From: a virus
Taxonomy: Duplodnaviria; Heunggongvirae; Uroviricota; Caudoviricetes
Virus record (IMG/VR): IMGVR_UViG_2541047930_000003
Strand: one strand, 5' to 3'
Length of the DNA: 51,780 nucleotides
Shown here: one piece after another, positions 1 to 51,780 of the stretch
How the letters are laid out: the number at the start of each line of letters is the position of its first letter
Position numbering within the stretch: position 1 is the stretch's first letter
Notes under the pieces: generated by a model
The model's input: only the letters and a program-made list of their open reading frames with translations
The model's database searches: none
What the model was told of the DNA's origin: nothing
Translations under genes and position numbers: made by a program

Positions 1-1236
1 CTACGATAACCGCGCATTCAACATAGCTACCTGTTCGTCGTTCATGTCATCAATCCACATACCGTAAATTTCATACACCATCTGCGCAGTTTCATGCCCC
101 ATCTGGCTGGCTATAAATGCCGGGTTCGCTCCTGCCGTCAACAGCCAGCAGGCAAAAGTATGTCGCGTATGGTACGGATTACGGCGGCGAATACCAGCAC
201 GTTTTACTGCTGCATTCCATCTCGCACCCAAACTGCTTACCGAGTAATAAGGTTTCTGTTTTCCGTTACACATCCTGGGCATGAAAACAAAATGCAGTTT
301 TTGCTTTTCGGTTCTGCCGTACTCCCGATGATAAAAAGTGATTTCGCTTTTGCGATGATGCCCGGTCAGTTTGTATTGCTCCTTCAGTGCTTCAAGAGCT
401 GGCTGTAGTAGTGTTACCGTCCGGATCCCCGCATTTGTTTTTGGGGGACCGAACATATCAAGTATCGTCAGGTTTCTTCTGACATTCACAATTCCCTTCT
501 CGAAATCCACATCCTCCCACGCCAGAGCTGCCAGTTCCCCGTGACGAAGCCCGGAGTAAACGGCAAATTTCCACAAGTTTTGGCTCTGTCCTTTTTCACT
601 TTCCATTAATGCATTGAATTCTGTTTTAGATAACGGGTCAGGCTTTATTCTGTTTCGCTGTAATTTTTTTACTCCTTCAAATGGTTTGGTTGATATAAAT
701 CCCGACTGATACGCAAAACGTAACAACGAACAGAGCAGGGCGATATAGTTATCAACTGTGCGCACGGTTCTTCCTTTTTTGTTGGATCTTGGATTATCCA
801 GGTAAAGCGTTTCTCCATGCAGCAGTTCATTCCGGTAGTTTAAGATATCGCTATAACGAATATGCGATATCGGGGTACTCTCACAAATTATTATCCTGAG
901 TGTTTTTAATTGTGATTTCGTTTTCTTCATTGTGTTTGTTGTTAACTCTGTCTCTTTAATTTTTGTCCAGATATCACAAAGCTCCCCGAACGTTTTTATG
1001 ACTCTCGTTGTCACCATTTTTGCCCCAGTGCTGGACTGGGGAAAACGTCTTAAATACTCAAATTCACCGGAACTGATTTCATGAACTATCAACGCTCTTA
1101 AATTCCCGGCCTTTTTAATGTTACTGTTAGTAATCTCCCAGCCTTTCAATGTTTCCCGACATCGTTTGCCTCGAAACATGAACCAGATGCGAATGTATTT
1201 ACCTCGAATCTCGACACCTGTTGGTAATTTAGACAT
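1..1236 (-). CDS. intR: Tyrosine-type phage integrase (Rac IntR-like, 411 aa)
   Basis: ORF track 411 aa starting MSKLPTGVEIRGKYIRIWF; ATG at 1236; ends at window start; adjacent excisionase; length matches Rac IntR. Confidence 0.85.
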   Translation of the reverse strand: MSKLPTGVEIRGKYIRIWFMFRGKRCRETLKGWEITNSNIKKAGNLRALIVHEISSGEFEYLRRFPQSSTGAKMVTTRVIKTFGELCDIWTKIKETELTTNTMKKTKSQLKTLRIIICESTPISHIRYSDILNYRNELLHGETLYLDNPRSNKKGRTVRTVDNYIALLCSLLRFAYQSGFISTKPFEGVKKLQRNRIKPDPLSKTEFNALMESEKGQSQNLWKFAVYSGLRHGELAALAWEDVDFEKGIVNVRRNLTILDMFGPPKTNAGIRTVTLLQPALEALKEQYKLTGHHRKSEITFYHREYGRTEKQKLHFVFMPRMCNGKQKPYYSVSSLGARWNAAVKRAGIRRRNPYHTRHTFACWLLTAGANPAFIASQMGHETAQMVYEIYGMWIDDMNDEQVAMLNARLS

Positions 1237-1237
1237 A

Positions 1238-1453
1238 TCATGAGTCTTTGATAAACTGATTTATCTTCGGATAGTTGTACCAGATAATCCCTCGCTTACT
1301 GTCTGGCTTCCCTAAAGGAGATACTCGTTTGAAGTGGAAGCCTTCCACCCAACAGTTCTGGCGGTATGCTTCAATTTGTCTGGCACCCAGACCAGTGCGA
1401 AGCATCAGGCCGTATTCAACCATCCACTCTTCATTAAAGATTACTTGTGCCAT
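1238..1453 (-). CDS. xisR: Excisionase (71 aa, XisR-like)
   Basis: ORF track 1238..1477 begins with a non-ATG start; the first ATG is codon 9, giving 71 aa [15 protein letters not shown]...; stop 1 nt from the int start. Confidence 0.7.
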
Positions 1454-1552
1454 CGCATCACCTCTGGCAGGCGCCAATGTTAGGCTGAAATTGACGCCCG
1501 ATGTTGATGATTAATAATCAGCTATGAAGTTTTAATTTGAATACAATGCAAT

Positions 1553-1741
1553 TCACGAGGACTGAAGTTTCTCGCAATTAAAATTTATCAGTTTTACTTT
1601 CTGCTCTCTGGAAACGCCCGCTTCTTTTTTACCTGAGAGCATTTTTTCGCATTCTGATTTCGTTAGTTTAGATTTTGAATATCTTGTCCAGTTAGTAGGA
1701 GTGCCACCTTCCTTTTCAATAGTGGCGGTAATTTTATACAT
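1553..1741 (-). CDS. ydaC: Small prophage protein YdaC-like (62 aa)
   Basis: Internal Met25 of ORF 1553..1813; GGAGG RBS 4-5 nt upstream of this ATG on the minus strand; same position as Rac ydaC. Confidence 0.55.
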   Translation of the reverse strand: MYKITATIEKEGGTPTNWTRYSKSKLTKSECEKMLSGKKEAGVSREQKVKLINFNCEKLQSS

Positions 1742-1928
1742 GAACACCTCCATTATTATTTCCAGTGGTTCGTTTATTCCATCTTTCGAGTGCTTCTTTT
1801 TCACTTCCACCATAACCGGTTCGGGATTCGCATCCGTTACACTTCGCTCGGTAATATCCTGAAATGGCTTTCACCGTTACTGATGGACAACCACAAAATG
1901 GACATGGTTTAACATTGTCATATCTCAT
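1734..1928 (-). CDS. ralR: Lar-family restriction alleviation protein (64 aa)
   Basis: MRYDNVKPCPFCGCPSVTVKAISGYYRAKCNGCESRTGYGG... Cys-rich Lar signature; start taken at Met14 of ORF 1734..1967 to give the 64-aa RalR length; upstream ATGs at 1940 and 1967 are possible. Confidence 0.7.
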   Translation of the reverse strand: MRYDNVKPCPFCGCPSVTVKAISGYYRAKCNGCESRTGYGGSEKEALERWNKRTTGNNNGGVHV

Positions 1929-1984
1929 AATTTTTCTCATAAAAAATATTTCAAGTTGGCGGTGCATTACACCGCCAGGCTGAA

Positions 1985-2794
1985 TTATTCCTCTGAATTA
2001 TCGATTACACTGTATTCCCCGGTTAATACAGAGGAATCTGCAGGATCGATTGTCAGTGGTTCCTTTTCATCCATTGATACTGCACGCTGGATCTCAATTG
2101 ATACGGGCAGATATTTGAACAGGCGACGAATAGCCGTTTTCTTTGCCATTTCTTCCCAGTGAGTTACCCACGGCCCGTTATTACCAGCTTTACTCAGGCT
2201 GCGCACCAGCTCAATCTGTTTGCGCGTCATAACTTCAAACTGAGTACCTCCGTCTTTCAGTCTTGCGACAGCATAGACGTGGGTAACCGGGGCATCTTCG
2301 TTTTCTCCCGGGCGGTGTATTAACTTTTCATCAAGGCCAAATTCGAAGCTAAACTCGTCACCTTCACGGACAACACGGGCTGACAGGCTGGCGATTTGAC
2401 CAGAACGGCGAGCCAGATCAATCATGCCGCGATAGCCAATGATTAGCTGAACGTTCTTTTTACCGCTCTTTTCGTTTTTATTACCAAAAGGCAGTAAATA
2501 TGCATGACCGAGGGCGCTACCTGGCTCAAGTCCGAGCTGTGAACACTGTACGATCGCACTGACAAAACTCATAGTGTCACAGTTTCCTAACGCCGGAACT
2601 TTACGAATTTCTGTGGTGGCGATACGGATCATACGTTCAGCCGTCATATGGCGTGGAAGAGCTGCTGCCAGTTGCTCTTTCATTGATGGCTGGTTAATAA
2701 AACTAATCACGTCGCTATTTTTAACTGCTGCTGGTGCACGGTTTCCCTGAGTTTTTTGCAGATCGGCTTTTGCGATTGGTGGTTGCTTAGTCAT
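1985..2794 (-). CDS. recT: RecT single-strand annealing recombinase (269 aa)
   Basis: [57 protein letters not shown]... recognised as E. coli RecT; start at Met20 of ORF 1985..2851. Confidence 0.92.
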
Positions 2795-5387
2795 TTGCAT
2801 ATTCCTTAGCCCAGCGGGGCAGTGATAATGTCTTAATAGCTGGCCATTCATCGGTATTCAGGCAGTCAGACAGGGTTCGCAGATTGCGGTGATATTCCTG
2901 TTGACCTGCCAGTTTTGCTTCTTCGCCCATCATGAAAATTTCAACCGGATAACGTCCGCATTCAATAGTTGTGCTGGCAACCAGAAAAACGAAAGTTGGC
3001 TGCACTCCAAACTGTGCTTCATAACCGTCACTGTAGAATGCATCCTGAACGTGATAGCGGTAGTCGTAATAAGCGGTTTTGAATCGTTGAATATCCGCCG
3101 TAGTTTTCACGTCCATGATCCAGTGAAATTCAGGGATAATTTTGTCCGGACGGCACCGACACAAAATTCCTGTTTCAGGATCTTCCCAGTAAATTGATGA
3201 TTCAGCGTGTCCGGCGCTTTCAACAAGCCATTGCCCCAGCGGCAAAGCCATAACGCTTTGATACATGAGTTCAATTTTCCGGCCTTCTTCCGCAGTGATA
3301 ACCGTTTTTCCTGTGCTTGCGCATTCCATCAGAAACGCTTTCTCTTCTTCTTTTCCGGCGTTTGTACGGCGGTTAAATTCAGGTGCTACGATAAAGCGGT
3401 TACTGAATTCTTCCGGTTCAAGTACCCGGCAGTGGAAAGCGGCTCCTAAATCGAGCGTTTTTGTCTTTGTGGTGTCCACGGGGGCATTTTTACGCCACAA
3501 ATATAGTGCCGGAGTATCAGCAATGTCATCGAGCTGAGACTTACTGACACCGGGACCCGCGTGGTAATTCTCATTCGAAATTCCGTAATAAATACCTGGC
3601 TCTATGTCTTCTACGATTACGGGATCTGCGACTTCGCCAGTTTCATCACTGCAATCGCGATGCGGATCGCTGCCAGCATTCTCATTGTGCGGATGTTCAG
3701 CGCCTTCCATTTCCTCCGGATCATTTTCCTTAGCTTCAACCTGACTCTCTTCATCGAATGTTTCCTGGTATGTTGCGTCGCCCATCACCGCACCACAGTC
3801 AGGGCAGTTATCCCCGCCAGTCTGGCCGCAGGCATTGCAGGCTATTTCCGGTTCCTGTTGCACTACTGGCTCAGGTTGATTCATATCCGGGCTGGTTTTT
3901 TCCGTTTCTGGCTGGTTCTGGTACACACAATCGCGAGTCTGGATCCCCTTTACCCATTTCGGATCGTTCGGGTCGCTAATTCCGTCAACAAATTCACCAC
4001 GTGATGCAGCAAGCAATTTATCGGCATCGACAGGATTTTTTGATGGAATGTTTTTCCGGGCTTCATGGAGTTCTGCCCGCAGTTCCTGATATTTCGCATC
4101 AACAGAATTTACCTGTGACTGAGCATCCAGCGGCTGCGTGTCCTGATGATGTTCAGTTGCGTCCGGTTCCATTGTTTCAGCCTCTCCCTGTTCAACTGCC
4201 GTTGTTCCAGATGGTTGCGGTTTTTCTTCATCATCCTGTTTTCCTTCTTCTGTTACTCGCTGCGGCATCGGGGCAGAGGAGCGACCGCAGGCAATATCCA
4301 CGATTTCCGGATCAGGGTTGGCATGATCGGTTTCAGTCAGTACTTTGTTCAGATATTCAGTGACGTGCGCGGGGATGACCTCGATCCCAATTGGTGCTTC
4401 TTTTACGGACGCAACCACGATGGCGCGGGAATAATCCAGCCCGCCAGGCATGGTGATGAATTTGTCGCGGAAAACAGAAAAGGGCGGTTTATTTTCAGCG
4501 ATAATTTCCTCAATGCGTTTAGCGTGTGCCGGATGAAGGTTATAGATGTCCAGATCCATTGAACGGGCCAGTACGCCAGTGGCTACGTCGCGCGCCAGTG
4601 ACGTCAGATCGTGTACGAAACCTTCGCCGCGATCGGTGAGGTTTCCGCCGCCAGCATTAGCACCGGAAGCCGTGCGAGTGATGTGTGAAACACGATTACC
4701 CTTCATCCACTCTTTTGTCAGCAGTCCTCGATCGGTGTAGTCAGCGTTCAGGTATGCTTCGAAAAAAGCAGTTATCAGTCCCAGGTTTGAATTACCAGGA
4801 TTAGGGAAAACTTTGTCAGTGTCACGAACCAGTTTGTGGAGTTCGCGAATTTCCAGCGGGTCGAGCAGGCTGGTTTTGTGGGAAACAGCCAGGGCAGTAA
4901 CAGCCGGTAGTTCTTCAGCCCGAGCAATGTGTAATGCCTGGAGTCTGTCGCGTGAAACGTGCGTTACCGGTTTTTCGCTGCCGTGTTGAGCAAGCCAACG
5001 AATGGGCAGTTCTTGGCCAGAAATTGGGAGTAGCATATTCTCCTCAATCTCAGTCATGTCTTCGCCGTTGACGTTGGTATTGCCTTGATAGTGAGCGTTG
5101 TCTGGTGCTGCTCCCGGTTTTAGTTCCCATGTCATGGAGTCTTTGCTGAGTTGATAGCGTTCACTCCAGGTAAAATCGATCTCACCTTCAGCGGGCAGGT
5201 CATTAACGACAGGAAAATTCGTGGCAACAGCTTTAAAATAGCTGCTCAGTTTTTTACCTGACTTAACGATCAGGTAGTCCAGAGTGGCACAGGTCGATTC
5301 AAAATCGTTGCTTGCCCACAGGACGACGTCAGGTTCACCGGATGATTTTTTCGCTTTCCGTAACAGGAAGAGTGGTTTTGTGCTCAT
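2787..5387 (-). CDS. recE: RecE exonuclease VIII (866 aa, full length)
   Basis: 866-aa ORF starting [52 protein letters not shown]; length and sequence match RecE; overlaps recT start by 8 bp. Confidence 0.93.
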
Positions 5388-5488
5388 TGTTTTTTAACCT
5401 CAACTCAGATTAAAATTCGTTTTGTTCAGTGAATGATCTTGCCGGATACACACTGTTCATAGCCTGCGCCATACGCAGGCTATTTCTT

Positions 5489-5764
5489 TCAGATTTCACC
5501 TTTTAATTTCATTGCAATCAGAGTTGCCAGAAATCCGGCTTTTTTTTCTGCGGGCAGATTCTTTCCGATATGCACCAGGCTCATTTTTTTGACACCTTCG
5601 TGAAGTGTTTTAACGTTGCCTGATGGACCGTCGATATCAACTACAGTGAATGGGGTTTCTTTATTTTCTGTTTTAATCACGTAGCCAATACGCTTTCCTT
5701 CCAGATTAACCTCGTGAACAATGTCATCAGTAGTTACAATAGTGGTTTCATAATTAGTAATCAT
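5489..5764 (-). CDS. racC: RacC protein (91 aa)
   Basis: MITNYETTIVTTDDIVHEVNLEGKRIGYVIKTENKETPF...; start at Met17 of ORF 5489..5812, with an AAGGAG RBS read on the minus strand. Confidence 0.8.
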   Translation of the reverse strand: MITNYETTIVTTDDIVHEVNLEGKRIGYVIKTENKETPFTVVDIDGPSGNVKTLHEGVKKMSLVHIGKNLPAEKKAGFLATLIAMKLKGEI

Positions 5765-5838
5765 GTTTTTCTCCTTAATTAAGGTTGAGCGAATCCCTGC
5801 CATTGCTGGCATGAATTCAGTTTCGCATAGTCAGTTAA

Positions 5839-6009
5839 TTAAAGTTCGTGTGCCATCTGGTCTTTTTCGGCACAGATTTCACTACAATATTTTTTCATTT
5901 CCGTCGTTGGTATAACTCCACGCATGAAATGAAGTGGTCTTTTAATGCTTTTGCTTTCTTCAACTCCTTTATTGCAAAGGTGGTAAGCACATTTTATTTT
6001 CTCAGTCAT
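5839..6009 (-). CDS. ydaE: YdaE-like small Cys-rich protein (56 aa), below ORF-track size cutoff
   Basis: Hand translation of minus strand: [56 protein letters not shown]; its ATG overlaps the kilR stop (ATGA). Confidence 0.6.
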   Translation of the reverse strand: MTEKIKCAYHLCNKGVEESKSIKRPLHFMRGVIPTTEMKKYCSEICAEKDQMAHEL

Positions 6010-6230
6010 CACCATGATTCCGCCTTTACAGGTAAGCCATCACGACCGAGGAAAACTTTAATCATGCAGTCAGTAATGCATGTTTTTGTGGTCAGGTTAC
6101 GAATATAAAGTTTTCGCTTTTTAATATTGTTTGCCGAGGCAATATATGTCCGGCCGTTATGAAGAACATAATCACCAGGAGTCACACACTGACGTGGTAT
6201 TTCATCAGTTCCGAAGTGATGAGCAATCAT
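6009..6230 (-). CDS. kilR: KilR cell-division inhibitor (73 aa)
   Basis: [54 protein letters not shown]...; Met7 of ORF 6009..6248; GGAG RBS 7 nt upstream. Confidence 0.88.
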
Positions 6231-6660
6231 AATTATCTCCATTTTCACAAATGAACTTTGTTGATGCGGTGCCTGGTGCCTCCAGGTGACGTTAACCAGT
6301 TAACAATTAACGCCGGATAATCCACCCATAACTCTGATGCTTTTAACTGTTCCGCGTGCGCTTAGCCGCATTCACCGCATCACAAAATTCACTTTAAAAA
6401 GGGCGGACATCAGCCGAACTTCAAGAAAAAACTGATGCCGCCAAGGCTACACACAGCAATGTCGTTATTTACAACCGGAGGCGCACTCCCACCATTTAAA
6501 TTTAACAGACAAGACCGACTCTTTATGGATACCGGAAATGCGCCTTCGTGTTGTGCCCGGTTTTATTTCACCACCTCCGGGCTTCGGTGGTCTCGGCTAT
6601 ACCCCTACAGCGAGAGCTTGTGTTAACATTTCAATACCCTTACAGTTGAGAGTTATTGAT

Positions 6661-7149
6661 ATGTTGGATGTATTTACTCCATTGTTGAAACTTTTTGCTA
6701 ACGAGCCACTCGAAAGACTTATGTATACGATTATCATTTTTGGTCTCACTCTCTGGCTGATACCGAAAGAGTTTACTGTCGCATTCAATGCTTATACTGA
6801 AATACCTTGGCTCTTTCAGATTATCGTTTTTGCCTTTTCTTTCGTGGTCGCCATTTCCTTCTCAAGATTGCGAGCACATATTCAAAAGCATTATTCATTA
6901 CTACCAGAGCAACGTGTATTGCTTCGTTTATCTGAGAAAGAAATCGCTGTATTTAAAGATTTCCTTAAAACAGGAAATCTTATTATCACTTCTCCTTGCC
7001 GTAACCCGGTTATGAAAAAATTAGAACGGAAGGGCATCATTCAACATCAGAGTGATAGCGCAAACTGTTCTTATTATCTCGTCACCGAAAAATACTCCCA
7101 TTTTATGAAGTTATTCTGGAACAGCAGGAGTAGACGTTTTAATCGTTAG
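6661..7149 (+). CDS. sieB: Superinfection exclusion protein B (162 aa)
   Basis: MLDVFTPLLKLFANEPLERLMYTIIIFGLTLWLIPKEF... hydrophobic N-terminus; Met42 of ORF 6538..7149; recognised as Rac SieB. Confidence 0.85.
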   Translation: MLDVFTPLLKLFANEPLERLMYTIIIFGLTLWLIPKEFTVAFNAYTEIPWLFQIIVFAFSFVVAISFSRLRAHIQKHYSLLPEQRVLLRLSEKEIAVFKDFLKTGNLIITSPCRNPVMKKLERKGIIQHQSDSANCSYYLVTEKYSHFMKLFWNSRSRRFNR

Positions 7150-7312
7150 CTTACTGTGTGCTTCTCCAACCATCGGCGCGCACCAGTTTCGGTTTTAAAT
7201 GTTTTGCTTTTTGTATACGTCATCGCGGTGAACGTACCGTCCTGGTTGGGTAACACGCCGCACACCAGGGATTAGTTGTTGCCGAGGTCGATTTTTTGCA
7301 TTTTGGGAACTC

Positions 7313-7447
7313 TCACATCTTGTTGTTGCGGATAGAGGCTTCTGCTTGCCAGAGATCCCAGTCGTTGCTGCGTAAAGCCTGCACAGCCTGGTTGTAAGTG
7401 ATACCGCAACAATCCATCAAATACTGAATTACTTCGTAATGCACCAT
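7313..7447 (-). CDS. ydaF: YdaF-like small protein (44 aa)
   Basis: MVHYEVIQYLMDCCGITYNQAVQALRSNDWDLWQAEASIRNNKM; Met20 of ORF 7313..7504; AAGGGGA RBS upstream on minus strand. Confidence 0.5.
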   Translation of the reverse strand: MVHYEVIQYLMDCCGITYNQAVQALRSNDWDLWQAEASIRNNKM

Positions 7448-7555
7448 CTTTTTTCCCCTTAACGCCGGGGGGCGGAACGTTTTATCTACTGCGCTTTGTA
7501 TCAATCAACAACTGCCGTCATGTTCGTATGCCTCAGGCTGGCTACTTAGCCCTGT

Positions 7556-7681
7556 TCAGTGGCTGGATAACTCGAGGTATTGTCCTGCCGTTCTCCGGTG
7601 GGGCGTTGTTTGGATATGCTTATTAAACACAATTGGTTTTTGTGTGTCAACACAAAGTGTGTTTTTATAGTGGCGTGTCAT
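7556..7681 (-). CDS. Possible YdaG-like micro-ORF (41 aa); doubtful because it overlaps the operator/promoter palindromes
   Basis: Hand translation MTRHYKNTLCVDTQKPIVFNKHIQTTPHRRTAGQYLELSSH; no clear RBS; sits where Rac ydaG lies. Confidence 0.2.
   Translation of the reverse strand: MTRHYKNTLCVDTQKPIVFNKHIQTTPHRRTAGQYLELSSH
7620..7665 (-). promoter_or_regulatory. Candidate left operator/promoter (OL/PL): palindromes AACACA-AAG-TGTGTT (~7649-7663) and AACACAA-N7-TTGTGTG (~7626-7646) with leftward -35 TTGACA and -10 TTTAAT
   Basis: Same AACACA..TGTGTT palindrome recurs between the repressor and cro genes; promoter hexamers read on minus strand with 17-bp spacer. Confidence 0.5.
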
Positions 7682-7694
7682 ATGATGATGGTAC

Positions 7695-7725
7695 AAAAAA
7701 AGCCCGCCGATAGCGGGCTGATTGG
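7695..7725 (-). terminator. Rho-independent terminator downstream of the repressor gene
   Basis: Minus-strand hairpin AGCCCGCTATCGGCGGGCT followed by TTTTTTT. Confidence 0.6.
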
Positions 7726-7749
7726 CATATTACTGTGATAGCAAGATCA

Positions 7750-8169
7750 TTACTCCGGTGGGGGGGTATCTTTAAGCCTGCCCCTCAAATATTTTTCTAC
7801 ATACTCGTCGATTTCTTTTAGCCGGACTTCAAATAGCTCAATCATTCGTTGTTGTTCTGAGCCCGGTAGCTGGTTAAACAACTCAAGAAGTTTTCGTTGG
7901 GATTCATTTAACCACAATTCAGAAGAGTCTTTTTCCCCAAAGAGGAGCTCAGGAGGAGATATGCCCAGTGCCTTTCCCAGGACGACAGCATCATGCACTC
8001 CAACATTTCTGCTGCCCGCCTCATAGTTACCTATACGCGATTGCGTCCATCCGCAGATTTCAGCAAGTTTTCCTTGAGATAAACCAAGCTTCTGCCTGCG
8101 CTCTTTAAGACGCATTGCAATTTTGTCATTGAGCCTACTAGCGGCAATTTTTTCGTTTTCTTTTTCCAT
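7750..8169 (-). CDS. cI-like prophage repressor (139 aa, XRE-type HTH), RacR position
   Basis: LKERRQKLGLSQGKLAEICGWTQSRIGNYEAG HTH motif; divergent from cro-like gene; ATG at 8169. Confidence 0.8.
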   Translation of the reverse strand: MEKENEKIAASRLNDKIAMRLKERRQKLGLSQGKLAEICGWTQSRIGNYEAGSRNVGVHDAVVLGKALGISPPELLFGEKDSSELWLNESQRKLLELFNQLPGSEQQRMIELFEVRLKEIDEYVEKYLRGRLKDTPPPE

Positions 8170-8180
8170 TTCGTCCTTGT

Positions 8181-8245
8181 ATCACGAATCGTGATTTATA
8201 TAAAACACAAAATAGCTTGACCGTAAAACACAAGATGTGTTTAAA
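8181..8245. promoter_or_regulatory. Right operator region (OR) with divergent promoters: palindromes ATCACGAATCGTGAT (~8181-8195) and AACACA-AGA-TGTGTT (~8227-8241); candidate PR -35 TTGACC / -10 TTTAAA
   Basis: Perfect inverted repeats in the 96-bp gap between divergent repressor and cro-like genes; GGAGG RBS precedes the cro ATG. Confidence 0.55.
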
Positions 8246-8265
8246 ATTGTCGTCGGAGGTTTTTA

Positions 8266-8508
8266 ATGAACAAAATTTCAACATATCGAAAACAACTTGG
8301 TCTGTCTCAAAGACAACTCGCTGTTCAGCTAGGGTGGATACAAAGCCGACTAGCAAATTACGAAGCAAACTTTCGTACCCCTGGGCTAGAGGAGTGCAGA
8401 AAAATTGTTTCCACCCTTAATCGGCTTGGTGCTCATTGTGGACTTGACGATGTATTCCCCCCAGACGGTAAGCATAGCGAAAACAGCATAGGAGCGGTTG
8501 ATTCATGA
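8266..8508 (+). CDS. Cro-like HTH regulator (80 aa)
   Basis: MNKISTYRKQLGLSQRQLAVQLGWIQSRLANYEAN HTH; divergent from repressor; differs from my recollection of K-12 YdaS, suggesting a different immunity type. Confidence 0.7.
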   Translation: MNKISTYRKQLGLSQRQLAVQLGWIQSRLANYEANFRTPGLEECRKIVSTLNRLGAHCGLDDVFPPDGKHSENSIGAVDS

Positions 8509-8927
8509 AAATCAGGCATGAGCACATCGAATCAGTGTTGTTAGCCCTGGCAGCCGAAAAAGGGCAGGCGTGGGTTGCTAACGCAATTACTGAAGAATAT
8601 CTGCGCCAGGGGGGCGGCGAATTGCCCCTGGTACCAGGCAAGGACTGGAACAATCAGCAGAATATCTATCACCGTTGGTTGAAAGGTGAAACGAAAGCGC
8701 AAAGGGAAAAAATTCAGAAACTGATCCCTGCGGTTCTGGCAATTCTTCCGCGCGAGCTGCGTCACCGACTCTGCATCTTCGATACCCTGGAACGCCGTGC
8801 ATTACTGGCGGCGCAGGAAGCGTTGAGTACGGCAATTGATGCGCATGATGATGCAGTCCAGGCCGTTTACCGTAAAGCATATTTCAGCGGCGGTGGGTCG
8901 CCCGGCGATTCTGTCGTAGTGCATTGA
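8505..8927 (+). CDS. ydaT: YdaT (140 aa; reported CII-like regulator, historically called a toxin)
   Basis: MKIRHEHIESVLLALAAEKGQAWVANAITEEYLRQGGGELPLVPGKDWNNQQNIYHRWLKGETKAQREKIQKLIP... recognised as Rac YdaT; overlaps cro-like stop. Confidence 0.85.
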   Translation: MKIRHEHIESVLLALAAEKGQAWVANAITEEYLRQGGGELPLVPGKDWNNQQNIYHRWLKGETKAQREKIQKLIPAVLAILPRELRHRLCIFDTLERRALLAAQEALSTAIDAHDDAVQAVYRKAYFSGGGSPGDSVVVH

Positions 8928-9005
8928 TTGAAATTAATCGTGCCGGACTGTTTTGTTCGGTATCAGTTAAATGTAACGCTTACAGCGTTACAAGGTGAAA
9001 ACAAT

Positions 9006-9800
9006 ATGGCTTCAAACTGGATAAAGCTCGAGGTTATTACGCCGGATAAGCCGGAAATATTCAGGCTTGCTGAGATTCTGAATATTGATCCAGATGCCGC
9101 ATTAGGGAAAGTCATTCGCTTCTGGGCATGGGCGGATCAACAAATGATAGACGGTAACGCAGAGTGTAACGCTCGCGGCGTTACAAAAAGTGCAATAGAT
9201 CGCATCACTTTTATGGCTGGTTTTGCTGATGCGTTAATTCAGGTTGGATGGCTGGTCGAAAATAACGGTGGGCTTTCTCTACCTAACTTTGAACGTCATA
9301 ACGGAAAAAGCTCTAAAAAACGGGCGATTACAAACGAGAGGGTTACAAAAATACGCGAACTGAAACGAAAAGGTAACGCTGCCAGCGTTACACAAACGGA
9401 TCAAAAAGCGTTACCAGAGGAAGAGGAAGAGGAAGAGGAAGATATAAATACTGATCTCCCCCTAAATCCCCCTCGCCAAAAACGAGCATCTAAAAAATTC
9501 GAGCCGGAGGCTATTGAGTTGCCCGATTGGTTGCCGGAAACACTCTGGCATGAGTGGGTCCGGTTCAGGCAGGCATTGCGAAAACCGATTCGAACGGAGC
9601 AGGGCGCTAACGGGGCGATACGGGAACTGGAAAAATTCCGCCAGCAGGGTTTTACCCCTGAGCAGGTGATTCGACATAGCATCGCCAATGAATACCAGGG
9701 CTTGTTCGCGCCGAAAGGTGTTCGGCCTGAGACGTTGCTCAGACAGGTTAACACTGTCTCGTTGCCGGACAGTGCGATCCCGCCAGGCTTCAGGGGGTAA
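9006..9800 (+). CDS. Replication initiation protein (lambda O-like / YdaU-like, 264 aa) with internal poly-Glu linker
   Basis: Met27 of ORF 8928..9800 with AGGTGA RBS; precedes the DnaC-like loader; EEEEEEEED linker; palindromic repeats in and near the 5' part. Confidence 0.65.
   Translation: MASNWIKLEVITPDKPEIFRLAEILNIDPDAALGKVIRFWAWADQQMIDGNAECNARGVTKSAIDRITFMAGFADALIQVGWLVENNGGLSLPNFERHNGKSSKKRAITNERVTKIRELKRKGNAASVTQTDQKALPEEEEEEEEDINTDLPLNPPRQKRASKKFEPEAIELPDWLPETLWHEWVRFRQALRKPIRTEQGANGAIRELEKFRQQGFTPEQVIRHSIANEYQGLFAPKGVRPETLLRQVNTVSLPDSAIPPGFRG
9415..9438 (+). repeat. (GAGGAA)4 microsatellite encoding the poly-Glu linker of the replication protein
   Basis: gaggaagaggaagaggaagaggaagat read directly. 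Confidence 0.8.
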
Positions 9801-9806
9801 CGAACC

Positions 9807-10553
9807 ATGAAAAATATTGCGACAGGCGGCGTTCTGGAACGCATCCGCCGACTGACCCCGCCACATGTAACCGCCCCATTCAGAACGGTAGCGGAGTGGC
9901 GCGAGTGGCAACTTGCTGAAGGCCAGAAACGTAGCGAGGAGATCAACCGCCTGAATCGCCAGTTGCGGGTGGAAAAAATTCTGAATCGCTCAGGCATCCA
10001 GCCGTTGCACCGTAAATGCTCGTTTGCGAATTACCAGGTGCAGAACGACGGTCAGCGATACGCGTTGAGCCAGGCGAAATCTATCGCTGATGAACTGATG
10101 ACCGGGTGTACAAATTTTGCGTTCAGCGGAAAACCTGGTACCGGAAAAAACCATCTGGCGGCGGCTATCGGGAATCGCCTGCTGAAAGATGGCCAGACAG
10201 TGATTGTGGTTACCGTGGCTGATGTCATGAGTGCTCTACACGCCAGCTATGACGACGGGCAATCAGGCGAAAAATTTTTGCGGGAACTGTGCCAAGTGGA
10301 TCTGCTGGTTCTTGATGAAATTGGCATTCAGCGCGAGACAAAAAACGAGCAGGTGGTGCTGCACCAGATTGTTGATCGCCGGACAGCGTCGATGCGCAGC
10401 GTGGGGATGCTGACAAACCTGAACTATGAGGCCATGAAAACATTGCTCGGCGAGCGGATTATGGATCGCATGACCATGAACGGCGGGCGATGGGTGAATT
10501 TTAACTGGGAGAGCTGGCGTCCGAATGTCGTCCAGCCAGGAATTGCGAAGTGA
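9807..10553 (+). CDS. DnaC-like helicase loader ATPase (248 aa, YdaV-like)
   Basis: Walker [18 protein letters not shown], Walker B LLVLDEIG; immediately follows the O-like gene. Confidence 0.85.
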
Positions 10554-10575
10554 TTTTTACCGGGAGGAAATTTTA

Positions 10576-11337
10576 ATGGAAACCGTTTTTGATGCACTGA
10601 AAGCAATGGGAAAAGCCACGTCGGTAGAACTGGCTGCGCGACTTGATATCAGTCGTGAAGAAGTGCTGAATGAGCTGTGGGAACTTAAAAAGGCTGGCTT
10701 CGTTGATAAAAGCGTATACACCTGGCGTGTGGCTGATAACAACGTTCAGCAGGAACAGCCAGAGCAGGCAGAACTGCCGGAAGAAACCACCACGGCAACA
10801 GTAGCGAAAATCTCAGAGTGCGATTTAACCGCGACGATTGAACAACGTGGCCCACAAACGGCGGATGAACTGGCTACGTTTTTCGGCACCACATCACGCA
10901 AAGTGGCTTCAACGCTGGCAATGGCAATCAGCAAAGGCCGTCTGATTCGCGTTAATCAGAACGGTAAATTTCGTTACTGCATGCCGGGCGATGATTTACC
11001 AGCAGAGCCGAAAGCTGCATCGGTAACGGAAACTGATGGTAAAGCCTTTCCTCAACCAGCAGGTGTTGCGTTACCGGGACAGGAAGCTGCAACACAGGAA
11101 GATATTAAAACAGAAACTGTGGCGGACATTGTGCAGTCGTTGCCATCGTTTACCGAAACGCGAGCGGATGACCTCGTTCTGCCATCGCTGCATATGGCAA
11201 ACCGCGAACTGCGTCGGGCGAAAAATCATGTCCAGAAGTGGGAGCGTGTCTGCGCCGCGCTGCGGGAGCTGAACAAGCACCGGGATATTGTTCGACAGAT
11301 TACTGATTCTTCTCGCTGTGTTGCATCGGAAAAGTGA
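10576..11337 (+). CDS. Hypothetical phage protein, probable winged-helix N-terminus (253 aa)
   Basis: Met18 of ORF 10525..11337 preceded by GGGAGGA RBS. Confidence 0.5.
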
Positions 11338-11352
11338 TTGCCGGAGGCGCTT

Positions 11353-11769
11353 ATGGCAAAAGTATTTACACAAGAAGAGCGGGAAAAAATCAAGGGACAG
11401 GTTGTTGAGCTAGTACGCCGGAGTGGGCGCGAGACGTTACGGCAACTGGAAGCCAAGACAGGTGCGACAAGATATCTGATGAGCGTTCTCGCCAGAGAGC
11501 TGGTTGCCAGTGGCGATGTATACAACTCTGGCTACGGGTTATTCCCGTCTGAACAGGCTCGTAAGGACTGGCAAAATGCCCGCAAAAAACTATCTAGGGC
11601 AAAGGTGAAGAAACCATCTGTGGTTGATCCGGACCTTATCTGGTCATTACCTGACGGAGAAATACGTCGTTATGACAGGCACCAAAACATAATTTGCTGT
11701 GAGTGCCGGAAGAGCGAAGTTATGCAGCGCATACTGGCATTTTATCAGAGAAATTTTCGTTATTTATAG
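11353..11769 (+). CDS. Hypothetical phage protein (138 aa)
   Basis: Met6 of ORF 11338..11769 preceded by GGAGG RBS. Confidence 0.5.
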   Translation: MAKVFTQEEREKIKGQVVELVRRSGRETLRQLEAKTGATRYLMSVLARELVASGDVYNSGYGLFPSEQARKDWQNARKKLSRAKVKKPSVVDPDLIWSLPDGEIRRYDRHQNIICCECRKSEVMQRILAFYQRNFRYL

Positions 11770-11932
11770 ACGTTACTCGATTAAAGAGCATTAGTTCAGA
11801 TGTGAATTGACATTTTCACGGCACAGGATTGAGCTAGCGTGGTTGTCTGCTTTGTGTCAAAAGCAGATATTACCAGATTTAGACATCTATTCCCGATAGC
11901 CCTGCTCTGATGCTACACTCTGTGCTATTTTC

Positions 11933-12619
11933 ATGACCCCAATAAAAATATTTATGACTATTGCTGATTTCAAACGGCCTAAATTGGAGCTCCCAAACGG
12001 GGCAAACAAACTACTACTGCACTCTTGCTGTGCTCCATGTTCCGGTGAAGTGATGGAGGCGCTTCAGGCCTCGGGAATCGACTATACCATCTTTTTCTAC
12101 AACCCGAACATTCATCCTCAGAAAGAGTATTTAATTCGTAAGGATGAGAATATTCGCTTTGCTGAACAACACGGCGTGCCATTTATTGATGCTGATTACG
12201 ACACAGACAACTGGTTTGAACGTGCCAAAGGAATGGAATGGGAGCCCGAGAGGGGGATCCGTTGTACCATGTGTTTTGACATGCGTTTTGAGCGGACAGC
12301 GCTGTACGCTGCTGAAAATGGTTTCAGTGTGATCAGCAGTTCACTGGGCATTTCACGCTGGAAAAATATGCAGCAGGTTAACGACTGTGGGCGGCGAGCC
12401 GTCGCGCATTATCCGGGCATGGTGTACTGGGATTATAACTGGCGCAAGCAGGGCGGCTCGTCCCGCATGATTGAAATCAGCAAGCGCGAAAAATTCTATC
12501 AGCAGGAATATTGTGGCTGTGTGTATTCTCTGCGCGATACCAATCTACACCGCAAATCTCAGGGACGCCCTCTTATCAAAATTGGTCAACTCCACTACGG
12601 TAAAGAAGAGAAGGAGTGA
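11933..12619 (+). CDS. DUF208 / QueH-like protein (putative epoxyqueuosine reductase family, Fe-S), 228 aa
   Basis: N-terminal [11 protein letters not shown] motif, which I recall as the DUF208/QueH signature; further Cys (CTMCFD, YCGC); alternative start at 11954. Confidence 0.5.
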
Positions 12620-12875
12620 TTTTATGGAGCACCTTTCTTATTGATTTCATATTGGCGAGGTAGCGGGAGTTAAGTAAAATTGCTGCGGGTGCTTGAGGCT
12701 ATCTGCCTCAGGCATGAACACCAAAAGGCAGATAGAGAAAAGCCCCAGTTAACATTACGCGTCTCTGCAAGACGCTTAACATTAATCTGAGGCTCAATCT
12801 ATGCTGAACACATGTAGGTTAGCCTCTTACGTGCCGAAAGGCAAGGAGAAGCAGGCTATGAAGCAGTAAAAGGCG

Positions 12876-13013
12876 ATGTTAATCGCCCTGATCGTCATCG
12901 GTTTAACCGTCATAGTGACGGCACTGGTAACGAGGAAAGACCTCTGCGAGGTACGAATCCGAACCGGGCAGACGGAGGTCGCTGTCTTCACAGCTTACGA
13001 ACCTGAGGAGTAA
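12876..13013 (+). CDS. Hok-family type I toxin, HokD/RelF-like; canonical start disrupted by TAA at codon 4, leaving a 45-aa ORF from an internal ATG
   Basis: atg aag cag TAA aag gcg ATG tta atc...; product MLIALIVIGLTVIVTALVTRKDLCEVRIRTGQTEVAVFTAYEPEE matches the Hok TM and periplasmic domains. Confidence 0.6.
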   Translation: MLIALIVIGLTVIVTALVTRKDLCEVRIRTGQTEVAVFTAYEPEE

Positions 13014-13087
13014 GAGACCGGGCGGGAGAGTAATCTCCCGCCACCTCTGATATGTCAGGCATCCTCAACGCACCCGCACTTAACCCG

Positions 13088-13110
13088 CTTCGGCGGGTTT
13101 TTTCACGTAC
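13088..13110 (+). terminator. Rho-independent terminator after the hok locus
   Basis: cccgcttcggcgggtttttt hairpin plus T-tract. Confidence 0.65.
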
Positions 13111-13221
13111 TGTGGTTGTGAATACGATTGGTATTAGGCTATGCTAACAACATTAGCCTGACTAATTTTGTATTGACTTAATTTTTGTTAAAGAACAGGA
13201 CGAAGACGTAAGGGTACACCA

Positions 13222-13401
13222 ATGAGCTACGCACTAAAAAAACACCCGCGATTGACTATTCCCCCTCGCGATAAAAGCGTTGTGGCAGCTCCGCGCCCGG
13301 CTATCGATGAAAATTGCACTCATCGTGAGCAGGTGAAAAATGCTTTCGATTTCGGTTTTTCTCGTTACGAGAAGGCAATGGAAGATCTTTCAAAAGTGTA
13401 A
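13222..13401 (+). CDS. Small ORF (59 aa) upstream of the Doc toxin; candidate cognate antitoxin, not Phd-like by eye
   Basis: Hand translation MSYALKKHPRLTIPPRDKSVVAAPRPAIDENCTHREQVKNAFDFGFSRYEKAMEDLSKV; AAGGG RBS; stop 19 bp before the Doc ATG; below ORF-track cutoff. Confidence 0.4.
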   Translation: MSYALKKHPRLTIPPRDKSVVAAPRPAIDENCTHREQVKNAFDFGFSRYEKAMEDLSKV

Positions 13402-13419
13402 TGATGGGTATTGTGCTCT

Positions 13420-13905
13420 ATGGCTGAGATTGTTGAAGGAGTGCACTACCTTTCGGTTGATGATCTTACTGAAATTAATCGCCTTTTAATTGAGCTTCAA
13501 ACACCAGATGAACCTGTTGGTGTGCTGAGTGTTGATAATTTAAGTTCTTCTCAGTCTCGTCCCAGTATGGTTCGATGGTATGAGCAAACCAACGACATGT
13601 TTGTACTGGCATCGGTATTGATTGAAAGTCTGATTCAGAATCATCCATTTGCCAATGCAAACAAGCGCACAGCAATGATGGCTGGTGCGGTTTTTTTATT
13701 GTTAAATGGATACGAATTAACCGCACCAGGCGATGAAGTTGTGGAGATGGCTGAGGGGCTGGCCTGTAAAATTTATACACGAGAAGAGCTTGAAAATTGG
13801 TTGTGTTATTGGTCTCGTGCGTATGACAGTCGGGAATTATGTAAAACAGGCGCAACTATTGTTTTGTATGAAACTATCAAGCTTAAAATAGAACAGCAAA
13901 ACTAA
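13420..13905 (+). CDS. Doc-family (Fic/Doc) toxin (161 aa)
   Basis: HPFANANKRTA matches the Doc motif HxFx(D/N)(A/G)NKR; N-terminal region resembles P1 Doc; ATG is Met4 of ORF 13411..13905. Confidence 0.75.
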   Translation: MAEIVEGVHYLSVDDLTEINRLLIELQTPDEPVGVLSVDNLSSSQSRPSMVRWYEQTNDMFVLASVLIESLIQNHPFANANKRTAMMAGAVFLLLNGYELTAPGDEVVEMAEGLACKIYTREELENWLCYWSRAYDSRELCKTGATIVLYETIKLKIEQQN

Positions 13906-13920
13906 AGATGCTTCTAATGA

Positions 13921-13944
13921 AAACTCGCTTCGGCGGGTTTTTTG
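13921..13944 (+). terminator. Rho-independent terminator after the Doc gene
   Basis: ctcgcttcggcgggtttttt; near-identical to the terminator after hok. Confidence 0.65.
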
Positions 13945-14128
13945 TTGCGTGCTGAATATGCAGGGTGAAAAATAACCATATATTTGATTATATACACAGC
14001 CAAAAATAAAAGTCATTGTACCTGCACATTAAACAATCAAATATACGACGTGAAATAAATATTTTTCAGATTAATATTTTTGTCTCTATGTGGATATAAC
14101 CTTTTGTACTTATAAACCTGGAGGCATC

Positions 14129-14341
14129 GTGGAAAAAATAAAGAAACTATTTAGTAGCAAATACGCAGTCATACGTCGTGATGACCTGTCAGTTATAGTC
14201 GAAATGGATTACTTCCCTGAAACCCCAAAATCAATGATGTATCGTAATGGTCGAAAGGCAATTTTTTTACCGATGAGGGTAAGTGACATTATGGGAAATG
14301 ATAAACTGCTGGATGAATTGCGAGTCAGAGCATCCTGTTAG
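14129..14341 (+). CDS. Hypothetical small protein (about 70 aa) in an AT-rich moron
   Basis: ORF 14090..14341; GGAGG RBS 5 nt before GTG at 14129; AT-rich flanks distinct from neighbouring phage DNA. Confidence 0.35.
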   Translation: MEKIKKLFSSKYAVIRRDDLSVIVEMDYFPETPKSMMYRNGRKAIFLPMRVSDIMGNDKLLDELRVRASC

Positions 14342-14412
14342 TATTGGCATTAATTCTGATATACTACATAACGGGCTGAACACCCATTCTACTGCGCCAG
14401 CGGAGAACTACG

Positions 14413-15012
14413 ATGGCGCATATACAACTGGTCAAACAAACCTCTTCCGGATTACTTCTCCCGGCGACGCCGGAGAGTTGCGATTTTCTGCATCAAATCA
14501 AAATAGGCGAGTGGATACACGCTGACTTTAAGCGTGTTCGTAACTACGCATTCCACAAGCGTTTTTTCAAACTCCTGCAACTCGGATTCGATTACTGGAC
14601 TCCGGTCGGTGGGGCGATCACTCCTCGCGAACGAAAACTGGTGTCCGGTTTCGTTGATTATCTGTGTGAATCAGTAGGCCGGGAACATACGCCAGCTCTG
14701 AGCGAAGCCGCAGAGCAATATCTGAATACAGTTGCGACACGCAGAACCCGAGATACAGCATTGCTAAAGTCGTTTGAGGCTTTCCGCGAGTGGGTAACCA
14801 TTCAGGCCGGATTTTACACCGAGCATATTTATCCGGACGGTAGCCGTGGGCGCAGGGCGAAATCCATCTCGTTTGCGAATATGGACGAAACCGAGTTTCA
14901 GCAGGTTTATAAATCTGTGCTGAATGTACTGTGGAACTGGATTCTGTTCCGTAAATTTTCCTCTCCGGAACAAGTCGAAAATGTGGCCGCGCAGCTACTG
15001 GAGTTTGCGTAA
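14413..15012 (+). CDS. Hypothetical nin-region protein (199 aa), possibly DUF1367-like
   Basis: ORF with ATG at 14413; position upstream of YbcO-like and Q genes; family assignment from memory only. Confidence 0.45.
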   Translation: MAHIQLVKQTSSGLLLPATPESCDFLHQIKIGEWIHADFKRVRNYAFHKRFFKLLQLGFDYWTPVGGAITPRERKLVSGFVDYLCESVGREHTPALSEAAEQYLNTVATRRTRDTALLKSFEAFREWVTIQAGFYTEHIYPDGSRGRRAKSISFANMDETEFQQVYKSVLNVLWNWILFRKFSSPEQVENVAAQLLEFA

Positions 15013-15302
15013 TGGTGGATTTACGTAAAGCGGCGCGGGGGCAGATGTGCACCGTCAGAATTCCTGGCTACTGCAATCACGATCCGGAAACGTCTGTGCT
15101 GGCGCATTACCGACTGGCGGGAACGTGCGGAACAGCGATAAAGCCACACGATATGCAGGCAGCGATTGCCTGTAGCTCGTGCCACGATTTAATCGACGGG
15201 CGGGTAAAAACCAGCGATTACACCAAAGAAGAATTACGCCTGATGCATGCAGAAGGTGTTTTTCGCACGCAAGAAATCTGGAGAAAGGAAGGTTATTTAT
15301 GA
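15012..15302 (+). CDS. YbcO-like putative Zn-binding nuclease (96 aa, DUF1364-like)
   Basis: 96 aa, several Cys/His (CTVRIPGYCNHD, CSSCHD); same length and position as DLP12 YbcO; TAATG overlap with upstream gene. Confidence 0.5.
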   Translation: MVDLRKAARGQMCTVRIPGYCNHDPETSVLAHYRLAGTCGTAIKPHDMQAAIACSSCHDLIDGRVKTSDYTKEELRLMHAEGVFRTQEIWRKEGYL

Positions 15303-15835
15303 TTTACCCAACAAATACAGGCAAAAGCGGGGAACACCTTCGTCTCACCACGCTGGAAAGTGTCTGGATTCAGGGAAAACTGCGCATGTGGGGGCGCTGG
15401 TCGTATATTGGCGGCGGTAAGACGGGGAATATGTTTAACCAGTTGCTGGCGTCAAAAAAATTGACGAAAACAGCCATCAATGAAGCCCTGCGCAGAATGA
15501 AAAAAGCGGGAATAGAGAAAGCTGAGCTGGAAGCGTTTTTGCGAGAGATGATCAACGGCAAGCAAAAGAGCTGGCTGGCGCATTGTACTGATGCAGAGGC
15601 ACTAAAAATTGATAGTGTTATAGGTGAAGTTCTGGCGGATCATCCAGGACTACTAAATGTCCTGAGTCAGCGTTATGTGGGGCGAGGGATGAGTAAGAGA
15701 AGGATGGCCGAGTTATTAAACGAACAGTACCCAGAGTGGGCGTTGATTACATGCCGACGTCGTGTTGATCAGTGGTTGCGTGTTGCTGAGTTCATTTTGT
15801 ATTCACCTATGAGAGAAGCGTTCGATTATGCTTAA
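15299..15835 (+). CDS. Late-gene antiterminator Q-like protein (178 aa)
   Basis: Met41 of ORF 15179..15835 with AAGGAAGG RBS; last gene before a promoter/terminator pair and the lysis cassette; not lambda-Q-like in sequence. Confidence 0.55.
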   Translation: MIYPTNTGKSGEHLRLTTLESVWIQGKLRMWGRWSYIGGGKTGNMFNQLLASKKLTKTAINEALRRMKKAGIEKAELEAFLREMINGKQKSWLAHCTDAEALKIDSVIGEVLADHPGLLNVLSQRYVGRGMSKRRMAELLNEQYPEWALITCRRRVDQWLRVAEFILYSPMREAFDYA

Positions 15836-15843
15836 AAAATCAT

Positions 15844-15871
15844 TGCAAAATGAGCCACAAACTGCTTCAAT
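15844..15871 (+). promoter_or_regulatory. Candidate late promoter PR' / qut region
   Basis: TTGCAA -35 and TTCAAT -10 about 16 bp apart just downstream of the Q-like gene. Confidence 0.35.
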
Positions 15872-15930
15872 TTCGGTACGCTTCGCATAGCTGTATCGCG
15901 AGGCAAATTAAGCGCATGAACTTTAATACA

Positions 15931-15960
15931 ACCCGCCATTGAGCGGGTTTTGTTGTTTCT
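15931..15960 (+). terminator. Candidate tR' terminator
   Basis: acccgc-cattga-gcgggt hairpin followed by ttttgttgttt, roughly 70 nt downstream of the candidate PR'. Confidence 0.55.
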
Positions 15961-16197
15961 GTGGCGTGATATCAGAAACGACATTTAATAATCGCCTTCA
16001 AAATAAATTTGTTTATACATTGTCATGTATATTTTAAGTGAAAGTGAATTATTCACATAAAATAAAAACACATAAATAAATTTACATAACTTGACGCAAA
16101 GTGTTGTTGCGATTGGAATATTAAATCGTATCATCGAAAACGGTTCTGAGGGGGAACTCTTCTTTGCTCGGTGATATCGCTCCCCTGAAGAACCAAT

Positions 16198-16273
<76 letters not shown>

Positions 16274-16276
16274 TAT

Positions 16277-16351
<75 letters not shown>

Positions 16352-16707
16352 GCATTTGAAACAAGCCTTATTGTATTGCGGCACTGGCGTATTTTTTTAT
16401 TACGTGGGAGCAGGTTGTTTTGAAAAAGCATTCTGTTCTCTGGCTATGATTTGAGGCCGAGTGTAGCCTCAGTGCTGATTTTTTACGGCAGCAGAATGGT
16501 GCATTATCGGTGGAGATTTTGTATTTCCTGGCAGGGTCGGTGATGCATCATTCTGGTGTTGTAAAAGCACCGCAGAGGCGTTCCTCAGGGCGAGGGTGGT
16601 TTAAAGAGTCGGTTTAGCGGGAAACCACAGTATCCATACGGCACGGAATACTTCGGGAGGCACCCGACGCCTCGGTTTTATAACAATTAAATAATTCATC
16701 CCTTAAT

Positions 16708-16740
16708 TGACCAACCGCCGTATCAGGCGGTTTTTTTTAT
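16708..16740 (+). terminator. Rho-independent terminator in the tRNA-to-lysis gap
   Basis: accgccgtatcaggcggtttttttt. Confidence 0.6.
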
Positions 16741-17127
16741 TCCTTTCTCAGGACAAAAAAATACACGAGCATCCAGGAATACTCGTGGGACAACGTCCTT
16801 TGGATAGCAATTTGCGAGAGGGTGAAAAGTAGCGCGGTCGTCGGATTAAGACCGCGGGACAAAGTCCATGAAGAAGAATAAGTATCGGTCTCCTTCCGGA
16901 GACGAGTTGATATTACTAAGCTTTAAAAATGGTTTAAATCCTCAGATCAACCTTAATTTCAGATAAGGTTTATTTCATTTTCTCCGCGTCACATCCGACG
17001 CACATCACATCAGATAACACCACACAAAAGGCATCTGCGGGTGTCTTTGACGGGGTGTTTTTTACGGGCCGCTGGTGGCCATTTTTTGTTTCCATTACAC
17101 AGCGCCCGCATCTGCGAGGTGGGGGTT

Positions 17128-17343
17128 ATGAAATCCATGGATAAGTTAACAACGGGTGTCGCCTATGGCACCTCCGCAGGCAGTGCTGGCTACTGGTTTT
17201 TACAGCTGCTCGATAAAGTCACGCCCTCACAGTGGGCAGCAATAGGTGTGCTGGGTAGCTTGGTATTTGGCCTGCTGACGTACCTGACAAACCTTTATTT
17301 CAAGATTAAAGAAGATAAGCGCAAGGCTGCGAGAGGTGAATAA
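17128..17343 (+). CDS. Phage-21-type pinholin with dual start (antiholin from 17128, holin from 17137)
   Basis: [71 protein letters not shown]; Met-Lys-Ser-Met dual-start motif; GAGGTGGGGG RBS. Confidence 0.85.
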
Positions 17344-17840
17344 TGCCTCCATCATTACGAAAAGCCGTTGCTGCTGCTATTGGTGGCGGAGCAATTGCTA
17401 TAGCATCAGTGTTAATCACTGGCCCAAGTGGTAACGATGGTCTGGAAGGTGTCAGCTACATACCATACAAAGATATTGTTGGTGTATGGACTGTATGTCA
17501 CGGGCATACAGGAAAAGACATCATGCTCGGTAAAACGTATACCAAAGCAGAATGCAAAGCCCTCCTGAATAAAGACCTTGCCACGGTCGCCAGACAAATT
17601 AACCCGTACATAAAAGTTGATATACCGGAAACAACGCGCGGCGCTCTTTACTCGTTCGTTTACAACGTGGGCGCTGGCAATTTCAGAACATCGACGCTTC
17701 TTCGCAAAATAAACCAGGGCGATATCAAAGGCGCATGTGATCAGCTACGTCGCTGGACATATGCTGGCGGTAAGCAATGGAAAGGTCTCATGACTCGTCG
17801 TGAGATTGAGCGTGAAATCTGTTTGTGGGGTCAGCAATGA
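17343..17840 (+). CDS. SAR endolysin (lysozyme with signal-arrest-release N-terminus)
   Basis: N-terminal hydrophobic Gly/Ala-rich segment [20 protein letters not shown] followed by lysozyme-like domain; TAATG overlap with holin. Confidence 0.85.
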
Positions 17841-18301
17841 ACAGAGTAACCGCGATTATCTCCGCTCTGGTTATCTGCATCATCGTCTGCCTGTCATGGG
17901 CTGTTAATCATTACCGTGATAATGCCATTACCTACAAAGCGCAACGCGATAATGTGAAGGAAAAACTCAACCAGGCGACCGCAATCATTACTGACATGCA
18001 GATACGCCAGCGTGATGTTGCTGCACTCGATGCAAAATACCTGAAGGAGTTAGCTGATGCGAAAGCTGAAAATGATGCTCTGCGTGATGATGTTGCCGCT
18101 GGTCGTCGTCGGTTGCACATCAAAGCAGTCTGTCCGTCCGTGCGTGAAGCCACCATCGCCTCCAGCGTGGATAATGCAGTCTCCCCCAGACTGGCAGACA
18201 CCGCTGAACGGGATTATTTCACCCTCCGGGAACGACTGGTAATGATGCAGGCCCAACTTGAAGGTGCTCAGCAATACATAACCGAACAGTGTTTAAAGTA
18301 A
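17837..18301 (+). CDS. Rz i-spanin
   Basis: [24 protein letters not shown]-terminal TM, then coiled-coil; Met5 of ORF 17825..18301. Confidence 0.85.
18057..18242 (+). CDS. Rz1 o-spanin lipoprotein embedded in Rz in the +1 frame
   Basis: [20 protein letters not shown] lipobox followed by Pro-rich region; nested entirely within Rz. Confidence 0.85.
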
Positions 18302-18438
18302 AATCTTAACTACAATATGATTCATTTTGATGATTGTTTCATAAGGAACAGTGAAGTAAGATCTAAGATGAGTTAAATTTTATACAGTATAATCATAATG
18401 TTGCAGCAAGGTGGTTATAATTGAAAGAATATTTAGAT

Positions 18439-19896
18439 ATGAATACATCTCATGTAAGAGTTGTTACTCATATGTGTGGGTTCCTGGTTTGGCTCTATAG
18501 TCTTTCAATGTTGCCACCAATGGTTGTAGCATTGTTTTATAAAGAAAAAAGCCTGTTCGTTTTCTTTATAACTTTCGTTATATTTTTTTGCATTGGTGGC
18601 GGAGCGTGGTATACAACTAAGAAATCTGGTATTCAATTACGTACCCGTGATGGGTTTATTATAATTGTAATGTTTTGGATTTTGTTTTCTGTTATTAGTG
18701 CATTCCCTTTATGGATTGACTCAGAACTTAATTTAACGTTTATTGATGCTCTATTTGAAGGGGTTTCTGGAATAACAACAACAGGAGCAACTGTAATTGA
18801 TGATGTTAGTTCATTACCTCGGGCATATTTGTACTATCGGTCACAGTTAAATTTTATAGGTGGCTTAGGAGTTATTGTTCTGGCGGTTGCTGTATTGCCA
18901 TTATTGGGTATTGGTGGTGCAAAGCTTTATCAGTCAGAAATGCCAGGGCCATTTAAGGATGACAAACTTACTCCCCGCCTGGCCGATACGTCACGGACAC
19001 TTTGGATAACTTATTCTTTATTAGGTATTGCTTGTATTGTCTGTTATAGACTTGCAGGAATGCCTTTGTTTGATGCTATTTGTCACGGGATATCCACAGT
19101 TTCGCTTGGTGGTTTCTCAACTCATAGCGAGAGTATCGGATATTTTAATAACTATTTGGTTGAGCTGGTGGCTGGTTCTTTTTCCCTGCTATCGGCTTTC
19201 AACTTCACCCTTTGGTATATTGTTATTAGCAGGAAAACGTTAAAACCTTTAATCAGAGATATTGAACTTCGTTTCTTTCTGTTAATAGCCTTAGGGGTGA
19301 TCATTGTTACCTCTTTCCAGGTCTGGCATATAGGTATGTATGACTTGCCTGGAAGTTTTATTCATTCGTTTTTTCTTGCCAGCTCCATGCTCACTGATAA
19401 TGGTTTAGCTACGCAGGATTATGCAAACTGGCCCACGCACACGATAGTGTTTTTGCTGTTGTCAAGTTTCTTTGGGGGATGTATAGGTTCAACTTGTGGT
19501 GGAATTAAGTCACTTCGATTTCTTATACTTTTCAAACAAAGCAAACACGAGATAAACCAGCTTTCTCATCCCAGAGCGTTGTTGAGTGTAAATGTAGGAG
19601 GGAAGATAGTTACAGATCGTGTAATGAGGTCTGTATGGAGTTTCTTTTTTCTTTATACTCTCTTCACGGTGTTTTTTATACTGGTGTTAAATGGTATGGG
19701 ATATGATTTTCTTACATCATTTGCAACAGTGGCTGCATGTATTAATAATATGGGATTAGGTTTTGGGGCTACTGCATCGTCATTCGGAGTGCTTAATGAC
19801 ATTGCAAAATATTTAATGTGCATAGCTATGATTCTTGGTCGCCTTGAAATTTATCCTGTTATTATATTGTTTTCAGGTTTTTTTTGGCGCTCCTAA
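18439..19896 (+). CDS. trkG: TrkG potassium uptake protein (485 aa)
   Basis: Polytopic membrane protein recognised as Rac TrkG; Met7 of ORF 18421..19896; markedly AT-rich gene. Confidence 0.9.
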   Translation: MNTSHVRVVTHMCGFLVWLYSLSMLPPMVVALFYKEKSLFVFFITFVIFFCIGGGAWYTTKKSGIQLRTRDGFIIIVMFWILFSVISAFPLWIDSELNLTFIDALFEGVSGITTTGATVIDDVSSLPRAYLYYRSQLNFIGGLGVIVLAVAVLPLLGIGGAKLYQSEMPGPFKDDKLTPRLADTSRTLWITYSLLGIACIVCYRLAGMPLFDAICHGISTVSLGGFSTHSESIGYFNNYLVELVAGSFSLLSAFNFTLWYIVISRKTLKPLIRDIELRFFLLIALGVIIVTSFQVWHIGMYDLPGSFIHSFFLASSMLTDNGLATQDYANWPTHTIVFLLLSSFFGGCIGSTCGGIKSLRFLILFKQSKHEINQLSHPRALLSVNVGGKIVTDRVMRSVWSFFFLYTLFTVFFILVLNGMGYDFLTSFATVAACINNMGLGFGATASSFGVLNDIAKYLMCIAMILGRLEIYPVIILFSGFFWRS

Positions 19897-20033
19897 TATA
19901 TGGCTGATTTATAATTGTGAGTTTAATATTATATTGACTCACTCATTGATCCAATACCTAACTTTACCAGCAACACCTCCGCCCCCAGTAGCACTGGCTG
20001 CTGGGGTGCGTTTTATTCATAAAGCAAGGCTGT

Positions 20034-20825
20034 ATGAGCGAGAAATTGAAGATCGTCTATCGCCCTTTACAAGAACTGTCTCCGTATGCACACAACGCCA
20101 GGACACACAGCCCTGAGCAGGTGGCACAACTGGTAGAAAGCATTAAGCAATTCGGCTGGACTAATCCGGTGCTGATTGATGAAAAGGGCGAAATTATTGC
20201 TGGTCACGGTCGCGTTATGGCGGCTGAAGTGCTCAAAATGGATTCCATTCCGGTCATCGTTCTGTCTGGTTTGATGGATGATCAGAAAAAGGCGTACCGC
20301 CTGGCAGATAATCGCCTGCCGATGAATGCTGGCTGGGATGAAGATCTGTTACGGATGGAGCTGTCGGACCTAATCAATGCTGATTTTGATGTCTCCCTGA
20401 CAGGCTTCAGCCCGACAGAAATTGATGAACTGTTGACGGATGTTTTGCCCGGTACAGAAAATGAGGAGGAGCCGTATACGACGAAAATTGATACGCCTGT
20501 TTATGAGCCGTCGGGCGGTAAACCGGATATCAGTGAACTGTACGACGATACGAAAACTCAGGAGCTGATCAGCCGGATACGTTCGGCGTCTCTTGAGCCT
20601 GATATTGAGAAATTCCTCCTGTGTGCGGCAGAACGTCACACGGTGTTTAATTTCAGCAGAATTGCGGACTATTACGCTCACGCCCCCGCTGAAATTCAGT
20701 GTTTTTTCGAGGAGTCGGCGCTGGTGATCATTGATTATCAGCAGGCTATTGAAAATGGATTTGTCCGGATGACGCAGCGCATGGTGGAGATCATGCATGG
20801 TGGTGAGGAGGAGGAATATGCGTGA
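20034..20825 (+). CDS. ParB-like nuclease (ParB N-terminal) domain protein (263 aa), YnaK-like
   Basis: IAGHGRVMAA resembles ParB box II; ATG at 20034; C-terminal ~150 aa unassigned. Confidence 0.65.
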   Translation: MSEKLKIVYRPLQELSPYAHNARTHSPEQVAQLVESIKQFGWTNPVLIDEKGEIIAGHGRVMAAEVLKMDSIPVIVLSGLMDDQKKAYRLADNRLPMNAGWDEDLLRMELSDLINADFDVSLTGFSPTEIDELLTDVLPGTENEEEPYTTKIDTPVYEPSGGKPDISELYDDTKTQELISRIRSASLEPDIEKFLLCAAERHTVFNFSRIADYYAHAPAEIQCFFEESALVIIDYQQAIENGFVRMTQRMVEIMHGGEEEEYA

Positions 20826-21750
20826 TGATTTTTGCGCCTTTATTCTGACTCACGGGCGACCGGACAAAGTTCTGACTTACCGGACGTTGCGTCGTGCTGG
20901 CTATACCGGGAAAATTTTTATCGTTGTTGATGATGAAGATAAGACACGGCATCAGTACATGGCTGAATTTGGTGAACAGGTGCTGGTGTTTTCCAAAGCC
21001 GATATCGCCAGTCGTTTTGACGAAGCCGATAATTTCGGTGACCGCCGCTCAATTTTTTACGCCCGTAATGCCTGTTTCGACCTGGCAAAACTGGTCGGGT
21101 GTAAATACTTCATTCAGCTCGATGATGATTATCACGAGTTCCAGTTTCGGGTGGATCGCAACTATGACCAGGCCTATTTTCCGATAAGGAAACTGGATGC
21201 GATCCTTTCTGAAATGCTGGCGTACTACGAATCAATACCTGCTCTTTCCATCGCTATGTCGCAGGGCGGGGATTTTCTTGGTGACAATGGCGGCCATGCT
21301 TCGTGGGTAAAACGCAAGGCAATGAACAGCTTTATCTGTTCGGTTGACCGACCGTTCTCATTCATGGGGCGCATTAACGAGGATGTGAATACGTACACGA
21401 ATCTCGGTCGCCGTGGTGAATTGTTTATGACGATCGGTGCTGTCCAGTTAGGGCAGAAACAGACGCAGAAAAACAGCGGCGGAATGACCGAGCTGTATCT
21501 GGATTCCGGAACCTACGTTAAAAGTTTTTACTCCGTCATGTATGCGCCGTCGTGCGTAAAAATCTCACTGATGGGAGCCAGCCATAAACGCATTCACCAT
21601 CAGGTCACCTGGAACAACGCTGCAGTAAAAATCCTTCACGAAAAATACAGGAAGAAGACACCCTGCATATCAATAGGGGTGACAAATGATTCCGTATTCG
21701 AAAGTCGAGTCTCTGGCAGCGTGCCGGATGACTGCACAACAAATCGCTGA
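20818..21750 (+). CDS. Hypothetical protein with GT-A glycosyltransferase-like motifs (310 aa)
   Basis: FILTHGRP...IFIVVDDEDKTRH...KYFIQLDDDY resembles GT2 N-terminal strand, acidic patch and DXD motif; no TM helices; GAGGAG RBS; overlaps the ParB-like gene. Confidence 0.4.
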   Translation: MRDDFCAFILTHGRPDKVLTYRTLRRAGYTGKIFIVVDDEDKTRHQYMAEFGEQVLVFSKADIASRFDEADNFGDRRSIFYARNACFDLAKLVGCKYFIQLDDDYHEFQFRVDRNYDQAYFPIRKLDAILSEMLAYYESIPALSIAMSQGGDFLGDNGGHASWVKRKAMNSFICSVDRPFSFMGRINEDVNTYTNLGRRGELFMTIGAVQLGQKQTQKNSGGMTELYLDSGTYVKSFYSVMYAPSCVKISLMGASHKRIHHQVTWNNAAVKILHEKYRKKTPCISIGVTNDSVFESRVSGSVPDDCTTNR

Positions 21751-21937
21751 CGTTCTGGATGTTGATCTGAACCGACTGAAAGAAAATCGGGAAGCAATGA
21801 CAGATTTTTATGCGGCCATCCGTAAGGGCAGAGCGAAAGGTGAAGCCGAGTTACGGGCGGCATTGTTTAAGCTTGCCAGAAAAGGGGATGCCTTTGCTCT
21901 GCGCGAACTACTCAGGGTGGATAAAAATCAGGACTAA
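21728..21937 (+). CDS. Small hypothetical protein (69 aa) immediately upstream of terminase small subunit
   Basis: Met15 of ORF 21686..21937; helical, basic. Confidence 0.35.
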   Translation: MTAQQIADVLDVDLNRLKENREAMTDFYAAIRKGRAKGEAELRAALFKLARKGDAFALRELLRVDKNQD

Positions 21938-21940
21938 CTG

Positions 21941-23035
21941 ATGAGCAGACCGGACTGGGGGGCGTTGCAGCAGGAGTATATTGCTGAATACACCCGCTCC
22001 GGTATATCTCCGGTGGCATGGTGTGAAGCAAGGGGACTGAATTACGCAACAGCCCGTCGTTACATCAAAAAACCTCCGAAAAATGCGCAGACAGAAATGC
22101 GCAAAACTGCGCAAAAAAGTGCGCAGAAAAAATCTGCGCAGACTGCACAAAAGCGGAACGAAAAATCTCAGGAAAAAAAGCCAGTATTCGATGCGGGCCT
22201 GAATGAGGGCGACGCGGAGGAATTTTCGTTCTGTCCCGATGAATTCGGCATTTCTGACCAGCAGGCTAAGTTTGCGATGCTTGTTGCTCAGGGGAAAAAG
22301 CCGACAGAGGCGTACCGACTAGCCGGTTATGAGGGGCAAGGTGCGACAGCTAACAGCAACGCCAGTCGTATGCTTAGAAATGCCAGGGTTTTTCGCGCTA
22401 TCAGCTACTTCCGCAATCAGTACCAGAAACGCTATACCGCAGACCTGGATTTACTGGTGAGTCAGTTGATGGCCATTGTCCTGGCCGACCCCAATCAGCT
22501 TGCACAATTTCGCCGTGTTAACTGCCGTTATTGCTGGGGCGAGAATCATCTCTACCAGTGGCGCGATATAGCAGAATTCGACAAGGCAGCGGCGCAGGCT
22601 TCCAGAGATGGCAAACCCGAACCGGAATATGGAGGCCTCGGCTTTGTTGATAACGCCATACCCAATCCGGACTGCCCGAAGTGCTGCGGTGAGGGAACGG
22701 GACAGCTTTATATGGCTGATACCACTCTGCTTGATGGGGATGCGCGGCAATTATATGCAGGGGCAAAACTCGGAAAATTCGGCGTTGAGATCCTGCTGGA
22801 GGATAAGGCTGCCGCCCGGCGTGAATTGTTGCGTTTGCTTTCTGCTGGTGGGGCTTTATGTGCAGATAAGCGGCTACAGGAACTGGAAATTGAACGGCGC
22901 AGAATGGAAAACCAGAAGCTGCGCAAAGAGATCGAAACGGTGGAAGATAATGAACATCCCCAGCCTGTGGCGATCAATATTAATGTGGTTGATGCCAGAG
23001 TAAGGAGTGATGAAGATGATCTCTCCGACGCTTAA
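21941..23035 (+). CDS. Terminase small subunit (364 aa) with N-terminal HTH and C-terminal Cys-rich zinc-ribbon-like region
   Basis: GLNYATARRYIKK HTH typical of TerS; CxxC pairs (CRYCWGE, CPKCCGE); directly upstream of large terminase. Confidence 0.7.
   Translation: MSRPDWGALQQEYIAEYTRSGISPVAWCEARGLNYATARRYIKKPPKNAQTEMRKTAQKSAQKKSAQTAQKRNEKSQEKKPVFDAGLNEGDAEEFSFCPDEFGISDQQAKFAMLVAQGKKPTEAYRLAGYEGQGATANSNASRMLRNARVFRAISYFRNQYQKRYTADLDLLVSQLMAIVLADPNQLAQFRRVNCRYCWGENHLYQWRDIAEFDKAAAQASRDGKPEPEYGGLGFVDNAIPNPDCPKCCGEGTGQLYMADTTLLDGDARQLYAGAKLGKFGVEILLEDKAAARRELLRLLSAGGALCADKRLQELEIERRRMENQKLRKEIETVEDNEHPQPVAININVVDARVRSDEDDLSDA
22084..22140 (+). repeat. Five TGCGCA motifs at 10-15 bp spacing inside terS (candidate pac/terminase recognition array)
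   Basis: aaatgcgcagacagaaatgcgcaaaactgcgcaaaaaagtgcgcagaaaaaatctgcgca. Confidence 0.45.
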
Positions 23036-24317
23036 TGTGCCTCAGGCGCGATTTCTTTCAATGCCCCATAAATTTAAAGCCTATATTGCTGGTTTTGGCT
23101 CGGGCAAAACATGGGTTGGGTGTGGCGGCATATGCAAGGGGATTTGGGAGCATCCAGGTATAAATCAGGGATATTTTGCGCCAACGTATCCCCAAATTCG
23201 CGATATTTTTTACCCTACAGTGGAAGAAGTTGCTGCTGACTGGGGATTGAACGTAAAAATTAATGAGGGAAATAAAGAGGTTCACTTTTATTACGGACGC
23301 CAGTATCGGGGAACCACTATCTGCAGATCGATGGAGAAGCCACAAACGATCGTCGGTTTCAAAATTGGTAATGCGCTGGTGGATGAACTGGACATTTTGC
23401 CGAAGGAAAAAGCCAGAACGGCGTGGCGCAAGATAATTGCGCGTATGCGTTATAAGATTGATGGACTTCGCAACGGTATTGACGTTACAACCACGCCGGA
23501 AGGATTCAAATTTGTCTACGAGCAGTTTGTTAAAGCCGTGCGTGAAAAAACAGAGCTGGCCTCACTGTATGGTCTGGTGCAGGCATCTACTTTCGATAAT
23601 GAAAAGAACCTGCCAGCAGATTACATTCCTTCGCTTCTTGAATCATACCCTCCAGAGCTGATTAAAGCCTATCTTCGAGGACAGTTTACTAACCTGACAA
23701 GTGGTACTGTTTACCATCAGTTTGACCGGAAACTGAATAATTGCGAAGAAGTGGAGCAGCCAGGGGAGCCGATTTATATTGGGATGGATTTTAACGTTGG
23801 AAAGATGGCGGGGATCGTCCATGTGCTGCGTTTGGGGCTTCCATGTGCGGTAACTGAAATCATCAATGCCTACGATACGCCGGATATGATCCGCATCATT
23901 AAAGAACGCTTCTGGCTGTATGACGGGAATGATTACCGGAAAGTGAGGGAGATTTATATTTATCCAGATGCTTCCGGAGATTCCAGAAAATCAAGTAACG
24001 CAAGTACGACGGATATAGCCCAGCTTAAGCAGGCTGGTTTTAACGTTGTGGTGAACAGCTCGAACCCGCCAGTAAAAGATCGCGTTAACTCAATGAATGC
24101 AATGTTCTGCAATGCCAATGGTGAGCGTCGCTATAAAGTTAATGTGAAGCGTTGTCCGGTATATGCCGAATCTCTGGAGCAACAGGTCTGGGATGATAAG
24201 GGGGAGCCTGATAAAAAATCTGGCAATGATCACCCGAATGATGCCGGAGGTTATTTCATCGTTAAGCAATTCCCTATTGTCAAACCGACCGGAAGAGTCA
24301 CATCACTTCGGATTTAA
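23016..24317 (+). CDS. Terminase large subunit
   Basis: Walker A GFGSGKTW; 436-aa ORF; start chosen 8 nt after an AGGAG RBS (alternatives 23007 or 23010). Confidence 0.85.
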   Translation: MISPTLNVPQARFLSMPHKFKAYIAGFGSGKTWVGCGGICKGIWEHPGINQGYFAPTYPQIRDIFYPTVEEVAADWGLNVKINEGNKEVHFYYGRQYRGTTICRSMEKPQTIVGFKIGNALVDELDILPKEKARTAWRKIIARMRYKIDGLRNGIDVTTTPEGFKFVYEQFVKAVREKTELASLYGLVQASTFDNEKNLPADYIPSLLESYPPELIKAYLRGQFTNLTSGTVYHQFDRKLNNCEEVEQPGEPIYIGMDFNVGKMAGIVHVLRLGLPCAVTEIINAYDTPDMIRIIKERFWLYDGNDYRKVREIYIYPDASGDSRKSSNASTTDIAQLKQAGFNVVVNSSNPPVKDRVNSMNAMFCNANGERRYKVNVKRCPVYAESLEQQVWDDKGEPDKKSGNDHPNDAGGYFIVKQFPIVKPTGRVTSLRI

Positions 24318-24319
24318 TT

Positions 24320-25726
24320 ATGGCTGATATATCAACACCCAACCTCGACTATAACGATATGCTGGAGGCGTGGGATATTAACGACGCATTGATGGGCGGT
24401 ACGCTTGAAATGCGCAGGCAGGGGGAAAATTATCTCCCCAAATGGCCTAATGAAGATGAAGACGCTTATAAAAAACGCCTGTCTGTGGCTACGCTACTTC
24501 CTGTGTATGAAGAAAGCATCAAACAAAATATTGGGCGCATATTTGCAGAGCCGACAGTATTGAGTGAGGAAACGCCGGAAAAAATCAGGGAATATGCAGA
24601 AAATATCGACATGGAGGGGAGCCGACTGGATGTGTGGGCGCAGCAATTTTTCAGTCTCGCATTTCAGTATGGTGTGGCACATGCGCTGGTGGACTATCCA
24701 CGAACGGATATGAAAGAGATTCGGACAAAAGCCGATGAAAACGCGGCCGGTGGTCGCCCGTACGTTACGATGCTGAATCCACGCCAGGTTATTGGATGGA
24801 AATCGAAAGTTGAAAAAGGGAAAGTTGTTCTCACTGATTTGCGTATAAAAGAGGTCATCATTATTGATGGTGATGATTTCGGGCAGAAGAAGGTGGAGCA
24901 GATCCGCCATATTATGCCCCGTCGAGTTGAAATTTATCGACGCAGCGAAGGTACTAATGGCGAATCTGTCTGGACGCTTCATGAGTCATGGAATACCAGC
25001 CGTGATGATATTCCTCTGGTAACACTGTATACGAAGAAAACAGGGTTTATGCGTGGTACACCGCCATTGCTTAATCTTGGCTTGCTGAATATCAAGCACT
25101 GGCAAAGCCAGAGCGAGCAGGACAATATTCTTCATGTTGCCCGCGTTCCATTGCTGGTGGCCTACGGGCTGGACAGGAATGAAGAACTGACGGTTGGTGC
25201 ATCCACCGCTACGATTTTTGAGGACAGAACAAAAAATGGCCTCGAATATGTTGAACATAGTGGCGCAGCGATAGAATCTGGCGAAACATCACTTGAGAAG
25301 CTGGAAAATCAGATGCGTCATGCCGGCGCTAAACTTCTGCGGGCTGAAAATACATCCACCAAATCTGTTGATCAGACTAATGAAGAGCGGATGCAGGAAC
25401 ACTCGCCGCTTTATACAATGGCGAACTCCCTCGAAGATGCCCTCGATAATATTCTCCAGATAATGGCGGAATGGAGCGGAGAGAGTTGCGGTGGCAATGT
25501 GGATGTGCGCACTGAACTGGATGTATCTGCCCAGGTGTTTGACTCATCCTCCGCGCTGGCTGTTCAGTCATTGCGTCAGGGCGGTGATATACGTCAGATT
25601 GATGCGGTTCGGGTGTTGCAGGCGTTGAAATTTATCGATCAGGATTCCCGTCCAGAGGAAGTGATCGATGAATTAAAAAATCAGAGTGTAATGCTGATGG
25701 AAATCAATGATGCAAACCGTGAATGA
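24320..25726 (+). CDS. Portal protein (468 aa)
   Basis: Size and position directly after large terminase. Confidence 0.75.
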   Translation: MADISTPNLDYNDMLEAWDINDALMGGTLEMRRQGENYLPKWPNEDEDAYKKRLSVATLLPVYEESIKQNIGRIFAEPTVLSEETPEKIREYAENIDMEGSRLDVWAQQFFSLAFQYGVAHALVDYPRTDMKEIRTKADENAAGGRPYVTMLNPRQVIGWKSKVEKGKVVLTDLRIKEVIIIDGDDFGQKKVEQIRHIMPRRVEIYRRSEGTNGESVWTLHESWNTSRDDIPLVTLYTKKTGFMRGTPPLLNLGLLNIKHWQSQSEQDNILHVARVPLLVAYGLDRNEELTVGASTATIFEDRTKNGLEYVEHSGAAIESGETSLEKLENQMRHAGAKLLRAENTSTKSVDQTNEERMQEHSPLYTMANSLEDALDNILQIMAEWSGESCGGNVDVRTELDVSAQVFDSSSALAVQSLRQGGDIRQIDAVRVLQALKFIDQDSRPEEVIDELKNQSVMLMEINDANRE

Positions 25727-26822
25727 ACGGCTGCGTGATGAATCAATTGCTCATGCAGTCTGGATATCCCGCTATAGCACTGGTGTGGCTGCCAGAATGG
25801 TGAAAATACTGAATGACAGCGATGCGGAGCTTACAGCTCGCCTGCTGGTAGCACTGGACAGCCTCGATCCTGGTAGTTTTACCGTTACGCGCCTGGAGTC
25901 ACTTCTGGCGAGTGTCAGAGAGGTTAACCGCGCTGCTATTAACAGCATGTTTACCAGTCTCTCCGGAGAGCTGAACGAGCTGGCAATTTATGAGGCTGGT
26001 TATCAGTTAAGTCTGTTTGATTCTCTGCTACCTGATTTTGTTGCTGATGTTCACCCTCTGGTTGGTATCTCTTCTGATGCACTTTACGCCGCTGCAATGG
26101 CGCGACCATTCCAGGGACGACTGCTCAGTGAGTGGGCCTCAGATCTTGAGGCGGATCGGCTCAGACGCATAACAAATACGGTGCGTCAGGGTTTTTTGCT
26201 GGGGGATACCAATGAGCAGATCGCAAGAAAAATTCGGGGACATGTCAGTAAGGGATTTCAGGATGGTGCATTGCAGATGAGCCGGGCTAATGCGGCCAGC
26301 ATTGCAAAAACAGCGGTTGGACATCTTGCTGCTACTGCTCGTGAGAGTTTTGCACGCGCGAATAATGATTTGATTAAGGGTAAGCAATGGTTATCAACGC
26401 TTGATAATCGTACTACGCCACAATGTCGAATCAGGGATCGCCTCAAATATACGCTGGATAATAAACCTGTAGGTCACAGCGTGCCTTATTTGCAGGGGCC
26501 GGGAAAAATTCATTTCTGCTGCCGCTCAACGGAAACGTTCATTCTGAAATCAGCGAAGGAACTGGGTATTGATGTTCGTGATATTTCCCCGGTTGAGCGG
26601 GCCAGCATGGATGGCGTGGTGGCCGGAGATACAACCTACAGGGAATGGTTTTTGCGTCAGCCTTACACCAGACAAAAACAGATTGTGGGGGAAACCCGGG
26701 CAAAGCTGATTCGGGATGGTGGTATGTCGCCAGATGAATTTTACACCGATAAAGGCGAATGGCTGACGCTGAAGCAACTCCGTGAGCGTGATGCACAGGT
26801 ATTCAGAAAAGCAGGGATTTAA
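25707..26822 (+). CDS. Head morphogenesis / minor head protein (371 aa)
   Basis: Position after portal; overlaps portal 3' end. Confidence 0.6.
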   Translation: MMQTVNERLRDESIAHAVWISRYSTGVAARMVKILNDSDAELTARLLVALDSLDPGSFTVTRLESLLASVREVNRAAINSMFTSLSGELNELAIYEAGYQLSLFDSLLPDFVADVHPLVGISSDALYAAAMARPFQGRLLSEWASDLEADRLRRITNTVRQGFLLGDTNEQIARKIRGHVSKGFQDGALQMSRANAASIAKTAVGHLAATARESFARANNDLIKGKQWLSTLDNRTTPQCRIRDRLKYTLDNKPVGHSVPYLQGPGKIHFCCRSTETFILKSAKELGIDVRDISPVERASMDGVVAGDTTYREWFLRQPYTRQKQIVGETRAKLIRDGGMSPDEFYTDKGEWLTLKQLRERDAQVFRKAGI

Positions 26823-26926
26823 ATAAATCATTTATTACAACAGGCTACCTTCGGGTGGCCTTTTTTATTGCTGCGATCCGGATGGTGAGCAGCGTAACTG
26901 TCAGAAGACTTAAACCAGGTACTAAT

Positions 26927-27691
26927 ATGAAACTGAAAACGGTCGAGATTAACGGAAAACAATACGCAGAAATTGATACTGCTGGCCTGCCAGTCTATGT
27001 GCACGACGATGGTAAAGAAATCGGCTTCGATGCACCGCTGGCGACAAAAAAAATTACAGAGCTTAATGGCGAGGCAAAAAATCATCGCCTGGCTAAAGAA
27101 GCTGCAGAGGAAAAACTGGCTAAGTTTGCCGCTATCGAAGACCCGAAGAAGGCGATTGAGGCACTGGAAATGCTGTCAAAAATCGACCAGAAAAAGCTGA
27201 TCGATGCGGGACAGGTTGACCAGGTTAAGGCAGAAATTACGAAAAATTTTCAGCAGCAATTAGATGAAGAAAAGCAACACTCTCAGATGCTGGAGAAGCA
27301 GCTTTACGATTCTATGATTGGCGGTAGTTTTGCGGGTTCAAAATATATTGCCGATAAAATTGCGATCCCGGCAGATTTATTACAAGCCCGCTTCGGACAG
27401 GCATTCAAAGTGGAAGAAGGGAAGATCGTTGCTTATGACGCTTCCGGCAACAAAATTTATTCCCGCGCGAAGCCAGGAGAACTGGCGCAGTTTGATGAGG
27501 CGCTGGAGTTCCTCGTCGAAAATTACCCTCAGAAAGACTACATCCTGAAAGCCAGTGGCAACAATGGCTGCGGCTCCCGTCCGACACAGCATGATATTGG
27601 TCAGAAAACGATGAAACGCTCTGCTTTTGATGCACTGGATGTTGCCGGTAAGCAAAACGCACTGAAAGACGGTATCACAATCGTTGATTAA
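26927..27691 (+). CDS. Head scaffolding protein (254 aa)
   Basis: Predicted coiled-coil, charged; Met25 of ORF 26855..27691; directly upstream of major capsid. Confidence 0.6.
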   Translation: MKLKTVEINGKQYAEIDTAGLPVYVHDDGKEIGFDAPLATKKITELNGEAKNHRLAKEAAEEKLAKFAAIEDPKKAIEALEMLSKIDQKKLIDAGQVDQVKAEITKNFQQQLDEEKQHSQMLEKQLYDSMIGGSFAGSKYIADKIAIPADLLQARFGQAFKVEEGKIVAYDASGNKIYSRAKPGELAQFDEALEFLVENYPQKDYILKASGNNGCGSRPTQHDIGQKTMKRSAFDALDVAGKQNALKDGITIVD

Positions 27692-27789
27692 TACATTTGC
27701 CAGCTTCCGGATGGGAACTGGTGTCAGGGCTGGATAGCTCACTACTCAATCAATTCACAATTACGCAAATTTTTAAGGAATATTTAATT

Positions 27790-28929
27790 ATGGCTGGAAA
27801 TACCCTGACCGGGTTGATCCCGACTATTTACACCGCCCTGGATGTTGTATCCCGTGAGCAGGTAGGTTTTATCCCTGCGGTAGCAAAAAACGCAAAAGCT
27901 GACGCCGCAGCAAAAGATCAGACGGTAACCGCGCCAGTTGCGCCTGAGGCGAGAACCGAAGATATCGTACCGGGGCCGTCAGCTCCGAATACCGGTGATC
28001 AAAATATTGGCACTGTTGATGTGAAAATTACTAAATCCAAAATGGCACCGGTTAAATGGAATGGTGAAGAACAACTGGCTCTTGGCCCTTCAGGGACTTA
28101 CAACACCATTCTGGCTGATCAGTTCAAGCAGGCTTTTCGCGCCCTTGCAAACGAGGTTGAGGCTGATCTTGGTGCGTTGTATTTCGGTGCTTCCCGCGCC
28201 GTGGGAACCGCAGGGACAACGCCGTTTGGTGTTAAAGATGATCTTTCTGATGCTGCTCTGGCTCGTCAGGTTCTGGAGGATAACGGCGCACCGACAACCG
28301 ATCTGCAGATGGTGCTTGGCTCCACTGCCATTGCTAATTTGCGCGGAAAACAGTCTGTACTGTTTAAAGTGAATGAATCCGGCACTGAACAGCTACTGCG
28401 TGAGGGCGTGTTGGGGCGTCTGGAGGGATTCAATATTCACAGTTCGGCAGGTGTAAAACGAGCGCCAAAGGTTGCTGCAACTGGTTATCTCGTGAATGGC
28501 GAGAAAAAAGAAGGCGATGTTCTTATTTCCATTGATACTGGTTCGGGGAGTATTTCTGCAGGTCAGATTGTTACGTTCGTTGGCGATCCGAATCAGTATG
28601 TTGTGGCAGCAGCGACCAGCAATCTGATTACTCTTGCAGCGCCCGGACTGCGTCAGGATCTGGCCGATGATACTGCAATCACAGTTGTTGGCTCCTTTAC
28701 TGCAAATATGGCGTTTGATCGCAACGCGTTTCTGCTGGCATCCCGTACTCCGGCAATGCCGGAAGGTGGCGATAATGCTGATGATGTAATGAATGTTACG
28801 GACCCGATTTCAGGGATTACGTTCCAGATTGCACTGTATCGTCAGTATCGCCAGGTGCGCTATGAAGTTGGACTGGCATGGGGTGTTTCATCAGTGAAGC
28901 CGGCACATGGTTGTCTGATTCTTGGTTAA
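27790..28929 (+). CDS. Major capsid protein (379 aa)
   Basis: Met32 of ORF 27697..28929; strong terminator directly downstream, as expected for a highly expressed head gene. Confidence 0.7.
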   Translation: MAGNTLTGLIPTIYTALDVVSREQVGFIPAVAKNAKADAAAKDQTVTAPVAPEARTEDIVPGPSAPNTGDQNIGTVDVKITKSKMAPVKWNGEEQLALGPSGTYNTILADQFKQAFRALANEVEADLGALYFGASRAVGTAGTTPFGVKDDLSDAALARQVLEDNGAPTTDLQMVLGSTAIANLRGKQSVLFKVNESGTEQLLREGVLGRLEGFNIHSSAGVKRAPKVAATGYLVNGEKKEGDVLISIDTGSGSISAGQIVTFVGDPNQYVVAAATSNLITLAAPGLRQDLADDTAITVVGSFTANMAFDRNAFLLASRTPAMPEGGDNADDVMNVTDPISGITFQIALYRQYRQVRYEVGLAWGVSSVKPAHGCLILG

Positions 28930-28936
28930 ACATTCA

Positions 28937-28960
28937 AACGGGGCTTCGGCCCCATTTTTA
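28937..28960 (+). terminator. Rho-independent terminator after the major capsid gene
   Basis: ggggcttcggccccattttt. Confidence 0.65.
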
Positions 28961-28971
28961 ATGGAGGGCAT

Positions 28972-29148
28972 ATGGCCGGATTAACTAAAGAGCAAAGAGC
29001 ACAGCGTGAAGCCGCACAAAAAACGCAAATTGAGTTAGTGGTTATGGTGACCGATTATCAGATGTTTCCCGGCGCACCAACTATCGCTAATGTTCATCCT
29101 GATGAAGTTGACAACTGGAAAGCTATGGGCTGGAAAACTCAGGAGTAA
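28972..29148 (+). CDS. Small head-associated protein (58 aa), below ORF-track cutoff
   Basis: Hand translation MAGLTKEQRAQREAAQKTQIELVVMVTDYQMFPGAPTIANVHPDEVDNWKAMGWKTQE; GGAGGG RBS. Confidence 0.45.
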   Translation: MAGLTKEQRAQREAAQKTQIELVVMVTDYQMFPGAPTIANVHPDEVDNWKAMGWKTQE

Positions 29149-29151
29149 CAC

Positions 29152-29547
29152 ATGATCACTTACGTGACCTGTGATGACGTTGATAATGCGTTTGGGAACG
29201 CCTGGACGAGTGAGAACGCTAAAAATAAAGCTGTTTTAATGGCTAATGCCTGGCTTAATGGCTTCAACCTGAAAATTAACCCATCCCGTATTCCGGAAGA
29301 GGTAAAACTTGCGGGAGCATATGCAGCCAGAATTGCCTCATTCGGTAAGTTGTTTCAGCAGAAAAATGATTCTGGCGTTGTTATCAGTAAAGCCGTGTCG
29401 GCTGACGGGGTCAGTGTATCGAAATCATTTGCTGAGTTGCCAGCAAACAGCACTGCATTGCTTGAACCCGATTTACAGCTTGCGATAGCACTGCTGAAAC
29501 CGTACGGACTTAGTCGCTCACAAGTCAGGGTTGTGAGGGGGGGATAA
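29152..29547 (+). CDS. Head-tail connector / DNA packaging protein (131 aa)
   Basis: Position and size in head-tail joining block. Confidence 0.5.
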   Translation: MITYVTCDDVDNAFGNAWTSENAKNKAVLMANAWLNGFNLKINPSRIPEEVKLAGAYAARIASFGKLFQQKNDSGVVISKAVSADGVSVSKSFAELPANSTALLEPDLQLAIALLKPYGLSRSQVRVVRGG

Positions 29548-29930
29548 TGGGGCTTCGTGAAGAGATTCAGTCAGAGGTTGCCGCTGCTTTTGATGAGGAT
29601 TTAGCGGACGCCGTGAGTGATTTTTCTGGTTCTTACGTTACGCACCGGCACTGGGATCCTGTGACGGAAACTGGCGGCGAATCCACCGCAATCTATACCG
29701 GGCGAGGCGTGTTGACACGTTATAAGCTGGGCAGAATTGATGGGATTAATATTTTGCATGGTGACCTTAAATTAACCGCTCTGGTATGCGAGGTTACGGA
29801 TAAACCCGCTGTCGACCATATTATTGAGATTTATGATCCTGTATCAAGGCAGTTACAACGATACGAGGTAATTACAGCGAGTGTAGATCCTTCCGCATCA
29901 GTTTACTCTATCCAGTTAAGGAGAGCGTAA
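29547..29930 (+). CDS. Head-tail adaptor / head closure protein (127 aa)
   Basis: Translationally coupled (TAATG) in head-tail joining block. Confidence 0.5.
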   Translation: MGLREEIQSEVAAAFDEDLADAVSDFSGSYVTHRHWDPVTETGGESTAIYTGRGVLTRYKLGRIDGINILHGDLKLTALVCEVTDKPAVDHIIEIYDPVSRQLQRYEVITASVDPSASVYSIQLRRA

Positions 29931-30311
29931 ATGGAAAAGGCATGGGATATAGAACCGTCAATATTTGCCGGGATGATTGAGGAAGATGTGGGGCTGAAGA
30001 TTCGCTACATCGCTATGCAGATTCTTACTGCTATTGATATTGCTGCTCCGGTTGATACCGGACGTTTCAGAAATAACAACCTGGTGTCGTTACAGCATCC
30101 CGATTTTGGTATATCTGATAACGTGGATCCGAACGGTACGATTGCGGTTCAGCGTGGGATCGGGGTTATTTCGAAAGCTGCAAATTACGGAGTTATTTAT
30201 ATCCAGAATAACCTTCCTTATGCAGAGGCTCTTGAAAACGGTCATTCACAACAAGCGCCAACTGGCGTGTATGCCAACGCTTTTCATAGTGTTTTACAGG
30301 CTTACAAATGA
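29931..30311 (+). CDS. Neck / tail completion protein (126 aa)
   Basis: Position; translational coupling with neighbours. Confidence 0.5.
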   Translation: MEKAWDIEPSIFAGMIEEDVGLKIRYIAMQILTAIDIAAPVDTGRFRNNNLVSLQHPDFGISDNVDPNGTIAVQRGIGVISKAANYGVIYIQNNLPYAEALENGHSQQAPTGVYANAFHSVLQAYK

Positions 30312-30700
30312 CGTTTACTGAAATCAGAAATACGGTTATTTCCAGAATGACGGCACAGACGATTATTGATGGAAAAGACGTATTGTATCCGAACGGGCCA
30401 ACGTTCGATCCTTCCGGTAAATTAATCTGGGCGCGGTTAAGTAATATTCCCGGGCAGGCTGGAGTTAATGAAATTGGCGCGGGGCCGGTTGTTTATCGCA
30501 CGGGGATAATCATTATTCAGTTATTTGTCCCCGCAGGTTCTGGTTCAAAACTCATTACTGAGACAGCCGATAAATTGCGGGAACTGTTTGAGTTTCAGGA
30601 TGACGATCGTCTCAGTTACCAGGCTGTTTCCTCAATAGCCGTTGGCGAAAAGAATGGCTGGTTCCAGCTTAATCTTCAAATTCCATATCGCGCGCTCTAG
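30308..30700 (+). CDS. Tail terminator / tail attachment protein (130 aa)
   Basis: Position immediately upstream of major tail protein. Confidence 0.5.
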   Translation: MTFTEIRNTVISRMTAQTIIDGKDVLYPNGPTFDPSGKLIWARLSNIPGQAGVNEIGAGPVVYRTGIIIIQLFVPAGSGSKLITETADKLRELFEFQDDDRLSYQAVSSIAVGEKNGWFQLNLQIPYRAL

Positions 30701-30726
30701 CGCAATTAATGACATAGGAGGCTCCT

Positions 30727-31689
30727 GTGAGTTCAGGTGCAAAGGTTATCTCGGCATTTATCCGGGAGACAGTTGCAGGCACTACGCCAGCAAGTGGTGA
30801 CTGGAGTTTATTAAAACGAACAAGCTGGGGAGTAAAACCCACCCAGAATAAAGGCGAAAATAATGAGATTGGTGGCTCCCGGATGGCTCAGGGGGCGACG
30901 CCTGGCACTGTGGATGTCGGCGGTGATGTTGGTACCAAATTTCGCTGGGGTCAACATGATGATTTTCTTGCATCCTGTTTCGGCGCGGAATGGTCAGGCG
31001 ATTCTCTGACAATGGGGAATGAGCGAATAACATTTTCTCTGGCGACCTATGCGTCCGATGTCGGAATTGCCTCTGTCGTCAGAGGAGCGCAGGTTGGCTC
31101 ATGGAAAATGCAGATCCCTAACGACGGCGATATTACAGCGACCGTAACCTTTGCCGGGCTGGACTGGGAATCAAAGGCCGATGATACGAATTTTATCAAA
31201 GGCGAACCTGTGGATAGTGCAGGAAAGCTACGTTATTCGTTTAAGGAGGTTTCAGCAGTAAGCCTGAATGGTGTTGCCGGAGGTAACGGTTTTTGTATCG
31301 ACAGTTTTGATATTCAGTTCGATAACAAACTCCAGACACAGCGTTGTATCGGGACTGGCTCGCCTTATGCAGGAGCAAATATTCCGACTACTTTTACACC
31401 GTCCGGTACGGTGACGCTTTCATGGTCTAAAGCTGCGTGGGAAATCTGGAGTAAAACACTGACTGGAGAAACAGTTCCGTTCAGCTTCACGCTTTCGAAT
31501 GGAGAGGGGGCATACACTTTCAGTTTCCCGAAGGTTCAGGTGTCAGGTGAATGGCCTGATGGGGGTAATACCGACATTATCCAGGTTCAATTGAGCATTA
31601 CCGCAGCAGATGAAGCACCTACGATAACCAGAAAAAAAGCCTCCCCGGCTGCCGTGATCGCAAAAGCCAGTGCTGAGGCGATTAGTTGA
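30727..31689 (+). CDS. Major tail (tube) protein (320 aa)
   Basis: GTG start preceded by GGAGG RBS; position upstream of G/GT chaperone and tape measure. Confidence 0.65.
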   Translation: MSSGAKVISAFIRETVAGTTPASGDWSLLKRTSWGVKPTQNKGENNEIGGSRMAQGATPGTVDVGGDVGTKFRWGQHDDFLASCFGAEWSGDSLTMGNERITFSLATYASDVGIASVVRGAQVGSWKMQIPNDGDITATVTFAGLDWESKADDTNFIKGEPVDSAGKLRYSFKEVSAVSLNGVAGGNGFCIDSFDIQFDNKLQTQRCIGTGSPYAGANIPTTFTPSGTVTLSWSKAAWEIWSKTLTGETVPFSFTLSNGEGAYTFSFPKVQVSGEWPDGGNTDIIQVQLSITAADEAPTITRKKASPAAVIAKASAEAIS

Positions 31690-31737
31690 TTTTCCGTTAT
31701 TCCCCCTGTGGTACTGCACTACAGGGGGGCGCATTGA

Positions 31738-32199
31738 ATGAGGTTATGGATGTTTATTCTTAATCAGAAAATTATCATCGGTGGTGAACGCTGGTTTACC
31801 CCAATGAAGGACTTAAAACCTGTAGACGGGTTAAAACTGTTGGTGGCAAGCAGCGATAACGATCAGTATCGCTCCCGTAATGCATTAATCCGTCGCCACA
31901 TTGAGAAAATGGATGCCAGTTTGCACGTCGGAACGAAGGAGTTTGATATTGCAAAGGTTTCCGAGGTGGATTCTGTTGATGATTTACTCATTGATAATGC
32001 TGCTCGTTATCTGCTGAAAGACTGGAAAGGGGTTGGTGAACTGGTTGATGGTGTTGAGGTTGCACTGGAATATACGCCAGAACGAGGGATCGCGCTGCTT
32101 AAGCAGAATCCGGAGTTGTACTGGCAGATCCTTGCAGAAGCAGCCAGCATCGCCCAGGGTAAAGAGCAGCAGAAGCAGGATACGATAAAAAAGCCATAG
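31738..32199 (+). CDS. Tail assembly chaperone (gpG-like, 153 aa)
   Basis: Position; ends in slippery heptamer A AAA AAG followed 2 codons later by stop. Confidence 0.7.
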   Translation: MRLWMFILNQKIIIGGERWFTPMKDLKPVDGLKLLVASSDNDQYRSRNALIRRHIEKMDASLHVGTKEFDIAKVSEVDSVDDLLIDNAARYLLKDWKGVGELVDGVEVALEYTPERGIALLKQNPELYWQILAEAASIAQGKEQQKQDTIKKP

Positions 32200-32507
32200 C
32201 CGCCCAGCGGTGGTTATCGGAGTTCGGGGGAGAAAAGGGTGAAAAGGCAAGATGGAAGCGAGAAAAACTCAGGTTGCCACCGATACCGGAACCAGAAATA
32301 GACCCGGTGCTTAAGGAATTGTTGTACGCCTATTCGGTAATATCCCGTGCCCGACGTTATGCTGGAATGACTGGGGTGCCTTTGCCTTTATCTCTGACAG
32401 AGATAAATGAATATTTAGCCACTCATCCGGTATTGATTGAGCGCGATGAATTTGAAGCAGTGATCTTTGCACTGGATGACCAGTATTTTCAGGAGCAGTG
32501 TGTGTAG
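31738..32507 (+). CDS. Tail assembly chaperone G-T fusion made by programmed -1 frameshift at A_AAA_AAG (~32187-32193)
   Basis: -1 frame is open from the slippery site through ORF 32274..32507. Confidence 0.65.
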
Positions 32508-32625
32508 TTGTTAATTACGTACACTCTGTTACAGAGATGTGATGGTGTCTTTAATTAAATCGATGATGCTCCTGGAGAAAAGCATTGCGTGGCCTCGTAA
32601 TCGCTATATCTACTATTATGTCGCC

Positions 32626-32650
32626 TGAAACCCACTTCGGTGGGTTTTTT
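32626..32650 (+). terminator. Terminator-like hairpin just upstream of the tape measure gene
   Basis: aaacccacttcggtgggttttttg. Confidence 0.45.
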
Positions 32651-32670
32651 GTTGTCAGGAGTTTTAATAA

Positions 32671-35600
32671 ATGGCAGAGCAAACCTCGCGTCTCGCAATA
32701 ATTATTGATAGCACTGGAGCGAAAAATAATGCTGACAATCTGACCTCCTCATTAGTCAAAATGACGCAGGCTGGGAAAACTGCTGCAAATAGCGCAGGGA
32801 AAGTGACTAAGGCAACAGAAGATGAGAAGAACGCGCTCGCAAAATTAAAAGCAGCTATTGATCCAGTTGGTGCCGCAATTGATACTGTCGGTCGACGCTA
32901 TTCTGAATTAAAGAAATTTTTCGATAAAGGGCTTATTGATAAAGAAGAATATGAATTTCTTGTCCGTAAACTTAATGAAACCACAGAGGAATTGAGCGGG
33001 GTTGCGCAAGCGCAGAGAGAAGCCGAGAAGGCCGGAAAACTTGCTGCCGCCCAGCAGGAAGCGCAGGCTCAGGCCTTTCAAAGAATGCTGGACAAGATCG
33101 ACCCTCTGGCTGCGGCGCTAAGAAATCTTGAACAACAGCAGGATGAACTTAATGCTGCGTTTGCATCCGGGAAAATAAATGGTTCTCAGTTTGAGAATTA
33201 TAGCCGAAAAATACAGGAAACACGGCGAGAGCTTACCGGAGAGGCTCAGGCAGAGCGAGAAGCAGCAAAAGCGCATGATGAACAGGTTGTTGCTTTGCAA
33301 CGTCTGATTGCTCAACTTGACCCTGTCGGAACTGCTTTTAACCGCCTGACAGAGCAGCAAAAGCAACTCAGCGAAGCAAAAGCCAAGGGGATGCTTTCTC
33401 CTGAAATGTATGAGGAGCTTTCAGGAAAACTTCGTGCTATGCGGAGTGAGCTTGAGGCTACTCAATCGCAACTAAGCAAAACCGGAATGTCGGCAAAACA
33501 AACGGCTTTTGCTATGCGCATGTTGCCTGCACAAATGACGGATATTGTTGTTGGGTTGTCCACTGGTCAGTCGCCATTTATGGTGTTAATGCAGCAGGGC
33601 GGCCAGCTAAAAGATATGTTCGGTGGGATTGGCCCGGCAATCAAAGGTGTAGGTTCTTATGTGCTGGGATTAATTAATCCTTTTACCCTGGCCGCAGCAG
33701 CCGTTGGCGTCTTAGGGCTGGCTTACTATAAAGGCTCTCAGGAGCAGAACGAATTTAATAAATCTCTTATTCTTACCGGAAATCAGTTGGGGACAACCAG
33801 CGGGCAATTGGCCGATATAGCTCAACGTGCCGGGAATGCGGCTGATTCGACAACTGGCGCTGCGGCGGCAGTATTAAACCAGCTTGTGCGTTCGGGAAAG
33901 GTAGCGAGCAGTTCGCTGGAGCAAGTGACGACAGCGATAGTAAAAACGAGCGAAGTAACAGGAATATCAACCGAACAACTGGTTAATGACTTCAATGAAA
34001 TTGCAAAGGATCCTGTCAGTGCTATATCAAAACTTAATGATCAGTACCATTTTCTGACACTTGCGACTTATAACCAAATTAAGGCGCTACAGGATGAAGG
34101 GAACCAGCAGGAGGCCGCCCGCATTGCGACAGAAGCATACTCATCCTCAATGATCCAGCGCACCAACCAGATTAAAGAAAATCTTGGTTATCTTGAGACT
34201 GCATGGAAAGCTGTCGCAGACTCCGCAAAATGGGCATGGGATTCCATGCTGGATATTGGCCGTGAGGCCTCCCTTGATCAAAAAATCTCAGATGTTCTCC
34301 GTCAAATTGATGAAATAGAAAAAAATACCCGACCCGGAGTTTTCGGGTTAGGTGGCATTGGAGATGGCGGAGCTCAAAATAAAAAGCTGGCACGATTAAA
34401 GCAGCAATTGGGCGTACTTCAAGCAGAAAAAATTGCTCAGGACGTACTAAATTCATCAATAAACGATTACAACAAGCGACAACAGGAAGGAATTGAACTC
34501 AGACAGAGAGCAGATGCTTTTTCAAAACAATATCAGACCCGGGAGCAGCAGAGAGCTAGTGAACTTGCAAAACTGGAAAAGCTAAAGAATCAGTATTCAA
34601 AGGAAGAATATAATAATCTTATCGCTCAAATAAATGAGCGTTACGAAGATCCAAAGCAACCAAAGGCGAAAGGTTATTCGGATGATGCTGCCCAACGAAT
34701 GATTGATCATCTGAATCAACAGAATGCGTTACTAAGTTCACAAGCTGAATTGACCGTTAAATTAAGTTCCTCTGAACAGGAACTGGTTAAGTGGCGTCAG
34801 CAGATTGCCGACCTGGAGTCACGACCGTCATCGAAATTAACCCAAGAGCAGAAATCACTTCTCTTACACCGGGAAGAAATAACCGCGTTGATGGAGAAAA
34901 ATGTTGCGATTGAAAAAAATAACAGGCTAATCAAAGAATCCGCCGAAATAGCCGCATGGCGTGATTCATTGCAGGCTTCGATTGATAATCGTCAGCAGGG
35001 GTATGATATTCAGATTGCTGGTTATGGGGTTGGCGATAAAAATCAGCAACGCCAGCAGGAATTACTGCGGATTGAACGTGAATATAACAATCAGCGTCTG
35101 CAACTTGAACGTGACTATGCAGATAAATCCCGTGGAATGTCAAATCATGTTTTTCAGGAGAAAATGCAGGCTCTGAATGATGCTCTGGAACGAGAAAAAG
35201 AAATTGTCAGCCAGAAAAACGAGCAGCTCGATATTCTGGCAGGAGACTGGATTAGTGGTGCCTCCCAAGGATTCAATAACTGGCTGGATGACACTAAGGA
35301 TATCGGTGCGCAGATAAAATCAACCACGACTCAGATGTTTGATGGGATGACCGATGCGCTAGGTGATTTTGTCACGACAGGCAAGGCAAATTTTCGTTCT
35401 TTCGCTACTTCCGTGATTTCGGATCTTAGTCGAATTGCATTAAAGGCTTCAATTACTGGGATTTTCGACAGCATTAGTAACAGTTCTTCTGGGGGTATTT
35501 TAGGAACTATCGGGAGTGCTATTAGTAAATTTATTCCGAATGCAAAGGGCGGTGTTTATGAGTCTCCGTCATTGAGTACATATTCGAACGGTATTTATGA

Positions 35601-35904
35601 CTCCCCGCAATTTTTTGCTTTTGCAAAAGGAGCTGGTGTTTTTGGTGAGGCTGGACCGGAAGCTATTATGCCATTAACGCGAACTTCCGATGGTTCTCTT
35701 GGTGTCAGAGCTATTAATAGTAAAAGTGGTAATGGAGGCAGAGATATTACTTATGCCCCTGTATACCAAATCACTATTCAAAATGACGGCCAGAATGGAG
35801 AGATTGGTCCTCAGGCAATAAAAGCACTTATGGGGATGGTTGATCAGCGGGTGCAGGGCGCTCTGTTAAATATGCGACGTGATGGAGGAATGTTAAGTGG
35901 CTAA
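32671..35904 (+). CDS. Tail tape measure protein (1077 aa)
   Basis: Very long helical, Ala/Gln/Glu-rich protein; position between G/GT and gpM-like gene. Confidence 0.9.
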
Positions 35905-35938
35905 TACGGAAGAATTTTACTGGTTACCAGAGGATGGA

Positions 35939-36235
35939 ATGAAAACAGAAAATAAGCCATCGATAAAAACTGTAAGATTTGGCGATGGTTATGAACAACG
36001 AAGCCCAAACGGACTTAATCATTCTCTGCGTGTTTTTACCTGTGATTTCAGGGTTGAGGCGAATGAACGTAATTCATTTGAACTGTTTCTGGCTCGGCAT
36101 GGAGGCTATAAATCTTTTTTTTGGCGCCCGCCGGGTATTAACAGAAAAATCAGAGTGGTGTGTCGAACGTGGTCAGCGACAGAACATATCACCTATACCG
36201 ATTTTTCATGTCAGTTTGACGAAGTGGTGATCTGA
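35939..36235 (+). CDS. Minor tail protein M (lambda gpM-like)
   Basis: KTVRFGDGYEQRSPNGLN ... HGGYKSFFWRPP ... FDEVV resemble lambda gpM; Met15 of ORF 35897..36235 with RBS. Confidence 0.85.
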   Translation: MKTENKPSIKTVRFGDGYEQRSPNGLNHSLRVFTCDFRVEANERNSFELFLARHGGYKSFFWRPPGINRKIRVVCRTWSATEHITYTDFSCQFDEVVI

Positions 36236-36933
36236 TGCAGGACATACGACAGGAAACACTGAATGAATGTATCCGTGCGGAGCAGTCGGCCAGCGTGGTG
36301 CTCTGGGAAATTGATCTGACAGAGGTCGGTGGGGAGCGTTACTTTTTCTGCAATGAGCAGAACGAAAAAGGTGAACCGGTTACCTGGCAGGGGCGAAAGT
36401 ATCAGGCGTACCCCATTCAGGGAAGCGGCTTTGAGATGAACGGTAAGGGCAGCAGCGCACGTCCCACACTTAAGGTATCAAACCTGCACGGCATGGTCAC
36501 CGGGATGGCGGAAGATCTGCAGAGTCTGGTCGGCGGAACGGTGGTCCGGCGTAAGGTTTACGCCCGTTTTCTGGATGCGGTGAACTTCGTCAACGGAAAC
36601 AGCGAAGCCGATCCGGAGCAGGAGGTGATCAGCCGCTGGCGCATCGAGCAGTGCAGCGAACTGAACGCGGTTAGCGCGGCCTTTGTGCTGTCCACGCCGA
36701 CGGAAACGGATGGTGCTGTTTTTCCGGGGCGCATCATGCTGGCCAACACCTGCACCTGGACCTATCGCGGTGATGAGTGCGGTTATAGCGGTCCGGCGGT
36801 CGCGGATGAATATGACCAGCCGACGTCCGATATCACGAAGGATAAATGCAGCAAATGCCTGAGTGGCTGTAAGTTTCGCAATAACGTCGGCAACTTTGGC
36901 GGCTTCCTTTCCATTAACAAACTTTCGCAGTAA
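36235..36933 (+). CDS. Minor tail protein L (lambda gpL-like, 232 aa)
   Basis: Lambda gpL-like sequence and position after M. Confidence 0.85.
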   Translation: MQDIRQETLNECIRAEQSASVVLWEIDLTEVGGERYFFCNEQNEKGEPVTWQGRKYQAYPIQGSGFEMNGKGSSARPTLKVSNLHGMVTGMAEDLQSLVGGTVVRRKVYARFLDAVNFVNGNSEADPEQEVISRWRIEQCSELNAVSAAFVLSTPTETDGAVFPGRIMLANTCTWTYRGDECGYSGPAVADEYDQPTSDITKDKCSKCLSGCKFRNNVGNFGGFLSINKLSQ

Positions 36934-36938
36934 ATCCC

Positions 36939-37682
36939 ATGACAGAGACAGAATCAGCGATTCTGGCGCACGCCCGGCGATGTGCGCCAGCGGAGTCGTG
37001 CGGCTTCGTGGTGAGAACGCCGGAGGGGGAAAGATATTTTCCCTGCGTGAATATTTCCGGTGAGCCGGAGGCGTATTTCCGGATGGCTCCGGAGGACTGG
37101 CTGCAGGCAGAGATGCAGGGTGAGATTGTGGCGCTGGTCCACAGCCACCCCGGTGGTCTGCCCTGGCTGAGTGAGGCCGACCGGCGGCTGCAGGTGCAGA
37201 GTGATTTGCCGTGGTGGCTGGTCTGCCGCGGGGCGATTCATAAGTTCCGCTGTGTGCCGCATCTCACCGGGCGGCGCTTTGAGCACGGGGTGACGGACTG
37301 TTACACGCTGTTCCGGGACGCTTACCATCTGGCGGGAATTGAGATGCCGGATTTTCATCGCGGGGATGACTGGTGGCGTAACGGCCAGAATCTCTATCTT
37401 GACAATATGGAGGCGACTGGTTTTTACCGTGCCGCACTGACAGAGGCGCAGCCGGGCGATGTGCTGCTGTGCTGCTTTGGTTCATCGGTGCCGAATCATG
37501 CCGCCATTTACTGCGGCGACGGCGAGCTGCTGCACCATATTCCTGAACAACTGAGCAAACGAGAGAGGTATACCGACAAATGGCAGCGACGCACACACTC
37601 CCTCTGGCGTCACCGGGCATGGCACGCATCTGCCTTTACGGGGATTTGCAACGATTTGGCCACCGCATCGACCTTCGTGTGA
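36939..37682 (+). CDS. Tail assembly protein K (lambda gpK-like, JAB/MPN plus NlpC/P60)
   Basis: HSHPGG JAB motif; Cys/His peptidase motifs; position. Confidence 0.85.
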   Translation: MTETESAILAHARRCAPAESCGFVVRTPEGERYFPCVNISGEPEAYFRMAPEDWLQAEMQGEIVALVHSHPGGLPWLSEADRRLQVQSDLPWWLVCRGAIHKFRCVPHLTGRRFEHGVTDCYTLFRDAYHLAGIEMPDFHRGDDWWRNGQNLYLDNMEATGFYRAALTEAQPGDVLLCCFGSSVPNHAAIYCGDGELLHHIPEQLSKRERYTDKWQRRTHSLWRHRAWHASAFTGICNDLATASTFV

Positions 37683-38227
37683 AAACGGGAGCCGAAGCTA
37701 TCCGGGCGCTGGCCACGCAGCTCCCGGCGTTTCGTCAGAAACTGAATGAGGGCTGGTATCAGGTGCGCATTGCCGGGCGTGATGCAGGCGAAAACGAATT
37801 ATCTGCCCGTCTTAATGAGCCGCTGGCAAATGGTGCCGTGATCCACATCGTACCGCGTCTGGCGGGTGCCAAAAGTGGCGGTGTTTTTCAGGCAGTGCTG
37901 GGGGCTGCGCTGATTGCGGTGGCATGGTGGAACCCTGTGGGCTGGCTGGGTGCCGCGGCTGTATCGGGTATGTATGCGGCAGGGGCCAGTATGATCCTGG
38001 GCGGTGTGGCGCAGATGCTGGCACCGAAAGCCAGAACTCCCCGCACACAGACAACGGATAACGGCAAACAGAACACGTATTTCTCCTCACTGGATAACAT
38101 GGTTGCCCAGGGGAATGTTCTGCCCGTTCTGTACGGTGAAATGCGCGTGGGGTCACGCGTGGTATCTCAGGAGATCAGCACGGCAGACGAAGGGGATGGT
38201 GGTCAGGTTGTGGTGATTGGTCGATGA
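37580..38227 (+). CDS. Tail assembly protein I (lambda gpI-like)
   Basis: Lambda gpI-like sequence; overlaps 3' end of K. Confidence 0.8.
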   Translation: MAATHTLPLASPGMARICLYGDLQRFGHRIDLRVKTGAEAIRALATQLPAFRQKLNEGWYQVRIAGRDAGENELSARLNEPLANGAVIHIVPRLAGAKSGGVFQAVLGAALIAVAWWNPVGWLGAAAVSGMYAAGASMILGGVAQMLAPKARTPRTQTTDNGKQNTYFSSLDNMVAQGNVLPVLYGEMRVGSRVVSQEISTADEGDGGQVVVIGR

Positions 38228-38287
38228 TGCAAAATATTTTATGTGAAACCGCCTCCGGGCGGTTTTGTCGTTTATGGAGCATGACGA

Positions 38288-41200
38288 ATGGGTAAAGGCA
38301 GCAGTAAGGGGCATACCCCGCGCGAAGCGAAGGACAACCTGAAGTCCACGCAGTTGCTGAGTGTGATCGATGCCATCAGCGAAGGGCCGATTGAAGGTCC
38401 GGGGGATGGATTAAAAAGCGTGCTGCTGAACAGTACGCCGGTGCTGGACAGTGAGGGGAATACCAATATCTCCGGCGTCACGGTGGTGTTCCGGGCAGGT
38501 GAGCAGGAGCAGACACCGCCGGAGGGATTTGAATCCTCCGGCTCCGAGACGGTGCTGGGTACGGAAGTGAAATATGACACGCCGATCACCCGGACCATCA
38601 CGTCGGCAAACATTGACCGTCTGCGTTTTACCTTCGGTGTGCAGGCACTGGTGGAAACCACCTCAAAGGGTGACCGGAATCCGTCGGAAGTCCGCCTGCT
38701 GGTTCAGATACAACGTAACGGTGGCTGGGTGACGGAAAAAGACATTACCATTAAGGGCAAAACCACGTCGCAGTATCTGGCCTCGGTGGTGGTGGATAAC
38801 CTGCCGCCGCGCCCGTTTAATATCCGGATGCGCAGGATGACGCCGGACAGCACCACAGACCAGCTGCAGAACAAAACGCTCTGGTCGTCATACACCGAAA
38901 TCATCGATGTGAAACAGTGCTACCCGAACACGGCACTGGTCGGCGTACAGGTGGATTCGGAGCAGTTCGGCAGCCAGCAGGTGAGCCGTAATTATCATCT
39001 TCGCGGGCGCATTCTGCAGGTGCCGTCGAACTATAACCCGCAGACGCGGCAATACAGCGGTATCTGGGACGGAACGTTTAAGCCAGCATACAGCAACAAC
39101 ATGGCCTGGTGTCTGTGGGATATGCTGACCCACCCGCGCTACGGCATGGGTAAACGTCTTGGTGCGGCAGATGTGGATAAATGGGCGCTGTACGTCATCG
39201 GCCAGAATTGCGACCAGTCGGTGCCGGACGGCTTTGGTGGCACGGAGCCGCGCATCACCTGTAACGCTTACCTGACTACGCAGCGTAAAGCGTGGGATGT
39301 TCTCAGCGATTTCTGCTCGGCGATGCGCTGTATGCCGGTATGGAACGGGCAGACGCTGACGTTCGTGCAGGACCGACCGTCGGATAAGGTGTGGACCTAT
39401 AACCGCAGTAATGTGGTGATGCCGGATGATGGCGCGCCATTCCGCTACAGCTTCAGCGCCCTGAAGGACCGCCATAATGCCGTTGAGGTGAACTGGATTG
39501 ACCCGAATAACGGCTGGGAGACGGCGACAGAGCTTGTTGAAGATACGCAGGCCATTGCCCGTTACGGTCGTAATGTCACGAAGATGGATGCCTTTGGCTG
39601 TACCAGCCGGGGGCAGGCACACCGCGCCGGGCTGTGGCTGATTAAAACGGAACTGCTGGAGACGCAGACCGTGGATTTCAGCGTGGGTGCTGAAGGGCTT
39701 CGCCATGTACCGGGCGATGTCATTGAAATCTGCGATGATGACTATGCCGGTATCAGCATCGGCGGGCGCGTGCTGGCGGTAAACAGCCAGACCCGGACGC
39801 TGACGCTCGACCGTGAAATCACTCTGCCATCCTCCGGTACCACGCTGATAAGCCTGGTTGACGGAAGTGGCAATCCGGTCAGCGTGGAGGTTCAGTCCGT
39901 CACCGACGGCGTGAAGGTGAAAGTGAGCCGTGTTCCTGACGGCGTTGCTGAATACAGCGTGTGGGGGCTGAAGCTGCCGACGCTGCGCCAGCGCCTGTTC
40001 CGCTGCGTGAGTATCCGTGAGAACGACGACGGCACGTATGCCATCACCGCCGTGCAGCATGTACCGGAAAAAGAAGCCATCGTGGATAACGGGGCGCACT
40101 TTGACGGCGACCAGAGCGGCACGGTGAATGGTGTCACGCCGCCAGCGGTGCAGCACCTGACCGCCGAAGTCACCGCAGACAGCGGGGAATATCAGGTGCT
40201 GGCGCGCTGGGACACGCCGAAGGTGGTGAAGGGCGTGAGCTTCCTGCTCCGTCTGACCGTAACAGCGGATGACGGCAGTGAGCGGCTGGTCAGCACGGCC
40301 CGGACGACGGAAACCACATACCGCTTCAGGCAGCTGGCGCTGGGAAATTACAGGCTGACAGTCCGGGCGGTAAATGCATGGGGACAGCAGGGCGATCCTG
40401 CATCGGTATCGTTCCGGATCGCCGCACCGGCAGCGCCGTCGCGGATTGAGCTGACGCCGGGCTATTTTCAGATAACCGCCACGCCGCATCTTGCCGTTTA
40501 TGACCCGACGGTACAGTTTGAGTTCTGGTTCTCGGAAAAGCGGATTACCGATATCAGGCAGGTTGAAACCACAGCCCGCTATCTTGGTACGGCGCTGTAC
40601 TGGATAGCCGCCAGTATCAATATCAAACCGGGCCATGATTATTACTTTTATATCCGCAGTGTGAACACCGTTGGCAAATCGGCATTCGTGGAGGCCGTCG
40701 GTCGGGCGAGCGATGATGCGGAAGGTTACCTGGATTTTTTCAAAGGCAAGATAACCGAATCCCATCTCGGCAAGGAGCTGCTGGAAAAAGTCGAGCTGAC
40801 GGAGGATAACGCCAGCAGACTGGAGGAGTTTTCGAAAGAGTGGAAGGACGCCAACGATAAGTGGAATGCCATGTGGGCTGTCAAAATTGAGCAGACCAAA
40901 GACGGCAAACATTATGTCGCGGGTATTGGCCTCAGCATGGAGGACACGGAGGAAGGCAAACTGAGTCAGTTTCTGGTTGCCGCTAACCGTATCGCATTTA
41001 TTGACCCGGCAAACGGGAATGAAACGCCGATGTTTGTGGCGCAGGGCAATCAGATATTCATGAACGACGTGTTCCTGAAGCGCCTGACGGCCCCCACCAT
41101 TACCAGTGGTGGCAGTCCTCCGGTATTTTCCCTGACATCAGACGGAAAGCTGACCGCTAAAAATGCGGATATCAGTGGCAGTGTGAATGCGAACTCAGGA

Positions 41201-41701
41201 ACGCTCAACAATGTCACGATTAACCAGAACTGTACGATTAAGGGCATGCTGGAGGCGACCCAGGTCAGAGGGGATTTCGTTAAAGCTGTATCAAAAGCCT
41301 TCCCGAAAAAAGTCGGTACGTGGGGTAACACGGAAACACCAGACGGTACGGTTACAGTCACCATCAGCGATGATCATAACTTTGACCGCCAGATTATTAT
41401 TCCGCCCATTATTTTTAACGGTATAGCGTATGACGATCCGGGGAGCGGAAATAACCCAGGAGGCACGCGATACACGGGTTATGGTTTTGAAGTTCGCAAA
41501 AACGGCATATTAATCGCATCCAGAGAAACTAAAGGGGCCATTCCCGGTAGTTACAGTGCAGTTATTGATATGCCTAGTGGTGGTGGTAGCGTCACTCTGG
41601 AGTTTAAGATTTTCCAGAAAGGCAATCAGGGGGCAGGCAATATCACCGACTGTACGGTGATTGTGACCAAAAAAGCGGCTTCCGGCATCAGTATTCGTTG
41701 A
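38288..41701 (+). CDS. Host specificity protein J (central tail fibre, 1137 aa)
   Basis: N-terminus [37 protein letters not shown] matches lambda J; length 1137 aa. Confidence 0.92.
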
Positions 41702-41721
41702 AATATTTATAACCCCAATAA

Positions 41722-41750
41722 AGGGCGTCAGGAATGACGCCTTTTTTATT
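41722..41750 (+). terminator. Rho-independent terminator after J
   Basis: aaagggcgtcaggaatgacgccttttttatt. Confidence 0.65.
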
Positions 41751-41771
41751 GCAGAAAAGCGAGAGGTAATT

Positions 41772-42371
41772 ATGCGTAAAGTTTGTGCAGCAATTTTGTC
41801 CGCAGCCATTTGTCTGGCCGTATCCGGTGCGCCTGCATGGGCGTCTGAACATCAGTCCACGCTGAGCGCGGGGTATCTTCATGCCTCGACGAACGTCCCC
41901 GGCAGTGATGATCTGAACGGGATTAACGTGAAATACCGTTATGAGTTTACGGATACGTTGGGGCTGGTGACGTCATTCAGCTATGCAGGAGACAAGAATC
42001 GCCAGCTGACCCGTTACAGCGATACCCGCTGGCATGAAGATTCCGTTCGTAACCGCTGGTTCAGCGTAATGGCGGGGCCGTCTGTGCGCGTGAATGAATG
42101 GTTCAGCGCGTATGCGATGGCGGGTGTGGCTTACAGCCGTGTGTCGACTTTCTCCGGGGATTATCTCCGCGTAACTGACAACAAGGGGAAAACGCACGAT
42201 GTGCTGACCGGAAGTGATGACGGTCGCCACAGCAACACGTCTCTGGCGTGGGGAGCTGGCGTGCAGTTTAACCCGACCGAATCCGTGGCCATTGATATTG
42301 CTTATGAAGGCTCCGGCAGTGGCGACTGGCGCACTGACGGTTTCATCGTGGGTGTCGGTTATAAGTTCTGA
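41772..42371 (+). CDS. lom: Lom-like outer membrane protein (Ail/Lom family, 199 aa)
   Basis: Signal peptide, beta-barrel ending in aromatic residue (GYKF); position downstream of J. Confidence 0.85.
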   Translation: MRKVCAAILSAAICLAVSGAPAWASEHQSTLSAGYLHASTNVPGSDDLNGINVKYRYEFTDTLGLVTSFSYAGDKNRQLTRYSDTRWHEDSVRNRWFSVMAGPSVRVNEWFSAYAMAGVAYSRVSTFSGDYLRVTDNKGKTHDVLTGSDDGRHSNTSLAWGAGVQFNPTESVAIDIAYEGSGSGDWRTDGFIVGVGYKF

Positions 42372-42395
42372 TTAGCCAGGTAACACAGTGTTATG

Positions 42396-42425
42396 ACAGC
42401 CCGCCGGTTCAGGCGGGCTTTTTTG
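42396..42425 (+). terminator. Rho-independent terminator after lom
   Basis: cagcccgccggttcaggcgggcttttttgtgg. Confidence 0.65.
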
Positions 42426-42435
42426 TGGAGTGGAT

Positions 42436-44814
42436 ATGGCAGCAGTAAAAATCTCAGGTGTGCTGAAAGATGGTGCGGGAAAACCAATACAGAACTGCAC
42501 TATTCAACTGAAGGCAAAGCGTAACAGCACCACGGTACTGGTGAACACGGTGGCCTCTGAAAATCCGGATGAAGCCGGACGTTACAGCATGGATGTTGAG
42601 TATGGCCAGTACAGCGTCACCCTGCTGGTTGAAGGTTTTCCGCCTTCACATGCCGGGACCATTACCGTCTATGAAGGTTCCAGACCAGGTACGCTGAATG
42701 ATTTTCTCGGCGCCATGACGGAAGATGATGTCATGCCGGAGGCATTGCGTCGTTTTGAGGAAATGGTGGAAGAAGCGGCACGCAACGCTGAAGCCGCCTC
42801 TCAGAGCGCAGCGGCGGCAAAGAAATCCGAAACTGCAGCGGCATCATCGAAGAACGCGGCGAAAACCTCAGAAACGAATGCAGCTAACAGCGCACAGGCG
42901 GCAGCGACCTCACAGACTGCATCGGCAAACTCCGCGACAGCAGCCAAAAAATCAGAAACCAACGCGAAAAACAGCGAGACAGCCGCAAAGACGAGCGAAA
43001 CCAACGCAAAGTCCAGCCAGACGGCAGCGAAGACCAGCGAAACGAATGCCAAAGCCAGTGAAACTGCGGCAAAAAACAGCCAGGTTGCAGCAGCCCAAAG
43101 CGAGAGCGCGGCAGCCGGTTCTGCGACTTCAGCAGCTGGATCAGCAACTGCTGCGGCTAACAGCCAGAAAGCTGCGAAGACGAGTGAAACTAACGCAAAG
43201 TCCAGCCAGACGGCAGCGAAGACCAGCGAAACGAATGCCAAAGCCAGTGAAACTGCGGCGAAAAACAGTCAGGATGCTGCAGCCCAAAGCGAGAGTGCCG
43301 CAGCTGGTTCTGCAAGTGCGGCGGCTTCTTCTGCCACTGCATCAGCCAACAGTCAAAAAGCTGCAAAAACCAGTGAAACCAACGCAAAGGCGAGCGAGAC
43401 TGCGGCGGCTAACTCGGCGAAAGCATCCGCTGCAAGCCAGACGGCTGCAAAAGCAAGTGAAGACGCAGCCAGAGAGTATGCAAGCCAGGCTGCGGAGCCG
43501 TATAAACAAGTTTTGCAGCCGCTTCCAGATGTGTGGATACCGTTTAACGATTCACTGGATATGATTACGGGCTTTTCGCCATCATATAAAAAGATTGTTA
43601 TTGGTGATGATGAAATAACGATGCCTGGTGACAAGGTTGTTAAGTTTAAACGCGCATCGAAAGCAACCTATATTAATAAATCTGGTGTGCTGACAGAGGC
43701 TGCCATTGACGAGCCGCGATTTGAACGTGATGGCCTGCTTATTGAGGGGCAAAGAACTAATCTTCTGCTTAATTCAACAAATCCATCTAAATGGAATAAG
43801 TCAGGCAATCTGGAACTCACAGAAATATCCACGGATTCTTTTAATTTTACTTATGGGAGATTTACTGTAAAAGATACTCTTATTGATCAGACAAGTGCGA
43901 TTAATATCGTAACGGTTTCTGGCAGTAAAGGATTTGATGTCACAGGTGATGAAAAATATGTGACCATTTCATGCCGTGTCAGAAGTGATGTTGAAAATAT
44001 AAGGTGTCGTTTAAGATTTGAACATCATGATGGTTCTACTTACACTTTTTTGGGAGATGCTTACCTCAATTTATCAACACTTGTAATTGATAAGACTGGT
44101 GGTGCAGCAAATCGTATTATTGCAAAGGCTGTAAAAGATGAGGCTACTGGTTGGATTTTCTATCAGGCTACAATTAATGCACTAGATACAGAGAGCATGA
44201 TTGGTGCGATGGTTCAATATGCTCCAGTAAAAGGTTCAGGCACAGCATCTGGAGACTATCTGGATATCGCAACTCCACAAGTGGAAGGTGGATCAAGTGC
44301 TTCGTCATTTATTGTAACTGATATAACTGCAAGCACTCGCGCAAGCGATATGGTGACAGTCCCAATCAAGAATAACCTTTATAATCTTCCTTTTACGGTT
44401 CTTTGTGAGGTACATAAGAACTGGTATAAAACGCCAAATGCAGCGCCACGTGTTTTTGATACCGGTGGTCATCAAACCGGAGCGGCTATTATTCTTGGCT
44501 TCGGTCGTTCAACAGATTATGACGGATTTCCTTATTGCGATATTGGAGGAGCTAACAGACGGGTAAACGAAAACGCATTGCTTGAAAAAATGGTTATGGG
44601 GATGCGTGTAAAGTCAGATCAGTCTACGTGCTCAGTAAGTAACGGGCGTATATCCAGCGAAACAAAAGCCACATGGTCCTATATTCAGAACACCGCAATT
44701 ATCCGTATTGGAGGCCAGACTACAGCCGGGTTACGTCATTTATTTGGTCATGTCAGGAATTTCAGAATATGGCACAAGGCATTGACTGATGCTCAGGTGG
44801 GGGAGTTAATCTAA
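42436..44814 (+). CDS. stf: Side tail fibre protein (Stf-like, 793 aa) with lambda-Stf-like N-terminus, SETNAK tandem-repeat shaft and divergent AT-rich C-terminal domain
   Basis: MAAVKISGVLKDGAGKPIQNCTIQLKAKRNSTTVLVNTV... matches lambda Stf N-terminus; Met3 of ORF 42430..44814; C-terminus ends FRIWHKALTDAQVGELI. Confidence 0.85.
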   Translation: MAAVKISGVLKDGAGKPIQNCTIQLKAKRNSTTVLVNTVASENPDEAGRYSMDVEYGQYSVTLLVEGFPPSHAGTITVYEGSRPGTLNDFLGAMTEDDVMPEALRRFEEMVEEAARNAEAASQSAAAAKKSETAAASSKNAAKTSETNAANSAQAAATSQTASANSATAAKKSETNAKNSETAAKTSETNAKSSQTAAKTSETNAKASETAAKNSQVAAAQSESAAAGSATSAAGSATAAANSQKAAKTSETNAKSSQTAAKTSETNAKASETAAKNSQDAAAQSESAAAGSASAAASSATASANSQKAAKTSETNAKASETAAANSAKASAASQTAAKASEDAAREYASQAAEPYKQVLQPLPDVWIPFNDSLDMITGFSPSYKKIVIGDDEITMPGDKVVKFKRASKATYINKSGVLTEAAIDEPRFERDGLLIEGQRTNLLLNSTNPSKWNKSGNLELTEISTDSFNFTYGRFTVKDTLIDQTSAINIVTVSGSKGFDVTGDEKYVTISCRVRSDVENIRCRLRFEHHDGSTYTFLGDAYLNLSTLVIDKTGGAANRIIAKAVKDEATGWIFYQATINALDTESMIGAMVQYAPVKGSGTASGDYLDIATPQVEGGSSASSFIVTDITASTRASDMVTVPIKNNLYNLPFTVLCEVHKNWYKTPNAAPRVFDTGGHQTGAAIILGFGRSTDYDGFPYCDIGGANRRVNENALLEKMVMGMRVKSDQSTCSVSNGRISSETKATWSYIQNTAIIRIGGQTTAGLRHLFGHVRNFRIWHKALTDAQVGELI
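42975..43320 (+). repeat. Roughly 189-bp near-identical tandem direct repeat (2 copies) inside stf
   Basis: gcaaagtccagccagacggcagcgaagaccagcgaaacgaatgccaaagccagtgaaactgcggc... recurs 189 bp later. Confidence 0.8.
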
Positions 44815-45095
44815 TGAAAGATTTAACACTCAAATTTGTCGACAGGGCCGACTTTTCGGCCTTTATGGAGAGTATCGGCTATTATGATGATGAGTCGATG
44901 CAGGATGATATTCTTATTGACGTGATAGGTAACGTGTACAAAGAAACCGGAGAACTTACCGAAGATGGCGAGCCGGTATGTGTTAAGGAAGACGGATATT
45001 TTGTAAACGTGCGCATCATTAATGATGCAAAAAAATCGTCAATATTCGATGAATACGTGGTTGCTGTTGAGCATCAACTTCGTGGCTGGATGTGA
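44814..45095 (+). CDS. Hypothetical acidic protein (93 aa) between the two fibre genes
   Basis: ORF 44814..45095, overlaps stf stop; no family recognised. Confidence 0.4.
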   Translation: MKDLTLKFVDRADFSAFMESIGYYDDESMQDDILIDVIGNVYKETGELTEDGEPVCVKEDGYFVNVRIINDAKKSSIFDEYVVAVEHQLRGWM

Positions 45096-45104
45096 GGAAG
45101 AAAA

Positions 45105-46145
45105 ATGGCTACATCGACAGTAATTCCTGAAGACATCAAAACGCTAAAATCCGACGTTAGCAAATTAAAAAACGATCAAGGAAGCTACGCAACAAAATCA
45201 TATGTAGACAGCAAAGATGAAACCGTTGGTGACTGGTCTGCTTCATGGTATCAGCAGGTATTGCCAACTAGCGGAGCTATATTTGGGAGAAAACTCCGCT
45301 CAACTCACAGGACGGCAGGTGTTGAGGATGCGTATTGCGAACTATACCTCAAAAAATGGATAGACAGTCCAGGTAACGCAATGGCGCGCCTTAACCTGAA
45401 CGATAACGGGACAAACATTTGCTGGGACTTTACCAACCTTTATGGCGGTACGATGATTTTTCCCGGTGACAGCGGATACCTCAAAATGGGTAACTGCCTT
45501 ATGTCATACAGTAAGCGTGGAAGTAACGCGCTTATTAAATTTGATTACACCGACACATTACAGATCAAATATGCCAATCATGGGTCAACCATGACATTAA
45601 ACACACAGGGAACCGCTTATGCTGGTGTTACTGCTCAATTGTGGGGCAACTCCAGCCGTCCTGTTGTTTATGAAGTCGGTGTTGATGGTGGCGCTTATAT
45701 GTTCTATGCGCAGAAAACTACCAGCAATACCTACGAATTAACGGTTAACGGCGCGTGCAATGCAAGTGCATTTAATCAAGGCTCTGACCGGGATCTGAAA
45801 GACAATATTCAGGTGATCGATAATGCAACCGACCGCATTCGTAAAATGAACGGCTATACATACACGCTTAAAGAAAACGGTATGCCTTACGCTGGTGTTA
45901 TTGCACAAGAAACCCTGGAAGCCATCCCCGAAGCCGTAGGGTCTATGATGAAATATCCAGACGGCGGGAGTGGATTAGATGGAGAAGAAGGTGAACGGTA
46001 TTACACTGTAGATTATTCTGGTGTTACTGGCTTGCTTGTTCAGGTAGTCAGAGAGTCAGACGACAGAATAACAGCACTGGAAGAAGAAAACGCAGAATTA
46101 AGACAAAGATTATCTGCAATTGAGGCGGCGCTTGCGTCTAAATAA
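45105..46145 (+). CDS. Tail fibre / tailspike-like protein with C-terminal S74 intramolecular chaperone domain (346 aa)
   Basis: C-terminal SDRDLKDNIQVIDNATDRIRKMNGYTYTLKENGMPYAGVIAQE then coiled coil, matching the S74 auto-processing chaperone signature. Confidence 0.6.
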   Translation: MATSTVIPEDIKTLKSDVSKLKNDQGSYATKSYVDSKDETVGDWSASWYQQVLPTSGAIFGRKLRSTHRTAGVEDAYCELYLKKWIDSPGNAMARLNLNDNGTNICWDFTNLYGGTMIFPGDSGYLKMGNCLMSYSKRGSNALIKFDYTDTLQIKYANHGSTMTLNTQGTAYAGVTAQLWGNSSRPVVYEVGVDGGAYMFYAQKTTSNTYELTVNGACNASAFNQGSDRDLKDNIQVIDNATDRIRKMNGYTYTLKENGMPYAGVIAQETLEAIPEAVGSMMKYPDGGSGLDGEEGERYYTVDYSGVTGLLVQVVRESDDRITALEEENAELRQRLSAIEAALASK

Positions 46146-46150
46146 TATTA

Positions 46151-46178
46151 AGGGGCCGAGCGCCCCGTTTTATTGGGT
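46151..46178 (+). terminator. Rho-independent terminator after the second fibre gene
   Basis: ggggccgagcgccccgttttatt. Confidence 0.65.
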
Positions 46179-46181
46179 AGG

Positions 46182-46478
46182 ATGAAAATGGATATAACAC
46201 CTTTCCTTCATGCTCTTTGTGCTGTGGCTGCGCAGCTACTGATTGGTCTTTTTACCGGGAACTGGGCTTACGGAGCGATAGCCGGTTGTACGTTCTTCAT
46301 TGCGCGTGAACACACCCAGGCAGAATATCGCTGGATTGAAATGTTCGGGCATGGCAAGCGGATTAACATGCCGTGGTGGGGCGGTTTTGATCCGCGCGTG
46401 TGGGATGTGGCAAGCATGATGGATTTTGCTGTGCCGGTGGTGGCGTGTCTGCTGGTCTGGCTGTTGGTTAATCGCTAA
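46182..46478 (+). CDS. Hypothetical small inner-membrane protein (98 aa, 2 predicted TM segments)
   Basis: Met4 of ORF 46173..46478; hydrophobic stretches at both ends. Confidence 0.4.
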   Translation: MKMDITPFLHALCAVAAQLLIGLFTGNWAYGAIAGCTFFIAREHTQAEYRWIEMFGHGKRINMPWWGGFDPRVWDVASMMDFAVPVVACLLVWLLVNR

Positions 46479-46990
46479 AGTCATCATATCAGGGGAACAC
46501 AGCAGGGGCTGGTTTTACATAAAAAAGCCCACCAGTGAGGTGGGCAACAGGAATGATTAATTATCTCAAAGAGAAACATCATGTTTCTCTTTGCAACTTC
46601 TAACATGAAAATGTGGAGAAATAATGGAGTTTATATTAACTGGTGATTATGCAACCAACTTCTTATGCAAAACAATATAGTTATTTATACCTGACTGGTC
46701 TTATGCATACACCTAAACAGGTGTATTACGTAATGAAACAGACTGGCGAATATGTTTGAGCAAACTCCACTGAACCGCAGACGTTATGGTCATGTTGCAT
46801 AGTGTTTTGGAATATAAAGAATTATATATGAGTTCGCTGTTTGTAACCTGAAAAACAATAACGAATGTTATAATAAACTTGTTTGTTGTGCTGCTTTCAC
46901 ATTTTCTCATTAATCTTACCAGTAATATTTTTGTTGCTTTGTTGTTTCTGTTTTTTTATAAAAAAGAGGTGGTGCAGAGGAGGAAATATA

Positions 46991-47704
46991 GTGGATAAAA
47001 AACTAATTGCATTTTTGTGCACACTTATAATTACTGGTTGCTCGGATGGGATCGGTGATTCACCTTCGCCACCGGGAAAGAATGTAGAATTAGTCGGAAT
47101 TCCAGGGCAAGGTGTCGCTGTTGCTTCAAATGGCACATCTCCAACATTTGGGAGCAACAGTACTGACTTTCCTGATGTTTCAATAATGAGCACAGGGGGA
47201 GCGATGCTTACTGTTTGGGCCAGACCTGTCCGTAACTGGCTTTGGGGATATACTCCGTTTGATTCAGTAAGTTTTGGAGAGAATCGGAACTGGAAGGTTG
47301 TGGATGGTAAAGATGCCGGTACAGTGAAATTTGTTAATGTTGCCCAGGGGACTTGCATGGAGGCCTTTAAAAACGGGGTGATACATAATACCTGTGATGA
47401 TAATTCGTTATCTCAGGAGTTTCAGTTACTGCCTTCTACTAATGGTAATGTGCTTATAAGAAGTAGTGCCTTGCAGACGTGTATAAGAGCAGACTATTTA
47501 AGCAGAACTATACTGTCACCGTTTGCTTTTACAATCACCCTTGAGAAGTGTCCTGGTGCAAAAGAAGAAACGCAAGAAATGCTATGGGCAATAAGTCCAC
47601 CTGTCAGAGCGGCAAAACCAAATCTGATTAAACCAGAATTAAGACCATTCAGACCATTGCCAATTCCACCTCATGACAAACCTGATGGAATGGAGGGAGT
47701 ATGA
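46991..47704 (+). CDS. cdtA: Cytolethal distending toxin subunit A (lipoprotein, 237 aa)
   Basis: GTG start (Val37 of ORF 46883..47704) 7 nt after GAGGAGG RBS; lipobox LIITGCS; ricin-B-like CdtA sequence; 714 bp consistent with CDT-I cdtA. Confidence 0.88.
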   Translation: MDKKLIAFLCTLIITGCSDGIGDSPSPPGKNVELVGIPGQGVAVASNGTSPTFGSNSTDFPDVSIMSTGGAMLTVWARPVRNWLWGYTPFDSVSFGENRNWKVVDGKDAGTVKFVNVAQGTCMEAFKNGVIHNTCDDNSLSQEFQLLPSTNGNVLIRSSALQTCIRADYLSRTILSPFAFTITLEKCPGAKEETQEMLWAISPPVRAAKPNLIKPELRPFRPLPIPPHDKPDGMEGV

Positions 47705-48522
47705 AAAAATTATTATTCCTGTTAATGATTTTGCCGGGTATTTCTTTTGCAGATTTAAGCGACTTTAAAGTTGCAACCTGGAATTTGCAGGGCTCAAATG
47801 CACCGACAGAAAATAAATGGAACACACATGTTCGACAACTTGTCACGGGAAGTGGTGCTGTTGATATCCTGATGGTTCAGGAGGCTGGTTCAATACCATC
47901 TTCAGCTACACTAACGGAACGTGAATTTCGTACACCAGGTATCCCAATGAATGAGTATATCTGGAATACTGGAACGAATAGCCGTCCACAGCAGCTTTTT
48001 ATTTATTTTTCGCGAACTGATGCTCTTTCTAATAGAGTAAATTTAGCGATAGTATCTAACAGAAGAGCTGATGAGGTGATTGTATTATCACCTCCAACAG
48101 TGGCATCGCGTCCGATCATTGGAATAAGAATAGGTAATGATGTTTTCTTCTCAACTCATGCATTGGCAAACCGAGGTATAGATTCTGGAGCAATTGTTAA
48201 CAGTGTTTTTGAGTTTTTCAACAGACAAACAGATCCTATAAGACAGGCCGCTAACTGGATGATTGCAGGAGATTTCAACCGTTCACCTGCTATGTTATTT
48301 TCAACACTTGAGCCGGGAATCCGTAATCACGTGAATATTATTGCACCACCAGATCCAACGCAGGCCAGTGGTGGAGTGCTTGATTATGCTGTAGTTGGAA
48401 ACTCAGTGAGTTTTGTGCTTCCCCTGTTGAGGGCTTCGCTGTTATTTGGGTTGTTAAGAGGGCAAATTGCCTCTGATCACTTTCCGGTTGGCTTCATTCC
48501 CGGAAGAGGAGCTAGAAGATGA
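47701..48522 (+). CDS. cdtB: Cytolethal distending toxin subunit B (DNase I-like genotoxin, 273 aa)
   Basis: Signal peptide; DLSDFKVATWNLQGSNAP...DILMVQEAG CdtB signature; ATGA overlap with cdtA. Confidence 0.92.
   Translation: MKKLLFLLMILPGISFADLSDFKVATWNLQGSNAPTENKWNTHVRQLVTGSGAVDILMVQEAGSIPSSATLTEREFRTPGIPMNEYIWNTGTNSRPQQLFIYFSRTDALSNRVNLAIVSNRRADEVIVLSPPTVASRPIIGIRIGNDVFFSTHALANRGIDSGAIVNSVFEFFNRQTDPIRQAANWMIAGDFNRSPAMLFSTLEPGIRNHVNIIAPPDPTQASGGVLDYAVVGNSVSFVLPLLRASLLFGLLRGQIASDHFPVGFIPGRGARR

Positions 48523-51780: not shown

What the first reader, a model, noticed from the sequence alone, without database searches (positions are those of the whole stretch)
8972..9391. Three TGTAACGC-N3-5-GCGTTACA palindromes in and just upstream of the replication initiator gene
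Near-perfect inverted repeats occur at ~8972-8992, ~9165-9185 and ~9373-9391, with extra half-sites nearby, about 200 bp apart. They differ from the repressor operator motif and may be iterons or origin elements bound by the O-like protein, as in lambda where ori lies within O.
Basis: seen in the sequence. Interest (0 to 1): 0.45.

Follow-up and report, generated by a model that had tools for sequence, protein, structure and literature searches.

The report
Initiator-binding origin sites inside initiator gene
The three palindromes are real and are very probably the DNA sites where this prophage's own replication-initiator protein binds to start copying the phage genome, an arrangement like phage lambda's but in an initiator family whose sites I could not find described.

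Summary
Observation confirmed. GTAACGC-N5-GCGTTAC occurs exactly at 8973-8991, 9166-9184 and 9373-9391 and nowhere else in 51.8 kb; extra half-sites lie at 9154 and 9408.

The window is a Rac-like prophage of E. coli APEC O1. The sites lie just upstream of, and inside the N-terminal half of, a YdaU-like initiator gene (9006-9800) that is followed by a DnaC-like loader gene.

Selection acts on the DNA, not the peptide:
- Synonymous positions are fixed.
- One site cluster is read in different frames in different homologues.
- One copy is non-coding.

Distant homologues keep the same layout with other half-sites (GTCCGC, GTAGAC, GTGACGT). The layout is one array early in the gene and one at the end of the N-domain, followed directly by a polypurine tract.

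Two blind scans of 2.9 million viral contigs found these palindromes almost only at those positions of such genes. The N-domain and its sites are exchanged together as one cassette.

Best reading: origin sites bound by dimers of the initiator's N-domain, lambda-like in logic. Binding and origin activity are inferred, not shown. It differs from lambda in having split clusters, no AT-rich region and a DnaT-like C-domain. Verdict: new member of a known kind; moderate interest.

The parts
8972..8992 (.). Site 1: TGTAACGC-N5-GCGTTACA. Non-coding, 14 nt before the ATG, directly before the ribosome-binding site AAGGTGA. Found in the Rac-type lineage and some 64-84% relatives, absent in most of the family.
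9154..9160 (+). Extra direct half-site GTAACGC, 12 bp before site 2. It corresponds to a 12-nt (4-codon) insertion relative to the TL-2011b-type homologues.
9165..9185 (.). Site 2 (cluster A): TGTAACGC-N5-GCGTTACA. It encodes residues 54-60, in the low-confidence loop between helices 29-48 and 61-68.
9372..9392 (.). Site 3 (cluster B): GTAACGC-N5-GCGTTAC at 9373-9391. It encodes residues 123-129, where the predicted disordered inter-domain linker begins.
9408..9414 (-). Terminal half-site GCGTTAC of cluster B, directly abutting CCAGAG and the purine tract. This junction is conserved across the family.
9416..9442 (+). 27-nt polypurine tract AGAGGAAGAGGAAGAGGAAGAGGAAGA, which encodes the poly-Glu linker. 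A purine tract follows cluster B in nearly all homologues. Candidate unwinding or single-strand loading element, or a charged linker, or a recombination junction.
9443..9455 (.). Short A+T-rich stretch TATAAATACTGAT. It is the only A+T-rich sequence near the sites and is too short to be a lambda-type AT-rich region.
9458..9472 (+). C5-TAAAT-C5 element. Related C-run elements occur at the same place in K-12 Rac and in distant homologues. Function unknown.
9006..9800 (+). Initiator gene (264 aa, YdaU-like; PHROG 2509 'replication initiation protein'). The N-domain covers about 9006-9374. The acidic linker follows. The DnaT-like C-domain covers about 9519-9797.
9807..10553 (+). ydaV, the DnaC-like helicase loader and presumed partner of the initiator.
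8900..9500 (.). Mosaic cassette: the N-domain coding region plus all GTAACGC sites and the purine tract. It is 30-60% identical to K-12 Rac, while the flanks are 86-98% identical.

Best explanation
The palindromes are the specific double-stranded DNA binding sites of the N-terminal domain of the initiator that contains them. They very probably form the replication origin of this Rac-like prophage.

Proposed mechanism:
1. Dimers of the N-domain bind the GTAACGC-N5-GCGTTAC dyads. Additional half-sites at an 11-12 bp period extend the arrays at cluster A (9154-9185) and cluster B (9373-9414). Site 1 (8972-8992) is a third, lineage-specific site that may also let the protein dampen its own expression.
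2. Bound dimers on the clusters assemble a higher-order complex.
3. The flexible acidic linker lets the DnaT-like C-terminal domains engage the adjacent purine tract and short A+T stretch (9416-9455) as single strands.
4. The YdaV (DnaC-like) loader then delivers host DnaB.

Shown here: the sites exist, are under DNA-level selection, co-vary with the N-domain and travel with it. Inferred: physical binding, dimer stoichiometry, origin firing, and the role of the purine tract.
For: (1) Statistics: three exact sites against 0.13 expected.

(2) DNA-level selection.
- Inside half-sites Asn is AAC in 44 of 44 cases (113 of 213 outside). In sites read in the window's frame, Val is GTT in 32 of 32 cases (81 of 242 outside).
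- The residue before 'NA' varies among G, C and S but is always an NGT codon.
- Cluster B is read as GNAASVT in the window but as KVTLAAL or KVTPTAL, a different frame, in Klebsiella phage ST11-OXA245phi3.2 and TL-2011b.
- Site 1 is non-coding.

(3) A blind scan of IMG/VR for the exact palindrome returned 120 loci. Of these, 102 encode an N-domain homologue, and 167 of 169 palindromes in them lie at -150..+520 of that gene.

(4) Covariation. De novo k-mer enrichment in distant homologues finds other half-sites in the same layout: GTCCGC in epsilon15, phiPSA1 and RPZH3; GTAGAC in Raharianne; GTGACGT in Dimitile. Each occurs 6-14 times in the gene's first ~500 nt and 0-2 times in the flanks. A second blind scan for GTCCGCA-N5-AGCGGAC returned 120 loci; 83 have a homologue, 74 of those are best matched by the epsilon15/phiPSA1 type, and all 123 palindromes lie at gene nt 66 or 330-368.

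(5) Cassette exchange.
- Window versus K-12 Rac: ydaT, the C-domain and ydaV are 86-98% identical, but 8900-9500 is unrelated, and K-12 has no GTAACGC.
- The Ralstonia phages QkW1 and RPZH3 are 80-100% identical outside nt +27..+390 of the gene, yet use GTAACG and GTCCGC respectively.
- This excludes YdaT, YdaV, YdaW and host factors as the binder.

(6) Protein context: PHROG 2509 'replication initiation protein'; a C-domain homologous to the single-strand-binding, filament-forming DnaT C-domain (PMC4132743, PMC13377028); a DnaC-like gene next door.

(7) The sites sit in coding segments for a low-confidence loop and the disordered linker, where the protein tolerates them.

(8) Precedent: the lambda origin lies in the middle of gene O, and each iteron is an imperfect inverted repeat bound by an O dimer (PMC7466680).
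Against: - No experiment shows binding or origin activity for this family, and I found no paper that describes these sites.
- There is no AT-rich unwinding region; G+C is 0.40-0.45 around 9400-9500.
- There is no DnaA box in 8900-9600.
- The clusters are about 200 bp apart rather than contiguous as in lambda.
- The position of site 1 next to the ribosome-binding site fits an operator as well as an origin site.
- The mapped position of oriJ in K-12 Rac could not be retrieved.
Confidence: 0.7

Rival explanations
1. The sites are autoregulatory operators only. The initiator binds them to repress or roadblock transcription of its own operon, and the origin lies elsewhere.
For: Site 1 sits immediately before the ribosome-binding site. 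Palindromic sites are typical of operators. No AT-rich region or DnaA box is nearby.
Against: Site 1 is missing in most of the family, whereas the intragenic clusters are universal. Arrays of 3-7 phased half-sites that abut a conserved purine tract are not expected for a roadblock. No sigma-70-like promoter is found in 8100-9900. A dual role, origin plus autoregulation, is compatible with the main explanation.
Confidence: 0.12
2. The sites are bound by some other factor, such as another phage protein or a host protein, and serve another purpose such as partition, packaging or silencing.
For: No direct evidence identifies the binder. The fold assignment of the N-domain is weak.
Against: The same site class occurs in phages of Escherichia, Klebsiella, Pseudomonas, Xanthomonas and Ralstonia. 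Two Ralstonia phages of one genus use different classes, and the only local difference between them is the N-domain coding segment. The YdaT box is a different sequence, TTGATT-N6-AATCAA (PMC11879457; present at 8498-8515). ydaT, ydaV and ydaW are unchanged between the window and K-12 Rac, yet the sites differ.
Confidence: 0.1
3. The sites act as RNA hairpins in the mRNA, affecting stability, processing or translational control.
For: Each palindrome folds into a stable hairpin: -11 to -16 kcal/mol, z -2.4 to -3.4. Site 1 lies just before the ribosome-binding site.
Against: The arms are conserved in sequence rather than through compensation. Of 48 distinct variant sites, 42 break the pair and only 2 are compensatory. 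Unpaired direct half-sites exist at 9154 and 9408. Dimitile has loop-less 10-bp palindromes, GTGACGTCAC. All copies in a gene switch class together. There is no Rfam match.
Confidence: 0.04
4. The sites are a by-product of a repeated peptide motif (N-A-x-x-V-T), or chance.
For: Sites 2 and 3 are in the same frame in the window and both encode x-N-A-x-x-V-T.
Against: Site 1 is non-coding. Cluster B is read in another frame in homologues. Synonymous positions are fixed: AAC in 44 of 44 cases, GTT in 32 of 32. Shuffles expect 0.13 sites.
Confidence: 0.01

Closest known systems
Phage lambda origin within gene O (and the lambdoid phages 933W and P27)
   Same: - Initiator-binding sites with internal dyad symmetry lie inside the initiator's own gene.
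- Extra sites add extra residues to the protein: a 12-nt, 4-residue unit here, and 13 residues in Stx phages (PMC7466680).
- The sites lie next to the segment between the DNA-binding N-domain and the loader-recruiting C-domain.
- A loader gene lies immediately downstream.
   Different: - The initiator is not homologous to lambda O (no Pfam hit).
- Sites lie in two or three clusters 190-300 bp apart instead of four contiguous 19-bp iterons.
- A polypurine tract replaces the AT-rich region.
- The C-domain is DnaT-like.
- The partner is DnaC-like rather than lambda P.
E. coli K-12 Rac prophage ydaU-ydaV module (oriJ)
   Same: Same gene order (repressor, ydaS, ydaT, ydaU, ydaV, ydaW). The nucleotide identity is 86-98% in ydaT, the ydaU C-domain and ydaV. 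K-12 ydaU also carries its own intragenic repeats, GATGTTCAA(ACA).
   Different: The K-12 YdaU N-domain is DUF1376, unrelated to the window's N-domain. K-12 has no GTAACGC sites. The mapped position of oriJ could not be retrieved. The only primers labelled oriJ that I found map inside ydaV.
E. coli DnaT (replication-restart primosome)
   Same: The C-terminal 93 residues align with the DnaT C-domain (2ru8_A, E 1e-4, down to the shared end ...PDSxIPPGFRG). In both proteins an acidic linker precedes the domain (PMC13377028).
   Different: The DnaT N-domain is an oligomerisation module recruited by PriA and PriB to forks without sequence specificity. Here the N-domain is replaced by a presumed sequence-specific double-strand DNA binder.
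Plasmid Rep/iteron origins (for example pPS10, F, R6K) and the RepA_N initiators
   Different: Plasmid iterons are tandem direct repeats bound by monomers, usually outside the rep gene. Here the units are convergent dyads inside the gene.

Membership tests
Lambda-type origin embedded in the initiator gene | Several copies of a dyad-symmetric initiator site inside the initiator's reading frame | tested here: met
   Sites 2 and 3 plus two half-sites lie inside 9006-9800, and the same holds in all homologues examined.
Lambda-type origin embedded in the initiator gene | Site sequence co-varies with the N-terminal (specificity) domain of the initiator | tested here: met
   At least four half-site classes track N-domain types. 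Cassette swaps are seen in window vs K-12 Rac and in QkW1 vs RPZH3.
Lambda-type origin embedded in the initiator gene | Adjacent A+T-rich unwinding region of about 40 bp | tested here: not met
   G+C is 0.40-0.45 at 9400-9500, and only 13 nt are A+T-rich. A 27-nt polypurine tract stands there instead.
Lambda-type origin embedded in the initiator gene | Initiator homologous to lambda O | tested here: not met
   No Pfam family matches the whole protein at E <= 0.01, and none matches either half at E <= 10. The PHROG hit to 'replication initiation O-like' (phrog_678) covers the C-terminal part only.
Lambda-type origin embedded in the initiator gene | Initiator binds the sites and the fragment supports replication | not testable with these tools
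   Needs EMSA or footprinting and a plasmid replication assay.
Plasmid-type iterons (tandem direct repeats bound by Rep monomers) | Tandem direct repeats of 17-22 bp | tested here: not met
   The units are 7-bp half-sites in convergent dyads with an 11-12 bp period, in separated clusters.
YdaT (CII-like) operator | TTGATT-N6-AATCAA inverted repeat | tested here: not met
   That box is present separately at 8498-8515 (PMC11879457). The palindromes have a different sequence and spacing.
DnaT C-terminal domain | Sequence homology to the DnaT single-strand DNA-binding C-domain | tested here: met
   phmmer vs PDB gives 2ru8_A E 9.7e-5 and 9zbt_D E 2.9e-4, for residues 172-264. PF17948 hits the epsilon15 homologue and many relatives.
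Winged-helix DNA-binding domain (N-domain) | Helix-turn-helix followed by a beta-hairpin wing, with significant structural similarity to known winged-helix proteins | tested here: inconclusive
K-12 YdaU (DUF1376) family | DUF1376 N-terminal domain | tested here: not met
   No Pfam hit. The region is 30-60% identical at nucleotide level to K-12 ydaU in the N-domain, and 86-98% in the C-domain.

The most novel reading that the evidence does not exclude
This is the type case of a large, uncharacterised family of phage initiators found in phages of Gamma- and Betaproteobacteria. The family combines an N-domain absent from Pfam with a DnaT-like C-domain.

In this reading the origin is a split array of dyad half-sites written into the loop- and linker-coding parts of the gene. 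Strand opening does not use an AT-rich region. Instead, the DnaT-like domains filament on a conserved polypurine or polypyrimidine strand next to the last half-site. That would tie replication-restart chemistry to origin firing.

At least four interchangeable specificity cassettes (GTAACGC, GTCCGCA, GTAGAC, GTGACGT) would then define incompatibility or replication-immunity groups among prophages.
Probability: 0.3. Interest if true: 0.6.

Novelty: new member of a known kind. Interest (0 to 1): 0.45.

Why it matters
**Annotation.** About 680 of 5,426 complete E. coli genomes carry this module, mostly annotated 'hypothetical protein'. Relatives occur in phages of Klebsiella, Salmonella, Pseudomonas, Xanthomonas and Ralstonia. 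Knowing the cis sites gives a sequence rule for annotating the origin and for predicting which prophages share replication specificity.

**Experiments.** The result makes specific tests possible: binding assays with the N-domain, mini-replicons, and class-swap experiments.

**Link to DnaT.** A sequence-specific N-domain joined to a DnaT-like C-domain offers a simple system for asking how DnaT-type domains hand DNA to DnaB/DnaC, which is still open for replication restart (PMC13377028).

**Gene finding.** The longest reading frame starts at TTG 8928 and would swallow site 1. The conserved start is ATG 9006.

Tried and rejected
- **Alternative reading frames of the purine tract.** The tract appeared to be read as RGRGR or RKRKRK in some loci, which would have proved DNA-level selection. 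Those loci are frameshifted pseudogenes with ORFs of 112-123 aa, so I dropped the argument. The remaining argument is codon use in GC-rich phages: Arg is AGA in 19 of 19 cases inside the tract and in 8 of 132 outside.
- **Fold searches.** Searches with the full-length and N-domain models gave only weak winged-helix-type hits, so I make no family assignment.
- **DnaA boxes.** None with one mismatch or fewer in 8900-9600.
- **Promoters.** The sigma-70 scan found none in 8100-9900. The one terminator-like hit is site 3 itself.
- **Rfam.** Nothing relevant.
- **Literature.** Searches for YdaU, oriJ, DUF1376 and GTAACGC with iteron found no description of these sites. The oriJ plasmid paper (Potrykus et al. 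2000) is not held.
- **oriJ primers.** The primers labelled oriJ in PMC3945230 map inside K-12 ydaV. They are a nearby amplicon, not a localisation.
- **RefSeq.** The K-12 feature table returned for the ydaU region lists no origin feature.
- **Protein search.** The word-indexed search returned only 71 relatives. Family breadth therefore rests on tblastn, where the 61 records not listed were not inspected, and on IMG/VR (at least 550 relatives).
- **Loci without a homologue.** The 18 and 37 pattern-scan loci that lack a detectable homologue were not examined. Some matches lie at contig ends.

Full report
**Context**

The window matches E. coli APEC O1 (NC_008563.1) at 100% identity. About 676 of 5,426 complete E. 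coli genomes carry most of the 2.4-kb segment tested.

The gene order is that of the Rac prophage immunity and replication region:
- a DicA/RacR-like repressor, 7750-8169 (-)
- a Cro-like ydaS, 8266-8508
- ydaT, 8505-8927
- a 264-residue initiator, 9006-9800
- the DnaC-like ydaV, 9807-10553
- ydaW (DUF1627)

The conserved start of the initiator is ATG 9006 (MASNWIK...), shared by all homologues. The longer ORF that starts at TTG 8928 is not the real gene.

**Observation**

All three palindromes are exact 7-N5-7 dyads, GTAACGC-N5-GCGTTAC, at 8973-8991, 9166-9184 and 9373-9391. They are the only matches in the window even when 2 mismatches are allowed. Shuffles expect 0.13, and 0 of 100 reach 3.

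Eight of the window's 17 GTAACGC heptamers fall within 442 bp. These include unpaired half-sites at 9154 (+) and 9408 (-). Site 1 is intergenic and ends at the ribosome-binding site.

**Selection acts on the DNA, not the peptide**

In the window, sites 2 and 3 are in the same frame and encode x-N-A-x-x-V-T. That could suggest a peptide repeat, but three facts rule it out.

1. Across 19 homologues below 88% identity, Asn inside half-sites is AAC in 44 of 44 cases (113 of 213 outside). Val in sites read in the window's frame is GTT in 32 of 32 cases (81 of 242 outside). The residue before N-A varies among G, C and S but is always an NGT codon.
2. In Klebsiella phage ST11-OXA245phi3.2 and in TL-2011b, the cluster-B dyad is read in a different frame (K-V-T-L-A-A-L). 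The peptide differs while the DNA is the same.
3. Site 1 is not translated.

Variant sites are also not compensatory. Of 48 distinct variants, 42 break the would-be RNA pair and 2 compensate. Unpaired direct half-sites and loop-less palindromes exist. Together these argue against an RNA-hairpin role, even though the hairpins fold stably in silico. Rfam finds nothing.

**The sites belong to the gene family**

The protein is modular.
- Residues 1-137 recur in phages of Escherichia, Klebsiella, Enterobacter, Pseudomonas, Xanthomonas, Ralstonia and Salmonella.
- Residues 148-264 recur in other 'O-like' initiators such as the Gifsy-2 gpO homologue, mEpX1 and phiE125.

In homologues with 34-70% identity, the same dyad sits at gene nt 149-167. 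A convergent array of 3-5 half-sites with an 11-12 bp period sits at nt ~345-415. It ends in GCGTTAC-C(C/T)AGAG followed by a polypurine tract.

Of these, 102 encode an N-domain homologue. In them, 167 of 169 palindromes lie between -150 and +520 of that gene.

**Covariation**

De novo k-mer enrichment, with no motif assumed, found other half-sites in more distant homologues:
- GTCCGC(A) in epsilon15, phiPSA1 and RPZH3
- GTAGAC in Raharianne
- GTGACGT(A/C)AC in Dimitile

Each is present 6-14 times in the first ~500 nt of the gene and 0-2 times in about 2.7 kb of flanks. The layout is the same two clusters, and the purine tract follows.

A second blind scan, for GTCCGCA-N5-AGCGGAC, returned 120 loci. 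Of these, 83 have an N-domain homologue, and 74 of those are best matched by the epsilon15/phiPSA1 type. All 123 palindromes lie at gene nt 66 or 330-368. None of the 102 GTAACGC loci was best matched by that type.

**Cassette exchange**

Window versus K-12 Rac:
- Identity is 92-98% through ydaT.
- It drops to 30-60% between about 8900 and 9500.
- It returns to 86-98% from 9553 on.
- K-12 YdaU has an unrelated DUF1376 N-domain, no GTAACGC, and its own repeat GATGTTCAA(ACA) at the equivalent places.

Two Ralstonia phages of one genus, QkW1 (GTAACG) and RPZH3 (GTCCGC), are 80-100% identical except between gene nt +27 and +390.

So whatever reads the sites changes together with the N-domain and with nothing else nearby. 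This excludes YdaT as the binder. Its box, TTGATT-N6-AATCAA, is present separately at 8498-8515 (PMC11879457). It also excludes YdaV, YdaW and host factors.

**Protein**

The N-domain has no Pfam family. It falls in PHROG 2509, 'replication initiation protein'.

Cluster A encodes the low-confidence loop at residues 49-60. Cluster B and the purine tract encode the disordered linker. The DNA signals are therefore written where the protein is least constrained.

The C-terminal 93 residues are homologous to the DnaT C-domain. That domain binds single-stranded DNA as a filament, and DnaT is an adapter towards DnaB/DnaC (PMC4132743, PMC13377028).

**Mechanism proposed**

1. N-domain dimers occupy the dyads and phased half-sites.
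2. The clusters are brought together.
3. The DnaT-like domains, tethered by the acidic linker, capture single strands at the adjacent purine tract and short A+T stretch (9416-9455).
4. YdaV loads DnaB.

Only the existence, selection, covariation and linkage of the sites are shown. The rest is inference from the lambda paradigm (PMC7466680) and from DnaT biochemistry.

The purine tract is conserved: its median is 21 nt, against 12 nt for the longest run elsewhere in the loci. In GC-rich phages it uses the rare Arg codon AGA in 19 of 19 cases, against 8 of 132 outside the tract. That suggests a DNA-level role. It could equally be a charged linker or a recombination junction between cassettes.

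**Differences from lambda**

- The initiator is not homologous to lambda O.
- There is no AT-rich region and no DnaA box.
- The clusters are separated by 190-300 bp.
- The partner is a DnaC-like protein rather than lambda P.

Site 1 next to the ribosome-binding site may add autoregulation. It is confined to the Rac-type lineage and some relatives.

**Novelty**

The principle, an origin inside the initiator gene with specificity co-evolving, is textbook. I found no description of the sites of this family in the searchable literature. Subscription papers on oriJ could not be read. I rate the finding a new member of a known kind, of moderate interest.

Noticed in passing
window 8498-8515: TTGATTCATGAAAATCAG overlaps the ydaT start codon (8505). 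It matches the published YdaT box (TTGATT-N6-AATCAA) with one mismatch, so the YdaT autoregulatory site seems conserved in this Rac variant.
   Followed up: partly
L092 (E. coli K-12 NC_000913.3) 2263-2578: K-12 Rac ydaU has an unrelated DUF1376 N-domain. It carries its own intragenic repeat GATGTTCAA(ACA), with copies at 2263, 2348, 2472, 2507, 2540 and 2552 and an inverted copy at 2568. This is the same logic with another specificity, and these are candidate oriJ sites.
   Followed up: partly
window 9458-9472; L001 1933-1953; L003 1934-1954; L091 and L088 near gene nt 440-470: A C-run element lies shortly after the purine tract. It is C5-TAAAT-C5 here, C7-TAAAT-C7-G5 in K-12, and CCCCCTAACCCCCCAAGGGGG in Klebsiella and Pseudomonas phages. 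It encodes PPxPP, and whether the DNA or the peptide is conserved is unresolved.
   Followed up: no
window 11933-12619: A QueH (epoxyqueuosine reductase) homologue is encoded inside the prophage, downstream of the replication genes (Pfam E 1.9e-65).
   Followed up: no
L042, L044, L046, L151, L185 (IMG/VR): Several near-identical copies of the initiator gene are frameshifted, with ORFs of 112-123 residues, yet keep the palindromes. They are decaying prophage copies or assembly errors.
   Followed up: partly
window 8201-8242: Direct repeats TAAAACACAA(A/G)AT and the palindrome AAACACAAGATGTGTTT lie in the repressor-ydaS intergenic region. They are probably the immunity operators and are distinct from the GTAACGC sites.
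   Followed up: no
window 8928-9005: The longest ORF of the initiator starts at TTG 8928 and would translate site 1, and K-12 ydaU is likewise annotated as 285 residues. The start conserved in all homologues is ATG 9006, with a ribosome-binding site 7 nt upstream. Many RefSeq records call this gene 'hypothetical protein'.
   Followed up: partly
L092 3241-3395: The PCR primers labelled 'oriJ' in PMC3945230 amplify a 155-bp piece inside ydaV, 0.7 kb downstream of the ydaU linker. They therefore do not say where oriJ is.
   Followed up: yes
pattern-scan loci lacking an N-domain homologue: 18 of L093-L212 (listed) and 37 of L213-L332: A minority of contigs carry the exact palindromes but show no detectable N-domain homologue. 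Some matches lie at contig ends, so the gene may be truncated. Others may be chance or a further initiator type.
   Followed up: no

Follow-up and report, generated by a model that had tools for sequence, protein, structure and literature searches.

The sequence analyzed here (hereafter the window) is a 51,780-nt stretch of viral DNA, IMG/VR record IMGVR_UViG_2541047930_000003. On its plus strand, positions 11933 to 12619 form an uninterrupted open reading frame of 228 aa, in which an 11-residue peptide containing a CCAPC motif is encoded at 12011-12043 (Table 1). A preliminary description of this locus had taken the whole frame as the gene. The frame is indeed uninterrupted, but the gene, which we call queH, probably starts 21 nt downstream, at the ATG at 11954, and would thus span 11954-12619 and encode 221 aa. 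To make this assignment, four other alleles were aligned with the window over the upstream region. The E. coli O7:H15 ST70 allele has ATT, followed by an in-frame TAA, in place of the ATG of 11933, and it keeps the ATG of 11954 and all sequence downstream of it. The start annotated by RefSeq in E. coli APEC O1 also corresponds to position 11954.

Table 1. Coordinates of queH and associated features in the window.
Feature	Position	Strand	Basis or remark
queH coding sequence (QueH-type epoxyqueuosine reductase)	11954..12619	+	221 aa + stop; PF02677, RefSeq, 7lc5, dN/dS
In-frame upstream extension (start of the preliminary description)	11933..11953	+	Probably 5' UTR, not coding
CCAPC motif peptide (Cys25, Cys26, Cys29; 221-aa numbering)	12011..12043	+	34-sequence alignment
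RCTMC motif (Arg103, Cys104, Cys107)	12260..12274	+	R103, C104, C107 invariant
YCGCVYS motif (Tyr186, Cys187, Gly188, Cys189, Ser192)	12509..12529	+	C187, G188, C189, S192 invariant
Basic C-terminal tail, 25 residues	12542..12616	+	Proteobacterial QueH subfamily; absent from T. maritima QueH
TGCTACACT, extended -10-like element (TGn + TACACT), candidate queH promoter	11911..11919	+	35 nt upstream of ATG
10-bp hairpin in the DUF977-queH spacer, 5' of the candidate promoter	11844..11869	+	TGTCTGCTTT / AAAGCAGATA, loop GTGTCA, no U-tract

The DUF208/QueH family membership that had been proposed from the N-terminal motif was borne out by the Pfam profile PF02677 (QueH, formerly DUF208; also IPR003828), which matched the product over profile positions 1-174 of 175 with 220.6 bits and an E value of 1.9e-65, against a curated cut-off of 23.5 bits. 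RefSeq names the protein at the matching position in the APEC O1 prophage 'epoxyqueuosine reductase QueH' (WP_021554705.1). The identity of the gene is therefore already public, and as a member of a known enzyme family it is of low novelty. A scan of the product against NCBIfam returned no match, which reflects the content of that library and is not counter-evidence to the family. PHROGs assigned the product to phrog_3217, labeled 'unknown function'; the PHROG 3217 profile covers the protein only from about residue 40 on, which leaves the CCAPC motif outside it.

To place the conserved residues, the prophage protein was aligned with 33 diverse QueH members that had come out of an exhaustive search in a library of 1.84 billion proteins, the most distant of them 33% identical. 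All 15 columns that are invariant in this 34-sequence alignment are present in the prophage protein (C25, C26, N52, E58, R62, E99, R103, C104, C107, K137, Q184, C187, G188, C189, and S192), and it shares P28, C29, and Y186, each conserved in at least 90% of the sequences. The cysteines, whose alignment the preliminary description had suggested as a check, are thus all in place, as are the other invariant residues. Li and colleagues are said to have found in 2021 that the cysteines of the CCxPC, RCxxC, and YCGC motifs hold a [4Fe-4S] cluster and an adjacent iron. The protein ends in a basic tail in which N197, R200, R205, I208, G211, and Y215 are invariant among 27 proteobacterial homologs and which is missing or unrelated in the distant members of the 34-sequence alignment. 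That this tail binds tRNA is only a guess.

A sequence search matched the Thermotoga maritima QueH structure 7lc5 (E 5e-22). An AlphaFold2 model of the prophage protein had a pLDDT of 73.4, which is moderate confidence, and a pTM of 0.74; when this model was compared with the PDB by Foldseek, the top five matches were all T. maritima QueH entries (E ~1e-9, TM 0.76-0.77 normalized to the target), followed by the distant PP-loop-type folds of TtuA and LarE with E values of 3.6e-5 and weaker. The prophage protein and T. maritima QueH (7lc5, 7lc7, and 9deu) share the predicted fold, the length class, the invariant residues, and a full-length profile match. They differ in overall sequence (~30% identity), in location, the one being encoded by a prophage and the other by the chromosome, in the basic tail, which is typical of proteobacterial members including the prophage copy, and at one motif position, where T. 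maritima has Asp13 and the prophage protein has Cys29. Cysteine is the family norm at this position, and T. maritima is the exception. Since the T. maritima residues that align with C25 and C29, C9 and D13, are those mutated (C9S and D13N) in PDB entries 9d86 and 9dco, C25 and C29 are likely to be mechanistically important. Every feature of QueH membership that can be tested in silico was found in the prophage protein, and it is very probably an active QueH.

Over its first 24.8 kb, the window is 99.9% identical to a prophage that adjoins ttcA in E. coli APEC O1 and carries intR, xisR, ralR, recT, recE, kilR, sieB, ydaT, and ydaV. This APEC O1-like prophage is a full-length Rac-type lambdoid prophage. 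Within it, queH has the replication genes on one side and the late-gene regulator region on the other, a position equivalent to lambda nin and in agreement with the nin-like location given in the preliminary description. The window is not APEC O1 itself: identity is 99.9% in the head-to-early region and 94-97%, with gaps, in the tail region (29000-46000), and the small-terminase open reading frame (21941-23035, 364 aa) is intact in the window, whereas its APEC O1 counterpart contains an internal stop and is marked as a pseudogene by RefSeq. As in K-12 Rac, trkG (~18440-19900), which encodes a potassium transporter, lies between the lysis and packaging genes. The right end of the window (~46990-51780, mapped to APEC O1 at 99% identity) holds the cytolethal distending toxin type IV operon cdtABC, followed by genes for an alpha/beta hydrolase and an omptin-family protease; with cdtABC aboard, the queH prophage is toxin-converting.

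In every context examined, queH was 3' of ydaV, a DUF1627 gene, and a DUF977 gene, in both Rac-type (recE/kilR) and Qin-type (dicB/ydfC) prophages. The cargo on its 3' side depended on the strain and consisted of hokD, an NgoMIV-type restriction-modification pair, or a DUF1971 gene. In the window, this position is occupied by a hok/sok type I toxin-antitoxin module (12687-13013), with an Rfam sok match at 12687-12863 (119 bits) and a 45-aa Hok open reading frame at 12876-13013, a stretch that matches the sokW region of Stx phages. Further downstream, an AT-rich segment (13222-13905, GC 0.36-0.44) contains an open reading frame (~13420-13905) assigned by RefSeq to the death-on-curing (Doc) toxin family and, before it, a 59-aa open reading frame (13222-13401) that could encode the antitoxin. 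In E. coli O157:H7 Z1769, hok/sok is replaced by genes for an NgoMIV-family restriction endonuclease and a DNA cytosine methyltransferase (locus L011, 7851-9861). The site just 3' of queH is a cargo-exchange hot spot. Upstream, the N-terminal ~45 residues of the DUF1627 protein (10576-11337) gave weak PADLOC matches to CARF/Csa3-type winged-helix regions (best E 7e-5), probably through a generic wHTH domain.

The setting of queH resembles that of phage morons and lysogenic-conversion genes such as lom and bor, or cdt in the same prophage: the gene is accessory, occupies a variable position flanked by conserved modules, has a host-type function, and is preceded by a candidate promoter of its own. 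Unlike these genes, queH encodes neither a surface nor a virulence factor but an enzyme that modifies tRNA, an own terminator was not found, and its GC content is not distinct from that of its flanks. Queuosine (Q) is placed in tRNAs with a GUN anticodon. As the preliminary description stated, the phage tRNAs, tRNA-Thr(UGU) at 16198-16273 and tRNA-Gly(UCC) at 16277-16351, are not queuosine substrates, neither anticodon being GUN, and no link between them and queH was seen.

The preliminary description also held a phage copy to be unexpected, given that E. coli itself uses QueG. The host gene is indeed universal, with queG found in all 5426 complete E. coli genomes, so that every queH carrier has two non-orthologous enzymes for this step. 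The phage copy is, however, neither rare nor unannotated. It recurred in related prophages, being carried by 995 of the 5426 genomes (18%), in 1-2 copies per genome, nearly all of them chromosomal, and it was near full length in 985 of the carriers. These include ST131, O157:H7, O111:H8, EAEC 042, and ST95/APEC strains. In K-12 Rac, a truncated ydaW is followed directly by rzpR, rzoR, and trkG, and queH is absent; K-12 Rac lost queH through deletion, which accounts for its omission from the K-12-based picture of the pathway.

Among 50,697 GenBank phage records, the lambdoid Escherichia phage HannyBb was the only convincing isolated phage with queH. Its protein is 97% identical to that of the window and is annotated 'hypothetical protein' (PP925841.1, 33011-33697). 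Most other 'phage' records with QueH homologs look like host DNA or unannotated fecal fragments and were not counted as phage-borne; the large host-like records include the 328-kb 'Acinetobacter phage MD-2021a' and the 282-kb 'Staphylococcus phage SA 1306 Kay'. IMG/VR held 216 viral contigs with a QueH relative, and the best 80 of these 216 were all of the E. coli prophage type, with 99-100% identity and an intact open reading frame in 79. Homologs of QueA, QueG, and QueH were all reported to be missing from the viruses analyzed in a survey of viral 7-deazaguanine genes (Hutinet 2019, PMC6884629), and a full-text literature search found no paper on an E. coli prophage QueH. With the PHROG 3217 and HannyBb labels uninformative and the survey reporting no QueH in the viruses it covered, there is an annotation gap that would be easy to close.

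The closest relatives of the prophage protein outside E. coli point to its origin. A prophage copy in E. albertii is 100% identical at the protein level, followed by chromosomal proteins of Scandinavium (92%), Kluyvera (91%), and Enterobacter (89-90%). Other Enterobacterales QueH proteins are 80-87% identical (Providencia, 84%; Photorhabdus, 80%), and those of Sphingomonas, Paracoccus, Stenotrophomonas, and Neisseriaceae are 76-80% identical. The subfamily is thus unusually conserved, with 76-80% protein identity across Gamma-, Beta-, and Alphaproteobacteria. A 77% match in a contig labeled Bacillus subtilis SK7B5 looks like contamination or mislabeling. In species-representative loci outside E. 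coli and E. albertii, none of the window's prophage neighbors was present. The flanks of queH in Enterobacter and Scandinavium contain genes for a pseudouridine synthase, a chorismate mutase, a GGDEF protein, and an SDR-family protein; Providencia queH adjoins tmcA, near purC, and Photorhabdus queH adjoins benE, a non-phage context. In none of the five species compared (Providencia, Photorhabdus, Enterobacter, Scandinavium, and Kluyvera) did an E. coli prophage gene flank chromosomal queH, and in the four of them whose neighbors were scanned with Pfam these were housekeeping or non-phage genes, whereas the prophage copy lies between the DUF977 gene and hok/sok. The high identity (80-92% for chromosomal Enterobacterales QueH) and the non-phage contexts of the relatives mark the phage gene as a recently captured enterobacterial housekeeping queH.

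Comparison of upstream regions identified a candidate promoter. All five E. coli and phage alleles share one 13-nt block, TCTGATGCTACAC, without a single difference, even where the remaining upstream sequence is unrelated, and this block has the extended -10 form, TGn followed by TACAAT or TACACT. The O7:H15 allele has a different insert upstream, and homology restarts exactly at this block. When the prophage copies were compared with chromosomal queH of Scandinavium, Kluyvera, and Enterobacter, GCTAC was the only invariant run upstream. Scandinavium, Kluyvera, and Enterobacter quasihormaechei have TGCTACAAT or TGCTACACT, other Enterobacter strains have one-base variants, and a longer sequence, CTCTGATGCTACA, is common to Scandinavium and the prophage. 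In the closest relatives, TGCTACA[AC]T (TGCTACAMT) or a one-base variant of it occurs at -40 to -44 from the ATG. Because this -10-like element is common to the prophage and chromosomal copies (Scandinavium, Kluyvera, and Enterobacter) at a fixed distance of ~42 nt upstream, queH appears to have been captured together with its native promoter and may be transcribable independently of the phage early operon.

A generic promoter scan found no two-hexamer promoter and no -35 element near queH, the candidate having come from the comparative alignment, and a generic scan of 11300-13300 found no terminator-like site. An Rfam scan of 11600-13300 at a permissive threshold detected no riboswitch (preQ1, cobalamin, or other) upstream, the only match being the sok RNA downstream. 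The predicted 5' leader (11926-11990) is short and AT-rich, and its structure does not exceed that of shuffled controls (z +0.76); the Providencia leader is likewise AT-rich and without a Shine-Dalgarno sequence. A hairpin in the spacer between the DUF977 gene and queH is seen in a predicted fold of 11770-11925 (-42.5 kcal/mol, z -2.0); HannyBb has it as well, and the ST131 and O157 alleles have it in part.

Substitution patterns indicate how the gene has fared since its capture. Against the ST131 / O157 allele, the window's queH has 12 synonymous and 1 non-synonymous changes (dN/dS 0.02); against the HannyBb allele, 24 and 4 (dN/dS 0.04); and against the O7:H15 allele, 41 and 8 (dS 0.39, dN/dS 0.04). 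The comparison with chromosomal Scandinavium queH gave a dN/dS of 0.03, and the values among prophage alleles are equally low. The gene is under strong purifying selection and is maintained for protein function while in prophages. These values bear on the idea that queH is neutral or hitchhiking cargo, brought in by illegitimate recombination and spread with successful prophage modules without a function of its own. Redundancy with the universal queG, a slot that freely swaps cargo such as hokD, the NgoMIV-type restriction-modification pair, or the DUF1971 gene, and the loss of queH from K-12 without known harm would all fit such a gene. The observed dN/dS (0.02-0.04), in which synonymous changes outnumber non-synonymous ones by as much as 41 to 8, does not. 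Truncated copies are almost absent from the 995 carrier genomes, and the catalytic motifs of the window's protein are all intact. We consider neutral cargo improbable.

A function could instead be exerted for the phage. QueH made from the early-right operon after induction or infection would raise the Q content of host tRNA-Asp, -Asn, -His, and -Tyr and would keep translation of phage genes accurate even when the host is without cobalamin, an explanation compatible with a role in the lysogen. queH is co-oriented with, and lies between, replication and late-regulator genes, a terminator separating it from the upstream genes was not found, and the free-living isolated phage HannyBb keeps it. Given this sense orientation within the early-right operon, queH is possibly expressed mainly after induction. 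The -10-like element retained from chromosomal ancestors speaks against a purely phage-directed role, however, and the lytic cycle is short for re-modifying a tRNA pool. The use of NAU and NAC codons in the early genes, whose mapping is correct, is unremarkable (0.57 NAU), a figure that is uninformative as a test of a translation motive; the late-gene values are unreliable, having been taken at APEC O1 coordinates although the tail region of the window departs from APEC O1. On balance, a gene kept for the benefit of the phage seems unlikely, though less so than neutral cargo.

QueG and QueH catalyze the same reaction, the conversion of epoxyqueuosine (oQ)-tRNA to Q-tRNA. QueG (YjeS), which uses cobalamin and a [4Fe-4S] cluster, and the cobalamin-independent QueH, both present in the same cell, have unrelated folds and cofactors. 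In E. coli, oQ-tRNA is made via Tgt and QueA. To our knowledge, E. coli has no de novo cobalamin synthesis. The gut is rich in corrinoids, so B12 limitation there may be uncommon. The oQ-to-Q step of E. coli was shown to need cobamide (Payne 2015, PMC4646009, citing Frey 1988). QueG is one of four cobamide-dependent E. coli enzymes, and loss of queG had no growth phenotype in one reported condition (PMC11841063), so Q may offer little advantage over oQ. A pairing of the two enzymes has precedent: S. aureus has both QueG and QueH, and it has been suggested that their expression tracks the available cofactor; some streptococci likewise have both.

The best explanation, to which we assign a probability of roughly 0.6, is that the prophage gene is a captured, catalytically competent queH that gives lysogens a B12-independent conversion of oQ to Q. 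A lambdoid phage lineage would have taken up queH and its native promoter from a related Enterobacteriaceae chromosome, and the gene would now ride in the accessory slot just 3' of the replication genes of Rac-type and Qin-type prophages. Its product would reduce the epoxide of oQ34 in tRNA-Asp, -Asn, -His, and -Tyr to Q by means of its iron-sulfur site, serving the lysogen as a second, B12-independent route to finish Q and freeing the Q status of its tRNAs from cobamide supply and uptake. The analysis shows the family membership, the intact catalytic motifs, the fold, the origin, the distribution, and the purifying selection; we infer that the enzyme is active in E. coli, that it is expressed in the uninduced lysogen, and that B12 independence is of benefit. 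For the physiological role as such, in which the lysogen finishes Q when cobamide is scarce or its uptake is lost, we put the odds at even or slightly better.

A role in 7-deazaguanine chemistry of DNA had been mentioned as speculative in the preliminary description and found no favor here. In that case the substrate of QueH would be phage or host DNA with 7-deazaguanine bases, or some other epoxide or nucleoside, and the reaction would belong to anti-restriction or anti-defense chemistry. Phages do modify DNA via the preQ0 branch of the same metabolic pathway family, with clusters comprising DpdA, FolE, QueC, QueD, and QueE (Hutinet 2019, PMC6884629), and the slot beside queH often holds defense or addiction cargo. 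In the matching APEC O1 prophage, however, none of the signature genes of such clusters is annotated, neither a DpdA/TGT-like transglycosylase nor the preQ0-synthesis genes FolE, QueC, QueD, and QueE, and QueF is not annotated there either. QueH itself had no PADLOC match, and its 80-92% identity to housekeeping enzymes leaves little room for a new specificity. We also know of no DNA modification that contains the oQ epoxide. This activity is therefore very improbable, well below the other alternatives.

The textbook account of queuosine biology in E. coli stems from K-12. About 18% of sequenced E. coli carry a second, cobalamin-independent enzyme for the last step of the pathway, one that is missing from K-12 Rac, and the gene provides a clean case of phage capture of a housekeeping tRNA-modification gene together with a candidate promoter, kept under strong purifying selection. 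That prophage queH is a genuine lysogenic-conversion gene for the translation apparatus is a tentative conclusion, which we rate at a little under even odds. If it is correct, QueH would be the first documented virus-borne enzyme of the tRNA-specific part of the Q pathway, which the 2019 survey reported as absent (PMC6884629). The biological question raised by this distribution is why lambdoid prophages in ~18% of E. coli maintain a cobalamin-independent oQ reductase. If the lysogen is indeed served, about one-fifth of E. coli strains, among them ST131, ST95/APEC, O157:H7, and EAEC 042, would finish queuosine without vitamin B12, and K-12 and other queH-negative strains would get no further than epoxyqueuosine in the absence of cobamides or of BtuB-mediated uptake. 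The status of the tRNA wobble base would then be a strain-variable, phage-transmitted trait.

What the first reader, a model, noticed from the sequence alone, without database searches (positions are those of the whole stretch)
12780..13110. hok-type type I toxin locus with a premature stop in the canonical start region
The locus reads atg aag cag TAA aag gcg ATG..., i.e. a HokD-like gene whose codon 4 is a stop. An in-frame internal ATG still encodes a 45-aa Hok with intact TM and periplasmic domains. This could be an inactivated hok or an altered translation-coupling arrangement.
Basis: partly seen in the sequence, partly recalled or inferred. Interest (0 to 1): 0.5.

Follow-up and report, generated by a model that had tools for sequence, protein, structure and literature searches.

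The report
Prophage hokD toxin gene with early stop
This is a complete hok/sok toxin-antitoxin locus on a Rac-like E. coli prophage whose toxin gene has a stop at codon 4; it is most likely an ordinary, rare knocked-out or weakened allele, not a new regulatory design.

Summary
Window 12858-12878 reads ATG AAG CAG TAA AAG GCG ATG. A 45-codon frame (12876-13013) remains and still matches Pfam HOK_GEF.

The locus is a full hokD-type hok/mok/sok module. It has a promoter, a leader matching Rfam sok at 119 bits, predicted tac-fbi 5'-3' pairing, an in-frame mok and a terminator. Sok is inferred from its position in K-12. The module lies between queH and a doc toxin gene in a Rac-like prophage at ttcA.

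Compared with its nearest intact relatives and an outgroup, the allele is derived. It carries C>T (Q4*), T>G (Cys15Gly at a conserved Cys) and +T in the leader/Sok hairpin. An Escherichia marmotae intermediate carries only Cys15Gly.

The haplotype has one origin. It occurs in 7 of 5,426 complete E. coli genomes and on at least 287 public contigs. It has spread into different host backgrounds and into a second prophage.

Other hokD lineages carry independent early hits: Q4* in two further backgrounds, Q3*, and start-codon loss. However, the late stop R33* is found in as many genomes (10) as Q4*. Early stops are therefore not specially favoured.

Met7 has no usable Shine-Dalgarno sequence and lies in a hairpin. 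Best reading: a null or strongly attenuated toxin allele. Leaky reinitiation at Met7 is not excluded. Interest is low.

The parts
12652..12680 (+). hok mRNA promoter-like site: -35 TTGGCG, 17-nt spacer, -10 TAAAAT
   Evidence: Consensus scan. It lies 6 nt upstream of the start of the Rfam model match at 12687. It is identical in the intact allele.
12687..13103 (+). Full-length hok mRNA (about 417 nt) from the predicted 5' end to the terminator U-run
   Evidence: The Rfam sok RF01794 match starts at 12687. The fold gives MFE -176.6 kcal/mol, z=-8.29 against shuffles.
12687..12698 (+). tac-like 5' element (GGGUGCUUGAGG) that pairs with the 3' fbi element
   Evidence: Predicted pairs 12687-12692 with 13075-13070 and 12693-12698 with 13068-13063.
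13063..13075 (+). fbi-like 3' element (CCUCAACGCACCC)
12732..12809 (-). Predicted Sok antisense RNA (about 78 nt)
   Evidence: Ends placed by position from the K-12 sokC/mokC annotation: the sokC 5' end lies opposite the 9th nt of mokC. It folds into a long hairpin followed by a U-rich tail, z=-5.9. The ends are inferred, not measured.
12816..12844 (-). Putative Sok promoter: -35 TTGCCT (12844..12839), 17-nt spacer, -10 TAACCT (12821..12816)
   Evidence: Read from the sequence. Its position fits the Sok 5' end inferred from K-12. It did not pass the stricter consensus scan.
12764..12764 (+). Derived 1-nt insertion (T) at the tip of the leader/Sok hairpin
   Evidence: Absent from K56-43-un, N1420 and the outgroup MFDS1019527. 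It adds one predicted base pair, 12764-12770.
12801..12869 (+). mok leader ORF, in frame with hok and cut to 22 codons by the same TAA
   Evidence: ORF list. The start aligns with the K-12 mokC start. In K-12, mokC and hokC share one stop codon and are therefore in frame.
12843..12848 (+). hok Shine-Dalgarno sequence AAGGAG
   Evidence: Anti-SD duplex of -8.5 kcal/mol ending 9 nt before ATG 12858.
12858..12869 (+). Canonical hok start plus three codons, ending in the premature stop (ATG AAG CAG TAA). The derived C>T is at 12867.
   Evidence: Both the intact relatives and the outgroup have CAA.
12876..13013 (+). Residual 45-codon Hok frame starting at Met7, annotated in RefSeq as WP_000903685.1 'Hok/Gef family protein'
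   Evidence: The AUG lies in a predicted 6-bp hairpin (12872-12877 with 12882-12887), and the best anti-SD duplex is only -3.2 kcal/mol, 2 nt from the AUG.
12900..12902 (+). Codon 15 GGT (Gly), derived from TGT (Cys), at the family-conserved transmembrane Cys
   Evidence: An intact 51-aa HokD carrying this change alone exists in the same gene context in E. marmotae.
12996..12999 (+). Tyr47 codon within a UACG motif. Published work reports Tyr-to-Cys recoding by TadA editing at this position in hokC/D/E.
   Evidence: The motif is read from the sequence. The editing is reported in bioRxiv 10.1101/2025.08.07.668861. Editing was not tested here.
13082..13103 (+). Intrinsic terminator: 7-bp GC-rich stem, UUCG loop, U-run
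   Evidence: Predicted pairs 13082-13088 with 13099-13093, followed by TTTTTT.

Best explanation
The locus is a complete hokD-type hok/mok/sok type I toxin-antitoxin module carried by a Rac-like lambdoid prophage integrated at ttcA. In this lineage the toxin gene has been knocked out or nearly so.

The order of changes is inferred as follows. A T>G change first replaced the conserved transmembrane Cys15 with Gly. A C>T transition then turned Gln4 (CAA) into TAA. Because mok is in frame with hok in this lineage, the same stop ends both frames three codons after the hok AUG.

Ribosomes that start at mok or at the hok AUG therefore release a 22-aa Mok fragment or the tripeptide Met-Lys-Gln. Full-length HokD is not made. 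The 45-codon frame from Met7 is a leftover. Its AUG has no usable Shine-Dalgarno sequence and sits in a small hairpin, so at most a trickle of product could arise by post-termination reinitiation. That product would also lack Lys2 and Lys5 and carry Gly in place of Cys15.

The RNA elements (promoters, tac/fbi, Sok, terminator) are still intact because the event is recent. The allele arose once and has travelled with the phage into several host backgrounds.

Shown here: sequence state, derived polarity, linkage, distribution, predicted RNA folds. Inferred: loss of toxicity, absence of translation from Met7.
For: Locus identity:
- Pfam HOK_GEF at 1.1e-21.
- Rfam sok at 119.4 bits against a gathering score of 59.
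- Predicted tac-fbi pairing, z=-8.3.
- mok start and Sok position match the K-12 mokC/hokC/sokC annotation.
- Prophage context intR..recET..kilR..ydaUV..queH-hok-doc.

Derived state:
- The nearest intact alleles (K56-43-un, N1420) encode a HokD identical to the K-12 protein. They differ within the hok mRNA only at 12764, 12867 and 12900.
- The outgroup shares their states at all three sites.
- E. marmotae locus L025, in the same gene context, carries only Cys15Gly.

Local substitution pattern:
- In the 3.3-kb nearly identical block 11279-14580 there are 6 derived changes.
- 3 fall in the 419-nt hok mRNA. None fall in the other coding sequences (roughly 2.2 kb, my tally from the ORF list).

Rarity and single origin:
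- TAA and GGT occur together in the same 7 of 5,426 complete genomes, against about 9,750 hokD-like sites.
- All carriers share an identical core around hok.

Spread:
- Five host-flank haplotypes differ by 38-62 SNPs per 5.9 kb, while several of the prophages differ from the window by only 2-11 positions per 33 kb.
- AH19B041 has a second copy in a different prophage.

No special status for early stops:
- Q4* in 10 genomes, Q3* in 2, start loss (ATG>ACG) in 5.
- The late stop R33* is also in 10 genomes; R35* and Q38* in 0.
- In an IMG/VR sample, 96 of 97 hokD-like genes are intact.

Met7 start:
- Anti-SD duplex of -3.2 kcal/mol ending 2 nt from the AUG, against -8.5 kcal/mol at 9 nt for the canonical start.
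- The AUG is paired in a 6-bp hairpin.

Published work:
- In R1 hok, premature stops abolish toxicity, and Mok translation is needed only up to the hok initiation region (PMC9841398).
Against: - The stop lies only 6 nt before an in-frame AUG, a spacing that allows termination-reinitiation in bacteria (general knowledge). Some 45-aa product could therefore be made.
- The whole Pfam Hok domain is retained.
- In R1 Hok, the equivalent Cys16Ala mutant was still toxic on overexpression (bioRxiv 10.1101/2025.08.07.668861), so Cys15Gly need not be inactivating by itself.
- The allele has persisted through horizontal spread to at least 287 contigs, including E. marmotae, without further decay. The lineage is, however, too young for decay to be expected (2-11 differences per 33 kb between the closest carriers).
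- Early disruptions recur in at least three Q4* backgrounds, plus Q3* and start loss.
- No expression or toxicity data exist for this allele.
Confidence: 0.7

Rival explanations
1. Attenuated but working toxin. Ribosomes that terminate at TAA 12867-12869, after translating mok or the MKQ mini-ORF, reinitiate 6 nt downstream at AUG 12876. They produce a low dose of a 45-aa Hok that still acts on the membrane. On this reading the stop converts the normal mok-hok coupling into a termination-reinitiation relay that lowers toxin output.
For: - 6-nt stop-to-start spacing and an in-frame AUG.
- The full Pfam HOK_GEF domain is retained.
- Mok translation up to the hok initiation region is preserved. 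That is the part shown to matter in R1 (PMC9841398).
- All RNA control elements are intact.
- Disruptions of codons 1-6 that leave the Met7 frame recur in several lineages.
- The allele is widespread, on at least 287 contigs.
Against: - No usable SD for AUG 12876 (-3.2 kcal/mol, 2-nt spacing), and the AUG is paired in a hairpin.
- The product loses both N-terminal lysines and carries Cys15Gly.
- Met7 is not conserved in the family: Ile variants appear in the published catalogue and in the IMG/VR sample.
- Early stops are no more common than the clearly destructive R33* (10 genomes each).
- The recurrence of 45-aa ORFs in protein databases is partly an ascertainment effect, since I found them by looking up the 45-aa ORF itself.
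Confidence: 0.2
2. Actively selected inactivation. Hok activity was harmful to these lysogens or to the phage, so successive hits (Cys15Gly, then Q4* and the leader insertion) were fixed by positive selection rather than by drift.
For: - 3 of the 6 derived changes in a 3.3-kb block fall in the 419-nt hok mRNA (my binomial estimate, P about 0.03).
- Both coding changes are radical, while the neighbouring genes have none.
- The order Cys15Gly first, then the stop, is supported by the E. marmotae intermediate.
Against: - The numbers are very small and the test was chosen after seeing the data.
- More than 99% of hokD-like loci are intact, and null alleles are each at about 0.1% or less. This fits mutation-selection balance better than a general advantage of loss.
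- In phage Sp5 the homologous hokW-sokW locus helps phage release (PMC8621323).
Confidence: 0.08
3. Artefact or recoding. The TAA is a sequencing error, or it is bypassed by readthrough, a suppressor tRNA or RNA editing, so full-length HokD is still made.
For: None found. A-to-I editing by TadA does occur in hok mRNAs, but at a different codon.
Against: - The sequence is identical in 7 independent complete assemblies and on at least 287 contigs.
- The two prophage tRNAs are Thr(tgt) and Gly(tcc), not suppressors.
- The stop context is UAAA, and its surroundings (GUAAAAG) do not contain the UACG TadA motif.
Confidence: 0.02

Closest known systems
E. coli K-12 HokD (RelF) and the HokD-type hok loci of lambdoid prophages
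   Same: The ancestral form of this gene encodes a protein identical to K-12 HokD, MKQQKAMLIALIVICLTVIVTALVTRKDLCEVRIRTGQTEVAVFTAYEPEE. That peptide was toxic in published assays. The location is also the same kind: about 9,750 hokD-like sites in 4,695 of 5,426 E. coli genomes.
   Different: This allele has Q4*, Cys15Gly and a leader insertion. Unlike the relBE-linked hokD copies seen here (L024, L028), whose upstream sequence differs, it keeps a complete leader with mok and Sok.
hokC/mokC/sokC (gef) locus of E. coli K-12
   Same: Same layout: the conserved 5' leader GGGTGCTTGAGGCT, the same mok start (ATGCTGAACACATGTAG), mok in frame with hok, and Sok antisense across the mok start.
   Different: The window's leader hairpin is 19 nt longer. 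In the window the toxin frame is broken by a point mutation. IS186A lies immediately beside K-12 hokC.
hok/sok of plasmid R1 (the reference system)
   Same: Same family (Pfam HOK_GEF, Rfam sok), same predicted 5'-3' fold-back control, and the same leader-ORF coupling. Premature stops in R1 hok abolish toxicity (PMC9841398).
   Different: The published experiment placing a stop in mok downstream of the hok start without affecting hok translation implies that R1 mok is out of frame with hok. That is not so here. R1 Hok, as I recall its sequence, has no internal Met near the N-terminus that could serve as a restart.
hokW-sokW of Stx2 phage Sp5
   Same: A hokD-like type I toxin-antitoxin locus on a lambdoid prophage. 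The window locus is about 94.5% identical to the corresponding region of VT2-Sakai. Experiments showed that hokW-sokW assists lysis and phage release after induction (PMC8621323).
   Different: hokW is intact. This allele should have lost or reduced that contribution.
Other naturally disrupted hokD alleles
   Same: Rare point-mutant alleles: Q4* in two other backgrounds, Q3*, ATG>ACG start loss and R33*. PGAP also names these 'Hok/Gef family protein'.
   Different: Only the window lineage combines Q4* with Cys15Gly and the leader insertion.

Membership tests
hok/sok (Hok/Gef) type I toxin-antitoxin locus | Toxin ORF belongs to the Hok/Gef protein family | tested here: met
   The 45-aa frame hits PF01848 HOK_GEF at E=1.1e-21, model positions 2-42 of 42.
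hok/sok (Hok/Gef) type I toxin-antitoxin locus | Uninterrupted toxin frame of about 50 codons from the SD-preceded start | tested here: not met
   TAA at codon 4 (12867-12869). The intact relatives have CAA.
hok/sok (Hok/Gef) type I toxin-antitoxin locus | Leader region matches the curated RNA family for the locus | tested here: met
   Rfam RF01794 (sok) at 119.4 bits against a gathering score of 59, full model, at 12687-12863 on the + strand.
hok/sok (Hok/Gef) type I toxin-antitoxin locus | Long-range 5'-3' (tac-fbi) pairing that closes the full-length mRNA | tested here: met
   The predicted MFE pairs 12687-12698 with 13063-13075; z=-8.29 against shuffles. This is a prediction only.
hok/sok (Hok/Gef) type I toxin-antitoxin locus | Overlapping leader ORF (mok) that starts upstream and is translated across the hok initiation region | tested here: met
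   ATG 12801 aligns with the K-12 mokC start and is in frame with hok. It reads through the hok SD and AUG before stopping at 12867.
hok/sok (Hok/Gef) type I toxin-antitoxin locus | Antisense Sok RNA with its own promoter opposite the mok start | tested here: inconclusive
   Its position is inferred from the K-12 sokC coordinates, and the antisense strand folds well (z=-5.9). TTGCCT-17-TAACCT is visible in the sequence but fails the consensus scan. No transcript data.
hok/sok (Hok/Gef) type I toxin-antitoxin locus | Toxicity of the product and its repression by Sok | not testable with these tools
   Requires expression assays.
Pseudogene or null allele of hokD | Disabling change that is derived relative to close relatives and an outgroup | tested here: met
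   C>T at 12867 is unique to this haplotype. K56-43-un, N1420 and MFDS1019527 all have C.
Pseudogene or null allele of hokD | Signs of relaxed constraint, meaning further radical changes in the same gene | tested here: met
   Cys15Gly is linked to the stop in all carriers. No changes occur in the neighbouring coding sequences of the same block.
Pseudogene or null allele of hokD | Continued decay after the disabling hit | tested here: inconclusive
   The seven best copies are 100% identical over 481 nt; the second AH19B041 copy carries the same hok-mRNA changes. The lineage is too young to give statistical power: the closest prophages differ from the window at 2-11 positions per 33 kb.
Termination-reinitiation coupled ORF | Upstream stop within a few nucleotides of the downstream start | tested here: met
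   TAA 12867-12869 and ATG 12876, a 6-nt spacer.
Termination-reinitiation coupled ORF | Ribosome-binding help at the restart site: an SD at functional spacing and an accessible AUG | tested here: not met
   The best anti-SD duplex is -3.2 kcal/mol ending 2 nt before the AUG. The AUG is paired in a 6-bp hairpin.
Termination-reinitiation coupled ORF | The arrangement is favoured in evolution over other ways of breaking the gene | tested here: not met
   Q4* in 10 genomes and Q3* in 2, against R33* in 10. In the IMG/VR sample, 96 of 97 genes are intact and the single broken one is Q38*.

The most novel reading that the evidence does not exclude
Disruptions confined to hokD codons 1-6 recur in several lineages: Q4* in at least three backgrounds, Q3*, and ATG>ACG. 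They may not be plain knockouts. They could be a recurrent route to a low-dose 45-aa Hok made from Met7, by reinitiation in the stop alleles. This would let temperate phages keep a weakened toxin that lysogens tolerate better.
Probability: 0.1. Interest if true: 0.45.

Novelty: already known. Interest (0 to 1): 0.15.

Why it matters
The practical value lies mostly in annotation. RefSeq names the 45-aa leftover (WP_000903685.1) and even the 32-aa R33* fragment 'Hok/Gef family protein'. Counts of 'functional' Hok toxins in E. coli prophages therefore include broken genes.

The allele also shows a Rac-like phage spreading between hosts, and into E. marmotae, without an intact hok. If the Met7 product were shown to be made and active, it would be a natural example of tuning a type I toxin by reinitiation. 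Nothing here argues for that.

Tried and rejected
1. Sequencing error. Rejected: the sequence is identical in 7 complete genomes and on at least 287 contigs.

2. Suppressor tRNA, readthrough or editing rescue. Rejected: the prophage tRNAs are Thr and Gly, and there is no TadA motif at the stop.

3. The stop acts through RNA structure or the Sok promoter. C12867 pairs with G12981 in the predicted fold, and U keeps a G-U pair at a cost of about 2 kcal/mol. The site lies about 58 nt upstream of the inferred Sok start, outside the -35/-10 hexamers. I found no evidence for such an effect.

4. Early stops are specially enriched. I tested this with site-specific megablast counts at C>T sites of comparable mutability. 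Q4* 10, Q3* 2, R33* 10, R35* 0 and Q38* 0 genomes. Not supported. These counts are of genomes, not of independent events.

5. The -1 frameshift alleles (A4>A3, giving MKQQRRC* overlapping the Met7 ATG) looked like an attractive coupled arrangement. None exists in the 5,426 complete RefSeq genomes, and two of the four assemblies carrying it (L029, L033) show other fragmented genes. They are probably homopolymer sequencing errors.

It gave 97 usable loci with one disrupted, which is too few to test where disruptions fall.

7. I searched the supplement of the published Hok catalogue for the 45-aa Gly peptide. It was absent from the stored text, but one file was truncated, so this is inconclusive.

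8. No sequenced phage record carries the allele; the best match is about 96% identical.

Full report
**Observation**

Window 12858-12878 reads ATG AAG CAG TAA AAG GCG ATG. An ORF from ATG 12876 to the stop at 13011-13013 encodes 45 residues, MLIALIVIGLTVIVTALVTRKDLCEVRIRTGQTEVAVFTAYEPEE. This product matches Pfam HOK_GEF at E=1.1e-21 over essentially the whole model.

The stop is real. The 481-nt locus is 100% identical in seven independently assembled complete E. coli genomes. The exact 45-aa product is recorded on at least 287 public contigs.

**What the locus is**

It is a complete hokD-type hok/mok/sok module, not just an ORF. The parts are:
- A promoter-like site, TTGGCG-17-TAAAAT, at 12652-12680.
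- A leader at 12687-12863 that matches Rfam sok (RF01794) at 119.4 bits against a gathering score of 59, on the hok strand.
- A 419-nt transcript that folds far better than shuffled sequences (z=-8.3). Its first 12 nt (12687-12698) pair with 13063-13075 just before a terminator hairpin at 13082-13099. This is the tac-fbi closure typical of hok mRNAs.
- A leader ORF starting at ATG 12801, which aligns with the K-12 mokC start. As in K-12, where mokC and hokC share a stop codon, it is in frame with hok.
- A predicted Sok RNA on the minus strand at about 12809 to 12732, placed by transferring the K-12 sokC coordinates. TTGCCT-17-TAACCT lies upstream of it. This antisense stretch folds into a stable hairpin. 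The promoter did not pass the stricter consensus scan, so Sok is inferred rather than shown.

The module lies between queH and a small-ORF/doc pair. It sits inside a Rac-like lambdoid prophage integrated at ttcA, with intR, xisR, ralR, recET, kilR, sieB, ydaTUV, then DUF1367/1364/1133, lysis genes, trkG and head and tail genes.

**Polarity and history of the change**

The closest intact alleles are in strains K56-43-un and N1420. They encode a protein identical to K-12 HokD. Within the hok mRNA they differ from the window at only three positions:
- an extra T at 12764, at the tip of the leader/Sok hairpin;
- C>T at 12867 (Gln4 to stop);
- T>G at 12900 (Cys15 to Gly).

A more distant locus, MFDS1019527, shares the intact states at all three sites. 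The window's states are therefore derived.

In the locally near-identical block 11279-14580 there are six derived changes. Three lie in the hok transcript, three are intergenic, and none is in DUF977, queH, the 59-aa ORF or doc. This clustering is only weakly significant (my binomial estimate is about 0.03, chosen after seeing the data). It fits a gene that is no longer protected.

An E. marmotae contig with the same queH-hok-doc context carries an intact 51-aa HokD with Cys15Gly and none of the other five changes. Cys15Gly therefore most likely came first.

**Distribution**

45-mers centred on the TAA and on the GGT are each found exactly in the same 7 of 5,426 complete genomes. About 9,750 hokD-like sites in about 4,700 genomes carry the other state.

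All carriers share an identical core around hok, while other prophage modules show blocks of recombination. Their chromosomal flanks fall into five haplotypes that differ by 38-62 SNPs per 5.9 kb. Several of the prophages differ from the window at only 2-11 positions per 33 kb. Strain AH19B041 carries the allele in two different prophages.

So the allele arose once and has since moved horizontally with the phage. It is also recorded in E. marmotae.

**Is the early stop special?**

Looking up the Cys version of the 45-aa ORF revealed at least 624 contigs in at least ten prophage contexts. Upstream of those ORFs I found several different lesions:
- ATG>ACG start loss;
- Gln3 TAG;
- Gln4 TAA in two further hok backgrounds;
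- a -1 frameshift in the A4 run.

This looks like convergence, but the sample was selected by searching for the 45-aa ORF itself. I therefore counted specific alleles in the complete genomes. The queries were built so that every seed word spans the mutated base.

| Allele | Genomes |
|---|---|
| Gln4 TAA | 10 |
| Gln3 TAG | 2 |
| ATG>ACG | 5 |
| -1 frameshift | 0 |
| Arg33 TGA | 10 (7 chromosomes, 3 plasmids) |
| Arg35 TGA | 0 |
| Gln38 TAG | 0 |

The frameshift alleles are probably long-read homopolymer errors, since two of the four assemblies that carry them (L029, L033) show other fragmented genes. A late stop that removes the periplasmic part of the toxin is thus as common as the stop at codon 4. 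In a capped IMG/VR sample, 96 of 97 hokD-like genes were intact and the single broken one was Gln38 stop.

Null alleles of hokD are rare, each in about 0.2% of genomes or fewer. They are scattered along the gene and are not enriched at the N-terminus. These counts are of genomes, not of independent events.

**Mechanism**

In the R1 system, Mok must be translated up to the hok initiation region, and premature stops in hok abolish toxicity (PMC9841398). In the window, mok translation across the hok SD (AAGGAG, 12843-12848) is preserved. Both mok and hok ribosomes, however, terminate at 12867-12869. They yield a 22-aa Mok fragment or Met-Lys-Gln.

AUG 12876 lies 6 nt downstream, so reinitiation is conceivable. 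Against it:
- the best anti-SD pairing there is -3.2 kcal/mol ending 2 nt from the AUG, against -8.5 kcal/mol at 9 nt for the canonical start;
- the AUG is paired in a predicted 6-bp hairpin.

Any product would lack Lys2 and Lys5. My inference from the positive-inside rule, which I did not test, is that these lysines help orient the helix. The product would also carry Gly at the conserved Cys, although R1 Hok Cys16Ala remained toxic on overexpression. Met7 is not invariant in the family.

The C>U change converts a predicted C-G pair (12867-12981) into G-U at a cost of about 2 kcal/mol. The inserted T adds one base pair to a hairpin tip. I see no strong RNA-level effect. There is no suppressor tRNA in the prophage.

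**Verdict**

The most likely reading (about 0.7) is an ordinary, recent loss-of-function or strongly attenuated allele of prophage hokD. The flanking RNA machinery is still intact only because too little time has passed for it to decay. A leaky reinitiation product with residual activity remains possible (about 0.2) and can only be settled experimentally.

The hokW-sokW locus of phage Sp5, which is closely related to this one, helps phage release (PMC8621323). The allele may therefore cost the phage something, which fits its rarity. Its spread shows that the cost is not prohibitive.

Prophage hok/sok loci are already well described in the literature read here, and naturally disrupted hokD alleles recur in public genomes. 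The useful by-product is an annotation caveat: RefSeq names both the 45-aa leftover and the 32-aa Arg33-stop fragment 'Hok/Gef family protein'.

Noticed in passing
window 11933-12619: An epoxyqueuosine reductase gene (QueH, Pfam E=1.9e-65) lies directly upstream of hok in the prophage. It is present in the window lineage and its nearest relatives, but absent from the otherwise similar locus in MFDS1019527 and from the second prophage of AH19B041.
   Followed up: no
window 13222-13905: A 59-aa ORF with no Pfam hit is followed by a Fic/Doc-family toxin gene (annotated as a death-on-curing toxin). This is probably a type II toxin-antitoxin pair sitting right next to the type I hok locus. Two of the six derived substitutions in the block (13203, 13207) lie just upstream of the 59-aa ORF's start.
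   Followed up: partly
window 12834-12835 compared with L156 (phage Rac MN652886.1) 431-644: The reading frame of mok relative to hok differs between hokD-type loci. It is in frame here and in K-12 mokC/hokC. In phage Rac it is out of frame because of one extra T just before the hok SD (AAAGGTCAAGGAG versus AAAGGCAAGGAG). A stop at hok codon 4 therefore truncates Mok only in in-frame lineages.
   Followed up: partly
L025 (E. marmotae GCA_034425155.1) 3001-3156; L024 (GCA_054505685.1) 3001-3156: An intact 51-aa HokD carrying only the Cys15Gly change occurs in the same queH-hok-doc context. It also occurs in a relBE-hokD (Qin-like) context. The same substitution is therefore present in two different settings.
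   Followed up: partly
L021 (AH19B041, CP196316.1 3956325-3962462): One genome carries the TAA/Gly allele twice, in two different prophages. The second copy lacks queH upstream and has the ancestral base at the position matching 13925. This suggests the hok-doc segment moved between prophages by recombination.
   Followed up: partly
L029, L033, L034, L035 (around 2980-3000): A -1 deletion in the A4 run of codons 4-5 gives MKQQRRC*, whose stop overlaps the Met7 ATG (ATGTTAA). It was seen only in draft or long-read assemblies, and two of the four (L029, L033) also show other fragmented genes. It is absent from all 5,426 complete RefSeq genomes, so it is probably a homopolymer sequencing error.
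   Followed up: yes
E. coli complete genomes, hits H136-H145: An Arg33 TGA stop allele of hokD-like genes is present in 10 genomes, including three plasmids of about 91-92 kb. PGAP still names the fragment 'Hok/Gef family protein'.
   Followed up: partly
window 13854-13945: Sub-threshold Rfam matches to rsmX and istR (about 27-31 bits, below the gathering scores) fall on a stem-loop plus T-run just after doc. This is most simply an intrinsic terminator (CTCGCTTCGGCGGGTTTTTT), not an sRNA.
   Followed up: no
window 16198-16351: The prophage carries tRNA-Thr(tgt) and tRNA-Gly(tcc) downstream of the DUF1133 antiterminator-like gene. They are absent from the ERP001 version of the prophage, which has a different lysis module.
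   Followed up: no
window 12996-12999 and 12952-12955: Two UACG motifs lie within hok. The one at the Tyr47 codon is the site where published work reports TadA A-to-I editing (Tyr to Cys) in hokC/D/E. It is unchanged in this broken allele.
   Followed up: no

Follow-up and report, generated by a model that had tools for sequence, protein, structure and literature searches.

It has been described that residues 52-73 of Phd neutralise Doc by themselves (PMC9207808) and that a SUMO-fused Phd-C element, also acting by itself, neutralises a Doc (PMC10440598). In structure 9VZC, only the C-terminal helix (residues 52-79) of an AbrB-like antitoxin is bound, occupying the concave face of the toxin (PMC13034048). 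The catalytic motif of Doc toxins has been defined as HxFx(D/N)(A/G)NKR (PMC13034048). The locus described here encodes a Doc-family toxin preceded by a 59-aa protein, and the pair is read as a type II Doc module whose antitoxin is minimal and probably does no more than neutralise the toxin. It lies in a window (the whole stretch of DNA analysed, 51,780 nucleotides) showing 100% identity to a Rac-like prophage carried by E. coli APEC O1 (NC_008563.1), in which RefSeq annotates exactly the same two CDS. Both ORFs named in the original prediction (13222..13401 and 13420..13905) are present, and the features of the locus are given in Table 1.

Table 1. Features of the antitoxin-toxin cassette and its borders (positions are those of the window)
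Feature	Position (nt)	Strand	Remarks
22-nt terminator repeat, left copy, AACCCGCTTCGGCGGGTTTTTT	13082..13103	+	Direct repeat D1
Cassette insertion	13104-13943		840 bp; bordered by a duplicated terminator
Non-coding leader of cassette	13104..13221	+	From cross-locus upstream comparison
Block TGGTATTAGGCT in leader	13129-13140	+	Candidate -10 region
Shine-Dalgarno sequence AAGGG	13210-13214	+	In leader
Gene of 59-aa putative antitoxin	13222..13401	+	ATG start; RefSeq WP_000119355.1, ‘hypothetical protein’
Antitoxin residues 1-33	13222..13320	+	Proline-rich, predicted unstructured; family-wide motif [RK]LxIPxRDK
Antitoxin residues 34-59, HREQVKNAFDFGFSRYEKAMEDLSKV	13321..13398	+	Single amphipathic helix
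Doc-family toxin gene	13420..13905	+	161 aa from ATG 13420; RefSeq WP_000818163.1
Catalytic motif H75-P-F-A-N-A-N-K-R83	13642-13668	+	Intact
Doc clade-specific C-terminal extension	13828-13902	+	~Residues 137-161; ~25 aa
Terminator repeat, right copy, AACTCGCTTCGGCGGGTTTTTT	13922..13943	+	Direct repeat D1

The mechanical ORF of doc begins earlier than the gene, at a TTG (13411), and the RefSeq name of its product in APEC O1 is ‘type II toxin-antitoxin system death-on-curing family toxin’. The claim that this protein is a Doc-type toxin was confirmed, with matches above the cut-offs to both TIGR01550 DOC_P1 (E 3.8e-35; 120.7 bits, cut-off 38.65) and Pfam Fic PF02661 (E 1.6e-11; 45.3 bits, cut-off 24). 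The Doc-type motif is contained in HPFANANKRTA (residues 75-85, nt 13642-13674), and its residues H75, F77, N79, N81, K82 and R83 are among the invariant columns of the subfamily alignment (A3, 20 diverse members). A conserved sequence, ENWLCYWSRxYDSRxLC, precedes the C-terminal extension, which is absent from P1 Doc and from Docs linked to doc_partner antitoxins (126-136 aa). The closest solved structure is that of E. faecalis Doc (9VZC, E 6e-14), followed by P1 Doc (E 2e-4). AF2 modelling of Doc alone, using 20 close homologues, gave an unusable model (pLDDT 49.8), and the PADLOC defence library returned only weak Fic-domain matches. Judged by its P1 and E. faecalis counterparts, this Doc-type Fic-fold kinase would phosphorylate EF-Tu and thereby halt translation (PMC10440598, PMC13034048), and it is expected to be toxic.

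The 59-aa ORF is a real gene under purifying selection, judging from comparison with 16 orthologues, for which pS was saturated (0.67-0.97) and pN low (0.12-0.30). Its product matches phrog_2208 (E 5e-42), a family listed by PHROG as of unknown function, while searches of Pfam and NCBIfam gave nothing at E<=1 and the PADLOC defence library gave no match. Some 100 clusters of the family were found at 90% identity, all of 54-59 aa and all unnamed, and a search of 1.84 billion representatives gave 81 clusters at 50% identity; the databases name all of these proteins ‘hypothetical’. No Pfam domain was detected in the N-terminal extensions of longer members (70-149 aa). A search of the PDB with the family profile returned chance matches only (E ~1), with no match to Phd, and in the literature library searched, by RefSeq accession as well, no description of this antitoxin family was found. 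As the antitoxin is ‘hypothetical’ in all annotation, this Doc figures as an orphan toxin in inventories of toxin-antitoxin and defence systems.

The protein is predicted to consist of two parts. Residues 1-33 are modelled by AF2 as coil (pLDDT 65-78) and have no recognisable DNA-binding fold; known DNA-binding domains were recognised nowhere in the protein. The N-terminal half of the gene nevertheless has a pN of 0.18-0.38 against saturated pS, and P14 and R16 of its motif (IPPRDK in the window, nt 13258-13275) are invariant or nearly so across the family. It was considered whether IPxRDK mimics the target loop of EF-Tu (GGRT), an idea that was dropped because the D and S/T positions vary across the family. 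Residues 34-59 are the part of the family with the strongest conservation, modelled as a helix over residues 34-58 (pLDDT 80-85), and may be the element that binds and neutralises Doc.

Conservation of the small ORF beside Doc homologues, on which the original prediction turned, was found at every subfamily locus examined. These loci come from Enterobacterales, Orbales, Pseudomonas and Halomonas, and their genomic contexts are unrelated. In a genome scan, a homologue of 54-59 aa ended 1-18 nt before doc at 29/29 subfamily loci. The same pairing occurs in the tail region of a Salmonella prophage, in a baseplate region in Pantoea, in two Pseudomonas phages, in Providencia, where the two genes form an isolated island flanked by topA and sodC, and for a family member only 31% identical. 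Among E. coli genomes with the cassette, antitoxin and toxin genes are both present in 125/125. The distance matrices of antitoxin and Doc are correlated (Mantel r 0.86), a value reached in 0/2000 permutations; the two genes have diverged together. A small gene directly upstream of the toxin gene, co-conserved with it in varied contexts, is the arrangement expected of a type II toxin-antitoxin system. Remoter Docs from the same genome scan are paired with doc_partner proteins.

Comparison of the 59-aa family with doc_partner (TIGR02609) showed that their C-terminal regions are homologous at the level of profiles. The C-terminal 22 residues aligned with the tail of TIGR02609 (hhalign Prob 89.7%, P 1.8e-6), and an independent local hhalign run of the family against doc_partner gave P 1.1e-5. 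Its score was 29.7; the reversed profile scored 9.4, and 40 column shuffles averaged 9.2 (sd 2.1) and peaked at 14.4. The signal is located in the helix, with residues 34-59 alone matching the doc_partner tail (P 1.4e-5) and residues 1-33 alone showing no similarity to doc_partner (P 0.55). A tail homologous to ...QMxAARxVMxKYxxALxxLAK is encoded directly upstream of doc, the homology being based on a profile-profile match of 22-49 columns. Family members of the Halomonas type and a metagenomic doc_partner share an identical decamer, YEKAYRELAK. The AbrB-like N-terminal domain of doc_partner antitoxins (KIGNSxGVxLPKE hairpin) is absent from the 59-aa sequence. The TIGR02609 HMM did not match the window protein or three family members from Pseudomonas and Halomonas, whereas true doc_partners (L040-L042) scored 53-74 bits; an exhaustive search with the 59-aa family profile recovered no AbrB-type proteins, and a scan of viral contigs with the doc_partner alignment found nothing.

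The earlier statement that the small protein does not resemble Phd/YefM also held: there was no PF02604 match or any other in Pfam or NCBIfam, and AF2 showed no beta-alpha-alpha-beta-beta domain. A likeness by eye of the tail to P1 Phd 52-73 was not borne out, as hhalign gave P 0.034 over 10 columns and placed them on Phd 42-51 (the P1 Phd sequence was checked against PDB 3K33/3HRY), and a gapless alignment by eye to the published EFPhd tail peptides likewise had no hhalign support. Of the suggestion that this is a novel antitoxin family, the part that stands is that the protein is unannotated; it is not wholly novel, given its doc_partner-like tail. The novelty lies in the architecture, in which a tail lacking a DNA-binding domain partners a Doc clade with a C-terminal extension.

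The inhibitory motif of class I Fic antitoxins is (S/T)xxxE(G/N). Were the small protein such an antitoxin (of the VbhA or YhfG type), its inhibitory helix would carry a glutamate that keeps nucleotide from binding productively in the active site of Fic. It is alike in size (55-62 aa), in its position upstream of the toxin gene and in its helical C-terminus, and YhfG-Fic is a known enterobacterial pair (PMC2701414). The motif is, however, absent from MSYALKKHPRLTIPPRDKSVVAAPRPAIDENCTHREQVKNAFDFGFSRYEKAMEDLSKV (by inspection) and from the family consensus, no Pfam match to YhfG or another family was obtained at E<=1, and the toxin has the motif HxFxNANKR of Doc kinases and not HxFx(D/E)GNGRxxR, so that this assignment is hardly credible.

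The two-gene cassette is an insert in the E. coli prophage, located in the lambdoid nin region of the window and bordered by two copies of the D1 repeat that are 840 nt apart. The left copy is the intrinsic terminator of the hok/sok locus upstream and forms the left edge of the insertion; at the right edge, the other copy serves as the cassette's own terminator. Both hairpins were missed by the terminator scan and were confirmed instead by folding, with values of -12.8 kcal/mol for the left hairpin and its U-run and -14.1 kcal/mol for the right copy. The related phage PP818812.1 has an empty site at which one copy of the repeat joins the left and right flanks. As the genes flanking the cassette are phage backbone and present at this empty site, the cassette contains no third gene. 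The best explanation, judged likely as a whole, is that of a moron just 3' of the hok/sok terminator in a Rac-like lambdoid prophage: a portable type II toxin-antitoxin cassette comprising leader, antitoxin, toxin and terminator, in which Doc is accompanied by a neutralising 59-aa antitoxin.

The leader of this cassette presumably contains its promoter, going by the block TGGTATTAGGCT, which other genera also have, ~85-95 nt ahead of the antitoxin ATG. In the leader of the window, scanning for the sigma-70 consensus gave no site. Shine-Dalgarno-like sequences (GAGG/AAGGG) were present 6-10 nt before the antitoxin ATG at 17/17 loci, and the start of doc is located 18 nt after the antitoxin stop codon. 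A good Shine-Dalgarno sequence on the antitoxin gene, combined with coupled translation of a doc gene lacking one, would yield the antitoxin in excess over the toxin.

It was also considered that the pair is a phage host-takeover device and not an autonomous addiction or defence module, with Doc being made from phage operons to shut down host translation in lytic growth and the small protein acting as a timing inhibitor or chaperone. The PHROG classification of the Doc family (phrog_577), ‘moron, auxiliary metabolic gene and host takeover’, would agree with this, as would the lack of a consensus promoter and the location of the cassette inside early or structural operons (lambdoid nin here, tail in Salmonella, baseplate in Pantoea). 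Such a role is nonetheless very unlikely, since the cassette possesses its own terminator and recurrent upstream block, phage genes are absent from the 3 kb to each side of the Providencia island, and gene order, spacing and the antitoxin-type tail fit a type II toxin-antitoxin system.

If the conserved N-terminal segment of the antitoxin, maybe only as a Doc-bridged dimer, bound an operator in the promoter, it would be a new minimal DNA-binding element by which the cassette autoregulates. Consistent with this are the conservation of IPxRDK under purifying selection, palindromes that the Providencia and Morganella loci have between -35 and -10, ahead of the cassette, with compensatory change between the loci, and a profile alignment whose colinear continuation, of low confidence, reaches the beta3-beta4 half of AbrB; furthermore, the E. 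faecalis antitoxin dimerises Doc (PMC13034048). No palindrome, however, is common to the family, and the enrichment in inverted repeats stems partly from terminators of upstream genes. The segment is also coil in the AF2 model and lacks similarity to AbrB-type doc_partner, and the DNA-contact residues of EFPhd are in the beta1-beta2 hairpin (PMC13034048), which is missing from the 59-aa protein. Autoregulation by this route is considered distinctly unlikely. In the favoured reading, a type II cassette with a minimal antitoxin, the small protein is probably a neutraliser only, because the AbrB DNA-binding domain is missing, and the cassette would not autoregulate its expression. The IPxRDK segment could still mediate DNA binding or serve another role, and the original suggestion of a different regulatory arrangement is plausible.

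A further reading, speculative and on balance unlikely, is that the N-terminal IPxRDK and the C-terminal extension of Doc cooperate to form a surface present in the complex only, which would bind DNA or sense a trigger. The pair would then be a prophage-borne abortive-infection system under a control unlike the conditional cooperativity of Phd-Doc. Solo copies of the antitoxin were observed in other phages (L128); were this reading true, these would be anti-Doc counter-defence genes. Should the module prove to be autoregulated or phage-triggered without a known DNA-binding domain, a new control mechanism would be at hand.

For the type II cassette, the proposed mechanism is that the antitoxin, intrinsically disordered when free, binds Doc physically, with helix 34-59 docking on the toxin and neutralising it, much as Phd and the AbrB-type EFPhd do with their C-terminal helices. 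Its biological role may be stabilisation of the prophage or island, or abortive-infection defence. The cassette was identified in ~2% of complete E. coli genomes (125/5426), and its carriers include the outbreak lineages O104:H4, O157:H7 and O121 as well as APEC O1. The pair would represent a natural example of modular antitoxin evolution, in which a linear neutralising element has lost its DNA-binding domain. With 26 residues, the putative Doc-binding helix is naturally short and is relevant to the design, now under way, of peptides to inhibit or activate Doc (PMC9207808, PMC13034048).

Among known systems, the doc_partner-Doc pairs, including EFPhd-EFDoc of E. faecalis (9VZC), share with this locus the antitoxin gene directly upstream of doc and, by profile comparison (P 1.8e-6), the C-terminal helix, which in the 59-aa protein ends in ...RYxxAhxxLAK. 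E. faecalis Doc is also the closest solved Doc, and it is by a C-terminal helix that it is bound in 9VZC (PMC13034048). The 59-aa protein differs from doc_partner in lacking the AbrB-like domain, whose KIGNSxGVxLPKE hairpin contacts DNA, in falling below TIGR02609, and in having a family-specific IPxRDK motif at its N-terminus; no resemblance of its tail to the EFPhd tail peptides could be detected. The toxins differ likewise: the Doc partners of the 59-aa family have 146-167 aa, a C-terminal extension and HxFxNANKR, whereas doc_partner Docs have 126-136 aa and HxFxDGNKR, and identity between the two groups is only 21-31%.

Phd-Doc of phage P1/Salmonella (3K33, 3DD7) has the toxin family, the type of catalytic motif and the operon order in common with the cassette. 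A further likeness is to be expected in the neutralisation of Doc by the C-terminal helix of a largely disordered antitoxin, for which a 22-residue peptide is enough in Phd (PMC9207808). The 59-aa protein has neither the Phd/YefM fold nor a PF02604 match, however, P1 Doc is only ~19% identical to the window Doc, and P1 phd-doc is an addiction module of a plasmid-prophage, whereas the 59-aa/Doc cassette is essentially absent from plasmids. PanA of C. doosanense (NetFlax) follows the same idea of a short helical element that neutralises Doc and can be attached or detached (PMC10440598). In PanA this element, Phd-C, is fused to a globular Panacea domain, whereas the tail of the 59-aa protein is preceded only by a non-globular segment of 33 residues.

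PaaA2, encoded by paaR2-paaA2-parE2 in E. coli O157 prophages, is a largely disordered antitoxin of ~60 aa that neutralises only and has no DNA-binding domain; the toxin of this system is ParE, and transcriptional control is provided by a separate gene, paaR2. The 59-aa protein resembles PaaA2 in its size and in being encoded by an E. coli prophage, and probably also in being largely disordered and a neutraliser only, but where PaaA2 is accompanied by ParE and paaR2, the cassette described here combines its antitoxin with Doc and has no third gene.

The original prediction had named a Doc-family toxin and a short upstream ORF, and both were found at the positions proposed; the same two CDS are present in the RefSeq annotation of E. 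coli APEC O1 (NC_008563.1), which is 100% identical to the window from 13100 to 13950. The mechanical ORF of doc opens at a TTG (13411) ahead of its ATG. Both genes lie in a Rac-like, lambdoid prophage with the gene order sieB, ydaT, replication genes, QueH and Hok, followed by the pair and then by nin-region genes, tRNAs, lysis genes and trkG. QueH, encoded in the early region, is a tRNA-modification gene, which is unusual in the accessory locus of a phage. Directly upstream of the two-gene cassette is a hok/sok type I toxin-antitoxin locus; two unrelated toxin systems are therefore neighbours, with the doc cassette inserted exactly at the hok terminator.

Features of the doc cassette and its surroundings (window positions)
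Feature	Position	Strand	Annotation or match
QueH epoxyqueuosine reductase gene	11933-12619		Pfam PF02677, E 1.9e-65
hok/sok locus	12687-13013		Rfam sok RF01794, 119 bits
Hok/Gef peptide	12876-13013		
Terminator-hairpin direct repeat, 22 nt, first copy	13082-13103		AAC[C/T]CGCTTCGGCGGGTTTTTT
Insertion, 840 bp	13104-13943		
Leader block	13129-13140		TGGTATTAG(A/G)CT
Small ORF, 59 aa	13222..13401	+	WP_000119355.1, 'hypothetical protein' (RefSeq, APEC O1)
doc, 161 aa from ATG	13420..13905	+	WP_000818163.1, 'type II toxin-antitoxin system death-on-curing family toxin' (RefSeq)
Terminator-hairpin direct repeat, 22 nt, second copy	13922-13943		AAC[C/T]CGCTTCGGCGGGTTTTTT
83-aa ORF	14090-14341		phrog_1813 (unknown function), E 1.3e-34

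The doc product scores above the curated cut-offs of both Pfam Fic (E 1.6e-11) and TIGR01550 DOC_P1 (E 3.8e-35). Its residues 75-85 read HPFANANKRTA, and H75, F77, N79, N81, K82 and R83 are invariant catalytic residues in a subfamily of 146-167 aa; from this Doc-type motif the protein is predicted to be an EF-Tu kinase. The nearest solved Doc is EFDoc of E. faecalis (PDB 9VZC, E 6e-14). A C-terminal extension of ~25 residues is specific to this Doc clade, in which the stretch ENWLCYWSRxYDSRxLC is also conserved; both are absent from P1 Doc and from the Docs linked to doc_partner (TIGR02609), an AbrB-type antitoxin family.

The small ORF represents a genuine, conserved gene. Pfam and NCBIfam gave no match to it at E<=1, and PHROG 2208 ('unknown function') matches it at E 5e-42. 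A word-indexed search with the single 59-aa sequence returned 16 clusters, each at least 69% identical, a count that underestimates the family. With a profile made from more distant members, ~100 clusters of 54-59 aa were collected from Enterobacterales, Orbales, Pseudomonas, Stutzerimonas and Halomonadaceae, all carrying the name 'hypothetical' or 'bacteriophage protein'. When 1.84 billion cluster representatives were searched exhaustively by HMM, 81 clusters passed E<=1e-3, almost all of them stand-alone proteins of 42-60 aa. Against 16 orthologues, pS of the gene was 0.67-0.97 (saturated) and pN 0.12-0.30, with the C-terminal half (pN 0.05-0.28) under tighter constraint than the N-terminal half (0.18-0.38). 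A Shine-Dalgarno sequence of the GAGG/AAGGG type precedes the ATG by 6-10 nt in 17/17 loci. Four family members (P0234, P0239, P0275 and P0286) are 98-149 aa long, with N-terminal extensions of 40-90 residues in which no Pfam domain was found; wrongly called start codons may explain them, or else uncharacterised accessory domains fused to the module made up of IPxRDK motif and tail.

In a species-level genome scan, a homologue of the small ORF ended just 5' of doc in all 29 subfamily loci (Doc 46-76% identical), and a member only 31% identical still adjoins a Fic gene. The contexts vary: the pair is flanked by tail genes in a Salmonella prophage and by baseplate genes in a Pantoea phage, separates topA from sodC in Providencia, and adjoins an integrase or the genome end in two Pseudomonas phages. 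Among 5426 complete E. coli genomes, 125 carry the cassette (O104:H4, O157:H7 and O121 strains included), in every case on the chromosome and with both genes; plasmids essentially lack it. Between the small protein and Doc, the distance matrices are correlated (Mantel r 0.86; 0/2000 permutations as high). The proposed pairing was to be given up if the small ORF proved unconserved beside Doc homologues; conserved synteny and co-divergence therefore clearly leave it standing.

P0220 (30% identical) is a solo member of the 59-aa family, encoded on a lambdoid contig (L128:2501-2665) with the Q antiterminator gene on one side and the holin gene on the other, and with no doc gene or remnant 3' of it; it may be an antitoxin left without its toxin, or a gene by which a phage counters Doc.

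Both copies of the terminator repeat fold into a stable hairpin followed by a U-run. The related phage PP818812.1 possesses one copy, at which the equivalent of the window's left flank (hok/sok) runs straight into that of the right flank; the pair is therefore an insertion carrying its own terminator. The inserted DNA has a GC content of 0.40-0.46, whereas the flanks have 0.48-0.52. The 83-aa ORF, in very AT-rich surroundings (GC 0.34), belongs to the phage backbone outside the cassette, because it is present as gp25 beside the empty site of PP818812.1. The pair could serve as a host-takeover device in lytic growth, but this is less probable, given the moron architecture of the cassette and its occurrence also as a stand-alone chromosomal island.

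A scan of the cassette leader found no sigma-70 consensus promoter. The leader block recurs ~85-95 nt 5' of the start codon of the small ORF in several genera (equivalents at matching positions in loci L002, L016, L017, L019 and L022) and is a candidate extended -10 element, which would give a leader of ~80 nt. The stop codon of the small ORF is 18 nt from the doc start (1-13 nt in other loci with the junction read), no clear Shine-Dalgarno sequence precedes doc, and this spacing suggests translational coupling. The Providencia and Morganella loci L011, L014 and L018 possess a cassette promoter (TTGACT ... TATAAT) ~70-100 nt 5' of the ATG, with spacer palindromes (TAATGTA-N8-TACATTA; TAATGAAA-N6-TTTCATTA; TAATGAAAG-N4-CTTTCATTA) that show compensatory change between loci. 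These look like operators, yet no known DNA-binding domain is present in the small protein. The family as a whole shares no palindrome, and the overall inverted-repeat enrichment upstream of the cassette comes partly from terminators of upstream genes.

The three most distant Doc relatives of the same genome scan (~27-31% identical, 126-131 aa) have directly upstream proteins of 75-84 aa that match doc_partner (AbrB/SpoVT-type antitoxins; E 1e-14 to 1e-20). A metagenome scan added 38 doc_partner proteins, most followed by an ORF of 125-136 aa, which in most cases carries HxFxDGNKR. Profile-profile comparison related the 59-aa family to doc_partner over 49 columns (Prob 89.7%, P 1.8e-6), as did an independent local run (P 1.1e-5, score 29.7; reversed control 9.4; 40 column shuffles, mean 9.2, sd 2.1, max 14.4). 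The C-terminal helix accounts for the signal (residues 34-59 by themselves P 1.4e-5; residues 1-33 by themselves P 0.55), and the decamer YEKAYRELAK is identical in some members of both families. Aligned over its full length, the 59-aa family follows doc_partner residues 25-73 colinearly, the N-terminal part of the alignment being of low confidence. Tentatively, this would agree with loss of the first ~25 doc_partner residues, which hold the KIGNSxGVxLPKE hairpin. Kinship with P1 Phd was not significant (P 0.034, match outside the Doc-binding segment), nor was any similarity to published tail peptides of EFPhd, the antitoxin of EFDoc. Membership of the class I Fic antitoxins (VbhA/YhfG type) is contradicted by the absence of the (S/T)xxxE(G/N) motif and by a toxin motif that is Doc-type, not AMPylase-type. 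AF2 modelling (31-sequence alignment, mean pLDDT 77) gave coil at 1-33 and one helix at 34-58; within the N-terminal segment, a [RK]LxIPxRDK motif under purifying selection is found throughout the family.

In EFPhd, the AbrB-like N-domain contacts DNA by its beta1-beta2 hairpin, and the bent C-terminal helix 52-79 is the sole part bound to Doc (PMC13034048). The C-terminal 22-residue peptide of P1-type Phd by itself binds and inhibits Doc (PMC9207808), and in vivo a Doc is neutralised by a Phd-C element fused to SUMO (PMC10440598). Analogously, residues 34-59 of the small protein would dock onto Doc and neutralise it. As it has no recognisable DNA-binding domain, the protein is predicted to be a neutraliser only. 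Autoregulation via an unconventional element is still conceivable because of the IPxRDK segment, the clade-specific Doc extension and the spacer palindromes.

The toxin had been annotated before, whereas its putative antitoxin lacks an annotation, and the literature searched contains no description of it. It is not wholly new, because its Doc-binding tail is common to a known family; the novelty lies in a truncated architecture lacking a DNA-binding domain, in the conserved IPxRDK segment and in the C-terminal extension that co-occurs in the toxin.

Follow-up and report, generated by a model that had tools for sequence, protein, structure and literature searches.

A conserved gene pair encoding a ParB-fold protein and a TAGT-family glycosyltransferase at the packaging genes of a Rac-like Escherichia coli prophage, with a possible role in DNA glycosylation

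What might a ParB-like protein and a glycosyltransferase-like protein do together when their genes overlap one another at the entrance to the packaging genes of a tailed phage? The question is raised by positions 20,034 to 21,750 of the virus record IMGVR_UViG_2541047930_000003 (51,780 nucleotides, the whole stretch analysed, hereafter the window), for which a preliminary description made from the sequence alone had suggested a DNA glycosylation or anti-restriction module. The setting of the pair is an intact Rac-like E. coli prophage, among its late genes, and the features of the region are as follows.

19983..20016, + strand: terminator-like hairpin with a T-run, 10-bp stem with 7 GC pairs, 28 nt before ORF1
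20034..20438, + strand: ORF1 N-module (aa 1-135), a ParB/Srx (ParB-CTPase-fold) nucleotide-binding domain and a short helical segment
20439..20543, + strand: ORF1 linker (aa 136-170), predicted disordered (pLDDT ~31)
20544..20825, + strand: ORF1 C-domain (aa 171-253), a helical domain, with an acidic tail
20805..20825, + strand: translational-coupling junction, with the Shine-Dalgarno sequence GAGGAGGAGG at 20805-14, the ORF2 ATG at 20818-20 and the ORF1 TGA at 20823-25
20818..21750, + strand: ORF2, a GT-A fold TAGT glycosyltransferase of 310 aa (from PF20691, AF2 and Foldseek)
21686/21728-21937, + strand: small TerS-like ORF of 69-83 aa, similar to a TerS fragment (phrog_309)
21941-23035, + strand: small terminase, 364 aa (phrog_51, Pfam Terminase_2)
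~23007-24317, + strand: large terminase (Terminase_6N 3.7e-33, Terminase_6C 5.8e-11)

The two genes overlap by 8 nt, and the ATG of ORF2 lies 3 nt past GAGGAGGAGG, confirming the overlap and ribosome-binding site that had been read from the letters. The pair had also been placed directly upstream of the terminase, which is nearly so: the ORF of 69-83 aa intervenes before the small terminase. The hairpin, which follows trkG, is the best terminator-like site within 16.5-23.2 kb, and its position ahead of ORF1 suggests that the pair is read from an antiterminated late transcript. GC content is 0.37 in the trkG moron versus 0.49 in the pair and the structural genes. Besides trkG, the prophage carries cdtABC and QueH as morons. 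A glycosylated queuosine-tRNA or 7-deazaguanine DNA made via QueH was considered and dropped, since QueH lies 8 kb off in the early region, there is no TGT or DpdA, and QueH is absent from the other loci.

ORF2 is confirmed as a TAGT-family glycosyltransferase of GT-A type. Its start is identical to that assigned by PGAP, and the Pfam TAGT profile (PF20691) matched it with 124.7 bits against a cut-off of 27.5 (6e-36), residues 8-222 aligning with profile positions 4-205 of 205; phrog_842 matched at 1e-103. A plain sequence search of ORF2 against the PDB gave no match. The AF2 model (pLDDT 87.8, pTM 0.84) has a GT-A fold, and Foldseek returned 123 PDB matches at E<=1e-3, and every one of the 50 listed is a glycosyltransferase, in most cases a classic GT-A enzyme; glycogenin, the SunS/ThuS peptide glycosyltransferases, and TarS and other cell-wall glycosyltransferases are among the fold matches. 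TAGT proteins in BFVD matched the model with TM 0.6-0.85, the T-even-type enzyme (13% identity) ranking only 23rd, as a remote structural relation. An alignment of 48 sequences, down to 38% identity, showed R14, D41, D102, D103, N187, D189, H260 and H261 to be invariant and D104 to be kept in at least 90% of the sequences. The motifs THGRP, IVVDDEDK and QLDDDY map to the invariant columns R14, D41 and D102/D103, respectively; thus the glycosyltransferase assignment, which had been based on motif pattern, now has a family profile and a predicted GT-A structure behind it. ORF2 also fits the R...DDD...(N)ED signature described for phage GT-A DNA glycosyltransferases (bioRxiv 10.1101/2023.12.21.572611). 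The protein is basic (pI 8.4-8.8), and its last 25-30 aa, a tail specific to the lineage and modelled with low confidence, extend into the next ORF. Characterised TAGT members glycosylate phage DNA (PMC13216743), and sugar transfer by ORF2 to DNA is predicted as our leading hypothesis.

ORF1 is a full reading frame of 263 aa (20034-20825, + strand) that carries EIIAGHGRVMAA and all family-invariant residues. Its identification as a ParB N-domain protein held: Pfam ParB_N (PF02195) scored 27.9 bits, barely over the cut-off of 26.3, phrog_620 matched at 3e-89, and the AF2 model (pLDDT ~80-94 over aa 11-130) has the ParB/Srx fold, with Foldseek matches of the N-domain to Noc, ParB-CDP, PadC and KorB (E 1e-6 to 1e-5) and to Srx too. 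The helical segment of the N-module reads GWD..LL..EL...DFD.SLTGF..EID.LL. When compared to the canonical motifs (Box I Q-x-R, C-motif S..G, Box II G-E-R-R, Box III E-N), ORF1 keeps S36, G41, G57, R60 and N93; the canonical catalytic Q and E are replaced by N21 and H58, respectively, and R23 is variable across the family. Identity between the N-module and the N-terminal part of a ParB-N6/N4 DNA methylase fusion is 41% (E 2e-25), and the module also matches PADLOC MTase_II (1.8e-38) and phrog_498 (2.5e-50). We counted this correspondence, in which aa 10-146 are the module found fused to N6/N4 DNA methylases, in favour of a link to DNA; a reading of the locus as a defence system was rejected, as PADLOC matched just the methylase-type N-module. 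Pfam revealed no HTH or other recognisable DNA-binding domain in ORF1; this was counted against a DNA module, as were the exchange of the two catalytic residues, the acidity of the protein and the low confidence of the model in its C-half. A role as a partition ParB or a ParB nuclease was also rejected, on the grounds of no HTH, no ParA and a TIGR00180 score of 36 against a cut-off of 58.45; there is no parA in the annotated prophage and no parS context.

The linker of ORF1 contains an invariant motif, Y148-T-x-K151-I-x-x-P155-x-Y157-E-P159...P164...L169, whose Y, P, Y and P are invariant in alignments of 45 and 23 diverse sequences. The C-domain, in the half of the protein where AF2 confidence is low, has invariant residues at F194, L195, H202, A211, Q222, E226, S228, V231, I232, D234, A238 and G242. 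It is found as a fusion with ParB_N and also by itself, as a protein of ~130 aa (loci L082, L084, L162, L173 and L174, and Vibrio phage pv27). It has no homologues in Pfam or NCBIfam, and its profile matched only designed armadillo proteins in the PDB, which we regard as spurious. As a whole, ORF1 is strongly acidic (pI 4.5).

The pairing itself is conserved. An ORF1 homologue was adjacent upstream on the same strand in 88 of the 89 loci found through the glycosyltransferase and, reciprocally, a TAGT was adjacent downstream on the same strand in all of the loci found through the C-domain profile (78/78); the C-domain occurs only beside this glycosyltransferase clade. The genes overlap by 4-20 nt in 84 of the 88 loci with an upstream partner, usually by 4-11 nt (4, 8 or 11). 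Distances among the glycosyltransferases correlate more closely with those among the C-domains (Mantel r 0.54, p 0.001) than with those among the N-domains (r 0.25); across the family the glycosyltransferase is basic and ORF1 acidic. A Porphyromonas phage keeps the pairing although its glycosyltransferase is down to 27% identity, and the archaeal virus HHTV-2 keeps it as well, the carriers being phages of Enterobacteria, Lactobacillus, Porphyromonas, Vibrio and Nocardia as well as a haloarchaeal virus. The pair is always found just upstream of TerS/TerL across four unrelated large-terminase families, and its two genes are the first after cos in phage c5 (complete, 31.8-kb); in Vibrio phage pv27 the C-domain and glycosyltransferase pair sits among primase, exonuclease and helicase genes. 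At one locus (L089) a ParB-methylase gene lies directly upstream, and close relatives show an elaboration that resembles a pathway, with fused or neighbouring domains of the SAM methyltransferase, sulfotransferase, P-loop kinase-like, second glycosyltransferase, and His-phosphatase+nucleotidyltransferase kinds, the last of which is fused to ParB-Cdom in L157. Both genes show dN/dS of ~0.07-0.14, values that are approximate because dS is saturated in most comparisons, indicating purifying selection, and the observation as a whole goes far beyond chance. About 30% of complete E. coli genomes carry the pair, which is intact in strains such as 042 and APEC O1, K-12 being a natural null. Reciprocal synteny, stop/start overlap and domain fusions together strongly support joint working of the two proteins.

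We propose that the pair is one late two-component, ParB-assisted glycosylation module whose likeliest substrate is replicated phage DNA before packaging, a reading to which we give about an even chance. Its transcription would be late, from a message shared with the packaging genes. ORF2 would be the catalyst, a soluble basic GT-A enzyme transferring sugar from a nucleotide-sugar donor onto an acceptor, and ORF1, an acidic protein of ParB-CTPase fold with no HTH, would act as its dedicated partner. The linker motif and C-domain of ORF1 may dock the glycosyltransferase, and the N-module may enable or time its action on dsDNA, in the way that phage ParB proteins act for thymine dioxygenases. 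We infer a physical interaction of ORF1 with ORF2, DNA as the substrate of the module and, as its biological role, protection against host nucleases or their evasion. Experimental work on this pair or clade was not found in the searchable literature (ynaK, ParB with glucosyl-HMC, PF20691, GREB1-related).

To our knowledge, glycosylation of phage DNA has been described only for hydroxymethylated pyrimidines, and we know of no GT-A enzyme that glycosylates a canonical base in DNA. The usual genomic link of TAGT to an enzyme that makes a hydroxymethylpyrimidine is missing here. No TET/5mYOX, dUMP/dCMP hydroxymethylase, or alpha- or beta-glucosyltransferase is annotated in the whole prophage, Pfam searches of the unannotated or large prophage ORFs gave no acceptor-making enzyme, and no TET/5mYOX or hydroxymethylase is annotated in the complete phage c5 record. 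Similarly, when the 133 ORFs lying upstream in 46 non-redundant loci were sorted by Pfam family, the best 25 of 64 families included no TET/JBP family and only lysis, replication and HNH genes. As neither 5hmC nor 5hmU is made by the phage, the sugar would have to go to an acceptor of another kind than a hydroxymethylpyrimidine. We treat DNA glycosylation as a hypothesis and count the absence of an acceptor-making enzyme against it; what stands of the reading suggested at the outset is the two folds and the joint working. A bolder version, which we put forward tentatively and regard as possible but doubtful, is that the pair is a ParB-activated glycosyltransferase for which DNA need not first be hydroxymethylated; sugar would be attached straight to the unmodified DNA, perhaps at an exocyclic amine of a canonical base, at the backbone or at a terminal position.

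The missing supply of hydroxymethylated bases removes the usual DNA acceptor and speaks for a rather unlikely alternative, in which the glycosyltransferase O-glycosylates protein, either invariant Tyr, Thr or Ser in the ORF1 linker (enzyme and substrate being encoded side by side, glycogenin-like or glycocin-like) or a packaging or virion protein of the neighbouring genes. Such a role would suit a disordered linker with invariant Y148 and Y157, a T149-like residue and a Ser/Thr-rich context, and a minimal conserved unit that consists of linker, C-domain and glycosyltransferase, sometimes without ParB_N. Glycogenin and SunS/ThuS are among the GT-A structural neighbours, the fused methyl-, sulfo- and second glycosyltransferases would fit elaboration of a glycan on any macromolecule, and the animal TAGT relative GREB1 O-GlcNAcylates protein, not DNA (PMC7968844), a point that was also counted against a DNA module. 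However, the ORF1 N-module is common to DNA methylase fusions, there is precedent for ParB as the activator of a DNA-modifying enzyme, and the characterised phage TAGTs work on DNA; moreover, with four unrelated terminase and capsid systems downstream of the pair, none of the structural proteins recurs as a possible acceptor. It is improbable, in our estimate, that the ParB-fold domain binds a nucleotide (an NTP, a signalling nucleotide or an NDP-sugar) and the glycosyltransferase modifies this nucleotide or a metabolite, for instance to disarm a host immune signal or to make a special precursor. ParB-CTPase folds do bind CTP, ATP or GTP in many non-partition contexts (PMC12704722), and ORF1, which has no DNA-binding domain, keeps the phosphate- or base-contacting residues R60, S36, G41 and N93; yet R23 is not conserved across the family. 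The His-phosphatase+nucleotidyltransferase at some loci, including the ParB-Cdom fusion in L157, would also agree with small-molecule chemistry, but the nucleotidyltransferase is more simply a maker of the donor sugar, the PADLOC and anti-defence matches concern the methylase-type N-module only, and late expression beside the terminase fits poorly with counter-defence, which is usually needed early.

Two further explanations place the pair outside phage DNA and particle altogether or deny that it is a unit. That a soluble prophage GT-A enzyme decorates a host surface polymer against superinfection, as lysogenic conversion in the manner of S. aureus TarP, is very improbable: phage GT-A enzymes of this type do resemble TarP structurally (bioRxiv 10.1101/2023.12.21.572611), TarS and other cell-wall enzymes are among the fold matches, and the prophage does carry the other morons named above, but the pair, unlike low-GC trkG, has late-gene GC and belongs to the late operon, downstream of a terminator, Gtr-type membrane partners are absent, and neither the obligatory ParB-type partner nor the terminase position would have a rationale. 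The pair also occurs in phage c5, where no integrase is annotated, in a 191-kb Vibrio phage and in an archaeal virus. Hardly credible is the reading as two unrelated genes or decayed remnants, in which ORF1 would act in partition, be a nuclease or represent a pseudogene of the ynaK type, and ORF2 would be a moron that is unrelated or inactive. The ParB_N score barely above the Pfam threshold, the 87-aa YnaK that is all K-12 has, and the PGAP label 'ynaK, incomplete, missing C-terminus' on the ORF1 locus in several genomes would speak for it; the label, however, results from comparison with the truncated K-12 protein. Remnants of ynaK and ydaY had been named as a possible match for the pair, and this turned out to be backwards. 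K-12 YnaK corresponds to the first ~86 codons of ORF1, in the same trkG-ynaK order, and is itself the truncated remnant of ORF1 left by a deletion in Rac that took out the whole stretch between mid-ORF1 and the tail region, and with it the glycosyltransferase, terminase, portal and capsid genes; ydaY, which belongs to the tail region (L001 31941-32300), is unrelated to the glycosyltransferase. The full-length ORF1 with all of its family-invariant residues, the low dN/dS of both genes, reciprocal synteny with conserved overlaps across phyla, the lack of a ParA/parS context and the low TIGR00180 score all argue against remnants, a reading that the conservation data already contradict.

Returning to the late, ParB-assisted glycosylation module, its consequences would depend on the acceptor. 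If DNA is modified, the acceptor would be a new one, and the principle of ParB activation would extend from dioxygenases to glycosyltransferases; direct transfer of sugar to unmodified DNA, if true, would be a new DNA-modification chemistry. Some 30% of the complete E. coli genomes would carry it, as would phages of archaea and of many phyla, and some relatives would go on to methylate, sulfate, phosphorylate or extend the sugar. If protein is modified instead, the pair would represent a system, widespread among phages, that glycosylates protein and has the ParB fold in one subunit. The frequency of the pair in E. coli matters for restriction barriers, phage therapy and modified-base signals in sequencing, and the Rac-like prophage of E. 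coli is a genetically easy system.

Among known glycosyltransferases, the T2/T6 beta-glucosyl-HMC-alpha-glucosyltransferase adds a second glucose to alpha-glucosyl-5hmC, and TET-associated glycosyltransferases glycosylate 5hmC. ORF2 shares with these TAGT enzymes the Pfam family, the GT-A fold, the R...DDD...(N)ED motif and phage encoding; in contrast to their work on hmC, the prophage lacks an hmC/hmU pathway as well as alpha- and beta-glucosyltransferases, and hence the PHROG 842 name 'beta-glucosyl-HMC-alpha-glucosyltransferase' is not valid as a function here. TAGT was first defined, and targeting by ParB proposed, by Iyer et al. (2013, NAR 41:7635), as relayed in PMC8256090 and PMC13229309. 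A 'solitary TAGT' with no assigned function is reported for 288 of 753 TAGT-bearing phages, over a third (PMC13216743). ORF2 belongs to this group, as a sub-clade with an obligatory ParB-Cdom partner, and this large 'solitary' clade is therefore not truly solitary, having a dedicated ParB-type partner at the entrance to the packaging module without a hydroxylase.

Partition ParB proteins (Spo0J, Noc, KorB) share with ORF1 the N-domain fold and the GxxR, S..G and (D/E)N positions, whereas ORF1 has no HTH, ParA or parS, has its catalytic E and Q replaced and is strongly acidic. Fusions of ParB_N to DNA methyltransferases (phrog_498; MTase_II; the B. cereus prophage ParB-MTase, PMC3592412) have the same ~135-aa N-module and are likewise found by terminase genes, as late post-replicative DNA modification; there the module is covalently joined to the enzyme, whereas in ORF1 it is carried on a linker and C-domain, with the glycosyltransferase separate and translationally coupled. 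The phage dioxygenase 5mYOX176 requires ParB176 to oxidise T in dsDNA, in a cognate-specific manner (O'Toole et al., PNAS 2026, PMC13229309), and such ParB proteins are encoded beside the post-replicative DNA-modifying enzyme, often near glycosyltransferases and terminases. ParB176 has no DNA-binding domain; its N-terminal NBD is followed by a short helical stretch, a disordered linker of ~50 aa and a CTD. Mutations of nucleotide-binding residues in the ParB of the dioxygenase system had little effect (PMC13229309), which was counted against a DNA module. ORF1 has the same layout, lies adjacent to its cognate enzyme and shares the N-x-R...S...R pattern of the residues mutated in ParB176. The partner of ParB176 is a dioxygenase, whereas that of ORF1 is a TAGT glycosyltransferase with no Tet_JBP domain nearby, and the ORF1 C-domain, putatively distinct and highly conserved, is the part confined to this clade. 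Dependence of 5mYOX176 on its ParB is reported, and dependence of the glycosyltransferase on ORF1 would be its counterpart in this pair.

The prophage is an intact Rac-like lambdoid element with its insertion site beside ttcA, and its genes run in the order int-xis-recET-kil-sieB-immunity-replication-Q-like-tRNAs-lysis-trkG, then the ParB-like gene (ORF1) and the glycosyltransferase gene (ORF2), terminase, portal, capsid and tail, with cdtABC at the right end. The features around the pair, and the toxin genes, are:

18421-19896, + strand: trkG (TrkH family K+ transporter), a low-GC moron that separates the lysis cassette from the ParB gene
19983-20006 plus T-run, + strand: strong terminator-like hairpin that ends the trkG moron, 28 nt ahead of ORF1
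20034-20825, + strand: ORF1, 263 aa
20818-21750, + strand: ORF2, 310 aa; ATG at 20818, 3 nt past GAGGAGGAGG; 8-nt overlap with the ORF1 stop
46883-47704, + strand: cdtA (Pfam CDtoxinA)
47701-48522, + strand: cdtB (Pfam Exo_endo_phos)
48519-49091, + strand: cdtC (Pfam CDtoxinA)

The overlap, the ribosome-binding site and all motifs quoted in the preliminary description were found in the sequence. Since a terminator lies upstream and the GC content of the pair (0.49) is like that of the structural genes (trkG: 0.37), we conclude that the pair is part of the phage backbone and shares the antiterminated late transcript with the packaging genes. A small ORF (21686-21937, + strand; 69-83 aa), which overlaps the C-terminal tail of the glycosyltransferase and precedes the 364-aa small terminase, partially matches a TerS profile (phrog_309, 8e-23) and could represent a DNA-binding module of TerS, either split off or accessory. 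Elsewhere, the lysis genes are preceded by two phage-borne tRNA genes, tRNA-Thr(TGT) and tRNA-Gly(TCC) (16198-16351, + strand), and the toxin operon downstream of the tail-fibre genes (46883-49091, + strand) is complete, indicating a CDT-converting phage. The early-right region carries a QueH homologue (epoxyqueuosine reductase; PF02677, 1.8e-65; 11954-12619, + strand), which was weighed as a partner of the glycosyltransferase and then dropped; E. coli has QueG.

The glycosyltransferase assignment, proposed earlier from motif pattern only, was borne out. ORF2 matched Pfam PF20691 (TET-associated glycosyltransferase, TAGT) at 124.7 bits over the entire profile and phrog_842 at 1e-103; PGAP names it 'GREB1-related protein', and a PDB sequence search found no relative. 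An AlphaFold2 model built with 48 homologues was confident (pLDDT 87.8, pTM 0.84) and poor only in the last ~20 residues. A Foldseek comparison with the PDB gave 123 chains with E<=1e-3; among the 50 listed there are only glycosyltransferases, most of them classic GT-A enzymes such as K4CP, LH3/ColGalT1, SpsA, TarS, GnT-I, glycogenin and SunS. TAGT-annotated viral models aligned at TM 0.6-0.85, and T-even-type beta-glucosyl-HMC-alpha-glucosyltransferase was a distant match. Residues R14, D41, D102, D103, N187, D189 and H260-H261 are invariant in homologues down to 38% identity and correspond to the R...DDD...ED signature known from phage GT-A DNA glycosyltransferases (bioRxiv 10.1101/2023.12.21.572611). 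With its fold as modelled, ORF2 is established as a genuine TAGT-family glycosyltransferase of the GT-A type; the family has 1334 representatives at 50% identity (E<=1e-3). The protein is basic (pI 8.4-8.8; family median 8.6).

With a pI of 4.46 and a net charge of about -26, ORF1 is strongly acidic, and so is its family (median pI 4.5). Residues 1-135 form a confident ParB/Srx (ParB-CTPase) domain with a short helical segment. No HTH domain was found in ORF1 and no ParA in the prophage, and the partition-ParB model TIGR00180 scored 36, below its cut-off of 58.45; ORF1 is thus a ParB-fold protein and not a partition ParB. Its N-module (aa 10-146) is the one that heads phage N6/N4 DNA methyltransferases at their N-terminus (PADLOC MTase_II, 1.8e-38; phrog_498, 2.5e-50; a ParB-methylase fusion of locus L089 at 41% identity, E 2e-25). 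A linker predicted to be disordered (aa ~136-170; pLDDT ~31) carries the invariant motif Y-T-x-K-I-x-x-P-x-Y-E-P...P...L, and leads to a helical C-domain (aa ~170-253) in which many positions are invariant; searches of PDB, Pfam and NCBIfam detected no relative of this domain.

The preliminary description had allowed that the pair might simply match defective ynaK/ydaY remnants; the reverse holds. In K-12 Rac, from which the glycosyltransferase and all head genes are deleted, ynaK (87 aa) is a stump of ORF1, and ydaY, which comes directly after it, belongs to the tail region and in the intact prophage stands 11 kb farther along. PGAP/RefSeq calls the intact ORF1 locus a 'ynaK, incomplete, missing C-terminus' pseudogene in several genomes (L001 20135-20392, equal to 20034-20291 here), despite an open and fully conserved 263-aa frame. 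This label appears to be an artefact, because the naming model probably derives from the truncated 87-aa K-12 YnaK, and the mis-annotation is likely systematic across many E. coli genomes. Of 5426 complete E. coli genomes, 1621 gave a match to a 3.2-kb segment made up of the pair plus TerS, and in 839 of these the match covers 80% or more of the segment.

Among 89 loci found via the glycosyltransferase, 88 have a full-length homologue of ORF1 upstream, in the same orientation; the exception begins at the glycosyltransferase on a contig edge. The frames overlap by 4-20 nt in 84 of the 88, mostly by 4, 8 or 11. Conversely, all 78 new loci found via the ORF1 C-domain have the glycosyltransferase downstream. 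These loci amount to ~50 non-redundant lineages at 80% glycosyltransferase identity. Phages of Lactobacillus, Nocardia and Vibrio have the pair as well, and it is kept at 27% glycosyltransferase identity in a Porphyromonas phage (order ParB-GT-TerS-TerL). Haloarchaeal tailed virus HHTV-2 has the same pair (L168 4196-5858; 43% identity, 11-nt overlap), so that the module is shared by viruses of bacteria and of archaea. Its conserved core is linker, C-domain and glycosyltransferase: in L082, L084, L162 and L173, and in Vibrio phage pv27 (191 kb; hhalign probability 100%), the glycosyltransferase is preceded by a stand-alone C-domain protein of ~130 aa, and L174 (1850-4418) encodes ParB_N and the C-domain in two different ORFs that overlap. 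Divergence of the glycosyltransferase correlates better with that of the C-domain (Mantel r 0.54, p 0.001) than with that of the N-domain (r 0.25). Both genes are under purifying selection (dN/dS ~0.07-0.14, approximate, dS being saturated in most comparisons). The two proteins very probably form a functional pair, and these conservation data contradict the reading that they are unrelated or decayed genes.

TerS/TerL almost always lie downstream, and four unrelated large-terminase families follow the pair: Terminase_6N in this prophage, TerL_ATPase (PF03354; L002, L004), GpA (PF05876; L008, L061) and Terminase_3 (PF04466; L054 to L076). In Lactobacillus phage c5 the pair forms the first two genes past cos. 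From these two observations we infer that the module has come to the head of the packaging operon more than once, irrespective of the packaging machine. The Terminase_3 large terminase of L073 (7255-9474) contains an intein (Intein_splicing, 9.5e-9).

TAGT relatives at 47-56% identity are fused to a carbohydrate-type sulfotransferase (PF03567; P0285), SAM methyltransferases of one recurring type (P0250/P0252/P0283/P0287), a P-loop kinase-like domain (P0275/P0304/P0316) or a second GT-A domain (P0266/P0268). A His-phosphatase+nucleotidyltransferase gene lies between partner and glycosyltransferase in several loci, and is fused to the ORF1-type protein in L157 (3078-4760); a GT4 or ParB-DNA-methylase gene stands directly upstream in others. 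The added enzymes look like a glycan-building pathway anchored on the ORF1-type protein, and the fusions, with L157 and L174, suggest a diverse family of glycan-decorating pathways.

Characterised TAGTs depend on a base that has been hydroxymethylated, or on a sugar previously attached to such a base (PMC13216743). The prophage encodes no TET/5mYOX, C5-methylase, thymidylate-synthase-like hydroxymethylase or alpha/beta-GT, none of these enzymes is annotated in the complete 31.8-kb phage c5 genome, and no acceptor-making family recurs in 133 upstream ORFs of 46 non-redundant loci (top 25 of 64 families). The module is self-contained in this respect, and the acceptor would therefore be something other than a phage-made hydroxymethylpyrimidine; if DNA is the substrate, the chemistry must be unlike any DNA glycosylation known so far, since a hydroxymethyl group is not provided.

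The best-supported reading is a two-component, late-acting glycosylation system, in which the basic glycosyltransferase would be the catalyst, the acidic ORF1 its cognate adaptor or activator, and the target most probably replicated phage DNA shortly before packaging. DNA as the substrate we put at slightly better than even. The sugar might instead be placed on protein, including the invariant Tyr/Thr linker of ORF1 itself, for which GREB1, a TAGT-like domain acting on protein, offers a precedent (PMC7968844); other readings are a modified nucleotide or metabolite, or a TarP-like modification of the envelope. Of the DNA-glycosylation module proposed earlier, the folds, family and coupling are thus established, and glycosylation of DNA is plausible.

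TAGTs were defined computationally by Iyer et al. 2013, who, as relayed in PMC8256090 and PMC13229309, suggested that modification machinery is brought to the DNA by ParB proteins while packaging takes place. Mined glycosyltransferases have ParB-like genes and terminases as neighbours, and ~65% of their contigs are without an adjoining base-modification enzyme (2023 preprint, bioRxiv 10.1101/2023.12.21.572611); solitary TAGTs of unknown function occur in 288 of 753 glycosyltransferase-bearing phages (2026 NAR, PMC13216743). Literature searches found no experimental work on the pair, a newly described TET-independent TAGT clade with its own ParB-fold partner, which brings the 'solitary TAGT' question within reach of a straightforward experiment in E. 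coli. ParB-CTPase folds in prophages are fused to DNA methylases and bind various NTPs (2025 PNAS survey, PMC12704722). A thymine dioxygenase subclass has been shown by experiment to need its phage ParB for dsDNA, in a cognate-specific manner (2026 PNAS, PMC13229309); in that ParB an NBD and a short helical segment are joined to a CTD through a disordered linker of ~50 aa, and the protein is without a DNA-binding domain and is little affected by mutation of its nucleotide-binding residues. ORF1 is alike in layout, and the N-x-R...S...R pattern is common to both.

Follow-up and report, generated by a model that had tools for sequence, protein, structure and literature searches.

A hexamer array inside the small terminase gene of a Rac-type prophage as a candidate pac site

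The recognition of pac DNA by small terminases is a long-standing problem, and a 2022 review described TerS-pac binding as weak and mostly sequence-independent in vitro, and as 'unclear and controversial' (PMC9611059). The terS gene of an intact Rac-type prophage of E. coli bears on this question since it contains five copies of the hexamer TGCGCA, which an initial annotation had suggested may be the packaging recognition site. Here, we ask whether the repeat resides in the DNA or in the encoded peptide, which part of the protein might read it, and whether packaging is its likely function. The sequence analysed, hereafter the window, is 51,780 nucleotides in length. Our survey of the literature on the array and on packaging, which covered 933W, Rac, Yersinia vB_YenM, ICP1/PLE and Chi-rich lambdoid phages, retrieved nothing relevant.

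The array and the gene that contains it

The features of the locus are as follows, in window coordinates.

21941..23035, plus strand: terS, small terminase, 364 aa (Pfam Terminase_2, PHROG 51, annotation of relatives)
21941..22234, plus strand: exchangeable N-module, aa 1-98, with the HTH domain, the array and an acidic linker (pPE4 comparison)
21941..22072, plus strand: N-terminal three-helix (helix-turn-helix, HTH) domain, codons 1-44, proposed reader of the array (predicted structure, hhalign)
22043..22063, plus strand: predicted recognition helix YATARRY, codons 35-41 (predicted structure, covariation)
22055-22057, plus strand: codon of Arg39, the residue that covaries with the motif (covariation)
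22067..22179, unstranded: A-rich setting of the array, with eight A-tracts of 4-7 bases each
22084..22089, unstranded: TGCGCA copy 1, aaT GCG CAg, encoding N-A-Q
22098..22103, unstranded: TGCGCA copy 2, aTG CGC Aaa, encoding M-R-K in the other frame; TGTGCA in 5 of 26 E. coli variants
22108..22113, unstranded: TGCGCA copy 3, acT GCG CAa, encoding T-A-Q
22120..22125, unstranded: TGCGCA copy 4, agT GCG CAg, encoding S-A-Q; last base polymorphic in 6 of 26 variants
22135..22140, unstranded: TGCGCA copy 5, tcT GCG CAg, encoding S-A-Q
22144..22149, unstranded: degenerate sixth copy, TGCACA, with one mismatch; TGCGCA in 9 of 26 close E. coli variants
22304..22903, plus strand: canonical Terminase_2 region, aa 122-321, with a Zn-ribbon-like CxxC (aa 195)...CxxCC (aa 245) insertion
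23007..24317, plus strand: terL, large terminase with Terminase_6N and an RNaseH-like nuclease, directly after terS
24320..25726, plus strand: portal protein (DUF4055)

The five copies inside terS, starting at 22084, 22098, 22108, 22120 and 22135, are all exact, as the initial annotation had stated, and together with the degenerate copy they extend over 66 bp of the gene. Their spacings of 14, 10, 12 and 15 bp bear out the range of 10-15 bp given earlier, although the match to a helical repeat of 10.5 bp is only loose, the mean being 12.75 bp. The surrounding sequence is rich in adenine (60 A in 130 bases), which makes an intrinsic bend possible, and Tandem Repeats Finder reported imperfect repeats of 10, 12 and 36 bp in the region. 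With flanks weighted by their frequencies across the family, the consensus is approximately AAAcTGCGCArA.

The hexamer is not enriched overall, with 24 copies in the 51.8-kb window against 21.5 expected, and the 19 copies outside the array are scattered across 51.7 kb. The terS array is the sole cluster of at least two copies within 60 bp in the window; given the background rate, chance would produce some 1e-7 clusters like the five-copy array, and when the A-rich 130 bp around it were shuffled 200,000 times, no shuffle contained more than two copies. Within E. coli, copies 2 and 4 are variable, and the lower polymorphism of motif sites than of the surrounding linker sites (4/30 vs 25/102) is a trend only (p = 0.22).

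The identity of the gene was inferred from matches of its product to Pfam Terminase_2 (PF03592; 35.1 bits with a cutoff of 26.1, aa 122-321) and to PHROG 51, 'terminase small subunit' (E = 1.7e-76), and from relatives that carry the same annotation. The best 120 homologues listed were all 82-99% identical to TerS and thus provide little depth, while the only match in the PDB was a weak one to the Pam5 small terminase (E = 0.24). The make-up of TerS is mosaic: an N-terminal module is followed by a Terminase_2 body, which contains the CxxC...CxxCC insert, and by a C-terminal tail. Variants with another C-tail were seen. TerL was assigned to Terminase_6N/6C, and its relatives, at 40-55% identity, belong to Jersey-, Kaguna- and HK578-type siphophages, which we take to be headful packagers; a search with the TerL sequence against the PDB gave no match. 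The terL product would cut the DNA and drive packaging. A remnant of another terS family is located directly upstream of terS. In E. coli 042, the terS of the Rac-type prophage occupies 1555409-1556503 (NC_017626).

The first 44 residues of TerS are predicted to adopt an HTH fold. A single-sequence AlphaFold2 model placed three helices at residues 6-20, 24-31 and 35-41 with a pLDDT of 81, rising to about 90 across residues 11-40. The top 50 Foldseek matches to this model were all HTH DNA-binding domains (TM about 0.6), with a best E-value of 0.9 that is non-significant, and a match to the HTH of the IS66 TnpA was weak and under the cutoff (E = 5.9e-5).

Selection on the hexamers and their association with the N-terminal domain

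The peptide encoded across the array, KNAQTEMRKTAQKSAQKKSAQTAQK, is AQK-rich and repetitive, as the initial annotation had noted. The repeat nevertheless belongs to the DNA and not to the peptide, because copy 2 is read in another frame: four copies encode x-A-Q as nnT GCG CAr and copy 2 encodes M-R-K. When the window peptide was held fixed and synonymous codons were drawn at random, the mean was 0.71 copies and the probability of at least five copies was 3e-5. Across 65 non-redundant genes, the same null predicted 35.4 copies while 346 were observed, and 63 of the 65 genes were individually significant at P < 0.01. All three frames are used in the family (493, 126 and 28 occurrences), with relatives encoding the hexamer as x-A-Q, [VML]-R-x or C-A, and the hexamers are retained even in frameshifted terS genes. 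The peptides vary widely by class (AQKSAQ, NCETNCES, IDHEIDH) whereas the DNA motif is constant within each. These comparisons directly indicate that the repeat has been selected at the DNA level, and the AQK-rich linker is a by-product of the DNA site rather than the selected target.

Comparable arrays occupy the corresponding position in 135 distinct relatives, which represent more than 30 genera. Copy number (3 to 10) and spacing vary freely, with a median spacing of 12 bp and common values of 7, 9, 10, 12, 14, 15 and 16 bp, and the spacers differ in both length and sequence while the hexamers remain exact. Some relatives contain two clusters of hexamers (Pmp11, Proteus, Providencia). The array in the window begins 11 nt past codon 44, the end of the N-domain codons. 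Arrays located by the DNA pattern alone adjoined an N-domain at 73 of 120 loci, and in 70 of these 73 the first motif was positioned -2 to +14 nt from the end of the domain; they contained 4-10 copies downstream of the domain and at most one stray copy upstream of it (5 of the 73 loci). Its placement across relatives thus shows directly that the array is positionally locked to the HTH-coding segment.

The same placement was observed in TerS genes of only 36-42% identity, and in genes that have nothing but the N-terminal domain in common with the terS of the window. One N-module was found on three different TerS bodies. A tie of the array to the upstream ParB-like and glycosyltransferase genes was rejected since the upstream genes vary among array-bearing relatives. 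In phage pPE4, by comparison, DNA homology begins at query position 636, corresponding to window position 22235; its TerS is 77% identical over aa 91-335, and the unrelated N-terminus contains another HTH and other repeats, GTTTCCAC and GTGGAAAC. These exchanges indicate that the array travels with the N-domain, independently of both the TerS body and the genes next to terS. A scan for the pPE4-type N-domain yielded no more than three loci, so an extension to other HTH types remains a lead. In Rac-SA53, where a deletion has fused gpO to terS and the HTH is missing, three of the five motifs are mutated, suggesting that motifs decay once the HTH is lost.

The identity of the motif also covaries with that of one residue in the predicted recognition helix, as seen directly when arrays are sorted by residue 39. 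All 118 arrays paired with Arg39 were of the TGCGCA type and all 13 paired with Lys39 of the TGCGAA/TTCGCA type, although the N-domains of the K and R classes are up to 100% identical over residues 1-35. The purity of the arrays was near-complete (641 vs 9 and 70 vs 4). In the Stx-phage 933W the helix is ARTR and the array consists of 4-5 copies of GATCAT (GATCATRA), and sister genes with an ARRY helix on the 933W scaffold carry TGCGCA. Part of the covariation could be due to linkage, the distance between helix 3 and the array being about 20 nt in the window.

Comparison with pac sites of known systems

The initial annotation had likened the array to the pac sites of P22 and SPP1, which lie inside the small terminase gene; the closest precedent is the pac site of phage P1. 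An hhalign comparison of a 24-sequence N-domain profile with residues 1-60 of P1 PacA gave a probability of 92.4% (E = 5.2e-7) over 38 columns (residues 3-40), and the pairwise BLASTP E-value was 0.002. The N-domain of TerS is homologous to the N-terminus of PacA by this profile comparison. P1 pac consists of TGATCR hexamers at nucleotides 194-233 and 324-352 of pacA, on either side of the annotated cut, and packaging falls about 9-fold upon synonymous mutation of these hexamers (PMC10028697). Both arrays consist of short hexamers, palindromic where they have the form TG..CA, inside the small-terminase gene, 3' of the codons for the homologous N-terminal HTH; in both, the hexamers occur in more than one reading frame, the spacing is irregular (7, 12, 15 and 12, 11 in P1; 14, 10, 12, 15 in the window) and the peptide motifs (IDH/NDQ/GDH in P1) are by-products. 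Pac sites built from hexamer arrays are therefore already known from P1, and the array in the window would be a variant of this type.

There are also differences. P1 has two clusters (HEX4 and HEX3) flanking the cut whereas the window has one, only scattered one-mismatch hexamers being present within 500 bp on either side of it. An IHF site is located next to the cut in P1, while a scan of both strands of 21900-22500 for the consensus WATCAR-N4-TTR yielded no match. The P1 hexamers contain GATC and are Dam-controlled, unlike TGCGCA; GATC is present in the 933W-class arrays. In P1, about 70 nt separate the array from the preceding HTH codons; the distance is 11 nt in the window and, for most relatives, -2 to +14 nt. 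Neither TerL nor the TerS body is related to its P1 counterpart: TerL showed no similarity to PacB, and TerS none to PacA outside the N-domain. The ARRY-type helix corresponds to TGATCA in P1 and to TGCGCA in the window, and the residue-to-base code therefore fails to transfer across distant scaffolds.

Other systems share fewer of these traits. The pac site of SPP1/SF6 (pacL-pacC-pacR) overlaps the 5' part of terS in A-rich, bendable DNA. G1P of these phages, the model for small terminases of the Terminase_2 type, has a body of the same Pfam family as the TerS of the window, but with a canonical N-terminal HTH, while the latter has an extra HTH ahead of Terminase_2 and exact hexamer sites. 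Multiple TerS contact points have been described for SPP1 pac, with weak in vitro binding of little sequence specificity (PMC9611059). The headful phages P22 and Sf6 also have the packaging signal inside the small-terminase gene (gene 3 and gene 1, respectively), but that of P22 is a single non-repeated, asymmetric site of 22 bp and its TerS family is unrelated to that of the window. In the cosB site of lambda, gpNu1 binds the R1-R3 sites through a winged HTH and IHF binds site I1; the sites for the small-terminase HTH adjoin the protein's own gene, and specificity and site are thereby inherited together. In contrast to the window, lambda packages by cohesive ends, requires IHF, has an unrelated HTH type and has its sites upstream of the gene rather than inside it. 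The LF82 prophage Gally, the one E. coli prophage for which we found a mapped pac site, was considered as a test, as its coverage peak at 1,019,224 is inside terS, but was set aside because its TerS is of another family (140 aa, Sf6-like, with a PBSX-type TerL and no hexamer array).

A putative pac site, its alternatives and its exchange among prophages

In our view, the array is likely to be the part of the prophage pac site that is recognised, with five to six positions at which the N-terminal HTH of TerS would dock. The synonymous-site excess, the fixed position, the covariation and the homology to PacA all support what the initial annotation had proposed on this point. From what is known of the Terminase_2 family, TerS would oligomerise via its Terminase_2 body; flexibly linked N-terminal HTH domains would each read one TGCGCA, and the covariation suggests that residue 39 in the recognition helix senses which base occupies position 5 of each hexamer. 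Multivalent binding to these sites, which are 9-15 bp apart within DNA that is A-rich and probably bendable, may then mark the concatemer. By analogy with P1 and given the type of TerL, TerL would be recruited, cut nearby and initiate headful packaging in the direction from terS to terL.

The evidence from relatives bears on a partnership between protein and DNA rather than on packaging as such, and binding of the HTH to the array might serve, for example, to autoregulate terS/terL or to roadblock transcription, with pac located elsewhere. A site inside the regulated gene itself would fit such a role, and the second, canonical Terminase_2 HTH in the TerS body could read a different site. However, an autoregulatory operator bound by TerS would, to our knowledge, be without precedent, a scan for promoters near the array was negative, the homologous domain and array of P1 form a proven pac site, and the specificity modules swap along with terminase genes, which is what a role in packaging specificity predicts; we regard regulation as unlikely. 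Selection might instead act on nucleic-acid secondary structure, with the palindromic copies pairing in mRNA or single-stranded DNA and affecting translation, mRNA stability or antisense termination. The RNA of 22070-22165 does fold at -31.7 kcal/mol (z = -5.5), R-class arrays have a mean z of -4.7 and P1 pac a z of -6.0, and the minus strand contains six terminator-like patterns of a hairpin and T-run against 1.3 expected. Yet equally conserved arrays of non-palindromic direct repeats lack excess structure (z about 0 for Pmp11, -0.9 for 933W and between 0 and -1.4 for several K-class arrays), and an Rfam scan of the region was negative. Since spacing and copy number vary freely, no particular RNA helix is conserved, and the covariation with a protein residue would be left unexplained. 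We judge the RNA structure and terminator patterns to be a by-product of the palindromy of the motif, and selection for structure to be highly improbable.

The remaining alternatives involve no binding to the hexamers. The array could be incidental to a low-complexity, K/A/Q-rich flexible linker whose peptide repeat arose by duplication, as the repetitive sequence between two folded domains and the imperfect repeats of 10, 12 and 36 bp might suggest. This explanation is already contradicted by the frame and synonymous-site tests, in which one hexamer is read in three frames at a ten-fold excess over expectation, and by peptides that differ between classes while the DNA motif stays constant and survives frameshifts; its probability is close to nil. 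Hardly more credible is a neutral origin by slippage, or a role as microhomology tracts that aid the exchange of terminase modules at a mosaic junction. The range of 3 to 10 copies, the coincidence of the N-module boundary with a recombination joint and the remnant of another terS family directly upstream would agree with such an origin, but variable spacers between exact hexamers are the reverse of what slippage produces, and neither pure motifs that track a helix residue over more than 30 genera nor the decay of motifs upon deletion of the HTH are expected under neutrality.

The family is a natural test system that combines exact multi-copy hexamers, an identifiable reading domain and natural specificity swaps, such as R versus K at one residue matching C versus A at one base; for these reasons, pac recognition becomes directly testable. 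A pac site defined by sequence would also set where headful and lateral transduction from such prophages starts and in which direction it proceeds; a 2026 study had to rely on the position of terS/terL as a proxy for the pac site (PMC12829572). It would likewise inform the construction of vectors that are packaging-competent or packaging-dead, for which P1 provides a precedent (PMC10028697).

A broader proposal, on which we find the arguments evenly balanced, is that the terS of many gamma-proteobacterial prophages carries a portable packaging-specificity cassette, in which the helix and its array are located within about 100 bp and follow the rule Arg39-TGCGCA, Lys39-TGCGAA and ARTR-GATCAT. 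With the same even weighting, the group would include Rac-type phages, Shiga-toxin phages of the 933W/Sakai type and, distantly, P1. Because helix and array are contiguous, a single recombination event could then re-target packaging with the match between protein and site intact, the sequence of the TerS linker would follow from the DNA site that overlaps its codons, and pac sites as well as the origin and direction of lateral transduction would be predictable from the sequence alone. The module is present in 883 of 5426 complete E. coli genomes (16%), and also in Shiga-toxin phages of the 933W/Sakai type.

The TGCGCA array and its level of selection

The window corresponds to an intact E. coli prophage, lambdoid and of the Rac type, in which recE/recT, kilR, trkG and a ParB-like gene are followed by packaging and morphogenesis genes. 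The packaging genes are arranged as follows:

21941-23035, terS ORF (Pfam Terminase_2 above cutoff and PHROG 51 'terminase small subunit')
23007-24317, terL, next after terS
after terL, the portal gene (DUF4055)

The five TGCGCA copies that the initial annotation placed inside terS are all present, at 22084, 22098, 22108, 22120 and 22135, with spacings of 14, 10, 12 and 15 bp. A sixth copy at 22144 has one mismatch (TGCACA); in 9 of 26 close E. coli variants it matches TGCGCA exactly. The hexamer is not enriched over the whole window (24 observed versus 21.5 expected); the clustering is far above chance, with about 1e-7 clusters of this kind expected from the background rate and at most 2 copies in any of 200,000 shufflings of the local A-rich sequence.

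Four of the copies are read as nnT-GCG-CAr (x-Ala-Gln); copy 2 lies in another frame, aTG-CGC-Aaa (Met-Arg-Lys). For a synonymous null model, we kept the peptide fixed and drew codons 200,000 times from the codon usage of neighbouring window genes, which yielded a mean of 0.71 copies, with five or more in only 6 draws. Across 65 non-redundant genes of the family, 35.4 motifs were expected from the peptides versus 346 observed, and the excess had P < 0.01 in 63 of them. All three frames are used by the six TGCGCA copies in the terS genes of Klebsiella prophages (T-A-Q, L-R-T and K-C-A-E), and among the relatives at large frame positions 3, 2 and 1 account for 493, 126 and 28 instances. These comparisons show the hexamer to be what is selected, at the DNA level, rather than a repeat in the peptide. 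Polymorphism within E. coli at motif versus other linker sites gave p = 0.22. In six loci (L064, L081, L112, L116, L126 and L158) terS is frameshifted or truncated in or just 3' of the array, beside A6-A9 runs, with the hexamers kept; sequencing error, loss of gene function or a site prone to slippage could account for them.

Array position and the recognition helix

An array is found at the same place in TerS genes of just 36-42% identity, in Klebsiella prophages, Yersinia vB_YenM phages and E. coli phage PHB10. The 44-residue N-terminal helix-turn-helix (HTH) domain, here called the N-domain, is also directly followed by an array in TerS genes whose similarity to that of the window is confined to the first 45 residues, among them those of Klebsiella phage RothC, Pasteurella phage Pmp11 and Aeromonas phage phiARM81mr. 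Using an N-domain alignment, we retrieved 160 loci from viral and genome collections, representing 135 distinct gene starts. The genera number over 30 and range from Escherichia to Aeromonas, Vibrio and Pasteurella. Of the 135 starts, nearly all contained 3-10 motif copies within 200 bp after the N-domain, with A-rich flanks (roughly AAAcTGCGCArA) and common spacings of 7, 9, 10, 12, 14, 15 and 16 bp (median 12). In the reverse test, 73 of 120 viral-contig arrays identified by DNA pattern alone adjoined an N-domain; all 73 were on its downstream side, no more than a single stray copy being seen upstream, and in 70 of them the first motif was located -2 to +14 nt from the domain end. These searches show the array position to be fixed after the HTH codons. 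The module of N-domain and array was present in 883 of 5426 complete E. coli genomes, in 220 phage records, Stx phages included, and in at least 585 viral contigs.

AlphaFold2, run on the single sequence of residues 1-51, gave a model with three helices (6-20, 24-31 and 35-41; pLDDT 81), whose top Foldseek matches were all HTH DNA-binding domains, none of them significant. Residue 39 lies within the third helix. Arg39 (ATARRYIK) was associated with TGCGCA in 118 of 118 genes having an array (R class), and Lys39 (TAKRYIK) with TGCGAA/TTCGCA arrays in 13 of 13 (K class). The arrays were nearly pure, with 641 TGCGCA versus 9 TGCGAA in the R class and 70 versus 4 in the K class. Over residues 1-35, K-class domains were up to 100% identical to the nearest R-class domain (L108/L098 and L126/L102), both classes occurred on all three TerS body types, and the K-class domains are not a separate lineage. 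The N-domain of the 933W/Sakai Shiga-toxin phages is a divergent scaffold with about 40% identity to that of the window. In phage 933W (L172, AF125520; 1621-1680) and loci L300-L338, the helix NTARTRIKM precedes 4-5 copies of (C/T)GATCATRA, which encode IDHEIDHKTDHEIDHD and are spaced at exactly 12 bp, while sister genes that have the helix TARRYIKL on this scaffold carry TGCGCA arrays. The hexamer is thereby shown to change in concert with the recognition helix. In the window about 20 nt separate the array from helix 3, and linkage could explain part of the association; functional coupling is argued by all copies changing in concert. We predict the 933W-type array to be the pac site of Stx phages, possibly under methylation control.

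One or two TGCGCA copies remain about 60 bp further downstream of the 933W-type array. In phage Rac-SA53 (L002, KU052037; 1417-2445) a deletion fuses terS to gene O with loss of the HTH, and three of the five motifs are mutated (TGCGCA twice, then TTCGCA, TGCGCT and TGCCCA); directly 5' of the fused gene are eltIIaA and eltIIaB, the genes for heat-labile enterotoxin IIa.

The array as a putative packaging site

We consider it quite probable that the array is the pac recognition site. The N-domain HTH would bind the TGCGCA hexamers, binding would nucleate terminase assembly, and TerL would cut near the array and package rightward by headful. The relatives of TerL are from Jersey-, Kaguna- and HK578-type siphophages, which are known as headful packagers.

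A comparison of the N-domain profile with the N-terminus of P1 PacA gave an hhalign probability of 92.4% (E = 5.2e-7), with 30% pairwise identity over 43 residues, and shows the two domains to be homologous. No similarity beyond the N-terminal module was seen between TerL and PacB or between the TerS bodies and PacA. P1 pac spans 161 bp within pacA and has seven TGATCA/G hexamers bearing Dam sites, and synonymous mutation of the hexamers reduces packaging about 9-fold (PMC10028697). We located the TGATCR hexamers at pacA nt 194, 201, 213 and 228 and at 324, 336 and 347, flanking the IHF site and the annotated cleavage positions (nt about 275-285). Whereas P1 pac has two hexamer clusters, an IHF site and GATC, the window has no second cluster, no IHF consensus and no GATC. 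A Dam GATC site is present in each 933W-type copy, as in P1 pac. The LF82 prophage Gally, with a mapped pac, was rejected as a test case, its TerS being of the Sf6 type. That pac sites can lie within terS is already known, and so is the hexamer array of P1; for the occurrence of the module on Terminase_2 and further TerS bodies, for how widespread it is and for the helix-motif covariation, we found no description in the searchable literature, and a 2022 review of TerS mentions neither PacA nor repeat arrays (PMC9611059).

Secondary structure might instead be the conserved property, since TGCGCA is palindromic and neighbouring copies can pair. The array has an RNA fold z of -5.5 and hairpin-plus-T-run patterns on the minus strand, and excess structure is seen in palindromic arrays (R-class mean z of -4.7; P1 pac -6.0), but not in the non-palindromic direct-repeat arrays of Pmp11 (z about 0), 933W (z = -0.9) and several K-class loci (0 to -1.4), and structure is not what is conserved. 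Selection on the peptide repeat is contradicted by the reading-frame and synonymous-site results, and neutral slippage or microhomology at a junction fails to account for hexamers that are exact between variable spacers, for the array purity or for the covariation. Binding of the HTH to the array could, however, serve a role other than packaging, such as autoregulation.

Four overlapping terminator-like hairpin-plus-T-run patterns, formed by the palindromic hexamers and A-runs, lie on the minus strand at 22084-22151. We judge them a by-product, although they could block antisense transcription. Rfam and promoter scans yielded no Rfam match or promoter-like site at the array.

Exchangeable TerS modules and neighbouring genes

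The TerS body of phage pPE4 is that of the window (77% identity), with an unrelated N-terminal HTH and a different repeat in the linker, GTTTCCAC/GTGGAAAC. This suggests a general TerS design in which each N-terminal HTH precedes an array of its own sites and the two can be swapped. The pPE4 linker (L011, PP818812; 1231-1500), like that of L295, has two copies of GTTTCCAC and 2-3 of the inverse GTGGAAA(C). The GC-richer viral contig L177 contains a TerS-like ORF (1982-2584) with a pPE4-like HTH, a linker array of 5-6 TGCGCA copies (2121-2190) and a 563-aa TerL-sized ORF downstream, and the distant relative L297 has four CTAAGC copies after the HTH (about 1100-1160); both are leads to further specificity classes.

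At the C-terminus of TerS (window about 22840-23035), a pPE4-type tail (…IKLIMATKGSSAGG…PMPGVDNVD) is found in many E. coli and Salmonella proteins (P0047, P0055 and P0111) that keep the N-module and body common to the window TerS. This implies that the tail is a third swappable module, presumably the part contacting TerL. A CxxC ... CxxCC pair (CRYCW, CPKCC) at 22523-22690 (aa 195-250) forms a Zn-ribbon-like insertion in the Terminase_2 region that is missing in shorter relatives.

Other features of the window are the following:

16198-16351, + strand, tRNA-Thr(TGT) and tRNA-Gly(TCC) genes, 5' of the lysis genes
20034-20825, + strand, ParB/Srx-N-domain protein, overlapping the next gene
20797-21750, + strand, TET-associated glycosyltransferase-like protein (Pfam TAGT, E = 7e-36; phrog_842 'beta-glucosyl-HMC-alpha-glucosyltransferase')
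21686-21937, + strand, 83-aa ORF directly 5' of terS (phrog_309, E = 8e-23)

The match of the 83-aa ORF covers the middle (positions 145-218 of 319) of the profile of phrog_309, a different small-terminase family, and the ORF looks like either what is left of a terS that was displaced or the gene of a small accessory protein that binds DNA. The ParB/Srx and glycosyltransferase-like pair, located just 5' of the packaging genes, may be a DNA-modification module. A QueH-like epoxyqueuosine reductase is also encoded by the related E. coli 042 prophage.
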